A stretch of DNA of 64,000 nt from Octopus sinensis. Lineage: Eukaryota. Below are positions 1 to 64,000 of the stretch, one piece after another. The position numbers and the translations under genes were made by a program. The stretch lies in the NCBI RefSeq assembly GCF_006345805.1, contig NC_043023.1, forward strand, positions 5,890,001 to 5,954,000. The letters are read 5' to 3'. A model generated the notes under the pieces. The model saw only the letters and a list, made by a program, of their open reading frames with translations, did not search any database and was not told the DNA's origin. Position 1 is the stretch's first letter, and each line of letters begins with the position of its first letter.

Positions 1-142
1 CCAATGAAGATTGAAGGCTTCGAATGTCCCGTCCGTGTTTTTTGTATCATCTTCTAAATGTTTTGCGTTCTTGTCCCAGTTTGTATTTTTTTACATATAC
101 ATAACTATATATATAGCGGCGTCCGTACCCCTTTTGATCTGT

Positions 143-176
<34 letters not shown>

Positions 177-482
177 ATATATATATATAAAGTTAATCCA
201 AACAAGAAAACACAGAAAAAAACACAGCAACGCGAGGATGTGGAACAAATATAGTATTATTGGACGCTCAGGAAAGAAGGGAAGAAGGAGGGTTTAACGT
301 TTCGAGCGGAGCTCTTTGTTGGAAACAAAGGAGAAGGAAAGATCCAGAGAAGGGAAGACAGAGGAAAAAAATTTTTTTGCTGGTGGTGCTCAAGAGATCA
401 CATATATATACATACATACATACACACATTTAAATACATACACATATATACATACACATATATATACATACACACACACACA

Positions 483-626
<144 letters not shown>

Positions 627-1236
627 CACATATATATACATACATACATACAAATTTGACATGTCTGATTCTTTCTTGTCTTGGGATTCACGGTCAAATG
701 GCTGGGTGGAATTGTGTGAAAAATTACACATATGTTGAATGATCTGGTGGTGTTGCTGGGCTTTGTATTTTTTCATAGTTCCCATGGTTACCGAGATAAT
801 CTACTATGATAATACTCTTGTGTTTATGAATGAAAAAGGGAGGGGTGATAGATGAATAAGGAAGGAAGGGGTGATGTCATACTTGGTAGTGGGATGATGA
901 AAATTGGATGCTGAAAAAAATAAATCAAACAGCATTTCAACTCTGTGTGAATATATGTGTGTTTATGTAAAAGAGGGGTATGTAAATATGTGTGTGAGTG
1001 CGTGCAATGGTAGTGGGATGGTTCATATTTACTTAGTATTTGGGTTTATTTTTTGATTTGGTTGAATCTTGCTTGTTTTTTGGTTCGTCAGTTATTTTTA
1101 GCAATTTGACAGAAAAATGTCATTCTAAAATTGTTTTTTAACATAAGCGCGCCCAAACAAGTCGAATGCTTACACAGAGTAGGTTTTACAGCCATATCAT
1201 CCAAACCGACCAGGTGAAACCAGGCTTAGCTCCTAG

Positions 1237-1282
<46 letters not shown>

Positions 1283-1484
1283 TGTATGTATGTATGTATA
1301 TATGTATGTATGCATGTATGTATGTATGTATGTATGCATGTATATATGTATGTATGCATGTATATATGTATATATACACACACACACACACATACAAGGT
1401 GTGGTGAATAGGTTGTTGTATAAATTATGCAAAAATGAAAATATCACTGACATCTCATTTTAACATATATTTCCTAAAATTACA

Positions 1485-1830
1485 TAAAAATATCTTGAAA
1501 TACTAATCTCCTGAAACTCTTCTGGGCGATCTCCTTGTTTATGGTGGTGAATGCTGCCATAATCCTTGCCTTCAGTTCATCTTTGGTGTTACAAGGAGTT
1601 TTGTTGGTCTCTCATTCAATTGCACCTTACACATAATAATTAAGGGGGTTGCAGTCTGGGATGGTAGGTTGCCAGATGTTAGGGATGATGTGGTCACAGA
1701 AATTGTCTGACAGCCATGACTGAATTCTCCTGCATGTGTAGCATGGTGCAGAATCCTGTTGCCAGACATAGGGTCTCCCAGCTGCAAAATTTCAGCTAGA
1801 TCAAATAACTGCAAGTGGGTCAGGGGCATT
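1485..1830 (-). mobile_element. IS630/Tc1/mariner transposase remnant (maT/DD37D-like C-terminus)
   Basis: Manual translation: VWQQDSAPC, IPDCNPLNYYV*G, NTKDELKARIMAAF, with stops. Confidence 0.75.
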
Positions 1831-2487
1831 ACTTATTGAACGTCCCTCGTATATATACACACACACATACACTGACCCTCTTTCAGTTTCCGTCTACCAG
1901 ATCCACTCAGAAGGCTTTGGTCAGTTTGAGGCTGTAGTAGAAAATGCTTACCCAAAGTGCCATACAGTTGGACTGATCCTGGAACCAGGGCTGGCTTTAG
2001 GAGGTACAGGGACCAATTGGGAACAATTTTGGTGGGCCCCAGATTCCCAGTCAACTTGCACCAATGTCTATAGACTAATAAAAATATAAAAATCCAGCCA
2101 TATATACTTTCACATACAAATATTTTACCCAAACATCCCCATAAATACTCCCAAACATTCATATTGACCCCTTACACTAAAAATACAATAAATTTCTTCA
2201 AATTCAGTGACTGATCCAATCAGTTTTGGATGAATGGTTTTCTCTTTTGATATCTGATGTCGCTAAAGTATAGAAAGTCTGTTTTCTTTGGGTTTTTTTA
2301 AGACCTTGTAGATTTGTTATCACTGATGGTTGATAGATAGAACTTCAAAGAAATTTTTGAAAACAATTAGAAATCAGAAAAATTAGTGTAGTGTTTGTTT
2401 ATTTTGAAATACTGTGGAATGAATGCTTCTGTTATGAAGGCTGTAGGATATTGAGATATTTTGACTAGTTTCAGCTGTTATTTTTTG

Positions 2488-2861
2488 GAAGCACTCCGTC
2501 GGTTACGACGATGAGGGTTCCGGTTGATCCGATCAACGGAACAGCCTGCTCATGAAATTAACATGTAAGTGGCTGAGCACTCCAGACACGTGTACCCTTA
2601 ACGCAGTTCTCGGGGATATTCAGCATGACTCAGAGAGTGACAAGGCCGGCCCTTTGAAATACAGGTACAACAGAAACAGGAAGTAAGAGTGAGAGAAATT
2701 TGTGGAGAAAGAGTACAGCAGGGATCACCACCATCCCTGCCGGAGCCTCGTGGAGCTTTAGGTGTTTTCGCTCAATAAACACTCACAACGCCCAGTCTGG
2801 GAATCGAAACTGCAATCCTACGACCGCGAGTCCGCTACCCTAACCACTGGGCCATTGCGCC
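2488..2861 (-). mobile_element. SINE family 3 (tRNA-Arg-like head); partial copies at 17580-17883 and 34190-34351
   Basis: Minus strand GGCGCAATGGCCCAGTGGTTAGG...GTTTCGATTCCC box A/B; three in-window copies. Confidence 0.8.
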
Positions 2862-3105
2862 TCTACTTCAGCTGTTATATAGTAGCCACTGCTAAAAGTA
2901 GATGTCAGATATCTACAATCCACTCTGAAATTTCTCTATATTCAACAAGAGGTATGTACGTGAGCAAATGAACAAGAAAATACAAAACATATTGGATAAT
3001 GACCTCTGACATTATCCACACGGTCGAGATAGGCTGGAAGATGAAATGTATATGCTAGAAATGTATGTGTACGTTGGTATCTGTGGCTGAATTTATCAGT
3101 GGGTA

Positions 3106-3508
3106 TACTCTTTTACTTGTTTCAGTCATTTGACTGCGACCATGCTGGAGCACCGCCTTTAGTCGAGCAAATCAACCCTGCGACTTATTCTTTGTAAGCC
3201 CAGTACTTATTTTATCGGTCTCTTTTGCTGAACCGCTAAGTGACGGGGACGTAAAGACACCAGCATCGGTTGTCAAGCGATGTTGGGGGACAAACACAGA
3301 CACACAAACATATACACACTCATATACATATATATACATATATATGACAGGCTTCTTTCAGTTTCCGTCTACCAAATCCACTCACAAGGCTTTGGTCGGC
3401 CCGAGGCTATAGCAGAAGACACTTGCCCAAGATGCCACGCAGTGGAACTGAATCCAGAACCATGTGGTTGGTTAGCAAGCTACTTACCACACAGCCACTC
3501 CTGCGCCT
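3106..3508 (-). mobile_element. SINE family 1 (tRNA head + CORE-like domain + internal TA/CA microsatellite + GTAAAAGA tail), representative of >25 copies, e.g. 6612-7057, 10695-11095, 15125-15530, 20757-21210, 25030-25443, 26526-26929, 37105-37472, 63085-63442, 63530-63927 (all minus)
   Basis: Head GGCGCAGGAGTGGCTGTGTGGT / GGTTCAGTCCC, CORE-like CACCTTGGGCAAGTGTCTT. Confidence 0.9.
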
Positions 3509-3540
3509 ATGTATATTTTTTGTCTATAAATTAATGGTGT

Positions 3541-3599
3541 ATATTACTGATGATCGCAAAGCAAATTTTTGCAGAGCGCGAAATCTCAAGATATAGAAT
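3541..3599 (+). ncRNA. Hammerhead-like motif, weakened
   Basis: ATATTA-CTGATGA-tCGC(gcaaa/tttgc)GCGc-GAAATC-tcaa-GATA^TAGAAT; 10.1/11.1 pair is a T-C mismatch and stem I is imperfect. Confidence 0.55.
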
Positions 3600-4309
3600 T
3601 ATCCAATATTTTTTGTGTTTTCATGCTCATTCCCTCGTGTTCGTACCTGTGGTTGAATACAAAGAACAAATTTTTGAGTGGATTGTAGGTATTTAACATC
3701 TACTTCTAGCATTGGCAATAGTCATTTCTAGTAGCCCCCTTAACTATAATTATATACATAAAAAAATTAATGTTGCCTATACAGTTATTTTTATGTGCAT
3801 GTTCTCAGCACAAGAAACTATTAGTAACACATAAAAACATATATTGTATCTATTAAATTATATATATATAGATTCTGGCACACATCTACATATGTATGTG
3901 TAAGTGTATATGTGCACACACGTCTCTTTCTCTCTCTTATGCACGCCTCTGTCTCTCTCTCATGCATGCCTCTGTCTCTCTCTCTCTCTCTCTCACACAC
4001 ACATGCCTCTGTCTCTCTCTCACACACACACATATACCAACACAATAGTAACACTTGTAGACAAATGCCATTACTGACACTAATATGTCACCATCTCTGC
4101 TATCATTGCTGGCACCACCACCACACTACACACACTCACAACCACCACCACACCACCTCTACAATCCTTATCTCTAAACCTGACTCGAACAACTGTTACT
4201 GATGGCCGGTGGGGGTTGGTCGTTTGCAGGGGACATCGATACGGAACATCAGTAACTGACAGACTTACAAAAGAGACAAGGTAAGGAACATACCCGACCT
4301 CTACTTTCT

Positions 4310-5065
4310 TCTGACCCTTGTTAACAACCCTTGCTGAAGAGTTTTATTGAGGACCTTTCCTACTGACCCTTTCTGAACACATTTCTTAAGAAACTTTATT
4401 AACAAATTTGCTGAAGACCTATAGAAAGGACCTTCATTAAGGGCACTTGTTAAGAATTTTGTTGAATAATATTGGTTAAAGACCTTTAAGGACACTCAAT
4501 AAAGAACTTTTCCTCTTATTTAGGGTTTATTTCAGGAAACCCTTTTTAAGGATCTGGCTGTGGATCTTTGAGTCAAAAGACCCTTAAGTTGCAGACCATT
4601 AAGGATCTGATTGTAGATCCTTATGAAGGATTTTGTTGAGAACCTTTGCTTCAAGATTCTTGTTGAAGTCCCTTATAAAATACATTTGTTAAGGACCCTT
4701 GTTTAGGATATTTAAGGACCCTTGTTAAAGACCTTTATTGAGGATCTTTGTTATTGAACCCTTTTCAACAACTCTTGTTGAGGATCCTTGCTAACCCTTA
4801 TTGAGTAATGTTATGTATAACCCTTAAGGACCATTATTAAGGAGACCCTTGGTAACTTATTGAAGACCCTAATTAGTTTGTAATGTTACAGTAGTAGTTG
4901 TTGTTTACTCCAGGTGAGCCCTAATCCAATACACAATTTTCTATTTCATTCCACCCACGACCATCCCTTCTTTCAAGGCATGTATTTAGATACATATCAA
5001 TGGTTTCCTCTCTAGTCTCAGTAATTAAGGAGACTTGTTGCTGACCCTTTTTAAAGACTCTTGTT
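4310..5065. repeat. Degenerate ~14-16-bp minisatellite built on AGGACCCTT
   Basis: Dozens of aaggaccctt/gatcttt variants over ~750 bp. Confidence 0.6.
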
Positions 5066-6035
5066 AAGGAACATCCCCACCCCTACAGCAAGCTCTATAA
5101 TCTGAATTTTAACTCAATTGCTACTTAACTTTTAAGGGTTGGTGCTACTGTTACTACTACTACCACTACTGTTACTACTACCACTACTGCTTTTGCTGCT
5201 AACGTCATTACTATGCCTGCTACTGCTGCTACACTACATCTATCTTTCCTATTGTTGATGCTACTACTACTACTGCTGCTACTACTACTACTTCTGGTGT
5301 TGCTACTACTACTACTGCTGCTTTTTGAGATCTTAGTTGTTTTAGGACACAGGTACACACATACATAGACGGAAACACACACAGGTGTGGCTGTGTGGTA
5401 AGAAGCTTACTTCTCAACCACGTGGTTCCAGGTTCAGTCCCACTGTATGGCACCTTGAGCAAATGTTTTTTTACTACAGCCTTGGGCAAACCAAAGCCTT
5501 GAGAGTGGATTTGGTAGATGGAAACTGAAAGAAGCCCTTCCTATATGTATATAGGTGCAGGTGTAGCTGTGTGATAAAAAGCTTACTTCACTGTCACATG
5601 GTTCCAGGTTCAGTCCCACTGTATGGCACCTTGGGCAAATGTCTTCTATTATAGCCTCAGCCGATCAAATCCTTGTGAATGGATTTGTAGATGGAAACTG
5701 AAAGAAGCCTCCCTGTGTGTGTGTGTGTATCCCACCACTGCTTGACAACCAGTATTGACATGTTTACATCCCTGTAACTTAGTAGTTCGGGAAAAGAGAC
5801 TGATAGAATTAGTACCAAGCTTCACAAAAAATAAGTATTGGGGTTCATTCAACTAAAAGTCTTGAAGGTGGTGCTCCAGCATGACCACAGTCTAGTAAAT
5901 GAAACAAGTAAAAGAATCATCATCATCATCATCGTTTAACATCCAGATGGTGAAGCACATTCATACACATAGATAAACACACATACACAGATCAAAAAGA
6001 CTTTCTGCTGTGACCATCTTATTAAACATGCCTGT

Positions 6036-6348
6036 ATATATTTTTATATATAAAATTGAAGTTGTGTGTGTGAGACTCTGTCTCCTCCGATTTAACTTTC
6101 TAACTACTCCCACATTTTGCGGTGCAGTTTAACCAAAAGCGGGTATCTTATAGTCGTCATTCATATCGAGCCCTTCTGGGTATTAGTGCGCGTCTATGAT
6201 GAGTCTACGATTTAAAAAAAAATTTACCATCATTTTTCCGCATTTTTAATGATTTTTGCTCGGGTTATATAAGGGAAGTAACTCTCTAAAATTGCTTATA
6301 TAGTTATTTCCCTTACAAACCCGAGCAACGCCGGGCGATATTGCTAGT
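6036..6348 (-). mobile_element. Helentron/Helitron-like non-autonomous element
   Basis: Reverse-complement copy of 21308-21713. Confidence 0.6.
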
Positions 6349-6369
6349 GTGTATATATGTGTGTGTGTG

Positions 6370-6610
6370 TGCAAAACAGCTTTCAAATGAAAGCAACCAA
6401 AGATGGAAAAAGAAAAGGAGGAAGACTGGAAAATACATGGTGCAGAGCATTCATGACCAACATGAATGTGGCAAATATCATATGGATGAAGATAAAACTG
6501 CAACCGCCAGAAACCAATGGCATCCTCTTGCTATTCAATGTGTCTGAGCACAGGGGATGCGAGCAGGGATTAGTTATGCTGACACTAATCCATGCTAGCA
6601 TGGAAAAATA
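6370..6610 (+). mobile_element. Degenerate RTE LINE 3' end
   Basis: GKRKGGRLENTW resembles the RTE C-terminal GKRxxGRPxxTW motif. Confidence 0.55.
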
Positions 6611-6819
6611 GATACTCTTTTACTCTTTTCAGTCATTTGACTGTGGCCATGCTGGAGCACCACCTTTAGTCGAGCACATTGACCCCGGGACTTATTCTTT
6701 GTAAGCCTATTACTTATTTTATCCGTCTCTTTTGTCAAACCGATAAGTGACGGGGACGTAAACACACCAGCATTGGTTGTCAAGCGATGATGGGGGGACA
6801 AACACAGACAGACAAACAC

Positions 6820-6882
<63 letters not shown>

Positions 6883-7499
6883 CATACATATACACGATGG
6901 GCTTCTTTCAGTTTCCGTCTACGAAATCTACTCACAAGGCTTTGGTTGGCCCAAGGCTATAGTAGAAGACACTTGCCCAAGGTGCCACATAGTGCGACTG
7001 AACCCAGAACCATGTAGTTCATAAGCAAGCTACTTACCACACAGCCACTCCTACACCTATGCATGCATAGGAATAGGATGTAAAGCAAATGCATATGTAC
7101 ATGCATTGTTGCTTGCATGGTGTATTGTAAAAAGCTTGCTTCCCAACCACATGGTTTTGCGTTCACTCCGACTGCATTGCACCTTGGGCAAGTGTCTTCT
7201 TCTGTAACCTGGGGCTGACCCAAGCCTTGAATGGATTTGGTAAGCAGAAACTGAAAGAAGCTCACCGTGCGTGTGTTTGTGTCTGTGTTTGTCCCCCCCC
7301 CACTGCTTGACAATAAGTGTTGGTGTGTTTAAGTTCCTGTGAGTTAATGGTTTGGCAAAAGAGACCAATAGAACAGGTACCAGCCTTTAAGAAAATGCAA
7401 GTACAGTGATTGAATCATTCAACTAAGAATTCTTCAAGGCAGTGCCCCAGCATGGCCGCAGACTAATGACTAAAATGAGTAAAAGATGAAAGCTACACA

Positions 7500-7531
<32 letters not shown>

Positions 7532-7579
7532 TACCCATACATATACATCCATACATAAATACATCCATACATACATACA

Positions 7580-7880
7580 TATTATGGCTGCCCCCTCGTT
7601 ATCAAGTATGGCCATTGCACGAAGCTTAACTGTTACTGGTGCTGTGATCGAATGTGACTTTTTAGCCCAGCTAAAGATCTACAATGTCTTGTACAAAATT
7701 GGCAACTAATACCTTTACTGGTAAAAAGCCGGCTGTAGTTGTAACTGGGCTTCACGTACCTTTGCATGTCGTTTGAGTCCTCCTGCCGAATTACACTCTC
7801 TTCCACATGCCTGACAGATATGATTAGTATGGTGTGTTACACCACCACCAGTGGCCAGATTGTCACTCATCTGTCACATA
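7580..7880 (-). mobile_element. RTE-group LINE 3' end with two C2H2-like fingers
   Basis: Manual translation gives ICQACGRECNSAGGLKRH and, in a shifted frame, ISCQFCTRHCRSLAGLKSHIRSQH*, followed by a short UTR. Confidence 0.65.
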
Positions 7881-8120
7881 CATGCATACATATATGCATG
7901 CACATATGTTAAAGGTACAGGCATGGCTGTGTGATTAAGAAATTTGCGTTGCTACCATGTGATTTTAGGTTAAGTCTCACTGTACAACACCTTAATCAAG
8001 TGTCTTCTGTAGCCCCAGGGTAATCAATGCTTTGGTGCTTTCTGAGTGAAGTTGGAAAATAGAAACTCTGGGAGTCCATCATATGTATGTGTTAAAGATT
8101 GTAGTAGCATGAAACTTAAG

Positions 8121-8158
<38 letters not shown>

Positions 8159-8180
8159 TCAAAATAAGCAACAAGAATGG

Positions 8181-8273
8181 TAATTTGGTACGATTGTTTC
8201 GCACTACATCATTTTATTAAATGTTGTAAGTATTACAACAGATTTAAGATGCTGAGTGCTCATCAGCCAATTA
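8181..8273 (-). ncRNA. Type I minimal hammerhead ribozyme with extended stem II
   Basis: Minus strand TAATTGG-CTGATGA-GCAC(..)GTGC-GAAAC-AATC-GTA^CCAAATTA; inner catc/gatg and tgttgtaa/ttacaaca pairs. Confidence 0.78.
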
Positions 8274-8650
8274 AATAGGTTTTCCATTGATATAAAAGCT
8301 TTCAAATCAAGTGGCAACATTATAGAGAAGGTAGATATACAGACAAAGATGTAGATTTAAATTTTAAGAACATTTGAGGTAGTGGAGTCCATCAACTGAC
8401 TGACCAAGATATGGCTGTATCTAACTGCTATAAGGTTAGAAGTAATAAAGATTTTTTAGTTGTAGGAATGGGGTAAAGGAGTTTCAGAATACTATAAAAG
8501 GAATTCAAGTTGAAGAGAGTAGTTGCCACTAACAAAATGCCAATTACTGCTATTTGGCGAGAGAAACTAGGTCAATGTCAAATGGTCATTAATCCCCTTT
8601 ACAGAGAGTAGGATTAGAATCTAAATTTTTGCTGAACTTATATATATATA

Positions 8651-8853
8651 TTATATTAAATTAGAGACAAAACCACTATTAGGCAAATCAAACAATGAAA
8701 GACTTAAGCCAATACATAAATTAATTTATATTATTTAAATATATTTTTTTAATAATTGTTACATTTCTAAATAATATAAATTAATTTATGTATTGGCTTA
8801 AGTCTTTCATTGTTTGATTTGCCTAATAGTGGTTTTGTCTCTAATTTAATATG
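8651..8853. repeat. AT-rich palindrome, ~85-bp arms (PLE-type tail family)
   Basis: ttagagacaaaaccactattaggcaaatcaaacaatgaaagacttaagccaatacat is mirrored exactly. Same family at 9882-10271 and 16760-16840. Confidence 0.9.
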
Positions 8854-8958
8854 ATATAATATTTTACTATAAAATTGGATTCAATCCTAAATCTGATTTT
8901 TCCCTGTAAGTTTGGATTTATTCCCTAATATTTATTATTATTATATATATATATATAT

Positions 8959-9566
8959 ACAGGATTTGCAAGATAATTCCATTTATTGCAAATAGAGTTA
9001 TGATTTTTTGTATGACTTTTGTCAATGTCATAATTTTTTCCTTTTGACATTTGATAGCCATTACTTTTAGCTTAGTTTAGAAGCAAATTGCACATAATTT
9101 TGTTTACAGCTGTTAGTTCAGTGTCAATTTAACATGGAGTGCAAAAACAAATATTTTCGCCATATTTTGCTTTTTCATTTCTGTAAAGGCAAGAAAGTTG
9201 CTGAGGCTCACAAAGGGATATGTGAAGTTTTGGGTGCTGATTGCTTAACAGAATGCACATGTCAGAAATGGTTTAAAAAATTCCATTCTGGAGATTTTTC
9301 ACTCAAAGATGACCAACATTCTGGTCTACCTACTGAAGTTGATGATGACCGAATCAAAGCCATAATTGAATCTGATTGTCATATAACCGTGCAAGAGATT
9401 GCCGAGGCCTTAAATGTGTCACACACAACAATTGAAAATCACTTAAAATGTCTTGGATTTATTAAGAAGCTTGATATTTTGGTTCCACATAAATTCAAAG
9501 AGATTCACTTAACACAACAAATCAATATTTGTGATATGCATCTCAAACGCAATGAAATCAACTGAA
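8959..9566 (+). mobile_element. Mariner transposon remnant (N-terminal HTH region of transposase, truncated)
   Basis: ORF 9134-9565: FRHILLFHF, QKWFKKFHSGDFSLKD, SGLPTEVDDD, KKLD.LVPH. No catalytic domain or right TIR seen. Confidence 0.9.
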
Positions 9567-9651
9567 ACAAGTAAACGAATATTTAATGAATTGGTCTGTA
9601 TGTCTGGGTTTAACAAATAAAGAGTACGCCATTTAACGAGAGTAAATATTC

Positions 9652-9790
9652 TTTTTCATGACCACCTCACATGTATGGCCCACGCTACTAAAAGTTTCAC
9701 ACAAAAGAGACTGAAATAATAACGTTCATGGGTTCCATGTGCGTAAAACTTTTAGTGGCATGGGCCATACATGAGAGGTGGTCATGAAAA
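9652..9790. repeat. Palindrome, ~50-bp imperfect arms
   Basis: ttttcatgaccacctcacatgtatggccca versus tgggccatacatgagaggtggtcatgaaaa. Confidence 0.85.
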
Positions 9791-9881
9791 ACTATATATA
9801 TAATAATAAATATTAGGGAATAAATCCAAATTTACAGGGAAAAGTCAGATTTAGGATTGAATCCAATTTTATAGTAAAATA

Positions 9882-10265
9882 TTATATTATATTAAATTAG
9901 AGACAAAACCACTATTATGCAAATCAAACAAAGAAAGACTTAAGCCAATACATAAAATAATTTATATAAATTTAGAAATTTAACAATTATAAATAACCAC
10001 TACGATCGTTTCATGTCTTATTTCAGCACATCTTTGAGACATTTCAAAACCTTCTTGGCGAGTTTTAAACTATCAGTTTAAAACTCGCCAAGGTTTTGAA
10101 ACCACCTGAAGAATGTCTCAAAGATGTGCTGAAATAAGACATGAAACGATCGTAGTGGTTATTTATAATTGTTAAATTTCTAAATTTATATAAATTATTT
10201 TATGTATTGGCTTAAGTCTTTCTTTGTTTGATTTGCATAATAGTGGTTTTGTCTCTAATTTAATA

Positions 10266-10271
<6 letters not shown>
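9882..10271. repeat. Palindrome, ~190-bp arms with a 3-nt loop at 10072-10074, containing the 10100 hammerhead
   Basis: Arms are near-perfect except a 12-nt segment (ACCACCTGAAGA) absent from the left arm and a 3-nt indel. Confidence 0.92.
10100..10160 (+). ncRNA. Type I minimal hammerhead ribozyme, canonical core
   Basis: AACCAC-CTGAAGA-ATGTCT(loop)AGACAT-GAAAC-GATC-GTA^GTGGTT: 6-bp stem I, 6-bp stem II, predicted cut after 10154. Confidence 0.85.
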
Positions 10272-10304
<33 letters not shown>

Positions 10305-10310
<6 letters not shown>

Positions 10311-10683
10311 CCAAAATCAAAATCAAAATCGATCAACATCAATGGAAATTGCAGCTGTGATACCAGTGCCGGTGGTACGTAAGAGAACCATCCGAACGTG
10401 GCTGTCGCCAGCACCACCCCAACTGGCCTCATGCCGGTGGCACGTAAAAAGTGCCATCTGATCGTGGCCATTTGCCAGCCTCATCTGGCACCTGTGCCAG
10501 TGGCATGTAAAAAGCACTCACTACACTCACGGAGTGGTTGGCGTTAGGAAGGGCATCCAGCCGTAGAAACATTGCCAGATCAGACTGGGCCTGGTGCAGC
10601 CTTCTGGCTTCCCAGATCCCAGTTGAACCGTCCAACCCATGCTAGCATGGAGAACGGACGCTAAACGATGATGATGATGATGA
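10305..10683 (+). mobile_element. RTE 3'-UTR-only copy (short truncated LINE or RTE-partnered SINE); others at 24058-24305, 27160-27350, 30390-30700, 35565-36130, 38088-38435, 44490-44890, 48065-48295, 49405-49640, 50486-50575, 54540-54990, 58596-58736
   Basis: Matches 61540-62008 of the RTE, including GTGCCGGTGGCAC repeats and the (ATG)n tail. Confidence 0.85.
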
Positions 10684-11280
10684 TATTGTTTTATGTTTTT
10701 ACTTGTTTCAGTCATTAGACTGCAGCCATACCAAGGCACCACCTTCAAGGATTTTTAGTCAAATGAATCAACTCCAGTACTTAGTTTTTTTTATTAAGAC
10801 TGTTATTTATTATATCAGTCTCTTTTGCCGAGTTGCTAAGTTACAGGGATGTAAACACACCAGCTCTGCTTGTCAAGCAGTGGTGGGAGGGACAAACACA
10901 AAGATATGCACACTCACACATACATATACATGACAAGCTTCTTTCAGTTTCCATCTACCGATCCATTCACAAGGATTTGGTCAGCCTGAGGCTATAGTAG
11001 AAGAGACTTGCTCAAGGTGTCACACAGTGAGACTGAACCTGGAACCATGTGGTTGGGAAGCAAGCATCTTACCACACAACCACACCTGCACCCATGTATG
11101 TTGATGCACATTTAAACAGGTGTATATGAGTGACTTGTCAGAAGCCTTACTAAGGAAAAGAAAATCCTATGGACACAGGGAGAGGGTTTCAAACCTCAAA
11201 ATCAGTTTGTGGGTGGCTACTCTATATTTTCACTGTTGGTGTTTGGGGCTATTATATCGCTTTTGTTAATGTTAGTGTTA

Positions 11281-14210
11281 ATAATAATAATAATAATAAT
11301 AATAATTGTGTACAGTGCTCAGGTGCACTACAACTCATCTAAAGTGTATATATAATCAGGTGTAGTTTCGGCGGATTTCGGAAAGCATGAGGGCCTTAAA
11401 AGATGCAGTGTCATGGCAGTCAACAACTGACGCAGGCAGTTTATTCCATGCTTCAGCAACTCTGAGCGTGAAAAAATGTTTCCGAAAGTCATGGGAGCTG
11501 TATTGTTTTCTGACTTTGTAGGCATGTCCACGTGTGTTAGACACATGGAGATCAAAAAGGTGTTCAGTGTTGTTGTTGGTGAGGTGGTTGATAACTTTGT
11601 GGGTGTTTACCAAGTCCGTCGCCAAACGCCGGAGCTTCAGTGAATCCATGCCCAGGGAAACAAGGCGCTCAGAATATGGTAGGTGTCTGATGGAGGGTAT
11701 GCGTTTGGTTGCACGTCTCTGGACAGATTCCAGGAGGTCAATGTTCTGTGCAAGATAGGGGTTCCAAACTGATGATGCGAATTCCAAGTGTGGTCGTACC
11801 ATAGCTGTATACAGTTTTAAATAGATGGCTGGAGAGCGGCTAACAAAAGACCTGCTGAGTGATGCCAAGACACCCTCGGCCTTCCTGACAATCTTAGAGA
11901 TATGCTTTGACCAACGCAAATCACTGCTGACAGTGATGCCTAGGTCACGCTCGCAAGAGGATTTCTTGATATCAGTGTTGTGGAGGGAGTATGTGAACGC
12001 AGGGTTTTTTCTCCCAAAATGCATGGTGGTACACTTGTCCACAGCCAGTTTCAGTTGCCAGTCTGTGATCCATTGCTGCATTGTGTCTAGGTCTGATTGC
12101 AGGAAAGAGTTGTAGACATCAGGATCTGTCCTCTTGATTTCAAGGTACAGCTTGATGTCGTCTGCATATTTCAATACTGTGGCATTCTTTAAATTGGCAT
12201 CTATGTCGTTAATGTATGCCACAAACAAGAGGGGACCAAGGACAGATCCCTGTGGTACACCCGATGACATCTCATATGGTGTAGAGTGCTGTCCTAGAAC
12301 TGTGACTACCTCCTTTCGGCTGAGGATGAAGGATTTCAACCAGTTAAAAAGGTCATCCCCCACACCCATTGCAGAGAGTTTCACCATAAGCCTTTTGTGT
12401 GGCACAGAGTTGAAAGCCTTAGCAAAGTCAAGGTAGACAACATCCACCCATGAGCCACTGTCAGTAATCTGAGTAATGTCCTCAAGGAACTCGACAAGCT
12501 GGTCACTGCAGCTGGAGTTAGGGACAAATCCATATTGTGAGGGTCGGATGAGACTGTGAGAGCTCCAGAAGTTCCAGAGTGTTTCTCTGACACACGATTC
12601 CATCAGTTTTGCAATACAGCTAGTGAGACTGACTGGGCGATAGTTGACAGGTGATGTGCGGTCGCCCTTTTTGAACAGAGGAATGACACTGGCAGTTTTC
12701 CACTGCTCCGGAGTAGCACCATTGTTGAGACAGTACTGGAAGAAAATAGAAAGCTGGTGTAAAAGGAAGTGCCTGCCACGTTTGAGAAGCAGGTATGTAA
12801 CTCCATCGAGACCAGGGGAGGCATAGTTGCGCTTATTTTGAAGGTGACGTCGCAGCATTGCAGGTGTAAATTCCATAGTTGTTATGGAGTTTGCTGTTAG
12901 TGATGGTGAAGATGGTACATTTTGACTTTCAACAGTGAATATGTTTGCATAGCACTCGGCAATGAGTTCTGCGCATTCCTTGGGGTCGTCAGTGATCTGG
13001 TTTGTGTGAGGGTTGCGAAGAGGGCCCACTGGAGAGTGAGGTCTCTGCTTTGAGTGCACATATTTCCAGAAAACCTTGCTGTCAGGATTGGCTGCTATGC
13101 ACTGTTCAAATTCAAGCACTGCTTTTTTTGTCACTTGCTTGAGATGGTTGGAGGATTTATTCCGCTTCTTCCTGTTGGTGTCTGATTTATGCAACTTGTA
13201 TTCCCGTTCAGCAGTCCGACGTTCCTTCCTGGCAAGTCGGACCGCTGAAGTTTCCCAAATTGCCCTTTTGGGGCGGTTCTTCTTTTTTTGTTTACGTGGC
13301 ACTGATGCTGCACATGCTGCCCATATTGAGTCCAGGATACTCTGGAGTATAGTATTCACATCTCCAGAGTTGTAGAATTCACGCCAGTTTGGGTGCTGTA
13401 GTTCAGTGTGGTACAGGTTCCAATCTGCTCTCTTCCAATCGAAGGAAGCAGATTGGAGATGGTTCAGGTTTTTGTTGCCCGCAAGAGCCAGATTGGCGAT
13501 GATCATAGCATGATCAGAGTCACCTAGAGGTTCCTCCGTAGTGCAATTGATAACCGCTTCAGGAGTTGTGGTGAAGAGCAGGTCCAAGGTGTTGTCGCCT
13601 CTTGTTGGAGAGGTGACTACTTGTGACCAGTTTGAGTCCAGCACAAGCTCAACAAAATCGTTTGCACTCTGTGGCCAATGGAAGGTCTCCCAATCGAACT
13701 CAGGATGATTGAAATCGCCTGCAATAAACACATAAGTGGCTGTTTTCCTGGCAGCAGCTTGGAGGACATTGCAAAGCTGTGTGTCCCGATGGTAACTTGG
13801 GGGACGATAAACAACGCCAAGCAGGAGTGTTGACATGGTCATACGCACGTCACAGAAAAAAAACTTCTTCTTGTGATTCGTTCAAATCGGCACAAGGAAT
13901 TACCAAAAAATTTGAACGAACGTAGACCATCACACCACCACCACGGGGGTTAGTGCGGTCCTTACGGAAGAGGTTGTACCCCGTAATGTTGAAAACCCCA
14001 TCACAGAGTAAGGAATGCGCCCATGTTTCCGTGACAGTGATGAAGTCAGGGTCAACACTTCTGACGTAGGCGTTGAACAAATGTATTTTGTTGCATAAAC
14101 TGCGAGCATTTAAGGACAACAATTTGTACCCTGCTCGCAGTTTATGATGGTGTGTAGAGGATGGCAGGTTGTTCTGGCTTAGTTTCCCTGAGTTGCTGTA
14201 GTCTTTTTAG
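11281..14210 (-). mobile_element. CR1/Jockey-group LINE, ORF2 (APE + RT) nearly intact, no ORF1 seen
   Basis: SLNARS, TETW, GDFN, YRPVSLTS, DFAKAF, GVPQGSVLGP, YADD motifs. One +1 frameshift in the A8 run at 13856-13863; (ATT)n 3' tail at ~11281-11306. Confidence 0.95.
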
Positions 14211-14714
14211 TTATTGTGGGTAGAGTGTTGTTGTTGTTGGTGATGGTGACGGTGGTGGTGACTGTTGTAGTTGGAGGTGGTGGGTGCTGTGGTGATTATT
14301 GCAGTGGTTATTGTAGAACATTGTTGCAATGTGTATATTATGTGTGATGGTGTACGGTAGTATGTATGCATGTGTATATATGTATATTTATATATCTCTC
14401 TCTCTATCTGTTCAGTTGAAGTCGACTCTCGGTCACTCGTTGGATCAGTGTCCTCCAGTCAGTTCTATCCTGGGCCGCTTCCTTCAGACTGGCCATGACC
14501 ATTCCGGTATCACTCCTGATGGTGTGAAGCCATATATTTATAATAGAAATATTAAAATTACTAAGTCTCTCTAAAGGAGATTACAGCAGCGTTACTGGAA
14601 ATTAATAGTTATCAAATAGCTAGCTTGAGGCGGTGGCCTCTTGGAGCTAATCAGTGACAGCTTTAGTCTTATATTTATAAGACTGCCATATAAATATGGC
14701 GATAACTATTAATT

Positions 14715-14754
<40 letters not shown>

Positions 14755-15330
14755 CATATATGTATTATCACTCAGTTGTTCATAAGTCCACAAAAACCTA
14801 CACTCTAAAACATTTTTTGGGCAGTAGTGTTTTGTGTAGTCCTTGATTATGGCCAGTCAGAAAGTGACCATAGGTTTCATGTCTGTTATCACTCTTAGTC
14901 CAAGCAAAATAAGCTGCTCATCAGATATGCTGACCAGAGGCACTTAACCTCTAAACTTACGGTGGTGAGAATACAGTCTTGGTCAGCAAGGTAGTGAAAA
15001 GAAAAACACTGAGATGAAATTTAATGTGAAAATCCCTTCCGGGATAGACACAGACCTCTCCCTTTGAACAGGTCCACTTGTCTCTTTCAAAGGGAGATAA
15101 ATCCATCTCTCCCAGTAACGGTTTTTACTCTTTATTCTTTTACTTGTTTCAGTCATTTGACTGCGGCCATGCTGGAGCACCGCCTTTAATCGAGCAACTC
15201 GATCCCGGGACTTATTCTTTTGTAAGCCCAGTACTTATTCTATCGGTCTCTTTTGACGAACCGCTAAGTAACGGGGGCATAAACACACCAGCATCAGTTG
15301 TCAAGCAATGCTAGGGGACAAACACAAACA

Positions 15331-15392
<62 letters not shown>

Positions 15393-15982
15393 CATATATA
15401 CGACGAGCTTCTTTCAGTTTCCGTCTACCAAATCCACTCACAAGGCTTTGGTCGGCCCGAGGCTATAGTAGAAGACACTTGCCCAAGGTGCCACACCATG
15501 GGACTGAACCCGGAACCTGTGGTTGGTTTTTGCTAAGAATTTTTTTTTTCACAACCTGTATTCACAACCTTGTGCCTCCTGCCAGTGGGTCTGATGAGTC
15601 ACCTATATTGCTAGGAGCAATAACAGATGTAAAATCAATAATCACTTACTGATCAGCCATAACCAACTACATAATATAAATATAAATCTATAGTTAGATA
15701 TATTTAATGAGAATATTATATACAGAATTTATATTGAGTGCTCAATTGTATCAAAGTATTTATACTATTAAAGTATTTATGTATTTGATACGAGCAATTA
15801 TAAATATTTTATAATATACTATTATTAATATCAGGAAATCAATATTAGAAAATTCTTCAGAAAGATATATACGTGTGTAAATTAATTGTTGTATTAAAAA
15901 TATAAATATATGTAAATATGTATAAGTATGAATATGTGATTATAAATATGACGGTTTAAAAGTTTTGAATTAAGTTTTTAAA

Positions 15983-16076
15983 GCATCTTAACGATCGTTT
16001 CACTGAAGTGCTGTCCCTACAATAGAATCCTATATTGATAAGCATTTATAGACAACTCTTCTGCTCTTCAGAGATA
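15983..16076 (-). ncRNA. Degenerate inverted copy of the 16446 hammerhead
   Basis: Same core, with a stem II mismatch (CTTCAGT) and an extra T at the cleavage triplet (GTTA). Confidence 0.6.
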
Positions 16077-16445
16077 TAAAATTTGAATTTTGTAAAATAT
16101 ATCAAATGGTAGTTTTTTAAAAATATGAAGTAATACTATAAAATGGTGTTTGTTTGAAATATAAATTAAAAATTACTGCTTTTGATTTTAGTAAATACAC
16201 TTTAGTATGAGAGTATTTAAATCCATATATGCTTCCTTGGTTAGTCTTCTGTAATAATCCATAATAGTTATGTGTAAAATCAATTATATTGTCTTGTATT
16301 CCAAATTAGACTTAGATAATATAGAATAATGGAATCCTATACTGATAAGCATTTATAGATAACTCTTCTGCTCTTCAGTAATATCAAATGTGAAACTTGT
16401 ATAATTCAGCAAATGGTAGTTTTTTTTTTTAATTATGAAGTAATA

Positions 16446-16537
16446 TATCTCTGAAGAGCAGAAGAGTTGTCTATAAATGCTTATCAATATAGGATTCTAT
16501 TGTAGGGACAGCACTTCTGTGAAACGATCGTAAGATA
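16446..16537 (+). ncRNA. Type I minimal hammerhead ribozyme, canonical core, long loop II
   Basis: TATCT-CTGAAGA-GCAGAAG(..)CTTCTGT-GAAAC-GATC-GTA^AGATA; predicted cut after 16532. Confidence 0.8.
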
Positions 16538-16726
16538 CTTTAAAAACTTAATTCAAAACTTTTAAACTGTCATATATATTATTATATATTTATATTTATA
16601 CATATTTACAAATATTTTTTATTTGTATTTATATTCTTAATACAACAATTATTCTACACACGTATATATCTTTCTGAAGAATTTTCTATATTGATTTCCT
16701 GATATTAATAATAATATATTATAAAA

Positions 16727-16770
<44 letters not shown>

Positions 16771-16913
16771 TAATTAGAGACAAAACCACTATTAGGCAAA
16801 TCAATATTTGCCTAATAGTGGTTTTGTCTCTAATTTAATATATTTTACTATATAATTGGATTCAATCCTAAATCTGATTTTTCCCTGTAAGTTTGGATTT
16901 ATTCCCTAATATT

Positions 16914-16986
<73 letters not shown>

Positions 16987-17051
16987 TATACAAACAAGTG
17001 AGTGGACAAATGAAAGAAGGTCACTCAACCAATTTATTGGGAGTTACACAT

Positions 17052-17213
17052 ATGAATCAAAACAGTTTAATTCAAATTTATTGGTAGTCTGGAGTTTCAA
17101 GCATGATGCTAGTCATCAGTCATTTTGAATTTGAATACAAAATGGCTGACAACTAGCATCATGCTTGAAACTCAAGAGTACCAATGAATTTGAATCAAAC
17201 TGTTTTGATTCAT
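17052..17213. repeat. Palindrome, ~75-bp arms, hammerhead-like remnants in both arms
   Basis: atgaatcaaaacag...gcatgatgctag versus ctagcatcatgc...ctgttttgattcat. Confidence 0.85.
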
Positions 17214-17332
17214 TATATATATATATATATATATAATATATATATGATAGTAGGGAATATAATTCAAAAAATTACAGGGAAAAATTCAATTTAACAATTT
17301 TAAATCAAATTTCACAATATATAATATATGTA

Positions 17333-17560
17333 TATAATTTAGAGAAAAACCTCTATTAAACAATTCAATAATGAAAGATGTTATTCACACCATATAGAAA
17401 ACATATACTATAAAAAAAAATGATTTTAAAAATCAATAAATACAGTAAATACTTTATTGATTTTTAGAATAAGTTTTTTTTTATAGTATATGCTTTCTAT
17501 ATGGTGTGAATAACATCTTTCTTTATTGAATTGTTTAATAGTGGTTTTTCTCTCAATTAT
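17333..17560. repeat. AT-rich palindrome, ~105-bp arms
   Basis: gaaagatgttattcacaccatatagaaa versus tttctatatggtgtgaataacatctttc. Confidence 0.85.
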
Positions 17561-17882
17561 ATACATACATACATACATATATCACTGTGACCGACCAGGC
17601 TATCAGATGTTGATTCACATCGCTGGTCACAATGCGCTTCGCAGTGTTTTAGCCTTCAAATGACACCACCCCACTGGGTGAAGCGAGCAGGCCAACAGAG
17701 GAAAGAGTGAGAGAAAGTTGTGATGAAAGAGTACAGCAGGGATCACCACCATCCCCTGCCAGAGCCTCGTGGAGCTTTAGGTGTTTTCGCTCAATAAACA
17801 CTCACAACGGCCGGTCTGGGAATCGAAACCGCAATCCTACAACCGCGAGTCCGCTGCCCTAACCACTGGGCCATTGCGCCTC

Positions 17883-17975
<93 letters not shown>

Positions 17976-18080
17976 TAAATAATGAGGGAGATAAATTGAA
18001 TATTAATTTAATTAATATCAATTTAAAACCAGTAGCCTAGCATACAAAAATCTGAAAAATCAGAGAAAATTCTAATACAT

Positions 18081-18355
18081 GTGTATATTTGGAGGGCAAA
18101 ACCACTAGGTGGTCGGCCGTATGCTAGAAGTAAATCACCTACGATCAAACTACAAAGAAAAGAATGTTCTCTAGAGGAAAATTCAGCGGACAACAGAACG
18201 AAATGCGGGCAAGACAGATGAAGATTAAATAAAAAAGCCAGAATGACTCACAGACCGGCATTCCTCTAGAGAACATTCCTTTCTTTGTAGTTTGATTATA
18301 GGTTATCTACTTCTAGCATACGGCCGACCACCTAGTGGTTTTGCCCTTCAAATAT

Positions 18356-18359
<4 letters not shown>
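18081..18359. repeat. MITE-like inverted repeat, ~100-bp arms, ~80-bp spacer
   Basis: gggcaaaaccactaggtggtcggccgtatgctagaag versus cttctagcatacggccgaccacctagtggttttgccc. Confidence 0.85.
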
Positions 18360-18412
<53 letters not shown>

Positions 18413-18414
<2 letters not shown>

Positions 18415-18623
18415 GTAATAAATAAATATGCATACATACAAACATATATGTACGTACCGACATCTACATGTATATATACATGCATATATAAATATATATA
18501 CGTACAGGACATCACAGGAAGACGTCCTGTACGTATATATATTTATATATGCATTTATATATACATGTCGATGTCGGTACGTACATATATGTTTGTATGT
18601 ATGCATTTATTTTATTTATTACA
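18413..18623. repeat. Palindrome, ~100-bp arms; a single arm recurs at ~54180-54290
   Basis: Centred on tacgtacaggac-(13 nt)-gtcctgtacgta. Confidence 0.85.
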
Positions 18624-18728
18624 CTATTGTCTGACAGCGCTTCGCGTCGAGTTCGTTTGAATTTTCGATTTTTCGAATTCTCACTTCGTTCCGTCTCTTC
18701 CTCCTTGTCCGTTTTTACAGTTTATATG

Positions 18729-18774
<46 letters not shown>

Positions 18775-19014
18775 CTGGATATTATGTGTTTGTTGATGAA
18801 AAATGTTTTAGCTGTGACCATTCCATGTTTTCCCATGTGATTGTTCTTCCTTTTCTTCTCTTTTTGAAGGAGATATTGCTATTATTTCAAGCATGTCAAG
18901 CAGCCACGTGGAAGTTGTCTTGTTAGATCATAGTCTTTCATTGACACTGCTGTTGTTGTTGTTGTTGTTATTGATGATGATAATGATGATGATGATGTTG
19001 TTTTTTTCTTTCAG

Positions 19015-19543
19015 TCATGATGACAGTAGCATCCACAAGAGCCGCAGCAACATGAGTGTGACAGACGGGGCACCAAGTCCCGGCAAGGATCAGTACCTTC
19101 CACCCAGGTACGAGGACCAACCCTACAGCCAAACCTACGACCCCAACTACGATGATTATCGTCACCCTAATTATGAGAACTACAGCTCTGACCCTGCAGA
19201 GAACATCAAAGGAGACCAATACTATGGTGACGGTGCCGAGGGTTACTACCCTGAGGGCACTGAAGGTTACTATGGGGACGGTTACAATGCTGAAGGTTAC
19301 AATGCTGAAGGTTACTATGATGATGGTTACTATGGTAACGATTACTATGGGGATGACTCCAATAACTATGGTACTTATGATGATGGTGCCTATGAGGATT
19401 ACCAGCGCAAACGGCAGAGTGGCCTCTCCAATACTGGGGCCAATGATGTCCCCCTTAAGTTTACAAGTTCTAGTATGAATGATGATAAGAAAGACGATGG
19501 CTCTGGAGGGACAGGACATAATGCAATGACCACTTTTGTTTAA
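19015..19543 (+). CDS. Terminal coding exon of a probable L1/neuroglian-like cytoplasmic tail: 175 aa, Tyr/Gly/Asp-rich, C-terminal TTFV
   Basis: ttttttctttcag acceptor, phase 2, stop-free to TAA with non-microsatellite codon usage. YGDG motif and S/T-x-V PDZ ligand resemble neuroglian/SAX-7 tails; no FIGQY. Confidence 0.8.
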
Positions 19544-19759
19544 ACATCAGGGGTGGAGAGCATCAGTGGTGGAGAATATTAATGTGCCTTGAGGGGGTGA
19601 GTAATCAGTGTGGCAAATAGCACCCTCATGTCTTACTCCACACTCCCCAGCCCAATTGTCCCTTTATGTCCCTTTGCCCTCATCTGCTATTTTCTAATTA
19701 CCCCTTCTCTTTCCCACCACCATCTAAGTCTCTCTTTCTTTTTTTACCTCAATCTCTGT

Positions 19760-19843
<84 letters not shown>

Positions 19844-19998
19844 GTACTTCAACGCAATCATCTGCACACATGCATATGACCCTGTGGTTAGGGTACTGCA
19901 CTCACAATTTAGCAATCATGATTTCAATTCCTAGACAAGGCGGTGCATTGCTTTTTGAGCAAAACACTTCATCTCTGATCTGTGTGCCTTGAGAGGAT

Positions 19999-20215
19999 GA
20001 GTGGGCAGCCCAACTTTCCCTTAACATCCCCTTGCTTTCATCTGATCTTTTCTAAATACCCTTCCCTTTGTAGGTGGGCAGCCCAAATTTCCTTTAACAT
20101 CCCCTTGCTTTCATCTGATCTTTTCTAAATACCCTTCCCTTGTGAGTGGGCAGCCCAAATTTCCCTTAACATCCCCTTGCTTTCATCTGATCTTTTCTAA
20201 ATATCCCTCCCTTTC
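19999..20215. repeat. Three tandem 72-73-bp units; diverged copy at ~19655-19760
   Basis: gtgggcagccc at 20001, 20074 and 20146. Confidence 0.85.
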
Positions 20216-20338
20216 TCACCACCATCCAAGTCTCACTTTCTTTTATATCTCTATCTGTGCACAAACATCCAGACACACACACACATACATACATAAACAC
20301 AATCATATGCATATGCACACACATGTAATATACAGTTC

Positions 20339-20570
20339 AGGCGGCGAGCTGGCAGAAACGTTAGCGTGCCGGGTGAAATGCTTAGCGGTATTTCGTGTGT
20401 CGTTACGTTCTGAGTTCAAATTCCGCCGAGGTCGACTTTGCCTTTCATCCTTTCGGGGTCGATAAATAAAGTACCAGTTTCGCACTGGGGTCGATGTAAT
20501 CGACTTAATCCCTTTGTCTGTTCTTGTTTGTCCCCTCTAATATTTAGCCCCTTGTGAGCAGCAAAGAAAT
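20339..20570 (+). mobile_element. SINE family 2 (tRNA-like head, Meta/Nin-like central domain); further copies at 38598-38830, 38965-39200, 40951-41182(-), 41199-41428(-) and decayed ones at 22620, 23080, 28040-28720, 47030, 48870
   Basis: A-box TGGCAGAAACG, B-box GAGTTCAAATTCC, body GCCTTTCATCCTTTCGGGGTCGATAAA. Confidence 0.85.
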
Positions 20571-21007
20571 ATATAGTTCAGAAATGAGGTCCAGAGATTC
20601 TCCATACGGGAAGACAGTAGTACCCAAAAGGTTCTAACTTAGACTCTATTGTCTTTTGAAGGGATCATTCCACAAGGTAAAGAAAGGCTATAAGAGGGAT
20701 CAAATTGAGGGGACATAAAGGCAATTATATGGATAAACAAATTAGACTCATCAGATCTCTTACTCTTTTACTTGTTTGTCATTTGACTGTGGCCATGCTG
20801 GAGCACCGCATTTAGTCAAGCAAATCGACCCCAGGACTTATTTTTTTGTAAGCCTATGACTTATTCTATCAGTCTCTTTTGCCGAACAGCTAAGTTATGG
20901 GGACGTAAACACCAGCATTGGTTGTCAAGCGATGTTGTGGGGAACAAACACAAACACACAAACACATACACGCACATACATACACTTGTACATACATATA
21001 TATATAC

Positions 21008-21042
<35 letters not shown>

Positions 21043-21307
21043 TACATGGTGGGCTTCTTTCAGTTTCCGTCTACCAAATACTCTCACAAAGCTTTGGTCG
21101 GCCTGAGGCTATAGTAGAAGACACTTGCAGAAGGTGCCACGCTGTGGGACTGAACCCGGAACTATGAGGTTCATTAGCAAGCTACATACCACACAGCCAC
21201 TCCAACGCCTATATCAAATACATCAGAAACAAAATATGTATATATGTTTACATGCCAAATGAGAGAAATCCAGAGGTGGAAACCTTTAGATGAATTTTTA
21301 TGCATAA

Positions 21308-21713
21308 ACTAGCAGTATCGCCCGGCGTTGCTCGGGTTTGTAAGGGAAATAACTATAAAGCATTTTTAGAGAGTTATAGCCAAGAAATAGCAAAAAAAAT
21401 GCATTAAAAATGGAAAAAATATGATGGTAAATTTTTTTTTAAATCGTAGACTCATCGTAGACATTTTTAGAGAGTTACTTCCCTTATATAAACCGAGCGA
21501 AAATGCATTAAAAATACGGAAAAATGATGGTAAATTTTTTTTTAAATCATAGACTCATCGTAGACGCGCGCTAATACCCAGAAGGGCTCGATATGAATCA
21601 CGACTATAAGATACCCGGTTTTGGTTAAACTGCACCGCAAAATGTGGGAGTAGTTAGGAATCTAAATTGAAGGGGACAGACACTCACACAACTACAGTTT
21701 TATATATATAGAT
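21308..21713 (+). mobile_element. Helentron/Helitron-like non-autonomous element with ~100-bp internal duplication
   Basis: 5' ACTAGC...CCCGGCGTTGCTCGGG hairpin and 3' TTTTATATATATAGAT; same family at 6036-6348. Confidence 0.6.
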
Positions 21714-22750
21714 ATATAAATTTTTATACTAATGGATCCAACTTACTCAAAGTGTAAAAGACAGAGATATATGAGGTGTCGAATTTGTTTATATGCATAA
21801 TTGTCTGTCTGTCTGTTTTGTCTCTCTCTCTCTCTCTTTGGCACCTCTTTCAGTACCTCACCCACCCCAAAATTCTCTGCTTCCATCCATCCCTCTACCC
21901 CTTCACACACACTATCTTACCCTATGTCCACTCTTGCTTCTCACTCTCCACTCTCCCCCACCACACACAAACCACCACCACCCCCTTATGGACAAATGCC
22001 CTCCTCTCCACCTCTTCCATTCCCTCTCCCTCATCTTTGTAAATGTGTAAATAGGTTCATTCGTCATTTTTATTTTATACATTCTAGCCTACACAGACAG
22101 ATATACATACATATATATATACACACACACTATGCACATGTATAATACATATATGCATTATATATGTCCCCTTCAGTTTTTCAGCGGTGGTGCCCCAGCA
22201 TGGCCGCAGCCTTCGAGCTAAAACATTTTTAAGGATTTAAGGATTATATATAGACGTGTGTGTATGTGTGAATATATATATATATATATATGTGTGTGTG
22301 TTTCTGCACACATGTATATACGCATATACACAGTATATGTATATATATTAAATGTTGGACTGCTTATATATCTCAATATTATAAAATTACTATCACTATT
22401 ACTACGCCCCATTTATATGAAACTAAACTGTTATATACACACATATGTATTGTGTGTATATATACACATACATATATTTTTACACCTATGTTTTCTAATG
22501 TTTTTATGATTTTTATATACGCATATTTTGACATACAATAGTGTAAAGTGCAGAAGTGCCTAAAGTCAGACATTATTATTATTATTATTATTATTACTAT
22601 TATTATTATTATTATTATTGCCTTTCATCCTTTTGGGGTCGATAAATAAAGTACCAGTTTCCAGCTGGAGTTGATGTAATCGACTTAATCCCTTTGTCTG
22701 TCCTTGTTTGTCCCCTCTATGTTTAGCCCCTTGTGGTTAGTAAAGAAATG

Positions 22751-22798
<48 letters not shown>

Positions 22799-22884
22799 GT
22801 GGTCAACTGTGCCTTCCATCTTTTTGATGCTGACTTACTCTTTCTCCCAAAATTACTGATTTTGTACCAAAAGTTGAAACTATT

Positions 22885-23050
22885 ATTATTTAAGATGTCG
22901 CACAATATCCAATCCCGTGATACTGTGGATTGAAGATATTGTGTCTACCAGGAGTTTGTACTCTCTATCAAATCACAACAGGGACCTCAGACAGCGCTTT
23001 ACGCAAAATGCAGGCAGTTCCAAGTAAGGCCAATTCTTGCAATACACCTA
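22885..23050 (-). mobile_element. 3' end of an R4/Dong-like RLE LINE
   Basis: QELALLGTACILRKALS matches the IALLGTxHILRRTLS terminus of 51421-53780; (TAA)n tail. Confidence 0.7.
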
Positions 23051-24562
23051 GATTGTAAGGTATTTTAAATTATTATTAAGGCCACGTTCTGAGTTCAAAT
23101 TCCACTGAGGTCGGCTTTACCTTTCCTCCTTTTGGGGTTGATAAAGAAACACCAGTTGAACACTGGGGTCGATATAAGTGAATCATCCCCTCCCCCAAAA
23201 TTATTGCCCGTGTGGCAAAATTGGAAGCCGTTATTATTATTCAGTAGTCCTATTTTCATCACATGCTATCGCTTCACAACCAAGTGCAGCTCTGTGCAGC
23301 TTGGGTATGTGTTGTGGTTTGTTGTGGTGCTCTTATTTTCACTGTAGAATATTTCTATTATTATTGCTATGCCTTGTATTGACATATTCATGATTTTAGC
23401 AGTAATGGGTTTGTCCTCTCTGCTTGTATTTTGTATACCAGATGAAAAATAAATATTTTTTAAATAGTTCTGTGTTGGTGTTTTTTTCTTCTTTTGTATT
23501 CTGTAAACAAAATTATTTTTGTGCATATATCATCATCATCATCAACACAACCACCGCCATCATATATCATCACACCAACATTATCATTAATACCACCAGT
23601 ATCATCATCATCACCTTCATAATTATCCCATAATCTATCATAGCCAATAGTTGTTGTTGACAAACAACGGCAGTAATTTTATTCAACTGAATACACGTCA
23701 TTGATTGGTTGAAATTACCAAAATACGACAACTTTAACAAGAAATAACTTCCAAAATACAAAATTTTTTCAACAACGCCAAGAGTAAAATATGTTTTATA
23801 TGACACATTCTACCAGTGTCCGAAGCTTGAAAGTGTTTAGTTACAAAAATTTTTTTAAAATCTGTTGGTCAAAAGGTAAAGATCCGTATAGGCGCAGGAG
23901 TGGCTGTGTGGTAAGTAGCTTGTTTACCAACTACATGGTTCCGGGTTCAGTCCCACTGCGTGGCACCTTGGGCAAGTGTCTTCTACTATAGCCTCGGGCC
24001 GACCAAAGCCTTGTGAGTGGATTTGGTAGACGGAAACTGAAAGAAGCCTGTCGTATATCATCATCATCATTTAGCGTCTGTTTTCCATGCTAGCATGGGT
24101 TGGACGGTTCAACTGGGGTCTGTGAAGCCGGAAGGCTTCATCAGGCCTAGTCAGATCTGGCAGTGTTTCTATGGCTGGATGCCCTTCCTAACGCCAACCA
24201 CTCCATGAGTGTAGTGGGTGCTTTTTACGTGCCACCCGCACAGGTGCCAGACAGAGCTGCCAAATGGCCACGAATGGATGGTGCTTTTTATGTGCCACCG
24301 GCACATAAATATATATGTATATATATGTATATATATATGTATATATATATATGTATGTGTGTGTATGTGTTTGTCCCCCTAGCATTGCTTGACAACCGAT
24401 GCTGGTGTGTTTCCATCCCCGTCACTTAGCAGTTCGGCATAAGAGACTGATAGAATAAGTACTGGGCTTACAAAGAATAAGTCCCGGGGTCGATTTGCTT
24501 GACTAAAAAAGTGGTGCTCCAGCATGGCCGCTGTCAAATGACTGAAACAAGTAAAAGAGAGT

Positions 24563-24840
24563 ATACCTTTCTGAATGACCAGATTAACTAAGCAGGTGAC
24601 TACACAACGGCCTACCTTACCAGATATTTTGAGCATCTCAGCTGTGATTCCAGATGGATCAGGGGATTTCCTGGTTTCCATGTCTTTAACTGCCTTATCT
24701 ATCATACTGCTGGCCACAAGGATAGCTGGTTCCTCTGTTGGGTTCACATGAGGGAGGCTCACTTTATCCCATTTATTCTCTACATTCAACAGTCTGACAT
24801 AGTAACATTTCCATGCCTCTTTCTTGTCCACGTGGATGGA
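24563..24840 (-). mobile_element. Internal RTE LINE fragment
   Basis: ENKWDKVSLPHVNPTE...PSGITAEMLKISG matches the region near 59700-59930. Confidence 0.85.
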
Positions 24841-24933
24841 TACTATTATCCGTCCACACAAACTTCTTTCCTACAATATCTCCATTGTCACCAACACAGT
24901 CTAGCAATCTAGAACAATTCAAATCTCTGATAC

Positions 24934-24994
<61 letters not shown>

Positions 24995-25614
24995 CACACA
25001 CACTTATACATATATACAAATTTATATCTTTTCTCTTTTATTTGTTTCAGTCATTTGACTGCGGCCATGCTGGAGCACTGCCTTTAATTGAGCAACTCAA
25101 CCCCAGGACTTATTCTATTTTTGTAAGCCCAGTACTTATTCTATCAGTCTCTTTTGCCGAACCGCTAAGTAACGGGGACATAAACACACCAGCATCGGTT
25201 GTCAAGCAATGCTAGGGGGACAAACACAGACACACAAACACATACACATACATATATATATATATATATACATATATACGACGGGCTTCTTTCAGTTTCC
25301 ATCTACCAAATCCACTCACAAGGCTTCGGTCGGCCCGAGGCTATAGTAGAAGACACTTGCCCAAGATGCCACGCAGTGGGACTGAACCCGGAACCATGTG
25401 GCTGGTTAGCAAGCTACTTACCACACAGCCACTCCTGCGCCTATATAGACTCCTCTATATCCATAAACGGCAAAATGTTTGTGTGTCCTTTATACAAATC
25501 CAGTTTTTCATGTTAAAGGCCCGCATTTTCTATGGTCTTTCAAAATTGTCTGAGGTGAGTCGTGAAGATCTTTTCATTTCCCCAGTCACCCCAGAAAGCC
25601 ATTAAAATAATCAA

Positions 25615-25990
25615 TAAACCGTCCCCTTATGCCCATAAGTTATGGGCATATCCATTCAAAATCACTAAAACATAGAAATTTGTACACAGTGCATGCGTAC
25701 AGCTAGATACGCCAATAGACTGCCAGCTGTTTTTTGATTGGACAGAGATAATTTTACACCTGACAGTTGGATGCACGTGCGCATTTGCAGACAATCTATA
25801 TGATTTGGCGCATTTTTGTGTTTTGCAAAGACGCGTTATTGTGTGTTTTGGCTTTCAAACATGCACGCTTTTTTGATTTGAGAAATGCAGGGAATAATTA
25901 ACAAATTAGACCAAGAGAATGGGATTTTCATGAAAGACCAAATATGCTTGACTAGCACTAGACTCGGCAATGCCAGGTCATAGTGCTAGT
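25615..25990 (-). mobile_element. Helentron/Helitron-like element, third variant
   Basis: Minus strand begins ACTAGCACTATGACCTGGCATTGCCGAG, the same terminal pattern. Confidence 0.45.
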
Positions 25991-26004
25991 ATATATATAT
26001 ATAT

Positions 26005-26509
26005 GAGGAATGACCTCCCTTTGCAAATATCATAAGGGCACAGAAAGTGTGCCTAAAGCCAGCTGGAGACGATGATCTCCTGGGGCTAAAAGCTACAGTA
26101 ACACCCACCCTTTGTGGTTAGCCATATTGAGATGGCTAGTATACTTTACGTTGTTGTGCAGTTACTGTTTACATCTCGTTCAGAGAATTATTATTGCTTT
26201 CAGACAGTTTTTCGAAATCAGTGACAGTGGTTGCTGGGAAAAACATTAAATAGATATTCGCAAACAGGTCTCTCTTCATCGAAAACCGGTGATTACCGTA
26301 CGTTGACAAGAGGCAAATTACCTAGAAACTGCAGTCCATGCGTATCACTTAGGTTTACGAGAGAGGGATGACCTCCCTTTACAAATACCATAAGGGCACA
26401 GAAAGTATGTCTAAAGCCAGCTGGAGACGATGATCTCCTGGGGCTAAAAGCTACAGTAACACCCACCCTTAGTGGTAAGCCATATTGAGATGGCTAGTAT
26501 ACTTTACGT
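26005..26509. repeat. Two 147-bp direct repeats (26005-26151, 26363-26509) flanking 211 bp, in (TA)n
   Basis: Copies differ at a handful of positions; several short hairpins within the unit. Confidence 0.9.
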
Positions 26510-29406
26510 ATATATATATATATGTACTCTTTTACTTGTTTCAGTCATTTGACTGTGGCCATGCTGGAGCACCGCCTTTAGTCGAGCAAATTGACCCCGG
26601 GACTTATTCTTTGTAAGCCCAGTACTTACACTATCGGTCTCTTTTGCTGAACCGCTAAGTGACGGGGACGTAAACACACCAGCATCAGTTGTCAAGCAAT
26701 GCTAGGGGGACAAACACTGACACACAAACACAGACACACACATATATATATATATATACATATATACGACAGGCTTCTTTCAGTTTCCGTCTACCAAATT
26801 CACTCACAAGACATTGGTCAGCCCGGGGCTATAGTAGAAGACACTTACCCAAGATGCCACGCAGTGGGACTGAACCCGGAACCATGTGGTTGGTAAACAA
26901 GCTACTTACCACACAGCCACTCCTATGCCTATATATATATATATATATATCTGTGTGTATGGAGGCAAAGTGGCTGAGTTCCTTTCAAATCTTGAGCCTC
27001 ATGAAGGCAAGGTAGCTGAGTTCATTTCAAGTGATGGACCTCATAGAGCCAAAGTGGCTGAGTCCCTGTTAAATATTGGATCTCACAGAGGCAATAACCA
27101 AGACCTTCGGCATTGTGTTGTGTATGAGAAAAAGACCCAAGACTCATCACGCTGAGCAAAATTGCAGTTATGGCAAATACCAGTGTCGTGCAAATTGGCA
27201 CTCATGAGGGTGGCACATGAATGCACCCCAGTGTCACACAAATGGCACATAAAAATACCCATTACACTGTCAGAGTGGTTGGTGTTAAGAAGGGTATCCA
27301 GCCGTAGAAAACCATGCCAAATCAGACTGGAGTCTGGTGCAGCCTTCCAGCGGTCTAAGTAAGTGAAGATTTGATTTCTGATATATTAATATTTGGCAGA
27401 AGTAACAGAGCAACCCAAGGGCCAAGAATTTCATGCGTTAGCACTTGAAAAACTAGCTACAAATCCAAGGGTTATAAATTTATATGCTGGCGATAACAGT
27501 GTTTCCCTTAACCCTTCGATTCGCAACTAGTTTGGTAAGGGCTTGACGTATGAAGCACTTGGTCCTTAAGTCATTCTGTTGCTTCTACTAAATATTAACA
27601 AATGTTTACATGGGTAAGATCCGGGGACCCAAGTGTAGGAAGTTTGTAATTATTACATCAGAGGATCAGCTAGCTAAAAAAAGACCCCATCTTGCCTGGA
27701 TTTTACCTGTTTCAGTCCCTAAACTCATGTTTTGAGTTTCTATTTTTCTTGTTTGCATTGCCAAACCTATAATAATAATAATAATAATAATAATAGTTGT
27801 TAAAACATCAGAATCTTGCCTTGGTGAACCTTACCTGTAATCTCTGAAGTTGATTAAACACAAGTACTAACGTAGTTTTATTTATTATTATTTTCTTTAT
27901 GTAAACATCTAATTCCTTTTACTCAGTTGCCAACCTTGAGTCCTAAATTAGAAGTAATTATTTTTATTGAATCTTGGCTCGTTGTGGCCAATAAGCAAAA
28001 TTAGTAGTATTAGTAGTAGTGGTAGTAGTAGTAATACTAATGCGGTGAGTTGGCAGAATCATTTGCACATTTGGACAAAAATGCTTAGTGGCATTTTCTT
28101 GTGTCTCTGTTTTGAGTTCAAATTCCACTGAGGTCAACTTTGCCTTTTATCCTTTCAGGGTCAATGAAATACATACTAGTTGAATATTGGGGGTTGATGT
28201 AATTTACTACCCCCCCCCCCGCCCTAAATTCTAGGCCTTGTCCTTAAAGTAGGCCAGTTGAGCTAATAGAATTGTTAGCACACCAGGTGGTGGGGAAATA
28301 CTTTGAGGCATTAGCTCCAGCTGTTTACATGCTGAGTTGAAATCCCACCAAGGTCAACTTATCCTTTTTGGGTTGATAAAATAAAGTGCCAGATAAGATC
28401 AGGGGTCGATGAAATCAACTTGCCCTTCCGTTCAAAATTGCTGGCCTTGTACCAAAATTAGAAAGTGCCGTTAGGAGAATGGTAAGGCAGCGGGCTGGCA
28501 GAATTGTTTGCATGTCTGCAAAATCTTAGCAGCATTTCATCCATCTTAACACTCTGGGTTCAAATTCAGCCAAGCTGGACTTTAACCATTCATCGTTGAT
28601 AAACTAAGTACCAGTTGAGTACTGGGGTTGATGTAATTGACTTAACCCCCTTTTTATGATATTTCAGGCCCCATTAGGAGAGAGGTGGATTGATTGTATC
28701 CAATGCTGCATTGCTAAAAATATTCTTTGTGGTATTTCTTCTGGTTTCATGTTCTGAGTTGAAATCCTGCCACGGTTTGCTTTGCTTCTCATCCCTTTAA
28801 AGGGTCACTGAAATAAATTACCAGTCAGGCAGTTTGGACTAGCCCTGCCCGTCACTCCTCAAAATCACCTAAACTAGAAACAGCTGTTAGGACTTAATAA
28901 TTTGAATTAACTGTTTTAGCTACAACCATCCTGGGGCACTGCTGTTATTTGCTTATTTTTTAAAAAATTTGTTTGGCAAGGGGCCCAGTGTTTTTAGGGG
29001 CTTTTAGGGTATATTTGTTTTTGTTGGAAGGATGTGCTTCAAGTATTCCCCGTTCTGCTTTTTTTGCCCTTTCACTACCACCACCACCACCATTATCATC
29101 ACCACTGTCTGGAGCAATGGGGAGTAATCAGGGGGCAGTTGTGGTATGACCTTAAATGTAGAGGTGGGGGTTGCTGGAATCGGTCAAAAGAAGCCGGTTG
29201 GCTGTTCTGGGCCCTGCAATTGTACAACCACAGGCCGTTTGCCCTCTCTCTCTCTCTCTCCTTTACGTCCAGAGGGGCTGGAACTGATCATGTTAAGAAG
29301 TAGGGCCCAGATTGTTTTGTCTGAATGTGGGAGAAGGTCAGCACCAAGTTTGTGTTCTCCATTTTCCCCTCTTCTCTTGCCACCACCAACTAATATCCAT
29401 CTCTGC

Positions 29407-29470
<64 letters not shown>

Positions 29471-30999
29471 TACAAGTGTCAAAGCTTACTGGCCAAGGGG
29501 AAGACAACTCCGTTTCTTGGGGTTATCTGCCTTGTTCTAAGAGATTATTAATATATTTATGTTGATGGTTTCTGATTTTTAAATAACAAAATTTATTATT
29601 TGATAATTATAATTATTAAATTAGAAACCATTTCATTGTTATTTTTTCTCCTAATTTTTTTTTAATCCCTCATTCTCTCTCTCTCTTGCTAATTCTGTCT
29701 GTGCGTCTTGGTCAGTGGGTCATCCATGCAGCTCCTTAATTTATGTTTTATAAAACAAGGAAAACTGACGGAAAATAAGAAAATAACAAAAAAAAAAATA
29801 TAACCAATAAAAATATTTCAACTTTATCATAATAATAATAATAATAATAACAATAATGATATGAAAATAAAACATGGATTAAAACATGTATATGACTTGA
29901 CTTCATTTGTGCTGGGGTCCATTGGGGGTCAAATCTGAGCCCTTTAGCATTGAAACTGACCATAGGTGCAGGAGTGGCTGTGTGGTAAGTAGCTTGCTTA
30001 CCAACCACATGGTTCCGGGTTCAGTCCCGCTGCATGACACCTTGGGCAAGTGTCTTCTATATAGCCTCGGGCCAGCCAAAGCCTTGTGAGTGGATTTGGT
30101 AGACGGAAACTGAAAGAAGCCCGTCGTATATATGTGTATGTTTGTGTGTCTGTATTTGTCCCTCTAGCATTGCTTGACAACTGATGCTGGTGTGTTTATG
30201 TTCCCGTCACTTAGCGGTTCGGCAAAAGAGACCGATAGAATAAGTTCTAGGCTTACAAAGTATAAGTCCCGGGGTCGAGTTGCTCGACTAAAGGCGGTGC
30301 TCCAGCATGGCCGCAGTCAACTGACTGAAGCAAGTAAAAGAGTATGTCTAGCCAAAATATTGAGCCCATTTCATGTTCAAACTGGCCACATCCAGCTTCT
30401 AGCACTTACTGTGTATGGTCATTCTAAAAATAGTCTCATCATCACCTTGGGCCTCATGGAGGCAATGACCGAGACTGCTGGCACTATGTTGTGCCTGAGA
30501 AGACCCTAGCTGAGCAAAATTGCAGTTGTGGCAGATACTGGTGTGACACAAATGGCACATAAAGACACCCATTGCACTTGGTGTTAGGAAGGGCATCCAA
30601 CCACAGAAAACCATGCCAAATCTGACTGGAGTCTGGTGCAGTCCAGTCAAACCGTCCAACCCATGCCAGCATGGACAATGGACGTGTTAAATGATGATCA
30701 TTGAAATTTTCAAAGCTACAAGATAATGCATGATAAATTCAAAACATTGTGGATAAATAAAAATTACATTTGATAGTGTGAATACTAAGGGGTCAAACTG
30801 ACCATATCTGTCCCAAATATTCTACCTGTTTTATGTTCAAATTGACCGGATCTTGCCTCTCAGACTAGTCCAGTAATGTCATTCTTAAACATCATTGAAA
30901 TCTCGAAAGTACAAGGTCATGCATGATAAATTCAAAACATTGAATAATTAAGCATTACATTTGACAATAATCTGAATGCTAAAGAGTTGAACTTGCTAT

Positions 31000-31540
31000 C
31001 ACTGGCCTGAAATGTTCAGATATGGGATAGGACCGCCTTTGGCAGTAATTACAGCTTGAATTCTATGAAAGTATGAATGGTTTTCAAAGGAATTTTTGTC
31101 CATTCTTCTGCTAAAACAGTCTCCAGTTCTTGTAGTGATGATGGCAGAGGATACCAACTCCTTACTTGTTTTTCTAAAATGCAGCGTAAATGTTCAATAA
31201 TATTGATATCTGGGGGTTGTGGTGACCAGATAAGATGTTCAACTTCACTAGAATGTTCCTCTTGCCATTCAGTAACAACTTTAGCTGTGTGAATTGGAGC
31301 ATTATCATCCTGAAAGATTGTGTTTGATCAGATGAAATGCTTAAATAGTCTTGACTATTAATTCTGCCATGAAGGGAAACGTTTGGACCAGTGGATCTCC
31401 AAGATATAGTCCCCCAGATCATTATAGATCATCCTCCATTTTTTAACAGTTGGAAGAAGGCAGTCTGGGTCAAATACCTCTTTTGGCTGTCTCCACACGT
31501 ATACTTGGCTGCAATCAGAAAGGCCATATATAAATTTCAG
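31000..31540 (-). mobile_element. Tc1-like transposase remnant (catalytic domain)
   Basis: VWRQPKE..CLLPTVK, MIWG, FQDDNAPIH, PQPPDINIIEHL in shifted frames. Confidence 0.85.
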
Positions 31541-31559
31541 TGTAGTTGGCAGAGGGGTG

Positions 31560-32368
31560 CATTTGAAAGTATTGAAGAGTTAGATTATAGATAGTCGCGG
31601 GTTTTGTTTGTTGGTGAAATAAAATGAATTGAAATAAAGGTTGAGGTGATATACGATAGATGTAGGTTAATTTGAACGGATTTAGTAAATCCAAATAGCA
31701 ATTTTTGCTATCTTTTGGAAGTTTTTAGTTGCTCATCCTATACTTGGAAGAGTGTTTACAACAATTCAAGAGTTCTGATCTTTGGTTTAAGGCATTTTTC
31801 TTGTAGAAAAGGATGAATTTCTCACTCAGTCATAAATTACACCTCATTGAACCTCTGTTCGTTCTGAGTTTGTATAGGGCTGCTTTTATTTTTTAGAAAG
31901 GACCAGTAAAGTTTGAAAGGAGATTCTCCTTCCTTTAACTGCCACACATATTTGGCTAGACTCGTTACATCTCTGGATATTTTAAGGAATTTCTGTGGGA
32001 ATATAGCCTGATTTTGAAGGAATTTTCTCTAGCACCTATGTATGTCTTATATGCACCTGTTAGTCCATTTGTACTTTGGCCCTATAGACAATTTCTTTCA
32101 CCAGACAATTTCCTTCAAAGGGACAGCAACTTTGGTCTCTGAAGTTGCATTTAGGTTCGTTATTTATTTCGGCACCGTTAACTAACATTGTGTTGGTTTG
32201 TTAAAGAGGTGAAGTTCTTACAACAAGAATAGCTGACCTTCAACGTTCTCCTGTTAAAAATTCTATGGCATATGTGGAAGTGTTTGGAAACTAGTCTTTA
32301 GAATTCTTTACTTATATTAGTTTTTATGGTGATATCGAGGGTTGGATTAAACCACAAAATTTTCCTGG
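31560..32368 (-). mobile_element. Penelope-like element fragment of a second lineage (Naiad/Chlamys-like C-terminus), decayed
   Basis: Manual translation: RKILWFNP, IFNRRTLKVSYSC, CPFEGNCLVKEIVYRA, KTYIG, LAKYVWQLK, LNQRSELLNCCKH. Confidence 0.82.
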
Positions 32369-32429
32369 TATGCGGTGCTCCAGCATGGCCACAGTCAAAT
32401 GACTGAAATAAGTAAAAGAGTAAAAAAGA

Positions 32430-32680
32430 GTAATCATTGAAATCTCAAATCTATAAGATAATGCATGATTAATACAAAACAATGTGAATAGATAAGCATT
32501 ATTTTTGACAGAATATTCTGAATGCTAAACAGTTTTAAACTGGCCAGATGTGACCCAGATATTCTACCTATTTCATATTGAAACTGGCCAGATCTGGCCT
32601 ATCACACCTACCTTACAATGTCATTGAAGTCACAAAGCTACAAGATTGTGCATAATTATCTATAAAAATTAGGAATAAAT
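32430..32680. repeat. Unclassified MITE-like repeat (aagataatgcatga..aagcattacatttgac..); related pieces at 30700-31000, 33090-33130, 63450-63520, 63930-64000
   Basis: Recurrent in the window; some ends read GGGTTAA, suggestive of TTAA-target elements. Confidence 0.5.
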
Positions 32681-33223
32681 ATAGGCGCAGGAGTGGCTGT
32701 GTGGTAAGTAGCATGCTTACCAACCACATGGTTTTGGGTTCAGTCCCACTGCGTGGCATTTTGACTTGAGTGTCTTCTACTATAGCCTTCGGCTGACCAA
32801 TGCCTTGTGAGTGGATTTGGTAAACGGAAACTGAAAGAAACCTGTGTATATATGTATGTGTGTGTATATGCTTGTGTGTCTGTGTTTGTCACCCCAACAT
32901 CGCTTGACAACCGATGCTGGTGTGTTCATATCCCCATAACTTAGCGGTTCAGCAAAAGAGACCAATAGAATAAGTACTAGGCTTACAAAGAATAGGTCCC
33001 GGGATCGATTTGCTCGACTAAAGGTGGTGCTCCAGCATGGCCGCAGTCAAATGACTGAAACAAGTAAAAGAGTAATAAAAAAAAAAGAGTAAGCATTACA
33101 TTTGACTAATCTGTAAGCTAAGGGGTTAAAAAAGATGAAGATCATGCGTCATGCATGACTGGCTAAGGGTTAGCCTCTTTGCCCTTCATCCATTGTTCTG
33201 TTGGTGTCCTTTGTTACTGTACC

Positions 33224-34189
33224 CATTTCTTTACTACCCACAATGGGCTAAACACAGAGGAGACAAACAAGAACAGACACACGGATTAAGCCGATTACAT
33301 CGACCCCAGTGCGTAACTGGTACTTATTTAATTGACCCCGAAAGGATGAAAGGCAAAGTCAAACTCGGCGGAATTTGAACTCAGAACGTAACGGCAGACG
33401 AAATACCTATTTCTTTACTACCCACAAAGGGCTGAACACAGAGGAGACAAACAAGAACAGACACACGGATTAAGCCAATTACATCGATGCCAGTGCGTAA
33501 CTGGTACTTATTTAATCGACCCCGAAAAGATGAAAGGCAAAGTCAACCTCGGCGGAATTTGAACACAGAACGTAACGGCAGACAAAATACCTATTTCTTT
33601 ACTACCCACAAAGGGCTGAACACAGAGGAGACAAACAAGAACAGACACACGGATTAAGCCGATTACATCGACCCCAGTGCGTAACTGGTACTTATTTAAT
33701 CGACCCCGAAAAGATAAAAGGCAAAGTCGACCTGGGCGGAATTGGAACTCAGAACGTAACGGCAGACGAAATACCTATTTCTTTACTACCCACAAAGGGC
33801 TGAACACAGAGGAGACAAACAAGAACAGACACACGGATTAAGCCGATTACATCGATGCCAGTGCGTAACTGGTACTTATTTAATCGACCCCGAAAAGATG
33901 AAAGGCAAAGTCAACCTCGGCGGAATTTGAACACAGAACGTAATGGCAGACAAAATACCTATTTCTTTACTACCCACAAAGGGCTGAACACAGAGGAGAC
34001 AAACAAGAACAGACACACGGATTAAGCCGATTACATCGACCCCAGTGCGTAACTGGTACTTATTTAATTGACCCCGAAAAGATGAAAGGCAAAGTCGACC
34101 TCGGCGGAATTTGAACACAGAATGTAGCTGCAGACGAAATACCGCTAAGCATTTCGCCCGGTGTGCTAACGATTCTGCCAGCTCGCCGC
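33224..34189 (-). repeat. Tandem array of five 184-bp SINE bodies plus one tRNA-like head (SINE family 2)
   Basis: Units start 33224, 33408, 33592, 33776 and 33960; head ...gccagctcgccgcc at ~34144-34189. Confidence 0.92.
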
Positions 34190-35095
34190 CTTCAGAAAGA
34201 GTACAGCAAGGATCGCCACCACCCCCTGTCAGAACCTCGTGGAGCTTTAGGTGTTTTCGCTCAATAAACACTCACAACGCCCGGTCTGGGAATCGAAACC
34301 GCGATCCTACGACCGCGAGTCCGCTGCCCTAACCACTGGGCCATTGCGCCTCCTTTGATACTGTACCACAGTACCATTATCTATAACTTGGTCACTAAGG
34401 AAACAAGAAGTTGAAGAATGGTTGCTGAGAGCAGTGCAAGCTATGTACAGAGTCATCATTTTAACAACGACAATTTATTTTATTATATTTTTCATTATTT
34501 TAAAACTTAACTAAAACAAAAGCAGCATATTTCAACAGATATATGGTAACAAAAGGGTTAAAGTGATCTAAATTAAAACCTTCTGTCAAAATTTCATAGG
34601 CGCAGGAGTGGCTGTGTGGTAAGTAGATTGCTTACCAACCACATAGTTTTGGGTTCAGTCCCACTGCGTGGCACCTTGGGAAAGTGTCTTCTACTATAGC
34701 CTCAGGACGACCAAAGCCTTGTGAGTGGATTTGGTAGATGGAAACTGAAAGAAGCCTGTTGTATATATGTATTGAGACCGCCTTCGGTCATGAATGACCA
34801 TGGGATTGAACCTACAAAGTTACCCTCTCAGGCAGAAGTCCAGGCACGGTTGTTTGAGAAAGGCCAGTAGTCGCCCATGCATACCAGCCTCCCCTCTCCA
34901 TGCCACCAGTGTTATCCAAGGGAAGGGCAAAGGGGCCGATACAGCTTGGCACCTGTGACATCACAACTCATTTTAACAGCTGAGTGAACTGTGTCTTGCT
35001 CAAGAATACAACATGCAGCCCGGTCTGGGAATCGAACTAACCTCCTCACGATTGTAAGCTTGACACTCTAACCATTGAGCCATGTGCCTTCACAG

Positions 35096-35170
<75 letters not shown>

Positions 35171-37615
35171 TGTGTTTGTTCCCCCCCCCACAATATCACT
35201 TGACAACCGACGCTGGTGTGTTCACGTCCCCATAACTTAGCAATTCGACAAAAGAGACTGATATAAATAAGTACTAGGCTTACAAAGAATAAATCCTGGG
35301 GTCGATTTACTTGACTAATGGTGGTGCTCCAGCATGGCCACAGTCAAATGAAACAAGTAAAAGAGAGTAAGAATGAGTTTGTTCCAAGCACCAGTATAAT
35401 GATAAAGTTATTTTCAAAATTCTTTAATATTTTCCTAAATTAATTGAAATAAACTCTGTGAATTTCAACAGAAATATGGAAACAAAAGATTTAAGTGAAC
35501 TAAAAACATTCAATCAAACTTTCATATTAATTTATCTTCCAAACACCAGCTCAATATTCACCATCATCATCATCATCATCATCGTCATTAAACGTCCGCT
35601 TTCCATACTGGCATGGGTTGGACGATTTGACTGAGGACTGGCAAATCAGATGGCTGCACCAGGCTCTAATCTTGATCTGGCAGAGTTTCTACAGCTGGAT
35701 GCCCTCCCTAACGCCAACTACTCCGAGAGTGTAGTGGGTGCTTTTATGTGCCACCAGCACAAGGGCCAATCAGGCAGTACTGGCAACGGTGCTTTTTACG
35801 TGCCACTGGCACCGGGGCCATCCACCAACACTGGCAACAACCTAACTCGAATGTATTTTCACATGCTACAAGCACAAGTGCCAGTAAGGTGACGCAGGTA
35901 ACGATCATGCTTGAATGGTGCTTTTTACGTGCCACCGGCACAGAAGCCAGTTTGTTGCTCTGGCAACAATCTCACTCGTATAATATTCTTAGCGCTCCAC
36001 TAGCACGGGTGCCAGTCATCAAATTTGATTTCGATTTCGGTTTCACTTGCCTCAACAGGTCTTCGCAAGCAGAGTTTAGTGTCCAAATGAAGGAAAGGTA
36101 TGCATAAGTGGACTGGTTACACCCCTGGCATAGGCCGCGAGAAAGTTATTTTCATAAATACTTCATTATTTTCATAATTAATTGAAACCAATGCAGTGTC
36201 TTTATTTCACTAAATTCTTTATTATTTTCAAAATTAAATGAAACAAAAGCAGAATTTTTCAACAAAAACGGTTAAAGTTATCTAAATTAAAATTTCAGGT
36301 TAATTTATGTTCCAAATACCTGCTTAATAATGGCAGGTATTTTTTCTAAATTCTTCATTGCTTTCCAAATTAAATGAAACAAATGCAGAGTATTTTGACA
36401 GAAATAGGGATCTGCAGTTCATCTTTTTTTCTCATATTAGCACAAAACCAGAAATTTTTGAAAGAGGGTTAGTCAATAAGATTGCTCCCAAGAGGATGAA
36501 GAGCAAACTGGATTTTAAATCCTGTTTGATTTGACAAATATAACAAATAATGAGGATTGTAACTGGAGAATGCCATAACGAACCTCTATGAGGTCTCTGC
36601 CAAGAAGACATGTTGAGAAAGAAGGAGGTCATGTTATGGCTTCATCCAATGTGAAGAAGACTTTTGTTGTAGTCTCATCAATGCCCTGCAATTGTGGATA
36701 ATACATGACAATGGCAACAATGGTTGTAATTGCAGCAGGAGTGGCTTCCAAACAGGTATAGTGTATATAGGTAATGCATATAAGTATATGTAAGTGTAAA
36801 TGTGTGTGTGTATGTAAGAGAGAGAGAGAGGTGGGTGAGGAAGAGAGTGTGTTCAATGGTGTGCAGGCAAGAGGTACTTCACATGAGGCACCTCAACACT
36901 GACCCCATCACTGTCGTTACAGCAGAACTTCAGCATAAGGGCCTTAATATTAGGATGGGGTCTTCTTCTTGGACACCTGTTTCACCATCTCTAAGGACCT
37001 GAAATACATCAATGAAAAATTGTAATTAATGAATAATTTAATTGATTATTGTGCTAAATTAGAAAGAAAACTAAAGGGAAAACTCTTTCAACTGTGACAA
37101 GTCTTTACTCTTTTACGTGTTTCAGTCATTTGACTATGGCCATGCTGGAGCACCGCCTTTAGTCGAGCAAATCTACCCCGGGACTTATTCTTTGTAAATT
37201 CTATTGGTCTCTTTTGCCAAACTGCTAAGTGACGGGGACGTAAACACACCAGCATCGGTTGTCAAGCAATGCTAGGGGACAAACACACATGCATATATAT
37301 ATATACATATATACGATGGGCTTCTTTCAGTTTCTGCCTGCCAAATCCACTCACAAGGCTTTGGTCGGCCTGAGGCTATAGTAGAAGACACTTGCCCAAG
37401 ATGCCACGCAGTGGGACTGAACCCGGAACAATGTGGTTGGTAAGCAAGCTACTTACCACACAGCCACTCCTGTTTGTTCCCTTCTAAACAAAAGAGCATC
37501 TAGAAGGGAGTTAAACCAAACCAACAAGAGTTTTAGTCTTCTACTATAATGCAGAAAATTATAATTAATATAATGACCAATTGGAAAATTTGGAATGAAG
37601 GACATAAACACTATG

Positions 37616-37663
<48 letters not shown>

Positions 37664-37782
37664 CACACACACACACACACACATGTACACACATACATGC
37701 ACACACATGCACACACACACATGCACACACACGCACACACACACATGCACACACACACACACACATGCACACACACACACAT

Positions 37783-37819
<37 letters not shown>

Positions 37820-39374
37820 CTCTCTTACACACACACACCTATATAGTGTGAATGGGTCTATTTTAGTGTCTCCTGTGTAGGTGCATGGCTTACTGGCTAA
37901 GGTATTTGAGTCACGATTGTAAGGTCGTGAGTTCAATTCCCAGCTGTGCTTTGTGACCTTCAGCAAGACACTTCATCTCACCTTGCTTCAGTCCATACTG
38001 TTAACAAAAATGAAGTGTGCCTGTAATTCAAAGGGGCCAGCATTGTCACATTCTTTATCATGCTGTCTTTCCTTGGGAACTATGTCAAATCATCATCATC
38101 ATCATCATCGTTTAGCATCCACTTTCCATGCTGGCATGGGTTGGACGGTTCAACTGGGGTCTGGAAAGCCAGAAGGCTGCACCAGGCCAGTCAGATCTGG
38201 CGGTGTTTCTACAGCTGGATGCCCTTCCTAACGCCAACCACTCCGTTAGTGTTGTGGGTGCTTTTTATGTGCCACCAACACAGGTGCCAGACGAGGCTGG
38301 CGAACAGCCACAGACGGATGGTGCTTTTTACGTGCCACCGGCACGAATGCCAGGCGAGGCTGGCACGGCCACGATCGGATGGTGTTTGTTACGTGCCACC
38401 AGCACGGAGGCCAGTCGATGCGGTGCTGGCTACGGCCACGTATTATTAGGAATCGCATAAAAATAATAATTTTTGTATTGTAGAAGTATAAACGAAATTA
38501 TAGCATGCACCACAACTGCGTGGCACCTTGGGCAAGTGCCTCGGTCTCAACAAAGCCTTTTGAGCAGATTTGGTAGGCAGAAACTATATATCTATAAGGC
38601 GGCGAGCTGGCAGAAATGGTAGCACGCCGGGCAAAATGCTTAGCGGTATTTCGTCTGCCGCTACGTTCTGAGTTCAAATTCCACCGAGGTCAACTTTGCC
38701 TTTTATTCTTTCGGGGTCGATTAAATAAGTACCAGTTACGCACTGGGGTCGATGTAACCAACTTAATCCCTTTGTCTGCCCTTGTTTGTCCCCTCTGTGT
38801 TTAGCCCCTTGTGGTCAATAAAGAAATAAGAAACTATGTGTGTGTGACTTTGTGTCTGTGTTTTCCCCCTCCACTGATGCTTGATGAATGGTGTTGGTGT
38901 GTTTATGTTCCCAAAACTTAATGGTTCAGCAAAAAGAGATTGACAGAATAAGTGCCAGGTTTAAGGGCGGCAAGCTGGCAGAAATGGTAGCATGCTGGGC
39001 GAAATGCTTAGCGGTATTTCGTCTGTCTTGACGTTCTGAGTTCAAATTCCGCCGAGGTCAACTTTGCCTTTCATCCTTTCGGGGTCGATAAATTAAGTAC
39101 CAGTTATGCACTGGGGATTGATGTAATCAACTTAATCCCTTTGTCTGCCCTTGTTTGTGCCCTCTATGTTTAGCCCCTTGTGGGCAATAAAAAATAAGAA
39201 TAAGTGGCAGGTTTAAAAAGAAAATAAATACTGAAGTTGATACATTCGTCTAAAAATTCTGGTAGGTGGTGCTCCAGCATGGCCACAGTCAAATGACTGA
39301 AATGAATAAAAGATAAAAGATAACAGATAATTCCTGGGGAAGGAGGCAGTGGTACACACAAAAAACAAACTTAC

Positions 39375-39665
39375 CCATGACATAAAGAAACGTTGACATT
39401 TTGGCCCAATCCAATCCATTTGTGGCCACACATGTGTAGCGGCCACCATCCTTTCCAATTATTACACTGTTGATGGTCAGTGAATTGTCCTGAGTGTTCT
39501 GAATTATTCTCCCCTCATCCATGTCTATGGATTTTCCTTCCTTCAACCAAATGACCTGCAAATTGTCCACCTCCATAGGGTCAGTTGTGGCAGCACAGGG
39601 GAGCATTACAGCCCTTCCTTCCTTCACTCTTCTATCAAATGCTGAGGGTTCAATTTTTGTCTTGC
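39375..39665 (-). CDS. Nrg: Neuroglian/L1CAM-like exon, complete Ig6 (RKTKIEP...LPCAATTDP...VIWLKEG...GGRYTCVATNGLD...FLYVM)
   Basis: TTGCAG acceptor, G|GTAAGT donor, 291 nt, phase 1->1. Joins the previous exon as IVRRKTKI, typical of the neuroglian Ig5-Ig6 linker. Confidence 0.92.
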
Positions 39666-39699
39666 CTGCAATGATATATGATTTGAATATAAAAAGGGT

Positions 39700-40120
39700 A
39701 CAAGAGTGGCTGTGTGGTAAGTAGCTTGTCTACCAACCACATGGTTCTGGGTTCAGTCCCACTGCGTGGCACCTTGGGCAAGTGTCTTCTACTAGAGCCT
39801 CGGGCCGACCAAAGCCTTTTGAGTGGATTTGGTAGGCGGAAACTGAAAGAAGCCCATCGTATATATATGTATATATATATGTATGCGTGTATGTGTGTGT
39901 TTGTGTGTCTGTGTTTGTCCCCTAGCATTGCTTGACAACCGATGCTGGTGTGTTTATGTCCCCGTCACTTAGCGGTTCGGCAAAAGAGACCGATAGAATA
40001 AGTACTAGGCTTACAAAAAAGAATAAGTCCCGGGGTCGAGTTGCTCGATTAAAGGCGGTGCTCCACCATGGCCACAGTCAAAATGACTGAAACAAGTAAA
40101 AGAGTAAAAGAGTAAAGAGT
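39700..40120 (+). mobile_element. SINE family 1, plus-strand copy (others at 5555-5910, 7110-7490, 23889-24560, 29964-30342, 32682-33075, 34597-35370, 47228-48550, 50325-50835)
   Basis: Same consensus as 3106-3508 in the opposite orientation. Confidence 0.9.
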
Positions 40121-40359
40121 ATTTAGTAATTATCCTCCTGGGGTAACATTACAAATTATCCTATTATCAGGTCATCCCGTAAGTTCTGTCCGAATCTTGA
40201 ATAAAGAAAACAAGGGATCAAATGTTATATTTAATTGAAATTTAATCCTCACTCTACTTTTCCTGATTGAGTTTGGATTGTCCTTACACAGAGGATGACA
40301 TCCTGACTCCCGTTTGTGCTGTGAACAAGGATTCATCTTCTCTCTTCGTTCCTTTACGC

Positions 40360-40760
40360 CATTTGGGCTCAACTCTCCTTCCCTCTTCATCTGACCTTCA
40401 TCTAACCTCCTCCCCTTGACCTTTTCCCGTCCCTCCTACTTCCTCCCACCCGACTCTCTTCTCTTGCCCTGACGCCCACTTCGCTTCACTCCTACTTCTC
40501 TTCATCCCTACTCTCTTTCCCTCTTCTCTCTTACTCTCTTACTCTCTTTCTCTCCTTTCTCTCCTTCTCTCTCCTCTCTCTCCCCTCCCTCCTACTTCCT
40601 CCCACCAAACTCTCCTCTCTTTCCCCAACTCCTACTTCTCTTCACCCCTACTCTCTTTCCCTCTCCTCTCTTTCTCTCTTCTCTCTTTCTTTCTCTCTTC
40701 TCTCATTCTTCTCTCTTACTCTCTTACTCTTTTTCTCTCCCCTCTATCCCTCTAGAGGAT
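40360..40760. repeat. ~400-bp polypyrimidine/polypurine (CT-rich) tract
   Basis: Almost no G on the plus strand; internal duplications. Confidence 0.85.
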
Positions 40761-41519
40761 AAGTACAGACAGCCATTGTGATTCCTGTTTTCTGATTTTT
40801 ATATAGCAAGGTTCTTCAGTTTTCATCTACCAAATCCAGTCACCATGATTACATAAGTTGTAAGTATGTAAACATAAGTATTCTGTGTAATATATGGCCT
40901 ATGATTACATTTACAAAATTTTCACTTGTCAGAATATGTGTATGTATTTATATTTCTTTACTACCCACAAGGAGCTAAACACAGAGAGAACAAACAAGGA
41001 CAGACAAACAGATTAAGTCGATTACAACGACCCCAGTGCGTAACTGGTACTTAATTTATCGACCCCGAAAGGAAGAAAGGCAAAGTCGACCTCGGTGGAA
41101 TTTGAACTCAGAACGTAACGGCAGACGAAATACGGCTACGCATTTCGCCCGGCACGCTAACGATTCTGCCAGATAGCCGCCTTTGTATGTATATATATAT
41201 TTCTTTACTACCCCCCAAGAGGCTAAACATAGAGGAACAAACAAGGACAGACAGAGGGATTAAGTCGATTACATCGACCCCAGTGGGTAACTGGTACTTA
41301 ATTTATCGACCCCGAGAAAGGATGAAAGGCAAAGTCGACCTCGGCGGAATTTGAATTCAGAACGTAACGGCAGACAAATACGGCTACGCTTTCGCCCGCA
41401 CGCTAACGATTCTGCCAGATAGCCGCCTTTGTATGTATATATATATGTGTATGTATATATATACCACACTACACACATTTAAATATATATTGTAAACTTG
41501 GCAATTCTTTAGCATAGAT

Positions 41520-41810
41520 AACAATAATAATGAAATTATTGTATACAATGCTCAGGTGCACCACAACTTGTCAGAAAGTGCGTATAAAGTATATGCAGTA
41601 ATGTACAAATGCCTGGGAAGTGAACAGTGTATGAGTCAGATACATGCTTGCGTGTGTATGGAGGAAGAGCAAGATCAGGTGTATTTTGGCGAATCTCTCA
41701 GGAAGCATGGAAGTTTTGAAGGATGCAGTGCTCCGACAACTAACAACTGATGCCAGGCAGTTTGTTCCATGCTTCAGCAACTCTTAGCGTGAAAAATATT
41801 GCCCTCCTCC
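41520..41810 (-). mobile_element. 3' fragment of a related CR1-type LINE
   Basis: Similar to the 3' end at 11300-11480 (ctcaggtgcac, ccatgcttcagcaactct, gcgtgaaaaa). Confidence 0.75.
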
Positions 41811-41903
41811 ATGGCTCTCACAACAGTGCAGGGCCTTGTTAGCTAGTAACATCTAGAGCACAGAGAAGGGAAGGGAAAATAAAAGCATGAACAGATTACT
41901 CAC

Positions 41904-41993
41904 GTCGGACTATAAGGGTCCTCATTGCTGAGACCATACCATACTTGTTACTAGCATAACAATGATAGACGCCAGTATCTGTTAGTCCAAATT
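41904..41993 (-). CDS. Nrg: Neuroglian/L1CAM-like exon, Ig5 C-terminal part (..LTDTGVYHCYASNKYGMVSAMRTLIVR), apparently 1 nt short
   Basis: ttctttcacag acceptor, C|GTGAGT donor, DTGVYHC motif. It starts AAT TTG GA- CTA ACA GAT, so one added base restores NLxLTDTG in phase 0. Confidence 0.88.
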
Positions 41994-42286
41994 CTGTGAA
42001 AGAACAATACAAAAAAATTAGTAGAATACTAAGGGAGGTAACTGAGAATTTATTCTTTTTACTTGTTTCAGTCATTTGACTGTGGCCATACTGGAGCACC
42101 GCCTTTAGTCGAGCAAATTGACCCCAGGACTCATTCTTTGCAAGCCTAGTACTTATTCTATCGGTTTATTTTGCCGAACCGCTAAGTTACGGGGATGTAA
42201 ACACGCCAGCATTGGTTGTCAAGTGATGTTGGTGGGGGGGACAAACATAGACACACAAACACATACACACACAGATATACATACAT

Positions 42287-43795
42287 ATCATCATCATCAT
42301 CATCATCATCATCATCGTTTAACGTCCGTTTTCCGTGCTAGCACGGGTTGGACGGTTTTCGACCGGGGTCTGGGGAACAGGGGCTGCCCCAGGCTCCAGT
42401 CTGGTCTGGCAGTGTTCTACAGCTGGATGCCCTTCCTAACGCCAACGCACCCCTCGCGAGTGTAGTGGGTGCCTTTTACGTGCCACCTGCACAGTGCCAG
42501 AGGGGTCTGGCATCAGCCACGGTCGGTTGGTGCCTTTTATGTGCCACCTGCACAGAAGCCAGTCGGGGCGGTGCTGGCATCGGCCACGTTCGGATGGTGT
42601 TTTTAATGTGGGGTGGGTGCAGAAATATAGGGGAGCACCAGTAGGGAGGGGTGTTCAGAGTGTTCATGTACTTGACTCAACAGGTCTCCTCAAGCACAGC
42701 GGGACGATCTGGATCCAGGGTACTTTGAATGGGCAGGGGCTATGCGGAACTGATGCAGGAGCAGCCTGGGTCTTTGCAGTCACAGCATGTCTCCAGAGAT
42801 CTCGGTCCTTCGCCCATTGCTCGGTGAGGCCCAACGCTCTGAGGTCAAGCTGACTGCCTCATCCCATGTCTTCCTGGGTCTATACTTCTCCCCCTGATAC
42901 CTTCAACTGTTTTGGGAGTGGCACTTCTTCACACATCTCTCCTCATCCATCCGCAGCACATGACCATACATCGCAAGCGTCGCTCTTGCACACCACATCT
43001 GATGCTTCTTATATCCAGCATTTCTCTCAGGATGCTTACACTCTGTCTTCAGCGTGCACACTGACACTACACATCCAGCGGATCATGCTAGCTTCATTTC
43101 TTTCAAGTCTACGCATGTCCTCTGCAGTCATAGCCCATGTTGCATTACCGTGAAGCATGGCAGTTTCGCACACATGCATCATACAGTCTACCTTTCGCTC
43201 TGAGGGAGAGACCCTTTTTCGCCAGTAGGGTAGGAGCTTTCTGAACTTTGCCAGGCTATTCGTATTCTATTGTGATACTCCTCTGTGCATCCACCTCCGC
43301 TACTAACTTGTCACCCAGTAGCGGAAACTATCAACTACTTCTAGTTTCTCCCCCTGGAGTGTGATGGATCTGCCTTTCTGAGTGTCTTGGTGGTCTATTG
43401 TCCCTGTGCATCTGCCGCACATGAAAGCTATCTTATCTGTTAATTTCCCTTTAATGTTGCTGCACCTCTTATGCGTCCATAGCTTACATGGGTGCATCTT
43501 ATGGAGTTTCTACCTACACCTTTCCTACAGATCGAGCAGGGCCACCTGCCCAAGGGGTGTGTGCTGAGTTCGCCTTTCTGCTTACTATTACTTTGGTCTT
43601 TGCTACATTTACTCTAAGGCCCTTGATTCTAACCCTTGCTTCCACACCCGAAATTTCTTTTCTAGTTCCAGTAGTGATTCTGCTATGAGAGCCAGGTCCA
43701 TCAGCATAGAGGAGCTCCCAGGGGCAACCTGTTTTGAATTCCTCTGTTATTGCCTGGAGGACTATGATGATAGAAGGGGACTGAGGGCTGAGCAT
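42287..43795 (-). mobile_element. RTE-clade LINE 3' portion, same family as 58737-62008, many indels, nested in a SINE
   Basis: [24 protein letters not shown] and EKLEVVDSFRY peptides plus 3' UTR and (CAT)n tail. Confidence 0.9.
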
Positions 43796-43935
43796 ATATA
43801 TATATATATATATATAATATATATATATATATATACATATAAACGATGGGCTTCTTTCAGTTTCCATCTACCAAATCCCACTCACAAGGATTTATGTATA
43901 TATATATATATGTATATGTATATATTTTATATATG

Positions 43936-43998
<63 letters not shown>

Positions 43999-44889
43999 TA
44001 TACATATACATATATATGACAGGCTTCTTTCAGTTTCCGTCTACCAAATTCACTCACAAGGCTTTGGTTGACTCGAGGCTATAGCAGAAGACACTTGCCC
44101 AAGATGCCACGCGTTGGGACTGAACCTGGAACCATGTGTTGGTAAGCAAGCTATTTAACCCACAGACACTTTTAGGCCTATGATAGAACTTTTTAATCCT
44201 AAGTGTTTCCAAATAAAAATTTTTTAAACCCAAAACACTGCAATTTGTAAAATAAATGATTGGTTGTGTTAACTGGTATTTCGATATTTGTCAGAGTTAG
44301 AAACTCTTCCTCAGAAAATATTGGAGAAGCGTTATTCGCTGACTTCTCTTTCTATGGTAATATCACTATGAATTTTTGAAAATATGTAAATGTAATTTCT
44401 GTTGTACTTTTCTCTTGGAGAACACTGAAAAAAAACCAGCTAATACTTCCTTTGTGAATTTTGGGATGATGCGAAGAGCTGTTGAGGCAATTGTAATCGA
44501 AATCAAATTTGATGACTGGCATCCATGCTAGCAGGGTTCAAAGAGCCCATACGATCATGATCATTGACAGAGCGACTAACCGGCTTCCGTGGCCAGTGGC
44601 ACATAAAAGCACCATTCGAGTGTGATCATTACCAGTGTCAGACGATTTGACTGAGGACTGGCAAACCGGATGGCTGCAAACAGCTCCAATCTGATCTGGC
44701 AGAGATTCTACACTGGATGCCCTTCCTAATGCCAACCACTCCGAGAGTGTAGTGGGTGCTTTTATGTGCCACCAGCATGAGGGCCAGTCAAGCGCTACTG
44801 GCAACGGCCACACTCAAATGGTGTTTCTTACTGCCACCTGCAACAGCCAGTCCAGCGGCACTGGCAACAACCTCGCTCGAATGTTTTTT

Positions 44890-46150
44890 AGTCTCAGTCT
44901 GTGCAAGTACTCCACCTTAAATTTTTCTGTCTTCTTTCTCCATCAAATTTATCCCATTTTCAAAATCCCAAAGAACTTAACCATCTCTTCTATCTGCTGC
45001 TTCATAACCTCCCTGAAGGTATCGATAGCCCATCCAGACATTGATTTTGCCTCTCTTCAGACTAACAAACCACCACACTTTCTCAGTCCGAACTCCATTC
45101 TGGTATCACACTGAAGGTAAACACCGTATCAACGAGGGAACTGACTTGGGATTCATCTTTACCACAAAGTTTTGAGGTCATCCATGAATAACCAATGGTT
45201 TAACTTTTTGTTAGCAGTTTTTGAATACACACCCATCTTTTGCTTTCCTCAGAATCAGTGTAGTGGTATCAAGCACAGTACAAAGATCACTGGGGACAGA
45301 CAGTCCCTTGGAAGATGCCCCTCCTGATTTCTATTGCCCCTAAACTTCTTCCGTATGCTGTCAGATCCGTCCTTCAATTCGCCATACTTTTTCCAAGCAA
45401 TCGCTGAACATCGATGCAATACCAAATGGGTTCACACATTCCATAATCCAAGAATGTGGGATCATATCGTACGCTTTGCAATAGTTGATCCATGACATGG
45501 CTAAGTTACTTTTCCTCCTCTTGCAGTCTCCAAGTACAGTTTTGTCTATCAGTAGTTTTTCTGATGTATTTCAAGATTTCATTGACATTTTTTCGTTTCT
45601 TCGTTCAATTTCCATCAATCACCTTTTTAAGGTTGCAAATAATGTCGCTATTGTTCTCCTGTAGCCTTACCTTTGTTCTGTCGTAGATTGCCTTTTGTTC
45701 ACCTGTCATATCACCATTAGTTTTATCATCTTCTTTTAGATCGTCTGTATGTCTCTCATCAAGTAAACTACCACTGCTCCTTTCCTGTGCTATGCGATTA
45801 CTCTTATTAGTAAGAACTGTATTCTCATCGTTATCTCTGCTGCTATTTATCTCATCAAGTAAACTACCACTGCTCTTTCCTGTGCGATGCGATTATCTTA
45901 TTAGTAAGAACTGTATTCTCATCGTTATCCCTCTGCTGCTATTTACCATGACCTGTCTTTTGATAACTTCCAGCTCTACTTCTGTGAACCAACGATTTTT
46001 TTCTATCGCTCTAGCTTAATCACATAGTCTCTGTTCCGTGAGTTTGAAACAATCCCTTTTCTCTCCAGTGATTATACATACATTGTCGGTAACCCCTAAT
46101 TTGAGCACCATTTCATCTGCCAGGCTGCTCAGGTAGTACACTCCATGATC
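44890..46150 (-). mobile_element. Old R4/Dong-like RLE LINE fragment (RT region), heavily decayed
   Basis: Manual translation shows FMDDLK and MEFGLRKC remnants; internal ~85-nt tandem duplication at 45760-45935. Confidence 0.6.
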
Positions 46151-46639
46151 ACAGCATTAATTTGCTTGCTCCATCTATGCCATGTGTGGTGGTCCCTTTC
46201 TGGATATCAACAACTGGAGCCAGGCCAGAATCTCTGAGCCTGCCGGGTGGAACCTGTCATCATCATTGGCTTCAGTTTCATTACCACTGTTATTCACAAT
46301 TTTTGGGTTTTTCATTGTCACTCAATGAGGTAGCGATTATCAAGTTGTGCAATTACCAGTGTTTTTATTGTGACACCATCACTTGATATATCATTAATCA
46401 GTCTATGAGAAGGCTCCACTTGTTTCCTTTCATTATTATTATTTTATTATCATCACTGATATCACTGATATATTGTTATAAATTATTATTATTATTATTT
46501 TTGTTTTTTTCTTCTTTCAAATTTGCTTCCATTTCTTGCCGAGTGTCTTCCCGACTCCTAGGGCAAAGAACTCATAGTATACATTGGTAGGCCATTAACT
46601 AAACTCAATAGTTCGTTCATTTTTTTTTTTTATTAAATT

Positions 46640-46970
46640 AAAATACATGGGTAGTAATAGTTCTCACATCGCCATGCTCTTCTCAATTCGTGGTGATGTA
46701 CCAGTTAAGACAATCTTTTGCACTTCTTGCAGGGATGGTAAACCAGGGCATTCTCATATAATTTTCAGTTCCCTTCTTGATCATTCCTAGTGCTCCGAGA
46801 TTACTGGTATTGTAACCACCTTGGAGTCCACCTTGAGATGCACATTGGCAGTTTTGATAGTAATGCCGACTTATTAGCCAGTGTAGATATTGGCCACTCT
46901 GTTCATGGTGTCTTAATTTATACTCACTGGTGCTGAGACTTTACATCCAGAGATTAGGTGGTCCTTATTA
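46640..46970 (-). mobile_element. R4/Dong-like RLE C-terminal fragment
   Basis: LISGCKV.. and PGLPSLQEVQKIVLTGTS remnants; ATT-rich flanks. Confidence 0.6.
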
Positions 46971-47183
46971 TTATAATTATCATTATTATTATTATTTTAT
47001 CATCATTATTATTATTGGTTTGTTGTCGTCACTCTACGTTCTGAGTTCAAATTCCATCATCAAGGTTGACTTTGCCATTCATCCTTTTGGAAATCGATAA
47101 AATAAGTACCAGAGTTAAACGCTGGGGTCAATGTGACTCATTCCCTCTCTTGAAATTGCTTCTCTTGTGGCAAAATTTCAAAC

Positions 47184-47224
<41 letters not shown>

Positions 47225-47389
47225 TATAGGTGCAGGGAGTGGCTGTGTGGTAAGTCTTGCTAACCAACCACATGGTTCTGGGTTCTCAGTCCCACTGCAT
47301 GGCATCTTGGGCAAGTGTCTTTGCTATAGCCCTGGGCCGACTAATTCCTTGGAGTGGATTTGGTAGACGGAAACTGAAAGAAGCCTGTC

Positions 47390-47406
47390 GTATATATGTA
47401 TATATA

Positions 47407-47447
<41 letters not shown>

Positions 47448-48060
47448 TGTCTATATATTATTATGTATATTATATATATATATATATATATATATCGTAT
47501 ATTTATGTATATGTATATATATATATATGTATGTATATATATATATATATATATATGTATAGTATATATATGTATATATATATGTATATGTATATTATAT
47601 ATATATATGTATATATATATGTTATATTGTATATATATATATATATGTATTATATATATGTATATGTATATATTTATATATATATATGTATATATATATG
47701 TGTGTATATATATAGTATATATATATACTATATGTGTATATAATCTATATATTTAATATATATTTATTATAATAGTTATATATATATATGTATATCTTAT
47801 ATATATATATATATATCCTAATATATATAGTATATAATAGATATTATATATATATATATATAGTTTATCTAATAATATATATATATATAATATATCTATA
47901 TATATCTTATATATAATATATATGTGTGTGTATATATATATAGATATATATATATGTGTGTATATCTATATATATATAGTGTTTATATACTATATATATA
48001 TAGATATATGTGTGTATTATTCTTCCTATATATATATATATATAGTATATATCATATCTC
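47390..48060. repeat. ~670-bp compound (TA)n microsatellite inside a SINE family 1 copy
   Basis: Direct inspection. Confidence 0.95.
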
Positions 48061-48299
48061 ATATCATCATCTCATCATCATCATCATTGTTTAACGTCCG
48101 TTCTCCATTCTAGCATGGGTTGGACGGTTCGACCGGGGGTTCTGGGAAGCCAGAAGGCTGCACCAGGCTCCAGTCTAATCTGGCAAGTGTTTCTACAGCT
48201 TGATGCCCTCCTAACGCCAACCACTCCGTGAGTGTAGTGGGTGCTTTTTTTACGTTGCCACCTGCACAGGTGCCAGGCGAGGCTGGCAACGCCACGGTC

Positions 48300-48330
<31 letters not shown>

Positions 48331-48596
48331 GTGTATATGTTTGTGTGTGTCTGTGTTTGTCCCCACCAACATCGCTTGACAACCAATGCTGGTGTGTGTA
48401 GTCCCTGGTAACTTAGCGGTTCGGCAAAAGAGACCGATAGAATAAGTACTAGGCTTCAAAGAATAAGTCCCGGGTCGATTTGTCGACTAAAGCGGTGCTC
48501 CAGACATGGCCGCAGTCAAATGACTGAAACAAGTAAAAAGTAAAGAGTAAGGAGTAGAAGAGTATATTATTTATTATTATTATTACTACTACTAAC

Positions 48597-48783
48597 CTTG
48601 ATGTTTAGATTGCCATTCCTTAGTATGTGATACAACTGTCACCTGTCATCTGTTTGTTTGTCTCCTCTCATCCAAAGCACCTGCACCGAACATAGCCATG
48701 GTCTTGCACGTAATGTTTATGGTCTGACCCTCGGATCTCTCAGGGTCATGTTTCCCTTTTTCTAGCACCCGCCGGTGCCTCAG
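48597..48783 (-). CDS. Nrg: Neuroglian/L1CAM-like exon, Ig5 N-terminal part, frameshifted as given (AEAP / EGQTINITCK / WMRGDK / YHILRNGNLNIK in different frames)
   Basis: ttcttcttctgcag acceptor and AAG|GTTAGT donor. The expected Ig5 motifs appear in order but in shifting frames; 187 nt does not fit phase 1->0. Confidence 0.78.
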
Positions 48784-49009
48784 CTGCAGAAGAAGAATAT
48801 AGAGAAAAAAAAAATAATTCTTTCTAATTTTGATATAAGGCCAGAAACTTTGAGGGGAGATGGCAAGTGCTCTACTGTACTTATTCTCATGGACCCTGAA
48901 AGGGATGAACGGTAAAGACAAACTTGGGTGAATTTGAACTCAGCTGAAATCTGCTAAGCATTTGGTCTGGTGTGCTAACGATTCGGCCAGCTCACCACCT
49001 TTATAATAT

Positions 49010-49397
49010 ACTAGCAGTATCGCCCGGCGTTGCTCGGATTTGTTTTCAACAACCCTAGAATTGGAATTTTTGAAAAGTAAAATTGGCATTATGTAGCTTG
49101 TTATTCTCTTCAGTGAACATTTTTCTGGTTGAAATACACCGAAAAATGACGACACAGCAGTCAAAAATCGTTAAAAAATAGGATTTTCATAGAAAAAAAG
49201 CAGCTTTTTGATGTAAATAATTTTTGGTGTTAACATGGTCTGATTTGAATTTTTTCTTCTATGGAAGGAAGAGCAAGCCTTCTTCTATCATACTCTCAAT
49301 TTTTGTCAACTTGCGCTGCAGGGTCTCTCGGAGGAGATTGTGTTAGTTGAAGGCTACCAAACCTGCCACACACCACGACAACTTCAGTTTTATAATC
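49010..49397 (+). mobile_element. Helentron/Helitron-like element, same termini, different interior
   Basis: ACTAGCAGTATCGCCCGGCGTTGCTCGG start and caacttcagttttata end. Confidence 0.55.
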
Positions 49398-49659
49398 ATC
49401 ATCATCGTTTCGTTTAACGTCCGCTTTCCCTGCTATGCAGCATGGGTTGGACGATTTTGACTGAGGACTGGCGAATCAGATGGCTGCACCAGGCTCCAAT
49501 CTTGATTTGGCAGAGTTTCTACAGCTGGATGCCCTTCCAATGCCCACCCACTATCCGAGGTGTAGTGGGTGCTTTTTACATGCCACCCGGTACATGGGCC
49601 AGTCAGGCTGTACTGGCAACGACCCTCAACTCGAAATCTTTTTACATATAGAGATAATA

Positions 49660-50310
49660 ATTTCATTCATACATCGGTTGTTGTTGACGATGACGAGGAC
49701 ATCACATGGGAAAAGTAGATGGGTCACAGTGCATCGGCTGTGGCCAATCAGGCCAATGTGTGCTTTGGAAGTTCTGCTGCAGGTTGGGAACAGGTGAATT
49801 GCTGGGAATGAAGGTAAACAGTTGGCTCTGGACTTGTGCAGCTCATCTTTTCTTTGTGTTCCTGTGATTCTCTTCTGTTCATAGGAAGTGACACCACTGT
49901 TGGTACAGCTATGCCAGGTAGGGTGGTCCTGTGCTTGCATTTCCCAGGGTTGGTTTGAAAGCACTTCAGTGAGGCTTTGAGGGCCTCTTTGAAATGCTTT
50001 TTCTGCCCACTTTGTGTGCACTTGCCTTCTGCCGATTCATTGTAAAACAGTCTTTTGGGTAGCTATGTATCAGGCATTTGAACAAGGCAGCCTACCCACC
50101 CAACCTCCACTCTCCTCAGCAGTGTTTAAATGCTTGGTAGATCAGCTCAAGAGAGGACCTTTGTGTGCCCTCTGTATTAGGCCCTGTGTGGCCAATAAAA
50201 AACAATAAGAGAGGACCTCTGTGTCTGGTAACTTCTCTTGCTAAATGATCTTCAAAAGCTTTCTCAGACAATTCATGTGAAAGCAGTTTAGCTGCTTGGC
50301 ATGACATCCA
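49660..50310 (-). mobile_element. RTE (BovB-like) LINE 3' end, degenerate
   Basis: WEMQAQDHPTW...FPTCSRTSKAHIGLIGH resembles the RTE/BovB C-terminal zinc motif. Confidence 0.75.
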
Positions 50311-50576
50311 TAAACCATGCAAATCAGGCGTAGGAGTAGCTGTGTGGTAGGTAGCTTGCTTACCAACCACATAGTTCCAGGTTCAGTCCCACTGCGTGGC
50401 ACCTTGGGCAAGTGTCTTCTGCTATAGCCTCGGGCCAACCAAAGCCTTGTGAGTGGATTTGGTAGACGGAAACTGAAGAGAAGCGTATCATCATCATCAT
50501 CATTGTTTAACGTCCATTTTCCATGCTAACAGGGTTGGATGGTTCGACGGGGTCTGGGAAGCCAGGAGGCTGCGCC

Positions 50577-50619
<43 letters not shown>

Positions 50620-51037
50620 TGTGGTCTGTGTTTGTCCCCCCAACATTGTTTGACAACCGATGATGGTGTGTCTATGTCCCTGTTACTTAGCAGTTCAGCA
50701 AAAGAGACTGATAGAATAAGTACTAAGCTTACAAAGAATAAGTCCTGGGGTCGATTTGCTTGACTAAAGGCGGTGCTCCAGCATGGCCACAGTCAAATGA
50801 CTGAAGAAGTAACAGAGTAAAGAAAGTAAAGAGTATTACGTTTACATATAAATTTCAGGCTATTATACATTAGGGGACAAGGCACATTTCCCAAGGGCAG
50901 GAGTGGCTTAGTCAGACCCTGGTATATGAACTGGTACTTAATGCTGTTGAGTCTGAAAGGTGGAAAGGTGGCACTGACCTCACAAAAATGCAAGTGGACA
51001 CACAAACACACAAGCATGCAGACTTGCAGTAGTAGTA

Positions 51038-51068
<31 letters not shown>

Positions 51069-51190
51069 AGTAGTAGTAGTAAAGGTGCTGGTTGTGGTAG
51101 TAGCAGTAGTAGCATTTATTGTGTTTGGAGGAAGCATATAAAAAGGGAAATGAATGCCTGGTATCAGAATGTGCCAGGTTCAATACTCAC

Positions 51191-51334
51191 CAAAGACATA
51201 TAGAAAGGCATTAGCGAAGATATACCCATGGATATTACTGATATTACACTGGATGGTCATGGAATCTTGGTATGTGAGGTTGATGACAGTCAGGTTGGTT
51301 TCCTGTACTATAAACTTATTTTTATTGGGATATT
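51191..51334 (-). CDS. Nrg: Neuroglian/L1CAM-like exon, Ig4 C-terminal half (EYPNKNK...IQCNISNIHGYIFANAFLYVF)
   Basis: ttttatttttgcag acceptor, G|GTGAGT donor, 144 nt, phase 1->1. QCNxSNxxGYxxANAF is the characteristic L1/NrCAM/neurofascin Ig4 end. Confidence 0.93.
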
Positions 51335-51377
51335 CTGCAAAAATAAAATGTTTATAAACATTAATAATAATAATAAC

Positions 51378-51412
<35 letters not shown>

Positions 51413-51420
51413 TAATAATC

Positions 51421-53746
51421 AACTTCTGGTTGAAATATCTAACAGGAATGCACAAAAAGCTGGCTGAAAACTTTAACAACGTACTAGCAGAGCCAGAGAC
51501 AATGCCTGAATGGCTCACGAAGGGGAAAACCATCTTAATTCCCAAATCAAATGAGACAGCAAAACCAGAAAACTACAGACCAATAACCTGTCTCCCTACG
51601 ACGTACAAGTGGTTTACTGCAAGTGGTTTACTGCAGTGATGTCGCAAAGGTTGAACAAGCACCTAGACGAAAACAACCTGTTTCCAGAAGAGCAGAATGG
51701 ATGCTGCAAAGGCTCATATGGCTGTAAAGATCAACTAATGATCAATAAAGCCATAACTGAAGACAGCCACAGAAAGAAGAAAGGCCTCAGTATGGCCTGG
51801 ATCGACTACAAAAAGGCGTTTGATAGCATCCCCCACACATGGATCCTCGAAACACTAGCCATTAACAAAGTAGCACCAACAATTATAAAATTCATAGGAC
51901 ACTCTATGAATAAATGGCAAACAGTGCTACAGCTCCAAACAAAAGAGGGACTCATGAAAACCAAAACCATCCCCATTAGAAGAGGAATATTCCAGGGAGA
52001 TACGCTCTCTCCACTTCTTTTCTGCTTGGCACTGTCACCTCTATCTGATATGCTAAATAGAACTGGATGCGGATATAAATGTTACGGTAAAACGATCAGC
52101 CACCTTTTATATATGGATGACCTAAAACTATACGCTGCAAAGGACAAACAGCTGGAAACACTATTAAAGACAGTTCATGGATTTACCAAAGAAATAGATA
52201 TGAAATTTGGATTAGAAAAATGCGCCAAAGTAACTATGAAAAGCGGAAAACTAGTTAAGAGTAGCAACATCACACTAGATAAAACCAATGAAATAAAAGA
52301 ATTAGACCAAAACCAAACTTACAAATACTTAGGAATCCATGAACTAGATAAGACACAACACACACAAATGAAAGAGAAAATAAAAAAAAGAATATTATAG
52401 ACGAGTTAGATCAATACTAAAAACAGAGCTCAATGCTAAAACCAAGATAATAGGTATTAACACTTTAGCTGTCCCAGTTATAAGTTACAGCTACAATATC
52501 CTTAACTGGACACTAAATGAACTGACCAAAATAGATAGGAAAACAAGAAAAATAATGACAGGATCTAGGATGCATCACCCAAAATCTGACATAGAAAGAC
52601 TATATATACAACGTATAGAAGGTGGTAGAGGCCTTATACAGCTGGAAAACTACTACAAAATAACCACCATAGGACTGCAAAAATATCTACTTCAGAAGGA
52701 AGGAAAACTGATACAAATAGCGGCAAAACACGAGCAAAACAAAAAACTGTTCTCAGTATTTAAGGAAGCTGACAAATACAAACAAGAAATCATACCACCT
52801 AACAAATATAAAGGAGAAGAAGATGAAGAAACAACAAAAGCTATAAAACAAATGAAATCCAAACTAAAACTAGAACAGCAACGAACCATGATAAAATGAT
52901 GGCAAGAAAAACCCCTTCATGGTAAATACTGGACTAAACAAAATGCAAAAGAAATAGACAAAGAAAAATCCCAGCAATGGTTGAGAAGCTCAGGACTCAA
53001 AGCAGAGACAGAGGGATTTTTAATTGCAGCACAAGACCAAAGCCTCCCCACCAGAAATTACCAAAAACATGTAATGAAAAGAAATATTACAAGTAACTGC
53101 AGAATATGTGGAGATGGACAAGAAACAATAAATCATATTATCTCTGGCTGCCCAGTCCTGGCTAAGAAAGAATATATTCACAGACATGACAGAGTTGGAG
53201 CCTATGCCAACATTATGGAATAACAACAGAAAAAAGATGGTATAGGCACACACCAGAAAAGGTCACTGAAAACGAGAAAGCAACCATACTCTGGGATATG
53301 CTGATATACACAGATAGAGAAATTAAGGCCAACAGACCAGATATAGTTGTCAGAGATCATGAAAAAAAGAATGCTTTCTAATTGATGTATCAATACTGGC
53401 AGATGACAACGTGTCTCTAAAAGAAATGGAGAAACTTTCAAAATACAAAGACCTAGAAATGGAGGTAACCAGAATGTGGAATCTAAAAACAGAAACAATT
53501 CCTATCATAGTAGGTGCATTAGGCATGAAAAAAAAAATATTCAGACAAATACATAACAAAAACACCAGGACTTACAAACACATATAACATACAGAAAATT
53601 GCACTACTAGGCACTGAACACATCCTACGCAGAACACTTTCCATACAATAACCATCAGAGCATCACAACAAATCACAGCACATACCCAAGGCACACAGAG
53701 CTGCGCTCGGTACTGAAGTGAAAGCACTCTATAAAAAATAATGCTA

Positions 53747-53780
<34 letters not shown>
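51421..53780 (+). mobile_element. R4/Dong-like RLE non-LTR retrotransposon, 5'-truncated pseudogene copy in an (AAT)n tract
   Basis: YRPITCL, WIDYKKAFD, GIFQGDTLSP, YMDDLK, CCHC knuckle CRICGDGQETINHIISGC, RHD, RPD and IALLGT motifs. (AAT)n on both sides; a 14-nt duplication at ~51606-51633 and further frameshifts and stops. Confidence 0.93.
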
Positions 53781-54503
53781 TTAATGTCCCACTGCATGGC
53801 ACCTTGGGCAAATGTCTTCTACTATAGCCTCGGGCTGACCAAAGCCTTGTGAGTGGATTTGGTAGACAGAAACTGAAAGAAGCCCATCATATATATATAT
53901 ATTGTAGTTTTATTTGTATCGTTTTTACATCCTGTTTGTGTTACATTTTTTCTTGCTTGTTTTTACCCCTCTGCGAGGTAATTTTATTTTAATTCTCTCG
54001 CAGGAAGGATTAGTTTGGCGAGTCGTGTCCTGTCTTGCCTTCGAAACACGCTGGAGTCGAACTAGTGACAGCTGATGATAGGGGATTTTTCCTTGTGTAG
54101 TATGTCCTGTACTCTGTTTTTCTGTTGTAAAAAAATGGTTTTTCCGTTTTCATTTCTCATTGAGTTCTACGTCTAGTTGTGGTGTCCTGTACTCACGTAT
54201 ATATATTTATATATGCATGTATATATACATGTAGATGTAGGTACGTACATATATGTTTGTATGTATGCATATATTTTATTTATTACACTATATATATATA
54301 TATATATACATATGTACATGTGTGTATATGTTTGTGTGTCTGTATTTGTCCCCCCAACATCACTTGACAACTTAGTGGTTCAGCAAAAAGAGACCGATAG
54401 AATAAGTACTAGGCTTACAAAGAATAAGTTCTGGGGTCGGTTTTGTTGACTAAAGGCGGTGGCCCAACATGGCCACAGTCAAATGGCTGAAGCCAGTAAA
54501 AGA

Positions 54504-54544
<41 letters not shown>

Positions 54545-55012
54545 CATCATCATCGTTTAGCGTCCGCTTTCCATGCTGGCATGGGTTGGACGGTTCAACC
54601 GGGGTCTGAGAAGCCAGAAGGCTGCACCAGGCCCAGCCTGATCTGGTAATGTTTCTACAGCTGGATGCCCATCCTAACGCCAACCACTCCATGAGTGTAG
54701 CGGGTGCTTTTTACGTGCCACCGGCACAGGTGCCAGACGAGGCTAGCAAACGGCCACGATCAGATGGTGCTTTTTATGTGCCACTGGCATGGAGGCAGTC
54801 AGGGCAGCGCTGGCAACGGCCACGTTCGGATGGTTCTCTTATGTGCCACGGGCACTGGTATCACAGCTACGATTTCCATTGAAGTTGATTGATTTTGATT
54901 TTGATTTTGATTTTCACTTGCCTCAACAGGTCTTCACAAGTAGAGTTTTGTGTCCCAAGAAGGAAAGGTATGCGTAAGTGGACTGAGGCCATGGGTTAAT
55001 AATAATAATAAT

Positions 55013-55890
55013 ACTTTAGAAAGGTTTGACGTAACTCTTCACAGAGGTAAACAGTGAAGATGAAGAGCATGATTCGATTGTAAGGTATTTTAATAGTTGA
55101 ATGATATTTCAACAGTACATCTGTCTTTGTCAAGTTCAAAATAAGAAGTGATAAAAATTCAAAATTACAGAGATTTAAACGTAAAGTATGAATGAGAGCA
55201 ATCAGTGTCCACACGTTGATGGAATGACATCATCAGTTTCTAAGTTACAATTTTGTAAGAGGCGAAAAGAAAAAGACAGAAAAAAAATAACAGAAAAAAG
55301 GAAAGAAGAATATTTAATCAAACAGTTTTGTATAAATTTGATGATGTTATCCTTTCCTCCTGGGCGTGATGTTAATAACCTTCAAACACATTTCCCCTCA
55401 TGCATTTTGAGTATTGAAAGTGTAGCAGATTCAGAATATTTTCTGAGAATATGCATTTTCAAGTTTTCTTCAAAATTGAAGCCGCTTGAAACAAAATATT
55501 CAGCAAGTTCTGTCGAACTACTGTTATTGAGCCTGATGTCGAATCTGTGCCCATTAAACCTTTTCTTTAATTGTTCTGTTGTGCAACCAACATAAATTAA
55601 GTTGTGTTTCGTGCATTCTGCAGCGTACACCAAATAAATATCTTTACATGTTCCACCTTCTGTATAAATCTGATGGAATTCACTTCACTCATGTTGTTGC
55701 ACAATGGACAGGGCTTACCTCTCTTGTGGCTGTTCTTTAAGGTACAGTGTGTAGATACTCCAGTGTTCATTTTCTTCGAGTCAGATATAGAGGTCAATAA
55801 TTCTCTTATATTCATATTCCGTCTAAAGGCTATGATAGGCAGCTGAGGAAATATCTGCTTGAAGTGAGGATATTTTTTCGAGGATATCAT

Positions 55891-55893
<3 letters not shown>
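55013..55893 (-). mobile_element. Penelope-like element fragment: linker + GIY-YIG endonuclease, frameshifted
   Basis: PIIAFRRNMNIRELL, CPLC and LVYAAECTKHNLIYVGCTTEQLKKRFNGHRFDI. Confidence 0.88.
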
Positions 55894-55972
<79 letters not shown>

Positions 55973-56824
55973 GCCCCGATGCAATACAAGGCAGTGGCTC
56001 TCATAACTTCTGATCTTAACTGATTGGAAGTGTTATCATGTACATTGTTTTGTCTTGGTATAAAAGATGGGCTACAGCAAATATTCTGCTCAATACCACA
56101 GATTTGTTTCTCAGTTGTTTGACCTTAACCAGTTGAGCATGTCCCTTAGTGGCTGATGATATGAGCATCTCTGATCACGAGCAGAAATAGTGGGGGAGCA
56201 TCATAGCCATGTGTTGAGAAGGATTCTTTGGGGTTTGAATAATTCACCTCTGGAAACATGGGTGTTTCGTTCAACATCCTTAAACAGCCTTTATTCAGGG
56301 ACCTTTTGAGTGGGATGAGTTACTTGACCAGAAGAAAATTCTAACTGGGCCCCACCTGCAAGGTCATGTGCTGTTTATCTTGATATGAGATCACCATGTT
56401 GCGCACATATGGTTGTGATGCATGTGCCTAGTGTACCCTTATCAGACGGATAGTCATGATGGGTATACTGGGTTCGTATATTTTACCCCAGCGTCACTTT
56501 GATGGCATGCACTGCTCTCTCACTCAATAATAATAATAATAGAGTCAAAATTAAAAGAAGAGTGCCATTCTCATCTAGCGAACGATATAGCAACATCTCA
56601 TGTGTCTTCAACAGGTTCAAAACATAATTTTGTCAATCTACTTCATTTTGGTTAATATATAATATATGAAGTATATTATATATTAACCAAATACTGGGTT
56701 AATAATATGTGTGTGTGTGTGTGTATGTGCATGGATATGCATGTATTCACATATACACAAGTTCATAGTCATTGTCATCATCATCATCATCATCACCACC
56801 TCCATCATCAGTGTCACTACTTAC

Positions 56825-56959
56825 CGTTAATTCTCTTTCCATTGATGTACCACATGTGTTTACTGATGGGAGGTTTGCTAGTTCCATTACAGATGAAGGT
56901 AACTGAACTGCCCACACTGGTCACAATACTTCTTGGTTTTGTGGTCCATTCAGGCTTAG
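56825..56959 (-). CDS. Nrg: Neuroglian/L1CAM-like exon, Ig4 N-terminal half (SKPEWTTKPRSIVTSVGSSVTFICNGTSKPPISKHMWYINGKRIN)
   Basis: TTTCAG acceptor, G|GTAAGT donor, 135 nt, phase 1->1. PxW..P, C and WYING motifs. Not in the ORF track. Confidence 0.92.
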
Positions 56960-57052
56960 CTGAAACACACAATAACAACCATAACAATATCAACAACTAT
57001 AATATCAACCAAATCAGCAACAATATCAACAAGTACAACAATGATTGTGTGA

Positions 57053-57527
57053 TTGGGTATCACTCCATCACACTCTCTTCTCACTTGCTCTCGTTTCTAT
57101 CTCTTTATTTAGACAACATTTCTCTAACTCTCATAAGTATCAAACTCTTTAACATTCATAATGTTAAGGTGAGCTATGCTTGCGTAGATAATGACATTTA
57201 CAACATTTTATACTAAAACAAAAGAGAAACATGTACCACACACTCACTCACTCCATCCCATACGTTAGCCTGTAATTACTGATGCCACCAGCTGCCTACT
57301 GGGAGTATCCTGCCTCCCAAATTCTGTGGTCTGTAGAGCTACGCACACATCATCTAATGCCATCACGAGACATTATATAAGCATAAATGCCAATGGGCTT
57401 GAATGAAGATATATACATCACATGTACTCTTTCAGACATACTAATAAGGAAATCTCCTGTTTCTGTTCACACCTACACACACACCCACGCGCACAAACAC
57501 ACCTATATGCACACAAATGTACATTCG

Positions 57528-57558
<31 letters not shown>

Positions 57559-57808
57559 TCCCAGTAGGCAGCTGGTGGCATCAATATTTTCAGGCTAACG
57601 TATGGGATGGAGTGAGTGAGTGTGGTACATGTTTCTCTTTTGTTTTAGTATAAAATGTTGTAAATGTCATTATCTACGCAAGCATAGCTGACCTTAACAT
57701 TATGAATGTTAAAGAGTTTGATAATTATGAGAGTTCGAGAAATGTTGCCTAAATAAAGAGATAGAAACGAGAGCAAGTGAGAAGAGAGTGTGATGGAGTG
57801 ATACCCAA
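57053..57808. repeat. Inverted repeat, ~255-bp arms (57053-57308 / 57553-57808), probably PLE-derived
   Basis: Arms are nearly identical; the spacer encodes MPMGLNED, reminiscent of the PLE C-terminal P.GLN motif. Confidence 0.88.
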
Positions 57809-58133
57809 TATATATATATACATATAATATATATGCATAAATATACACATACACACCTATATACATACATATATATAATATTATATATAATATATATATA
57901 TAATATATATATATACACATACACACCTATATATATACATACAATCCAATATTATATATATATATATATGTATGTATATACAGGGAAACATATGCATTAT
58001 GTACAAGTCTACAAATGCTGGGCTTGGTACGACCACTCAAATGTCTTGAAGATAATGCTGCAGCTTGGCCACAGACCAAAGACTGAAACCAGTTAAAGAA
58101 TAAAAGAATAACGGAATACTTATTCAGATTTAC

Positions 58134-58339
58134 ATTCAATCTTCACGGTCATGACTCGTTGCATTGCCTGGCTGAAACTCGTTACACGTGCGTGGCATTC
58201 ATAGATTCCTTCGTCCTCAAACCCAGCATCCAGAATATTGAGCTGATGCTTAGAGCTGGAAAACCGATACTTTGTATTCTGCTCTATTTGTATTCTTCTC
58301 TCTTTAGTGTTTCGGAACCATCGGATTTCCGGTGTCGGA
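58134..58339 (-). CDS. Nrg: Neuroglian/L1CAM-like exon, Ig3 C-terminal half (PTPEIRWF...DEGIYECHAR...TVKIE)
   Basis: ttctcattctcag acceptor, T|GTAAAT donor, 206 nt, phase 2->1. Ig W and DxGxYxC motifs. Confidence 0.92.
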
Positions 58340-58736
58340 CTGAGAATGAGAAATAAGACATAAGGAGTTGGGGGGGCTAAAAACAAATGTAATGTTATAG
58401 ATAATACTTGCAGAAATACCCGGCATTGCCTGGGTTAAAGAAAATAACGAAATTTAAAAACGCTGTCTAGATTACTCAGATCTCGACTGCTATTAGCTGA
58501 GGTACCAACTTTCCACATTAACAACTCTCCAACCCATGCCAGCATGGAACATAGACATTAAGTGAAATGTTAAAACAAAGTTTTCAACTCATATCTCATC
58601 ATCATCATCATCATCGTTTAACGTCCGCTTTCCATGCTAGCATGGGTTGGACGGTTCAACTGGGGTCTGGCAAGCCCGAAGGCTGCACCAGGCCAGTCAG
58701 ATCTGGCAGTGTTTCTACAGCTGGATGCCCTTCCTA

Positions 58737-61700
58737 CCCGATGGACAGAAAGACAGTTTCTATGACACCCTATTGCAGACCACCTCATTGACGAACGACA
58801 GGGACCTTCTCTTTGTGGCTGGTGACTTCAATGGGCATGTTGGACGGCATGCTGGGGGCTTCCATGGCGTACATGGAGGCTATGGTTATGGTTCCCGCAA
58901 CGAGGAGGAAACCAGGCTGCTGGAGTTCTGCGATGCGAATAGTCTTATGGTTTGCAACACTAACTTCAGGAAACCGACAAGCCACCTGGTCACCTACAGA
59001 TCAGGCCGGCATACTAGCCAAATCGACTACATCCTTGCCAGAAAAAGGGAAAGATGGCTGCTTATAAATGCCAAAACCTTCCCAGGCGAAGAATGCACCC
59101 CACAACATAGACTGGTAGTTAGTGACTTTAGGATCAGGACTAAGAGGGCGACTAGAAGACGACCAACATGGAGAAGAAGGGTCTGGAAGCTTAAAGACCC
59201 TGCGAATGGACAGAGATTTAGAGATATGTTACTTGAAGCCTTTGACGAAATGGAAGGGGGTATAGCTACACATGGGGTAGAAGACAACTGGACGCTTCTG
59301 AGGGACAACCTGCTGAAAGCCACTGACCAGATCTGTGGCTGGTGCAAAGTCCCCTCAAGACCCAAAATAACGTGGTGGTGGAACAATACCGTTGACAGGG
59401 CTATTAGACAAAAGAAACAGGCTTGGAAGGACTGGAAGAATGGTGGTAGCAGGGAAGTGTATCAGACTGCCAGAAGGGAAGCTAGGAGGCAGGTGTATTT
59501 AGCCAGAGGGGAAGCAGATAAGAAAAAAATTTGCCAATGTTCTGAGCCGTGAGGATGAAAGACTTGAGGTATTTCGTGTTGCAAGACAGTGTGTGAGAGA
59601 GAATCGTGACGTGGTAGGTGAGAAATGTGTTCGCAAGGATGACGGTTCACTTGCGCTAAATGAGGATACAAAGAGAGAGGTATGGAGACGCCACTATGAA
59701 AGGTTGCTGAATGAGGAAAATGAATGGGATAAAGAGAGTCTGCCGAATGTCGACCCAACAGAGGGACCAGCAATCCAAGTTGACAGTTCCTTAGTAGTTA
59801 AGGCAATTAGAAGCATGAAAACAGCGAAAGCCCCAGGCCCATCAGGAATTACTGCAGAGATGCTCAAAATATCTGGTAGTGTCGGCTATAGCCTAGTCAC
59901 CCGTATAGTTAACCAGGTGATACACAAAGGAGTCATACCCAATGACTGGTGTAGCAGCATAATAGTCAACTGCTACAAAGATAAAGGTGACGCCTTAGAT
60001 ACAAATAACTACAGGGGTATCAAGCTGCTGGATCAGGTAATGAAGGTTACAGAGAGGGTTATAGCCCAACTAATTAGAGAGAGAGTTAGCTTAGATCAGA
60101 TGCAGTTTGGGTTCGTGCCAGGGAAAAGTACTACTGATGCTATATGCCTGGTAAGACAGCTGCAGGAGAAATACCTAGCCAAAGATAAGCCCCTGTACCT
60201 GGCTTTTGTTGACATGGAGAAAGCCTTCGACAGAGTCCCCCGATCTCTTATCTGGTGGTCAATGAGGAAACTAGGGATAGATGAATGGTTAGTGAGAGCT
60301 GTACAAGCCATGTACAGAGACGCTGCTAGTAAGATGAGGGTGGGCATCGAGTACAGTGAAGAATTCAGGGTAGAGGTTGGGGTCCACCAAGGTTCAGTCC
60401 TCAGTCCCCTCCTATTTATCATAGTCCTCCAAGCAATAACGGAGGAATTCAAGACAGGATGCCCCTGGGAGCTCCTCTATACTGATGACCTTGTTCTAAT
60501 TGCTGAGTCACTATCAGAACTGGAGGAGAAGTTTCAGGTGTGGAAACAAGGATTAGAATCGAAGGGCCTTAGAATCAACCTAGCCAAAACCAAAGTCCTA
60601 ATAAGTAGGAAGGTAGACCAATCACGAACGACTTCAGGTAGATGGCCCTGCTCAATCTATAAAAAAGGTGTAGGTAGAAACTCTATAAGGTGCACCAAGT
60701 GTAAGCTATGGACACATAAGAGGTGCAGCAATGTCAAAGGAAGGCTAACTAGGAAAATAGTTTTTGTCTGTGGCAGATGCTCAGGAGCAATAAACACTGG
60801 AAATGTGCAGAGACCAACTTCTACCACATTCCTGGGAGAAAAACTAGAAGTAGTTGATAGCTTCCGCTACCTAGGTGACCAAGTCAGTAGCGGGGGTGGG
60901 TGTGCTGAAAGTGTAACTGCTAGAGTAAGAATAGCCTGGGCAAAGTTTAGAGAGCTCTTACCCCTGCTGGTGACAAAAGGCCTCTCGCTCAGAGTAAAAG
61001 GCAAACTGTATGATGCATGTGTACATACAGCCATGCTACATGGTAGTGAAACATGGGCCGTGACTGCTGAGGATATGCGTAAGCTCGCAAGAAATGAAGC
61101 CAGTATGCTCCGATGGATGTGTAATGTCAGTGTTCATAATCGACAGAGTGTAAGTACCTTGAGAGAAAAGTTGGACCTAAGAAGCATCAGTTGTGGTGTG
61201 CAAGAGAGACGTTTGCACTGGTATGGTCATGTGGCGAGAATGGCTGAAGATAGTTGTGTGCAAAAGTGCTACACCCTAGCAGTTGAGGGAACCTGTGGAA
61301 GAGGTAGACCCAGGAAAACCTGGGACGAGGTGGTGAAGCACGACCTTCGTACTTTAGGTCTCACCAAGGAAATGACTAGAGACCGAGACCTATGGAAGTA
61401 TGCTGTGTGTTAGAAGACCCGGCAAGACTAGTGAGACCATAACCCGTGGCCTCTACCTGGTATGTAGCCAGTCGACTTATACATACCTTTCCTTCTTGGG
61501 ACACAAAACTCCACTTGTGAAGACCCGTTGAGGCAAGTGAAAATCAAAATCAAACCAAATCAAATCAGATATCAGAAAGCAGAACCAAAATCGAAGTCGA
61601 TCAACATCAATGGAAATTGCGGCTGTGATACCAGTGCCGGTGACAAGTAAGCGAACCATCCGATCGTGGCTGTTGCCAGCGTCGCCCCGACTGGCCTCCG

Positions 61701-62008
61701 TGCCGGTGACACGTAAAAAGCGCCATCCATTAATGGCCGTTGCCAGGCGTGCCTGGCCCCCGTGCCGGTGGCACATAAAAGCAACATCCATTCGTGGCCG
61801 TTTGCCAGCTCCGTCTGGCTCCTGTGCGGGTGGCACGTAAAAAGCACCCACTACACTCGCGGAGTGGTTGGCGTTAGGAAGGGCATCCGGCCATAGAAAC
61901 ACTGCCAGACCAGACTGGGCCTGATGCAGCCTTCTGGCTTCACAGACCCCAGTTGAACCGTCCAAACCCATGCTAGCATGGAAAGAGGACGCTAAATGAT
62001 GATGATGA
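58737..62008 (+). mobile_element. RTE-clade LINE, 5'-truncated: partial APE, RT with Cys-rich insert, ~600 nt 3' UTR, (ATG)n tail
   Basis: GDFNGHVG, SQIDYIL, QFGFVPGKSTTDAI, DMEKAFD, QGSVLSP, YTDD and GRGRPRKTW motifs. One +1 frameshift in the A7 run at 59523-59529. Confidence 0.95.
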
Positions 62009-62479
62009 TATATATATATATATATATACACGACGGGCTTCTTTCAGCTTCTGTCTACCAAATCCACTCAAGGCTTTGGTTGACCTGAGGCTATAGTAGA
62101 AGACACCTGCTCAAAGCATCATGCAGTGGGACTGAACCTTGAACCATGTGGTTAGTAAGCAAGCTTCTTACCACACAGCAACTCCTGTGCCTATGACTGG
62201 TGAATATAGAAAGGTAAGCATTACATAAAAGGAAAGTAATTATGATGATGATGATGATGATGTTGTTTAGCCCTAGGTCAGGCTCGCTGGAGCAGATCTA
62301 TGATCAAAGACATTCTATCCGTGACCATCCTGTTTGGTTCTATGCACTGTAAATGCAGGATGATAGTATCCAAAGTGATCTTCTCTAAGAAGTTTGAATG
62401 TGGTTTGAGGGATATTTGGCTGCCATTTCTAGTAGAGTAAGCAATCACATAGAAGCTTGGTTGTTTACCAATTGTGACG

Positions 62480-62842
62480 GCAGCAATGTTGGTGTTGGTG
62501 GTGTATGGATGGTGTCGATGCTGGTATGGCTTGTGGTGGTAGTAGCAGTGATTGGGGTAATGGTAGGGATGGTGGTGGTGGTGTTGATAGTGGTGGTGGT
62601 AGTGGTGGTGATTATGGTTGTGGTGTAGGCGTCGATAGTGTTGGTGGTAGTAATGGTGGCGTCGATAGTGTTGGTGGTAGTGGTGATTGTGGTAATGGTA
62701 GTGATGGTGGTGGTGGTGGTAGTGATTGTGGCAATGGTAGTGATGGTGGTGGTGTCGATAATGGTGATGGTGACGTCAATGGTGTTGGTGGTGGTGATAG
62801 TGGTGGTGGTGTCGGTGGTAGTATTGGTGGTGGTGGTGGTTA
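62480..62842. repeat. (GGT)n-rich degenerate trinucleotide tract
   Basis: Direct inspection; gives spurious Thr-, Gly- and Val-rich ORFs. Confidence 0.9.
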
Positions 62843-62903
62843 AAGAATGCTGGTGATGGCGGAGGTCCACAGGACCAAGGAAATGAGGCAGAATTGAACT
62901 CAC

Positions 62904-63006
62904 TGTCCACCGAATATACACTGCAACTTCACTGTGTCTCCTTTAAGAAAGAGCCCCTTATTAGGGGCAACATTGATTAGATGAGGCTGGTGATTTTCAG
63001 GTGGCA
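62904..63006 (-). CDS. Nrg: Neuroglian/L1CAM-like exon, Ig3 N-terminal half (PPENHQPHLINVAPNKGLFLKGDTVKLQCIFGG-H)
   Basis: Pyrimidine tract plus TTTCAG acceptor, CA|GTGAGT donor, 103 nt, phase 1->2. LQCIFGG joins PTP in the next exon, as in L1-family Ig3. Not in the ORF track. Confidence 0.9.
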
Positions 63007-63212
63007 CTGAAAGTAGACAAAAGACAAGGAACTTCTATATCATCATCATCATCATCATCATTTAACATATTTATTCCCACTTAATCGACCCCAGGTCTTA
63101 TTCTTTGTAAGCCTAGTACTTATTCTATTGGTCTCTTTTGCCGAACCGCTAAGTTACGGGGATGGAAACACACCAGCATTGGTTGTCAGGTGATGTTGGG
63201 GAGACAACACAG

Positions 63213-63271
<59 letters not shown>

Positions 63272-63716
63272 CATAAACATATACATGACGGGTTTCTTTC
63301 AGTTTCCATCTACCAAATCCACTCACAAGGCTTTGGTTGGCCTGAGGCTATAGTAGAAGACACTTGCCCAAGATGCTGTGCAATGGAATTGAACCCGGAA
63401 CCCTGTGGTTGGTAAGCAAGCTACTTACCACAGCCACTCCTACAATTAATTTAGAACAATGTGACTAAATAAGCATTACGTTTGACAGAATAACTTGAAT
63501 GCTAAAGGTTTACTGTTATAAACCCTTCTACTCTTTTACTTGTTTCAGTCATTTGACTGTGGCCATGCTGGAGCACTCCCTTTAGTCGAGCACATCGACC
63601 CCAGGACTTATTCTTTGTAAGCCTAGTACTTATTCTATCGGACTCTTTTGCCGAACTGCTAAGTTATGGGGACGTAACTTAGCAGCTGTCAAGCGATGTT
63701 GGGGGGACAAACACAG

Positions 63717-63757
<41 letters not shown>

Positions 63758-64000
63758 CATATGACGGGCTTCTTTCAGTTTCCATCTACCAAATGCACTC
63801 ACAAGGTTTTGGCCGGCCTGAGGCTATAGTAGAAGACACTTGCCCAAGGTGTCACACAGTGAGACTGAACCCGGAACCATGTGGTTGGTAAGCAAGCTAC
63901 TTACCACAAAGCCACTCCTGCGCCTAAGCTATCTCATAGCTTTGAAATTTTAATGATGTGATTGTTTACTTTAGAATGACATTATAGGGTAGGTGTGACA

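What the first reader, a model, noticed from the sequence alone, without database searches (positions are those of the whole stretch)
19015..19543. L1/neuroglian-type tail that has replaced the ankyrin-binding FIGQY with a tyrosine-rich 5-aa repeat
Seen: 175 aa with about 26 Tyr, 15-nt repeats (GYNAE GYNAE GYYDD GYYGN DYYGD), two YGDG motifs, C-terminal TTFV, and a phase-2 acceptor starting T|CAT GAT GAC. Established: L1-family last exons begin after a phase-2 intron, contain EYGD then FIGQY (ankyrin binding), and invertebrate members end in a class I PDZ ligand (ATYV, STFV). Inference: a divergent paralog or isoform uncoupled from ankyrin, with a Tyr/Gly low-complexity domain that could be a phosphotyrosine array or a condensate-forming module.
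Basis: partly seen in the sequence, partly recalled or inferred. Interest (0 to 1): 0.7.

Follow-up and report, generated by a model that had tools for sequence, protein, structure and literature searches.

The report
Octopus neuroglian tail lacking ankyrin motif
This is the already-annotated last coding exon of the Octopus sinensis "neuroglian" gene, an L1-type adhesion molecule from an old mollusc-wide paralog lineage whose disordered, tyrosine- and acid-rich tail has lost the ankyrin-binding FIGQY motif but keeps a PPxY motif and a C-terminal PDZ ligand.

Summary
Window 19015-19543 (+) is a 175-codon terminal exon behind a phase-2 acceptor. It has 26 Tyr, a 15-nt tandem repeat and ends in TTFV-stop.

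The window is Octopus sinensis CM016885.1. The peptide is 100% identical to RefSeq neuroglian isoforms X1, X3, X4 and X5, so the exon is already annotated.

"L1-type tail without FIGQY" holds:
- The full protein has an L1-type Ig/FN3/TM layout and groups with L1 proteins in a tree.
- The phase-2 split-Ser intron before the last exon is shared with the canonical Lottia L1 gene, whose last exon carries EYGD...FIGEY...ATLV.
- No Bravo_FIGEY domain or FIGQY was found in the protein, the gene's 3' part or the window.

"The repeat replaced FIGQY" does not hold. The FIGQY-equivalent site lies 3' of the repeat (PLKF|TSSSMNDD), and the whole cytoplasmic domain is divergent. The loss is ancient: Patella, Gigantopelta, Sinanodonta, Physella and decapodiform cephalopods form one non-canonical clade (98% bootstrap), beside a canonical FIGQY-bearing mollusc paralog.

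Conserved in the clade are a PPxY motif, Tyr/acid richness and a class-I PDZ ligand. dN/dS against O. bimaculoides is 0.29. The function, a disordered docking tail for PDZ, WW and possibly SH2 partners instead of ankyrin, is inferred. Interest is moderate.

The parts
19015..19543 (+). Terminal coding exon of Octopus sinensis neuroglian. It consists of 1 base completing a split codon, 175 codons and a TAA stop at 19541-19543.
   Evidence: It is 100% identical to the C-terminus of RefSeq isoforms X1, X3, X4 and X5. The annotated CDS ends at window 19543. dN/dS is 0.29 against O. bimaculoides.
18999..19014 (+). Pyrimidine tract and AG acceptor of the last intron (phase 2).
   Evidence: The same phase-2 split-Ser boundary is seen in Lottia canonical L1 and Patella non-canonical L1.
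4230..4280 (+). Optional 51-nt cassette exon (G)GHRYGTSVTDRLTKET(S), phase 2 on both sides. It is the penultimate coding exon.
   Evidence: tblastn hit, splice sites cag|G...AG|gtaagg. It is present or absent among O. bimaculoides and O. sinensis isoforms.
19100..19111 (+). PPRY, a PPxY (WW-domain ligand type) motif.
   Evidence: Coordinates. The motif is conserved as LPPSY (decapodiform), PPPSY (Patella) and QPPEY (Sinanodonta), and is absent in Gigantopelta and Physella. Binding is inferred.
19094..19402 (+). Tyr/Asp/Gly-rich low-complexity segment (residues 27-129 of the exon, holding all 26 Tyr).
   Evidence: Predicted unstructured, pLDDT about 40. Tyr/acid richness is shared by decapodiform, Patella, Gigantopelta and Sinanodonta tails.
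19261..19350 (+). 15-nt (5-aa) tandem repeat core, with units GYYGD, GYNAE, GYYDD and similar.
   Evidence: TRF. O. bimaculoides has a different unit set and is 10 aa shorter here.
19282..19311 (+). 30 nt (two repeat units, YNAEGYNAEG) missing from RefSeq isoform X2. The segment can be drawn as GT...AG.
   Evidence: Reading this as a repeat-length allele rather than a real micro-intron is inference.
19388..19462 (+). AYEDYQRK...VPLKF, the probable remnant of the canonical EYGD...P.KFNEDG block that precedes FIGQY.
   Evidence: Compare Sinanodonta PYEDYQREPTKFDDEG, Gigantopelta AYEEYNR...EPDKFDRDG, Patella PYDYQR...EPSKFDNYG, and canonical Ruditapes/Lottia EYGDVDP[SA]KFNEDGSFIG[QE]Y. Directly against canonical tails the octopus match is not significant on its own (p = 0.22-0.87 for the three canonical tails).
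19463..19498 (+). TSSSMNDDKKDD, the position where FIGQY would be. No ankyrin motif is present here.
19523..19540 (+). AMTTFV, the C-terminal class-I PDZ ligand (T at -2, V at 0).
   Evidence: Compare canonical Ruditapes AMSTFV, Lottia MATLV and Chelonus FATLV, and non-canonical DTCV, SSFV, DTFV and STFV. This was the only hhalign match between the tail profiles, and it is weak.

Best explanation
SHOWN. Window 19015-19543 (+) is the last coding exon of the Octopus sinensis gene that RefSeq calls neuroglian. The window is CM016885.1:5,890,001-5,954,000. The protein is a type-I membrane L1-family-type adhesion molecule: signal peptide, Ig domains, FN3 domains, one TM helix and a cytoplasmic tail of about 250 aa. 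This exon encodes the C-terminal 175 residues of that tail. The cytoplasmic part keeps the exon layout of a canonical mollusc L1 gene: a TM exon ending in phase 1, a mid exon of about 22 aa running from phase 1 to phase 2, and a last exon after a phase-2 split-Ser codon. Octopus adds two symmetric cassette exons. The gene belongs to a paralog lineage shared by cephalopods, gastropods and bivalves. In this lineage the cytoplasmic domain no longer matches the L1 Bravo_FIGEY domain and lacks FIGQY. In the bivalve member an 8-residue gap falls exactly over SFIGQYGS. A second mollusc lineage (Lottia, Ruditapes) keeps the canonical tail. Across the non-canonical lineage the retained features are a PPxY motif near the start of the last exon, a Tyr- and Asp/Glu-rich linker, a YE[DE]YQR...P.KF block and a C-terminal [ST]-x-V. 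In octopuses the linker has grown into GYY(G/D)D-type 5-aa units that change in number between species. The exon is under purifying selection.

INFERRED. The tail is an intrinsically disordered docking region. It does not couple the adhesion molecule to ankyrin/spectrin. Instead it presents short linear motifs: the C-terminal TTFV to PDZ scaffolds (as Nrg180 TYV binds Polychaetoid), PPRY to WW-domain proteins such as Nedd4-type ligases that would control surface turnover, and a dense array of acid-flanked tyrosines that could be phosphorylated to recruit SH2/PTB proteins or to switch the other contacts.
For: Identity: window 1-29543 is 100% identical to the O. sinensis locus L002, and the tail is 100% identical to XP_036370302.1 and other isoforms.

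Ortholog: O. bimaculoides neuroglian was found by an exhaustive HMMER search at E = 5e-72.

Architecture: Pfam finds Ig and fn3 domains. The best PDB matches are contactin-2, neurofascin and Drosophila neuroglian FN3 1-2, the last at 136 bits over 200 aa.

Tree: the non-canonical mollusc clade has 98% bootstrap and the canonical Lottia+Ruditapes pair 100%. Identity is 28-35% to L1 proteins against 21-24% to contactin, sidekick and Dscam. Patella (non-canonical) and Lottia (canonical), both limpets, are only 38% identical, so they are paralogs.

No L1 tail domain: Pfam finds nothing at E <= 10 for the exon or for the whole cytoplasmic domain, while a human L1 tail control hits PF13882 at 8e-32. 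A profile of four canonical tails finds nothing in six-frame fragments of the gene's 3' 43 kb or of the window.

Exon and phase conservation.

Tail homology: [DE]P.KF[DN]..G occurs in only 5 of 128 fetched proteins, all of them mollusc L1s, 26-53 aa from the C-terminus. The Ruditapes-Sinanodonta tail alignment has shuffle p of about 5e-4.

Motif conservation.

Selection: dN/dS is 0.29 overall, 0.16 in the N-terminal part and 0.23 in the Tyr-rich part, and all indels are in frame.

Disorder: AlphaFold mean pLDDT is 43, with no fold in the exon.

Transcription of the same architecture in decapodiforms: a 1303-aa product lies on 4.1-4.6 kb Logan contigs, and one cluster member is seen on 110 contigs, so these are spliced mRNAs joining an L1 ectodomain to a Tyr-rich ...DTCV tail.

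Precedents: C. elegans LAD-2 is an L1CAM with a divergent tail lacking the ankyrin motif (PMC2213605). Nrg180 TYV binds the PDZ protein Pyd (PMC4384726).
Against: No binding, phosphorylation or localisation data exist for this protein, so every functional step is inferred from motif type.

Direct sequence similarity between the octopus tail and canonical tails is not significant (shuffle p = 0.22; hhalign aligns only the last 7 residues at 1.5% probability). Homology of the exon therefore rests on exon position and phase, whole-protein orthology and intermediates in other molluscs.

PPxY is missing in Gigantopelta and Physella.

The C-terminal third of the exon evolves fast (dN/dS 0.68).

The AlphaFold alignment was shallow (6 sequences), so low pLDDT is weak evidence of disorder.

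The ectodomain exons lie outside the window. Their link to this exon comes from RefSeq/Gnomon models, whose RNA support I could not inspect.
Confidence: 0.8

Rival explanations
1. In an octopus L1 gene, the FIGQY segment of the last exon was overwritten by an expanding Tyr-rich 5-aa repeat, and the YGDG motifs are the old EYGD.
For: FIGQY is absent and the repeat lies in the same exon. The canonical last exon does hold EYGD then FIGQY.
Against: The repeat (residues 67-113 of the exon) lies upstream of AYEDYQRK...PLKF. That block aligns, through Sinanodonta, Gigantopelta and Patella, with EYGD...P.KFNEDG, so the FIGQY slot is at residues 150 onward. Relatives without GYYGD repeats also lack FIGQY, so the loss predates the repeat.
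Confidence: 0.07
2. This is one of two alternative last exons, as in Drosophila Nrg167/Nrg180. Another isoform of the same gene carries FIGQY and binds ankyrin.
For: Drosophila has isoform-specific FIGQY-bearing last exons (PMC4384726). The octopus gene is alternatively spliced in its cytoplasmic part.
Against: All 5 O. sinensis, 6 O. bimaculoides and 1 O. vulgaris models end with this exon. A regex and a canonical-tail HMM find no FIGQY-type coding fragment from the TM exon to 10 kb past the stop, or anywhere in the window on either strand. The only FIGSY is in a palindromic repeat whose frame is broken in O. bimaculoides.
Confidence: 0.03
3. The Tyr/Gly/Asp segment is the functional core. 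It would be a multivalent phosphotyrosine array or a sticker-spacer module that drives clustering or condensation of the adhesion molecule under the membrane.
For: There are 26 Tyr in 105 residues, each flanked by acidic or Gly residues. Tyr richness is conserved across more than one mollusc class while the sequence is not. dN/dS is 0.23 in this part, and it is predicted to be disordered.
Against: The segment is strongly acidic (24% D/E, 4 basic residues), unlike uncharged FUS-type Tyr/Gly/Ser domains, so homotypic condensation is not expected without a basic partner or cations. Unit number and type vary freely between close species. There are no data on phosphorylation.
Confidence: 0.2
4. The repeat region is a tolerated, functionally neutral spacer produced by replication slippage. 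Only the flanking motifs matter.
For: There are in-frame indels of whole units between O. sinensis and O. bimaculoides, and in isoform X2. The region is low-complexity.
Against: dN/dS of 0.23 in the aligned part and retention of Tyr at about 25% in every lineage argue for compositional constraint.
Confidence: 0.15
5. The tail still binds ankyrin through a degenerate motif, for example one of the G-Y-Y or D-Y-Q-R tyrosines.
For: Ankyrin binding in L1 proteins centres on a tyrosine that is regulated by phosphorylation (PMC4384726). Tyrosines are abundant here.
Against: There is no F-I-G context anywhere. The Bravo_FIGEY profile gives no signal at E <= 10. In the bivalve relative the segment is cleanly deleted.
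Confidence: 0.05

Closest known systems
Canonical protostome L1CAMs: Drosophila Neuroglian (Nrg180/Nrg167) and mollusc 'neuroglian' with PF13882 (Lottia LOTGIDRAFT_174928, Ruditapes XP neuroglian-like X2)
   Same: Ig + FN3 + TM ectodomain. A three-exon cytoplasmic layout with a phase-2 split-Ser intron before the last exon. A C-terminal class-I PDZ ligand (AMTTFV against AMSTFV, ATLV and TYV). Alternative splicing within the cytoplasmic part.
   Different: No KRxRGxKY juxtamembrane box, no Bravo_FIGEY domain and no FIGQY. The tail is about 250 aa instead of about 100, with 29-30 Tyr instead of 3-5. It has a PPxY motif and a Tyr/Asp/Gly repeat.
C. elegans LAD-2, the 'non-canonical L1CAM' (PMC2213605)
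   Same: An L1-type ectodomain combined with a cytoplasmic tail that is completely divergent and lacks the ankyrin-binding motif. It coexists with a canonical paralog in the phylum.
   Different: The LAD-2 tail is only 40 aa with no known motifs. The octopus tail is long and Tyr-rich and keeps a PDZ ligand. Orthology between the two was not tested, and independent origin is likely.
Non-canonical mollusc 'neuroglian' proteins (Patella vulgata X1, Gigantopelta aegis, Sinanodonta woodiana, Physella acuta, Acanthosepion pharaonis 'NRCAM')
   Same: They form the same clade (98% bootstrap). They share the absence of PF13882, Tyr/acid-rich tails, YE[DE]YQR...P.KF, PPxY in most, and [ST]-x-V ends. Patella has the same phase-2 last exon.
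   Different: Their low-complexity units differ (RRDSY-type in Patella, RYSD-type in Sinanodonta, YDDQYY-type in cuttlefish). The GYYGD/GYNAE 15-nt array is octopus-specific.
Leech tractin (L1 family member with an inserted Pro/Gly-rich repeat); recalled from memory, not tested here
   Same: A lophotrochozoan L1-type protein that has acquired a lineage-specific low-complexity repeat and carries a PDZ-type C-terminus.
   Different: Tractin's repeat is extracellular and collagen-like, and tractin keeps the ankyrin motif.

Membership tests
L1CAM / neuroglian family | Ectodomain of 6 Ig followed by 3-5 FN3 domains, one TM helix, type-I topology | tested here: met
   Pfam finds Ig and fn3 domains in the O. 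bimaculoides ortholog. PDB matches span Ig1 through FN3 of contactin-2, neurofascin and neuroglian. A TM helix is found in all orthologs. These exons lie upstream of the window, and the link to the exon comes from RefSeq models.
L1CAM / neuroglian family | Ectodomain groups with L1 proteins rather than contactin, sidekick or Dscam | tested here: met
   NJ tree and identity matrix: 28-35% identity to L1 proteins against 21-24% to the others. This was NJ on 14 sequences only. Deep nodes are weakly supported.
L1CAM / neuroglian family | Conserved cytoplasmic domain of about 100 aa (Pfam PF13882 Bravo_FIGEY) | tested here: not met
   No hit at E <= 10 for the exon or the full cytoplasmic domain. 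The positive control (human L1 tail) scores 8.4e-32. The precomputed Pfam lists of the clade lack PF13882, while Lottia, Ruditapes and Chelonus have it.
L1CAM / neuroglian family | Ankyrin-binding FIGQY/FIGAY/FIGEY motif | tested here: not met
   Absent from all clade members, from the window on both strands and from the gene's 3' 43 kb.
L1CAM / neuroglian family | Juxtamembrane K/R-x-x-G-G-K-Y (FERM/ezrin-binding) box | tested here: not met
   Octopus has REKISERRRESYKKNMG where canonical proteins have KRNRG[DG]KY. Only a basic cluster plus one Tyr remains. This exon lies outside the window.
L1CAM / neuroglian family | Gene structure: last exon entered through a phase-2 intron, preceded by a short phase 1-to-2 exon and a TM exon ending in phase 1 | tested here: met
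   Octopus, Lottia canonical and Patella non-canonical. The vertebrate and Drosophila genes were not examined.
L1CAM / neuroglian family | Physical binding to ankyrin and homophilic adhesion | not testable with these tools
   Needs pull-down or cell-recruitment assays.
Non-canonical L1CAM (LAD-2 type) | L1-type ectodomain with a divergent tail lacking the ankyrin motif, alongside a canonical paralog | tested here: met
   with the definition from PMC2213605. A canonical paralog was shown for molluscs (Lottia, Ruditapes) but not for cephalopods themselves.
Contactin | 6 Ig + 4 FN3 with a GPI anchor, no TM helix and no cytoplasmic tail | tested here: not met
   A TM helix and a 250-aa tail are present. 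Identity to Mya contactin is 22%.
FUS-type prion-like low-complexity domain | Uncharged polar [G/S]Y[G/S]-rich composition | tested here: not met
   The segment is 25% Tyr but also 24% Asp/Glu with almost no Ser/Gln spacers. This was a composition test only.

The most novel reading that the evidence does not exclude
Molluscs carry a second, previously undescribed L1CAM lineage that traded ankyrin coupling for a Tyr-rich, PPxY- and PDZ-ligand-bearing disordered tail. Cephalopods may have kept only this lineage: no cephalopod protein with PF13882 appeared among the 120 best relatives, although Lottia and Ruditapes canonical proteins did. If so, L1-type adhesion in the octopus nervous system would signal through phosphotyrosine, WW and PDZ partners rather than the ankyrin-spectrin skeleton. 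The octopus-specific GYYGD array would then act as a tunable, length-polymorphic multivalent module.
Probability: 0.15. Interest if true: 0.6.

Novelty: new variant of a known kind. Interest (0 to 1): 0.35.

Why it matters
L1-family molecules are textbook examples of adhesion receptors tied to the ankyrin-spectrin skeleton through FIGQY. Only one well-studied exception is known, C. elegans LAD-2. This exon shows that a whole mollusc paralog lineage, including the gene that octopus annotations call neuroglian, has dropped that link while keeping the exon framework, the PDZ ligand and a PPxY motif.

For people using "neuroglian" as a marker in cephalopod neurobiology, it is a warning that the name does not imply ankyrin coupling. 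For L1 evolution, it gives a natural experiment on what the tail can become. The exon itself is already in RefSeq, so the gain is interpretive, not a new gene.

Tried and rejected
1. The word-index protein search with the tail found nothing. The exhaustive HMMER search was needed.

2. I tried linking the tail to the Ig exons seen in the same window. They are on the opposite strand, only 46-68% identical to the ortholog's Ig domains, and belong to a duplicated Ig-only module.

3. I looked for FN3 or TM exons in the window with tblastn, motif scans and reading of six-frame fragments. There are none. The rest of the gene lies upstream of the window.

4. 'SSDFRDDIGYVNDG' (O. bimaculoides) as a degenerate FIGQY: rejected, because it lies in the mid exon, whose canonical counterpart is VQEKE...FNELNK, not the FIGQY exon.

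5. FIGSY at 17033-17047 as a hidden alternative exon: rejected. It sits in a palindromic repeat between microsatellites, and a 2-bp deletion breaks the frame in O. bimaculoides.

6. Profile-profile comparison of non-canonical and canonical tails aligned only the last 7 residues, at 1.5% probability. The MAFFT alignment of these low-complexity tails is unreliable.

7. Pairwise shuffle tests of the octopus tail against other clade tails were mostly weak (p = 0.003-0.9).

8. Look-ups of O. sinensis isoform X2 and hemicentin-like X2 found no record. The longest isoforms had to be used.

9. P0003 and P0004 are low-complexity chance matches.

10. Literature searches found no paper on mollusc L1 tails.
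Full report
**What is in the sequence.** Positions 19010-19015 read ttcag|T after a long pyrimidine tract, followed by CAT GAT GAC. Translating 19016-19543 gives 175 residues and TAA. The composition is 26 Tyr, 25 Asp and 23 Gly. All tyrosines fall in residues 27-129, a stretch that is 25% Tyr and 24% Asp/Glu with four basic residues. Tandem Repeats Finder reports a period-15 array at 19261-19350 with 6 copies.

**Whose exon it is.** A word-index search with the peptide returned nothing, and Pfam gives no family. An exhaustive HMMER search of 1.84 billion representatives found one real relative, P0002, at E = 5e-72, matching residues 1203-1368 of a 1368-aa protein. That protein is Octopus bimaculoides XP_014776254.1 'neuroglian-like', clustered with five other 'neuroglian' isoforms. 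A search with the longest isoform found O. sinensis neuroglian. Its isoforms X1, X3, X4 and X5 contain the window's 175 residues exactly. The O. sinensis locus L002 is 100% identical to window 1-29543, which places the window at CM016885.1:5,890,001-5,954,000. The annotated CDS ends at window 19543. The exon is therefore already annotated in RefSeq.

**Gene structure.**
- In O. sinensis the TM exon ends ...KKNMG in phase 1.
- An optional 26-aa cassette follows, with phase 1 on both sides.
- A 22-aa mid exon (GSKTYIENAPEFRDDKGYVNDG) runs from phase 1 to phase 2.
- An optional 17-aa cassette follows, with phase 2 on both sides. It lies in the window at 4230-4280 with cag|G...AG|gtaagg.
- The last exon begins after a 14.7-kb intron.
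- That intron holds a LINE (RVT_1 and endonuclease, 11359-14206, minus strand) and a mariner HTH fragment.
- The split codon is AG|T (Ser) with the cassette and GG|T (Gly) without it, which matches the isoforms.

**Is it an L1-type gene?**
- Pfam finds Ig and fn3 domains in the ortholog.
- The best solved-structure matches are contactin-2, neurofascin, contactin-1 and Drosophila neuroglian FN3 1-2. The neuroglian match scores 136 bits over 200 residues, against about 99 bits for contactin-3 FN3 domains.
- In an NJ tree, the octopus protein, a decapodiform transcript product, and the Patella, Gigantopelta, Physella and Sinanodonta proteins form a clade with 98% bootstrap. Lottia and Ruditapes proteins form another with 100%.
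- All of these are 28-35% identical to insect and vertebrate L1 proteins, against 21-24% to contactin, sidekick and Dscam.
- Patella and Lottia are both limpets, yet their proteins are 38% identical. The two mollusc groups are therefore paralogs.

**The cytoplasmic domain.**
- The Lottia, Ruditapes and insect proteins carry PF13882 (Bravo_FIGEY). The octopus clade does not.
- I tested this directly. The octopus cytoplasmic domain, with and without cassettes, gives no Pfam hit at E <= 10.
- Canonical tails are about 100 aa with 3-5 Tyr, KRxRGxKY, EYGD...P.KFNEDGSFIG[QE]Y and an ATLV or STFV end. Tails in the octopus clade are 136-257 aa with 13-30 Tyr, no FIGQY, and mostly [ST]-x-V ends: TTFV, DTCV, SSFV, DTFV and STFV.
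- No alternative FIGQY exon exists. A regex and an HMM built from four canonical tails find nothing in six-frame fragments from the TM exon to 10 kb past the stop, or anywhere in the window.
- The single FIGSY at 17033 lies in a palindromic repeat, and its frame is broken in O. bimaculoides.

**Is the exon homologous to the canonical last exon?**
- In Lottia the canonical gene has the same layout. The TM exon ends KRNRGDKYH in phase 1, a 23-aa mid exon runs from phase 1 to phase 2, and the last exon starts AG|T GAT (Ser-Asp) and encodes ...EYGDVDPAKFNEDGSFIGEY...ATLV.
- Patella's non-canonical gene also enters its last exon through AG|C (Ser) in phase 2.
- The motif [DE]P.KF[DN]..G occurs in 5 of the 128 proteins fetched. 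All five are mollusc L1s of both lineages, and the motif lies 26-53 residues from the C-terminus.
- The Ruditapes canonical tail aligns with the Sinanodonta non-canonical tail (SETDS...EY...P.KF..[ED]G...STFV) with shuffle p of about 5e-4 and an 8-residue gap exactly over SFIGQYGS.
- Octopus keeps AYEDYQRK (compare PYEDYQRE in Sinanodonta), VPLKF and AMTTFV (compare AMSTFV in canonical Ruditapes).
- Taken alone, however, the octopus tail is not significantly similar to canonical tails (p = 0.22). hhalign aligns only the last seven residues at 1.5% probability.
- I conclude that the exon is the positional homolog of the canonical last exon. The FIGQY slot corresponds to TSSSMNDD... after PLKF (19463 onward). 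The Tyr-rich repeat is an expansion of the linker upstream, not a replacement of FIGQY.

**Constraint and variation.**
- Against O. bimaculoides, dS is 0.27 and dN is 0.078, giving dN/dS of 0.29. By part, dN/dS is 0.16 in the N-terminal part, 0.23 in the Tyr-rich part and 0.68 in the C-terminal part. All indels are in frame, including a 10-aa difference inside the repeat.
- O. sinensis isoform X2 lacks YNAEGYNAEG, which is 30 nt that can be drawn as GT...AG at 19282-19311. That is too short for an ordinary intron, so I read it as a repeat-length allele in the RNA source. This is an inference.
- O. vulgaris differs by one residue in the exon.
- Decapodiform products of 1302-1303 aa lie on 4.1-4.6 kb Logan contigs, and one cluster member is seen on 110 contigs. 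These must be spliced mRNAs, and they join an L1 ectodomain to a YDDQYY-type tail ending DTCV.
- PPxY is conserved near the start of the exon: LPPRY in octopus at 19100-19111, LPPSY in the decapodiform, PPPSY in Patella and QPPEY in Sinanodonta. It is missing in Gigantopelta and Physella.
- AlphaFold on the cytoplasmic domain gives mean pLDDT of 43, with no fold in the exon (shallow alignment).

**Mechanism.**
- *Shown:* an L1-type receptor with no recognisable ankyrin-binding domain, and with a conserved PPxY, a Tyr/acid-rich disordered linker and a class-I PDZ ligand.
- *Inferred:* the tail docks PDZ scaffolds at its C-terminus, as Nrg180 TYV binds Polychaetoid (PMC4384726). It docks WW-domain proteins at PPRY. 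It also offers many acid-flanked tyrosines to kinases. It does not bind ankyrin.
- The nearest functional precedent is C. elegans LAD-2, an L1CAM with an unrelated 40-aa tail lacking the ankyrin motif (PMC2213605).
- The condensate idea is weakened by the strong negative charge of the segment, but it is not excluded.

**Expression hints from papers.** A 'neuroglian isoform' was detected in the O. vulgaris skin-mucus proteome (PMC11431876). 'Neuroglian-like' genes were reported as expressed in glutamatergic-like neurons of Amphioctopus (PMC9795677). Neither paper identifies this gene specifically.

**Verdict.** The 'replacement' story, the YGDG = EYGD equation and the 'isoform' alternative are not supported, and the change is an ancient paralog feature rather than an octopus novelty. 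The exon is already annotated. What is new is the reading of the clade as a non-canonical L1 lineage. Novelty: new variant of a known kind. Interest: 0.35.

Noticed in passing
window 39313-63013, minus strand (exons about 63013-62903, 58338-58123, 56966-56826, 51335-51186, 48735-48597, 41985-41899, 39684-39373): This is a convergently oriented copy of the neuroglian Ig2-Ig6 module with no FN3 exons after it. It is 46-68% identical to neuroglian and 89-96% identical to the last module of O. sinensis 'hemicentin-2-like' XP_029652303.1, but it is not identical to that protein. It therefore looks like a further duplicate in an array of Ig-only derivatives, which also includes 'neurofascin-like' XP_036370269.1 on the same chromosome. 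This is reminiscent of insect hemolin.
   Followed up: partly
window 48597-48735, minus strand: The Ig5 first-half exon of that copy needs two frameshifts and contains an in-frame TGA relative to its relatives, while the other six exons are open. Either the copy is a young pseudogene or the reference assembly has local indel errors.
   Followed up: partly
L001 (O. bimaculoides CM046629.1) 77952-78051 and 78196-84601, against window 41881-58501: The Ig-module region is inverted in the O. bimaculoides assembly relative to O. sinensis. The breakpoint coincides with a 100-N scaffold gap, and that orientation would separate the Ig2 half-exons. This is probably a scaffolding artefact in the gap-rich O. 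bimaculoides assembly.
   Followed up: partly
O. bimaculoides neuroglian models P0002, P0005-P0009, residues about 508-585; L001 gap 33655-35063: All O. bimaculoides neuroglian models lack Ig6. In its place they contain SINE-derived or intron-derived sequence (SNLNLAEFLQLDALPNANHSESVVGAF...; HICFFKDMTSQIW...), next to assembly gaps. These look like model artefacts rather than real exonised SINEs.
   Followed up: partly
window 11359-14206 (-), 9098-9562 (+), 51555-52397 (+), 58641-61410 (+): Transposable elements. A LINE with endonuclease and RVT_1 domains, an 841-aa open frame, lies antisense in the last neuroglian intron. There is a Mos1/mariner HTH fragment. Two further RVT_1 frames lie inside introns of the Ig-module copy. 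Many SINE copies translate as ...[22 protein letters not shown]....
   Followed up: partly
window 16985-17244: A palindromic, MITE-like element of about 260 bp between TA/CA microsatellites is conserved at 89% with O. bimaculoides. It happens to encode FIGSY in one frame.
   Followed up: yes
window 19998-20200: A 73-bp tandem repeat (2.8 copies, 93% matches) lies about 450 bp downstream of the stop codon, in the presumed 3' UTR or flank. The region is partly alignable with O. bimaculoides.
   Followed up: no
L002 76620-76697 (O. sinensis; about 9.7 kb upstream of the window start): The optional 26-aa cytoplasmic cassette DDEVEIFTARQINSFYNFVDRLPKLY contains YNFV, a YxxPhi-type sorting motif. 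This recalls the vertebrate L1 RSLE mini-exon that creates YRSL. The parallel is from memory and was not tested.
   Followed up: no
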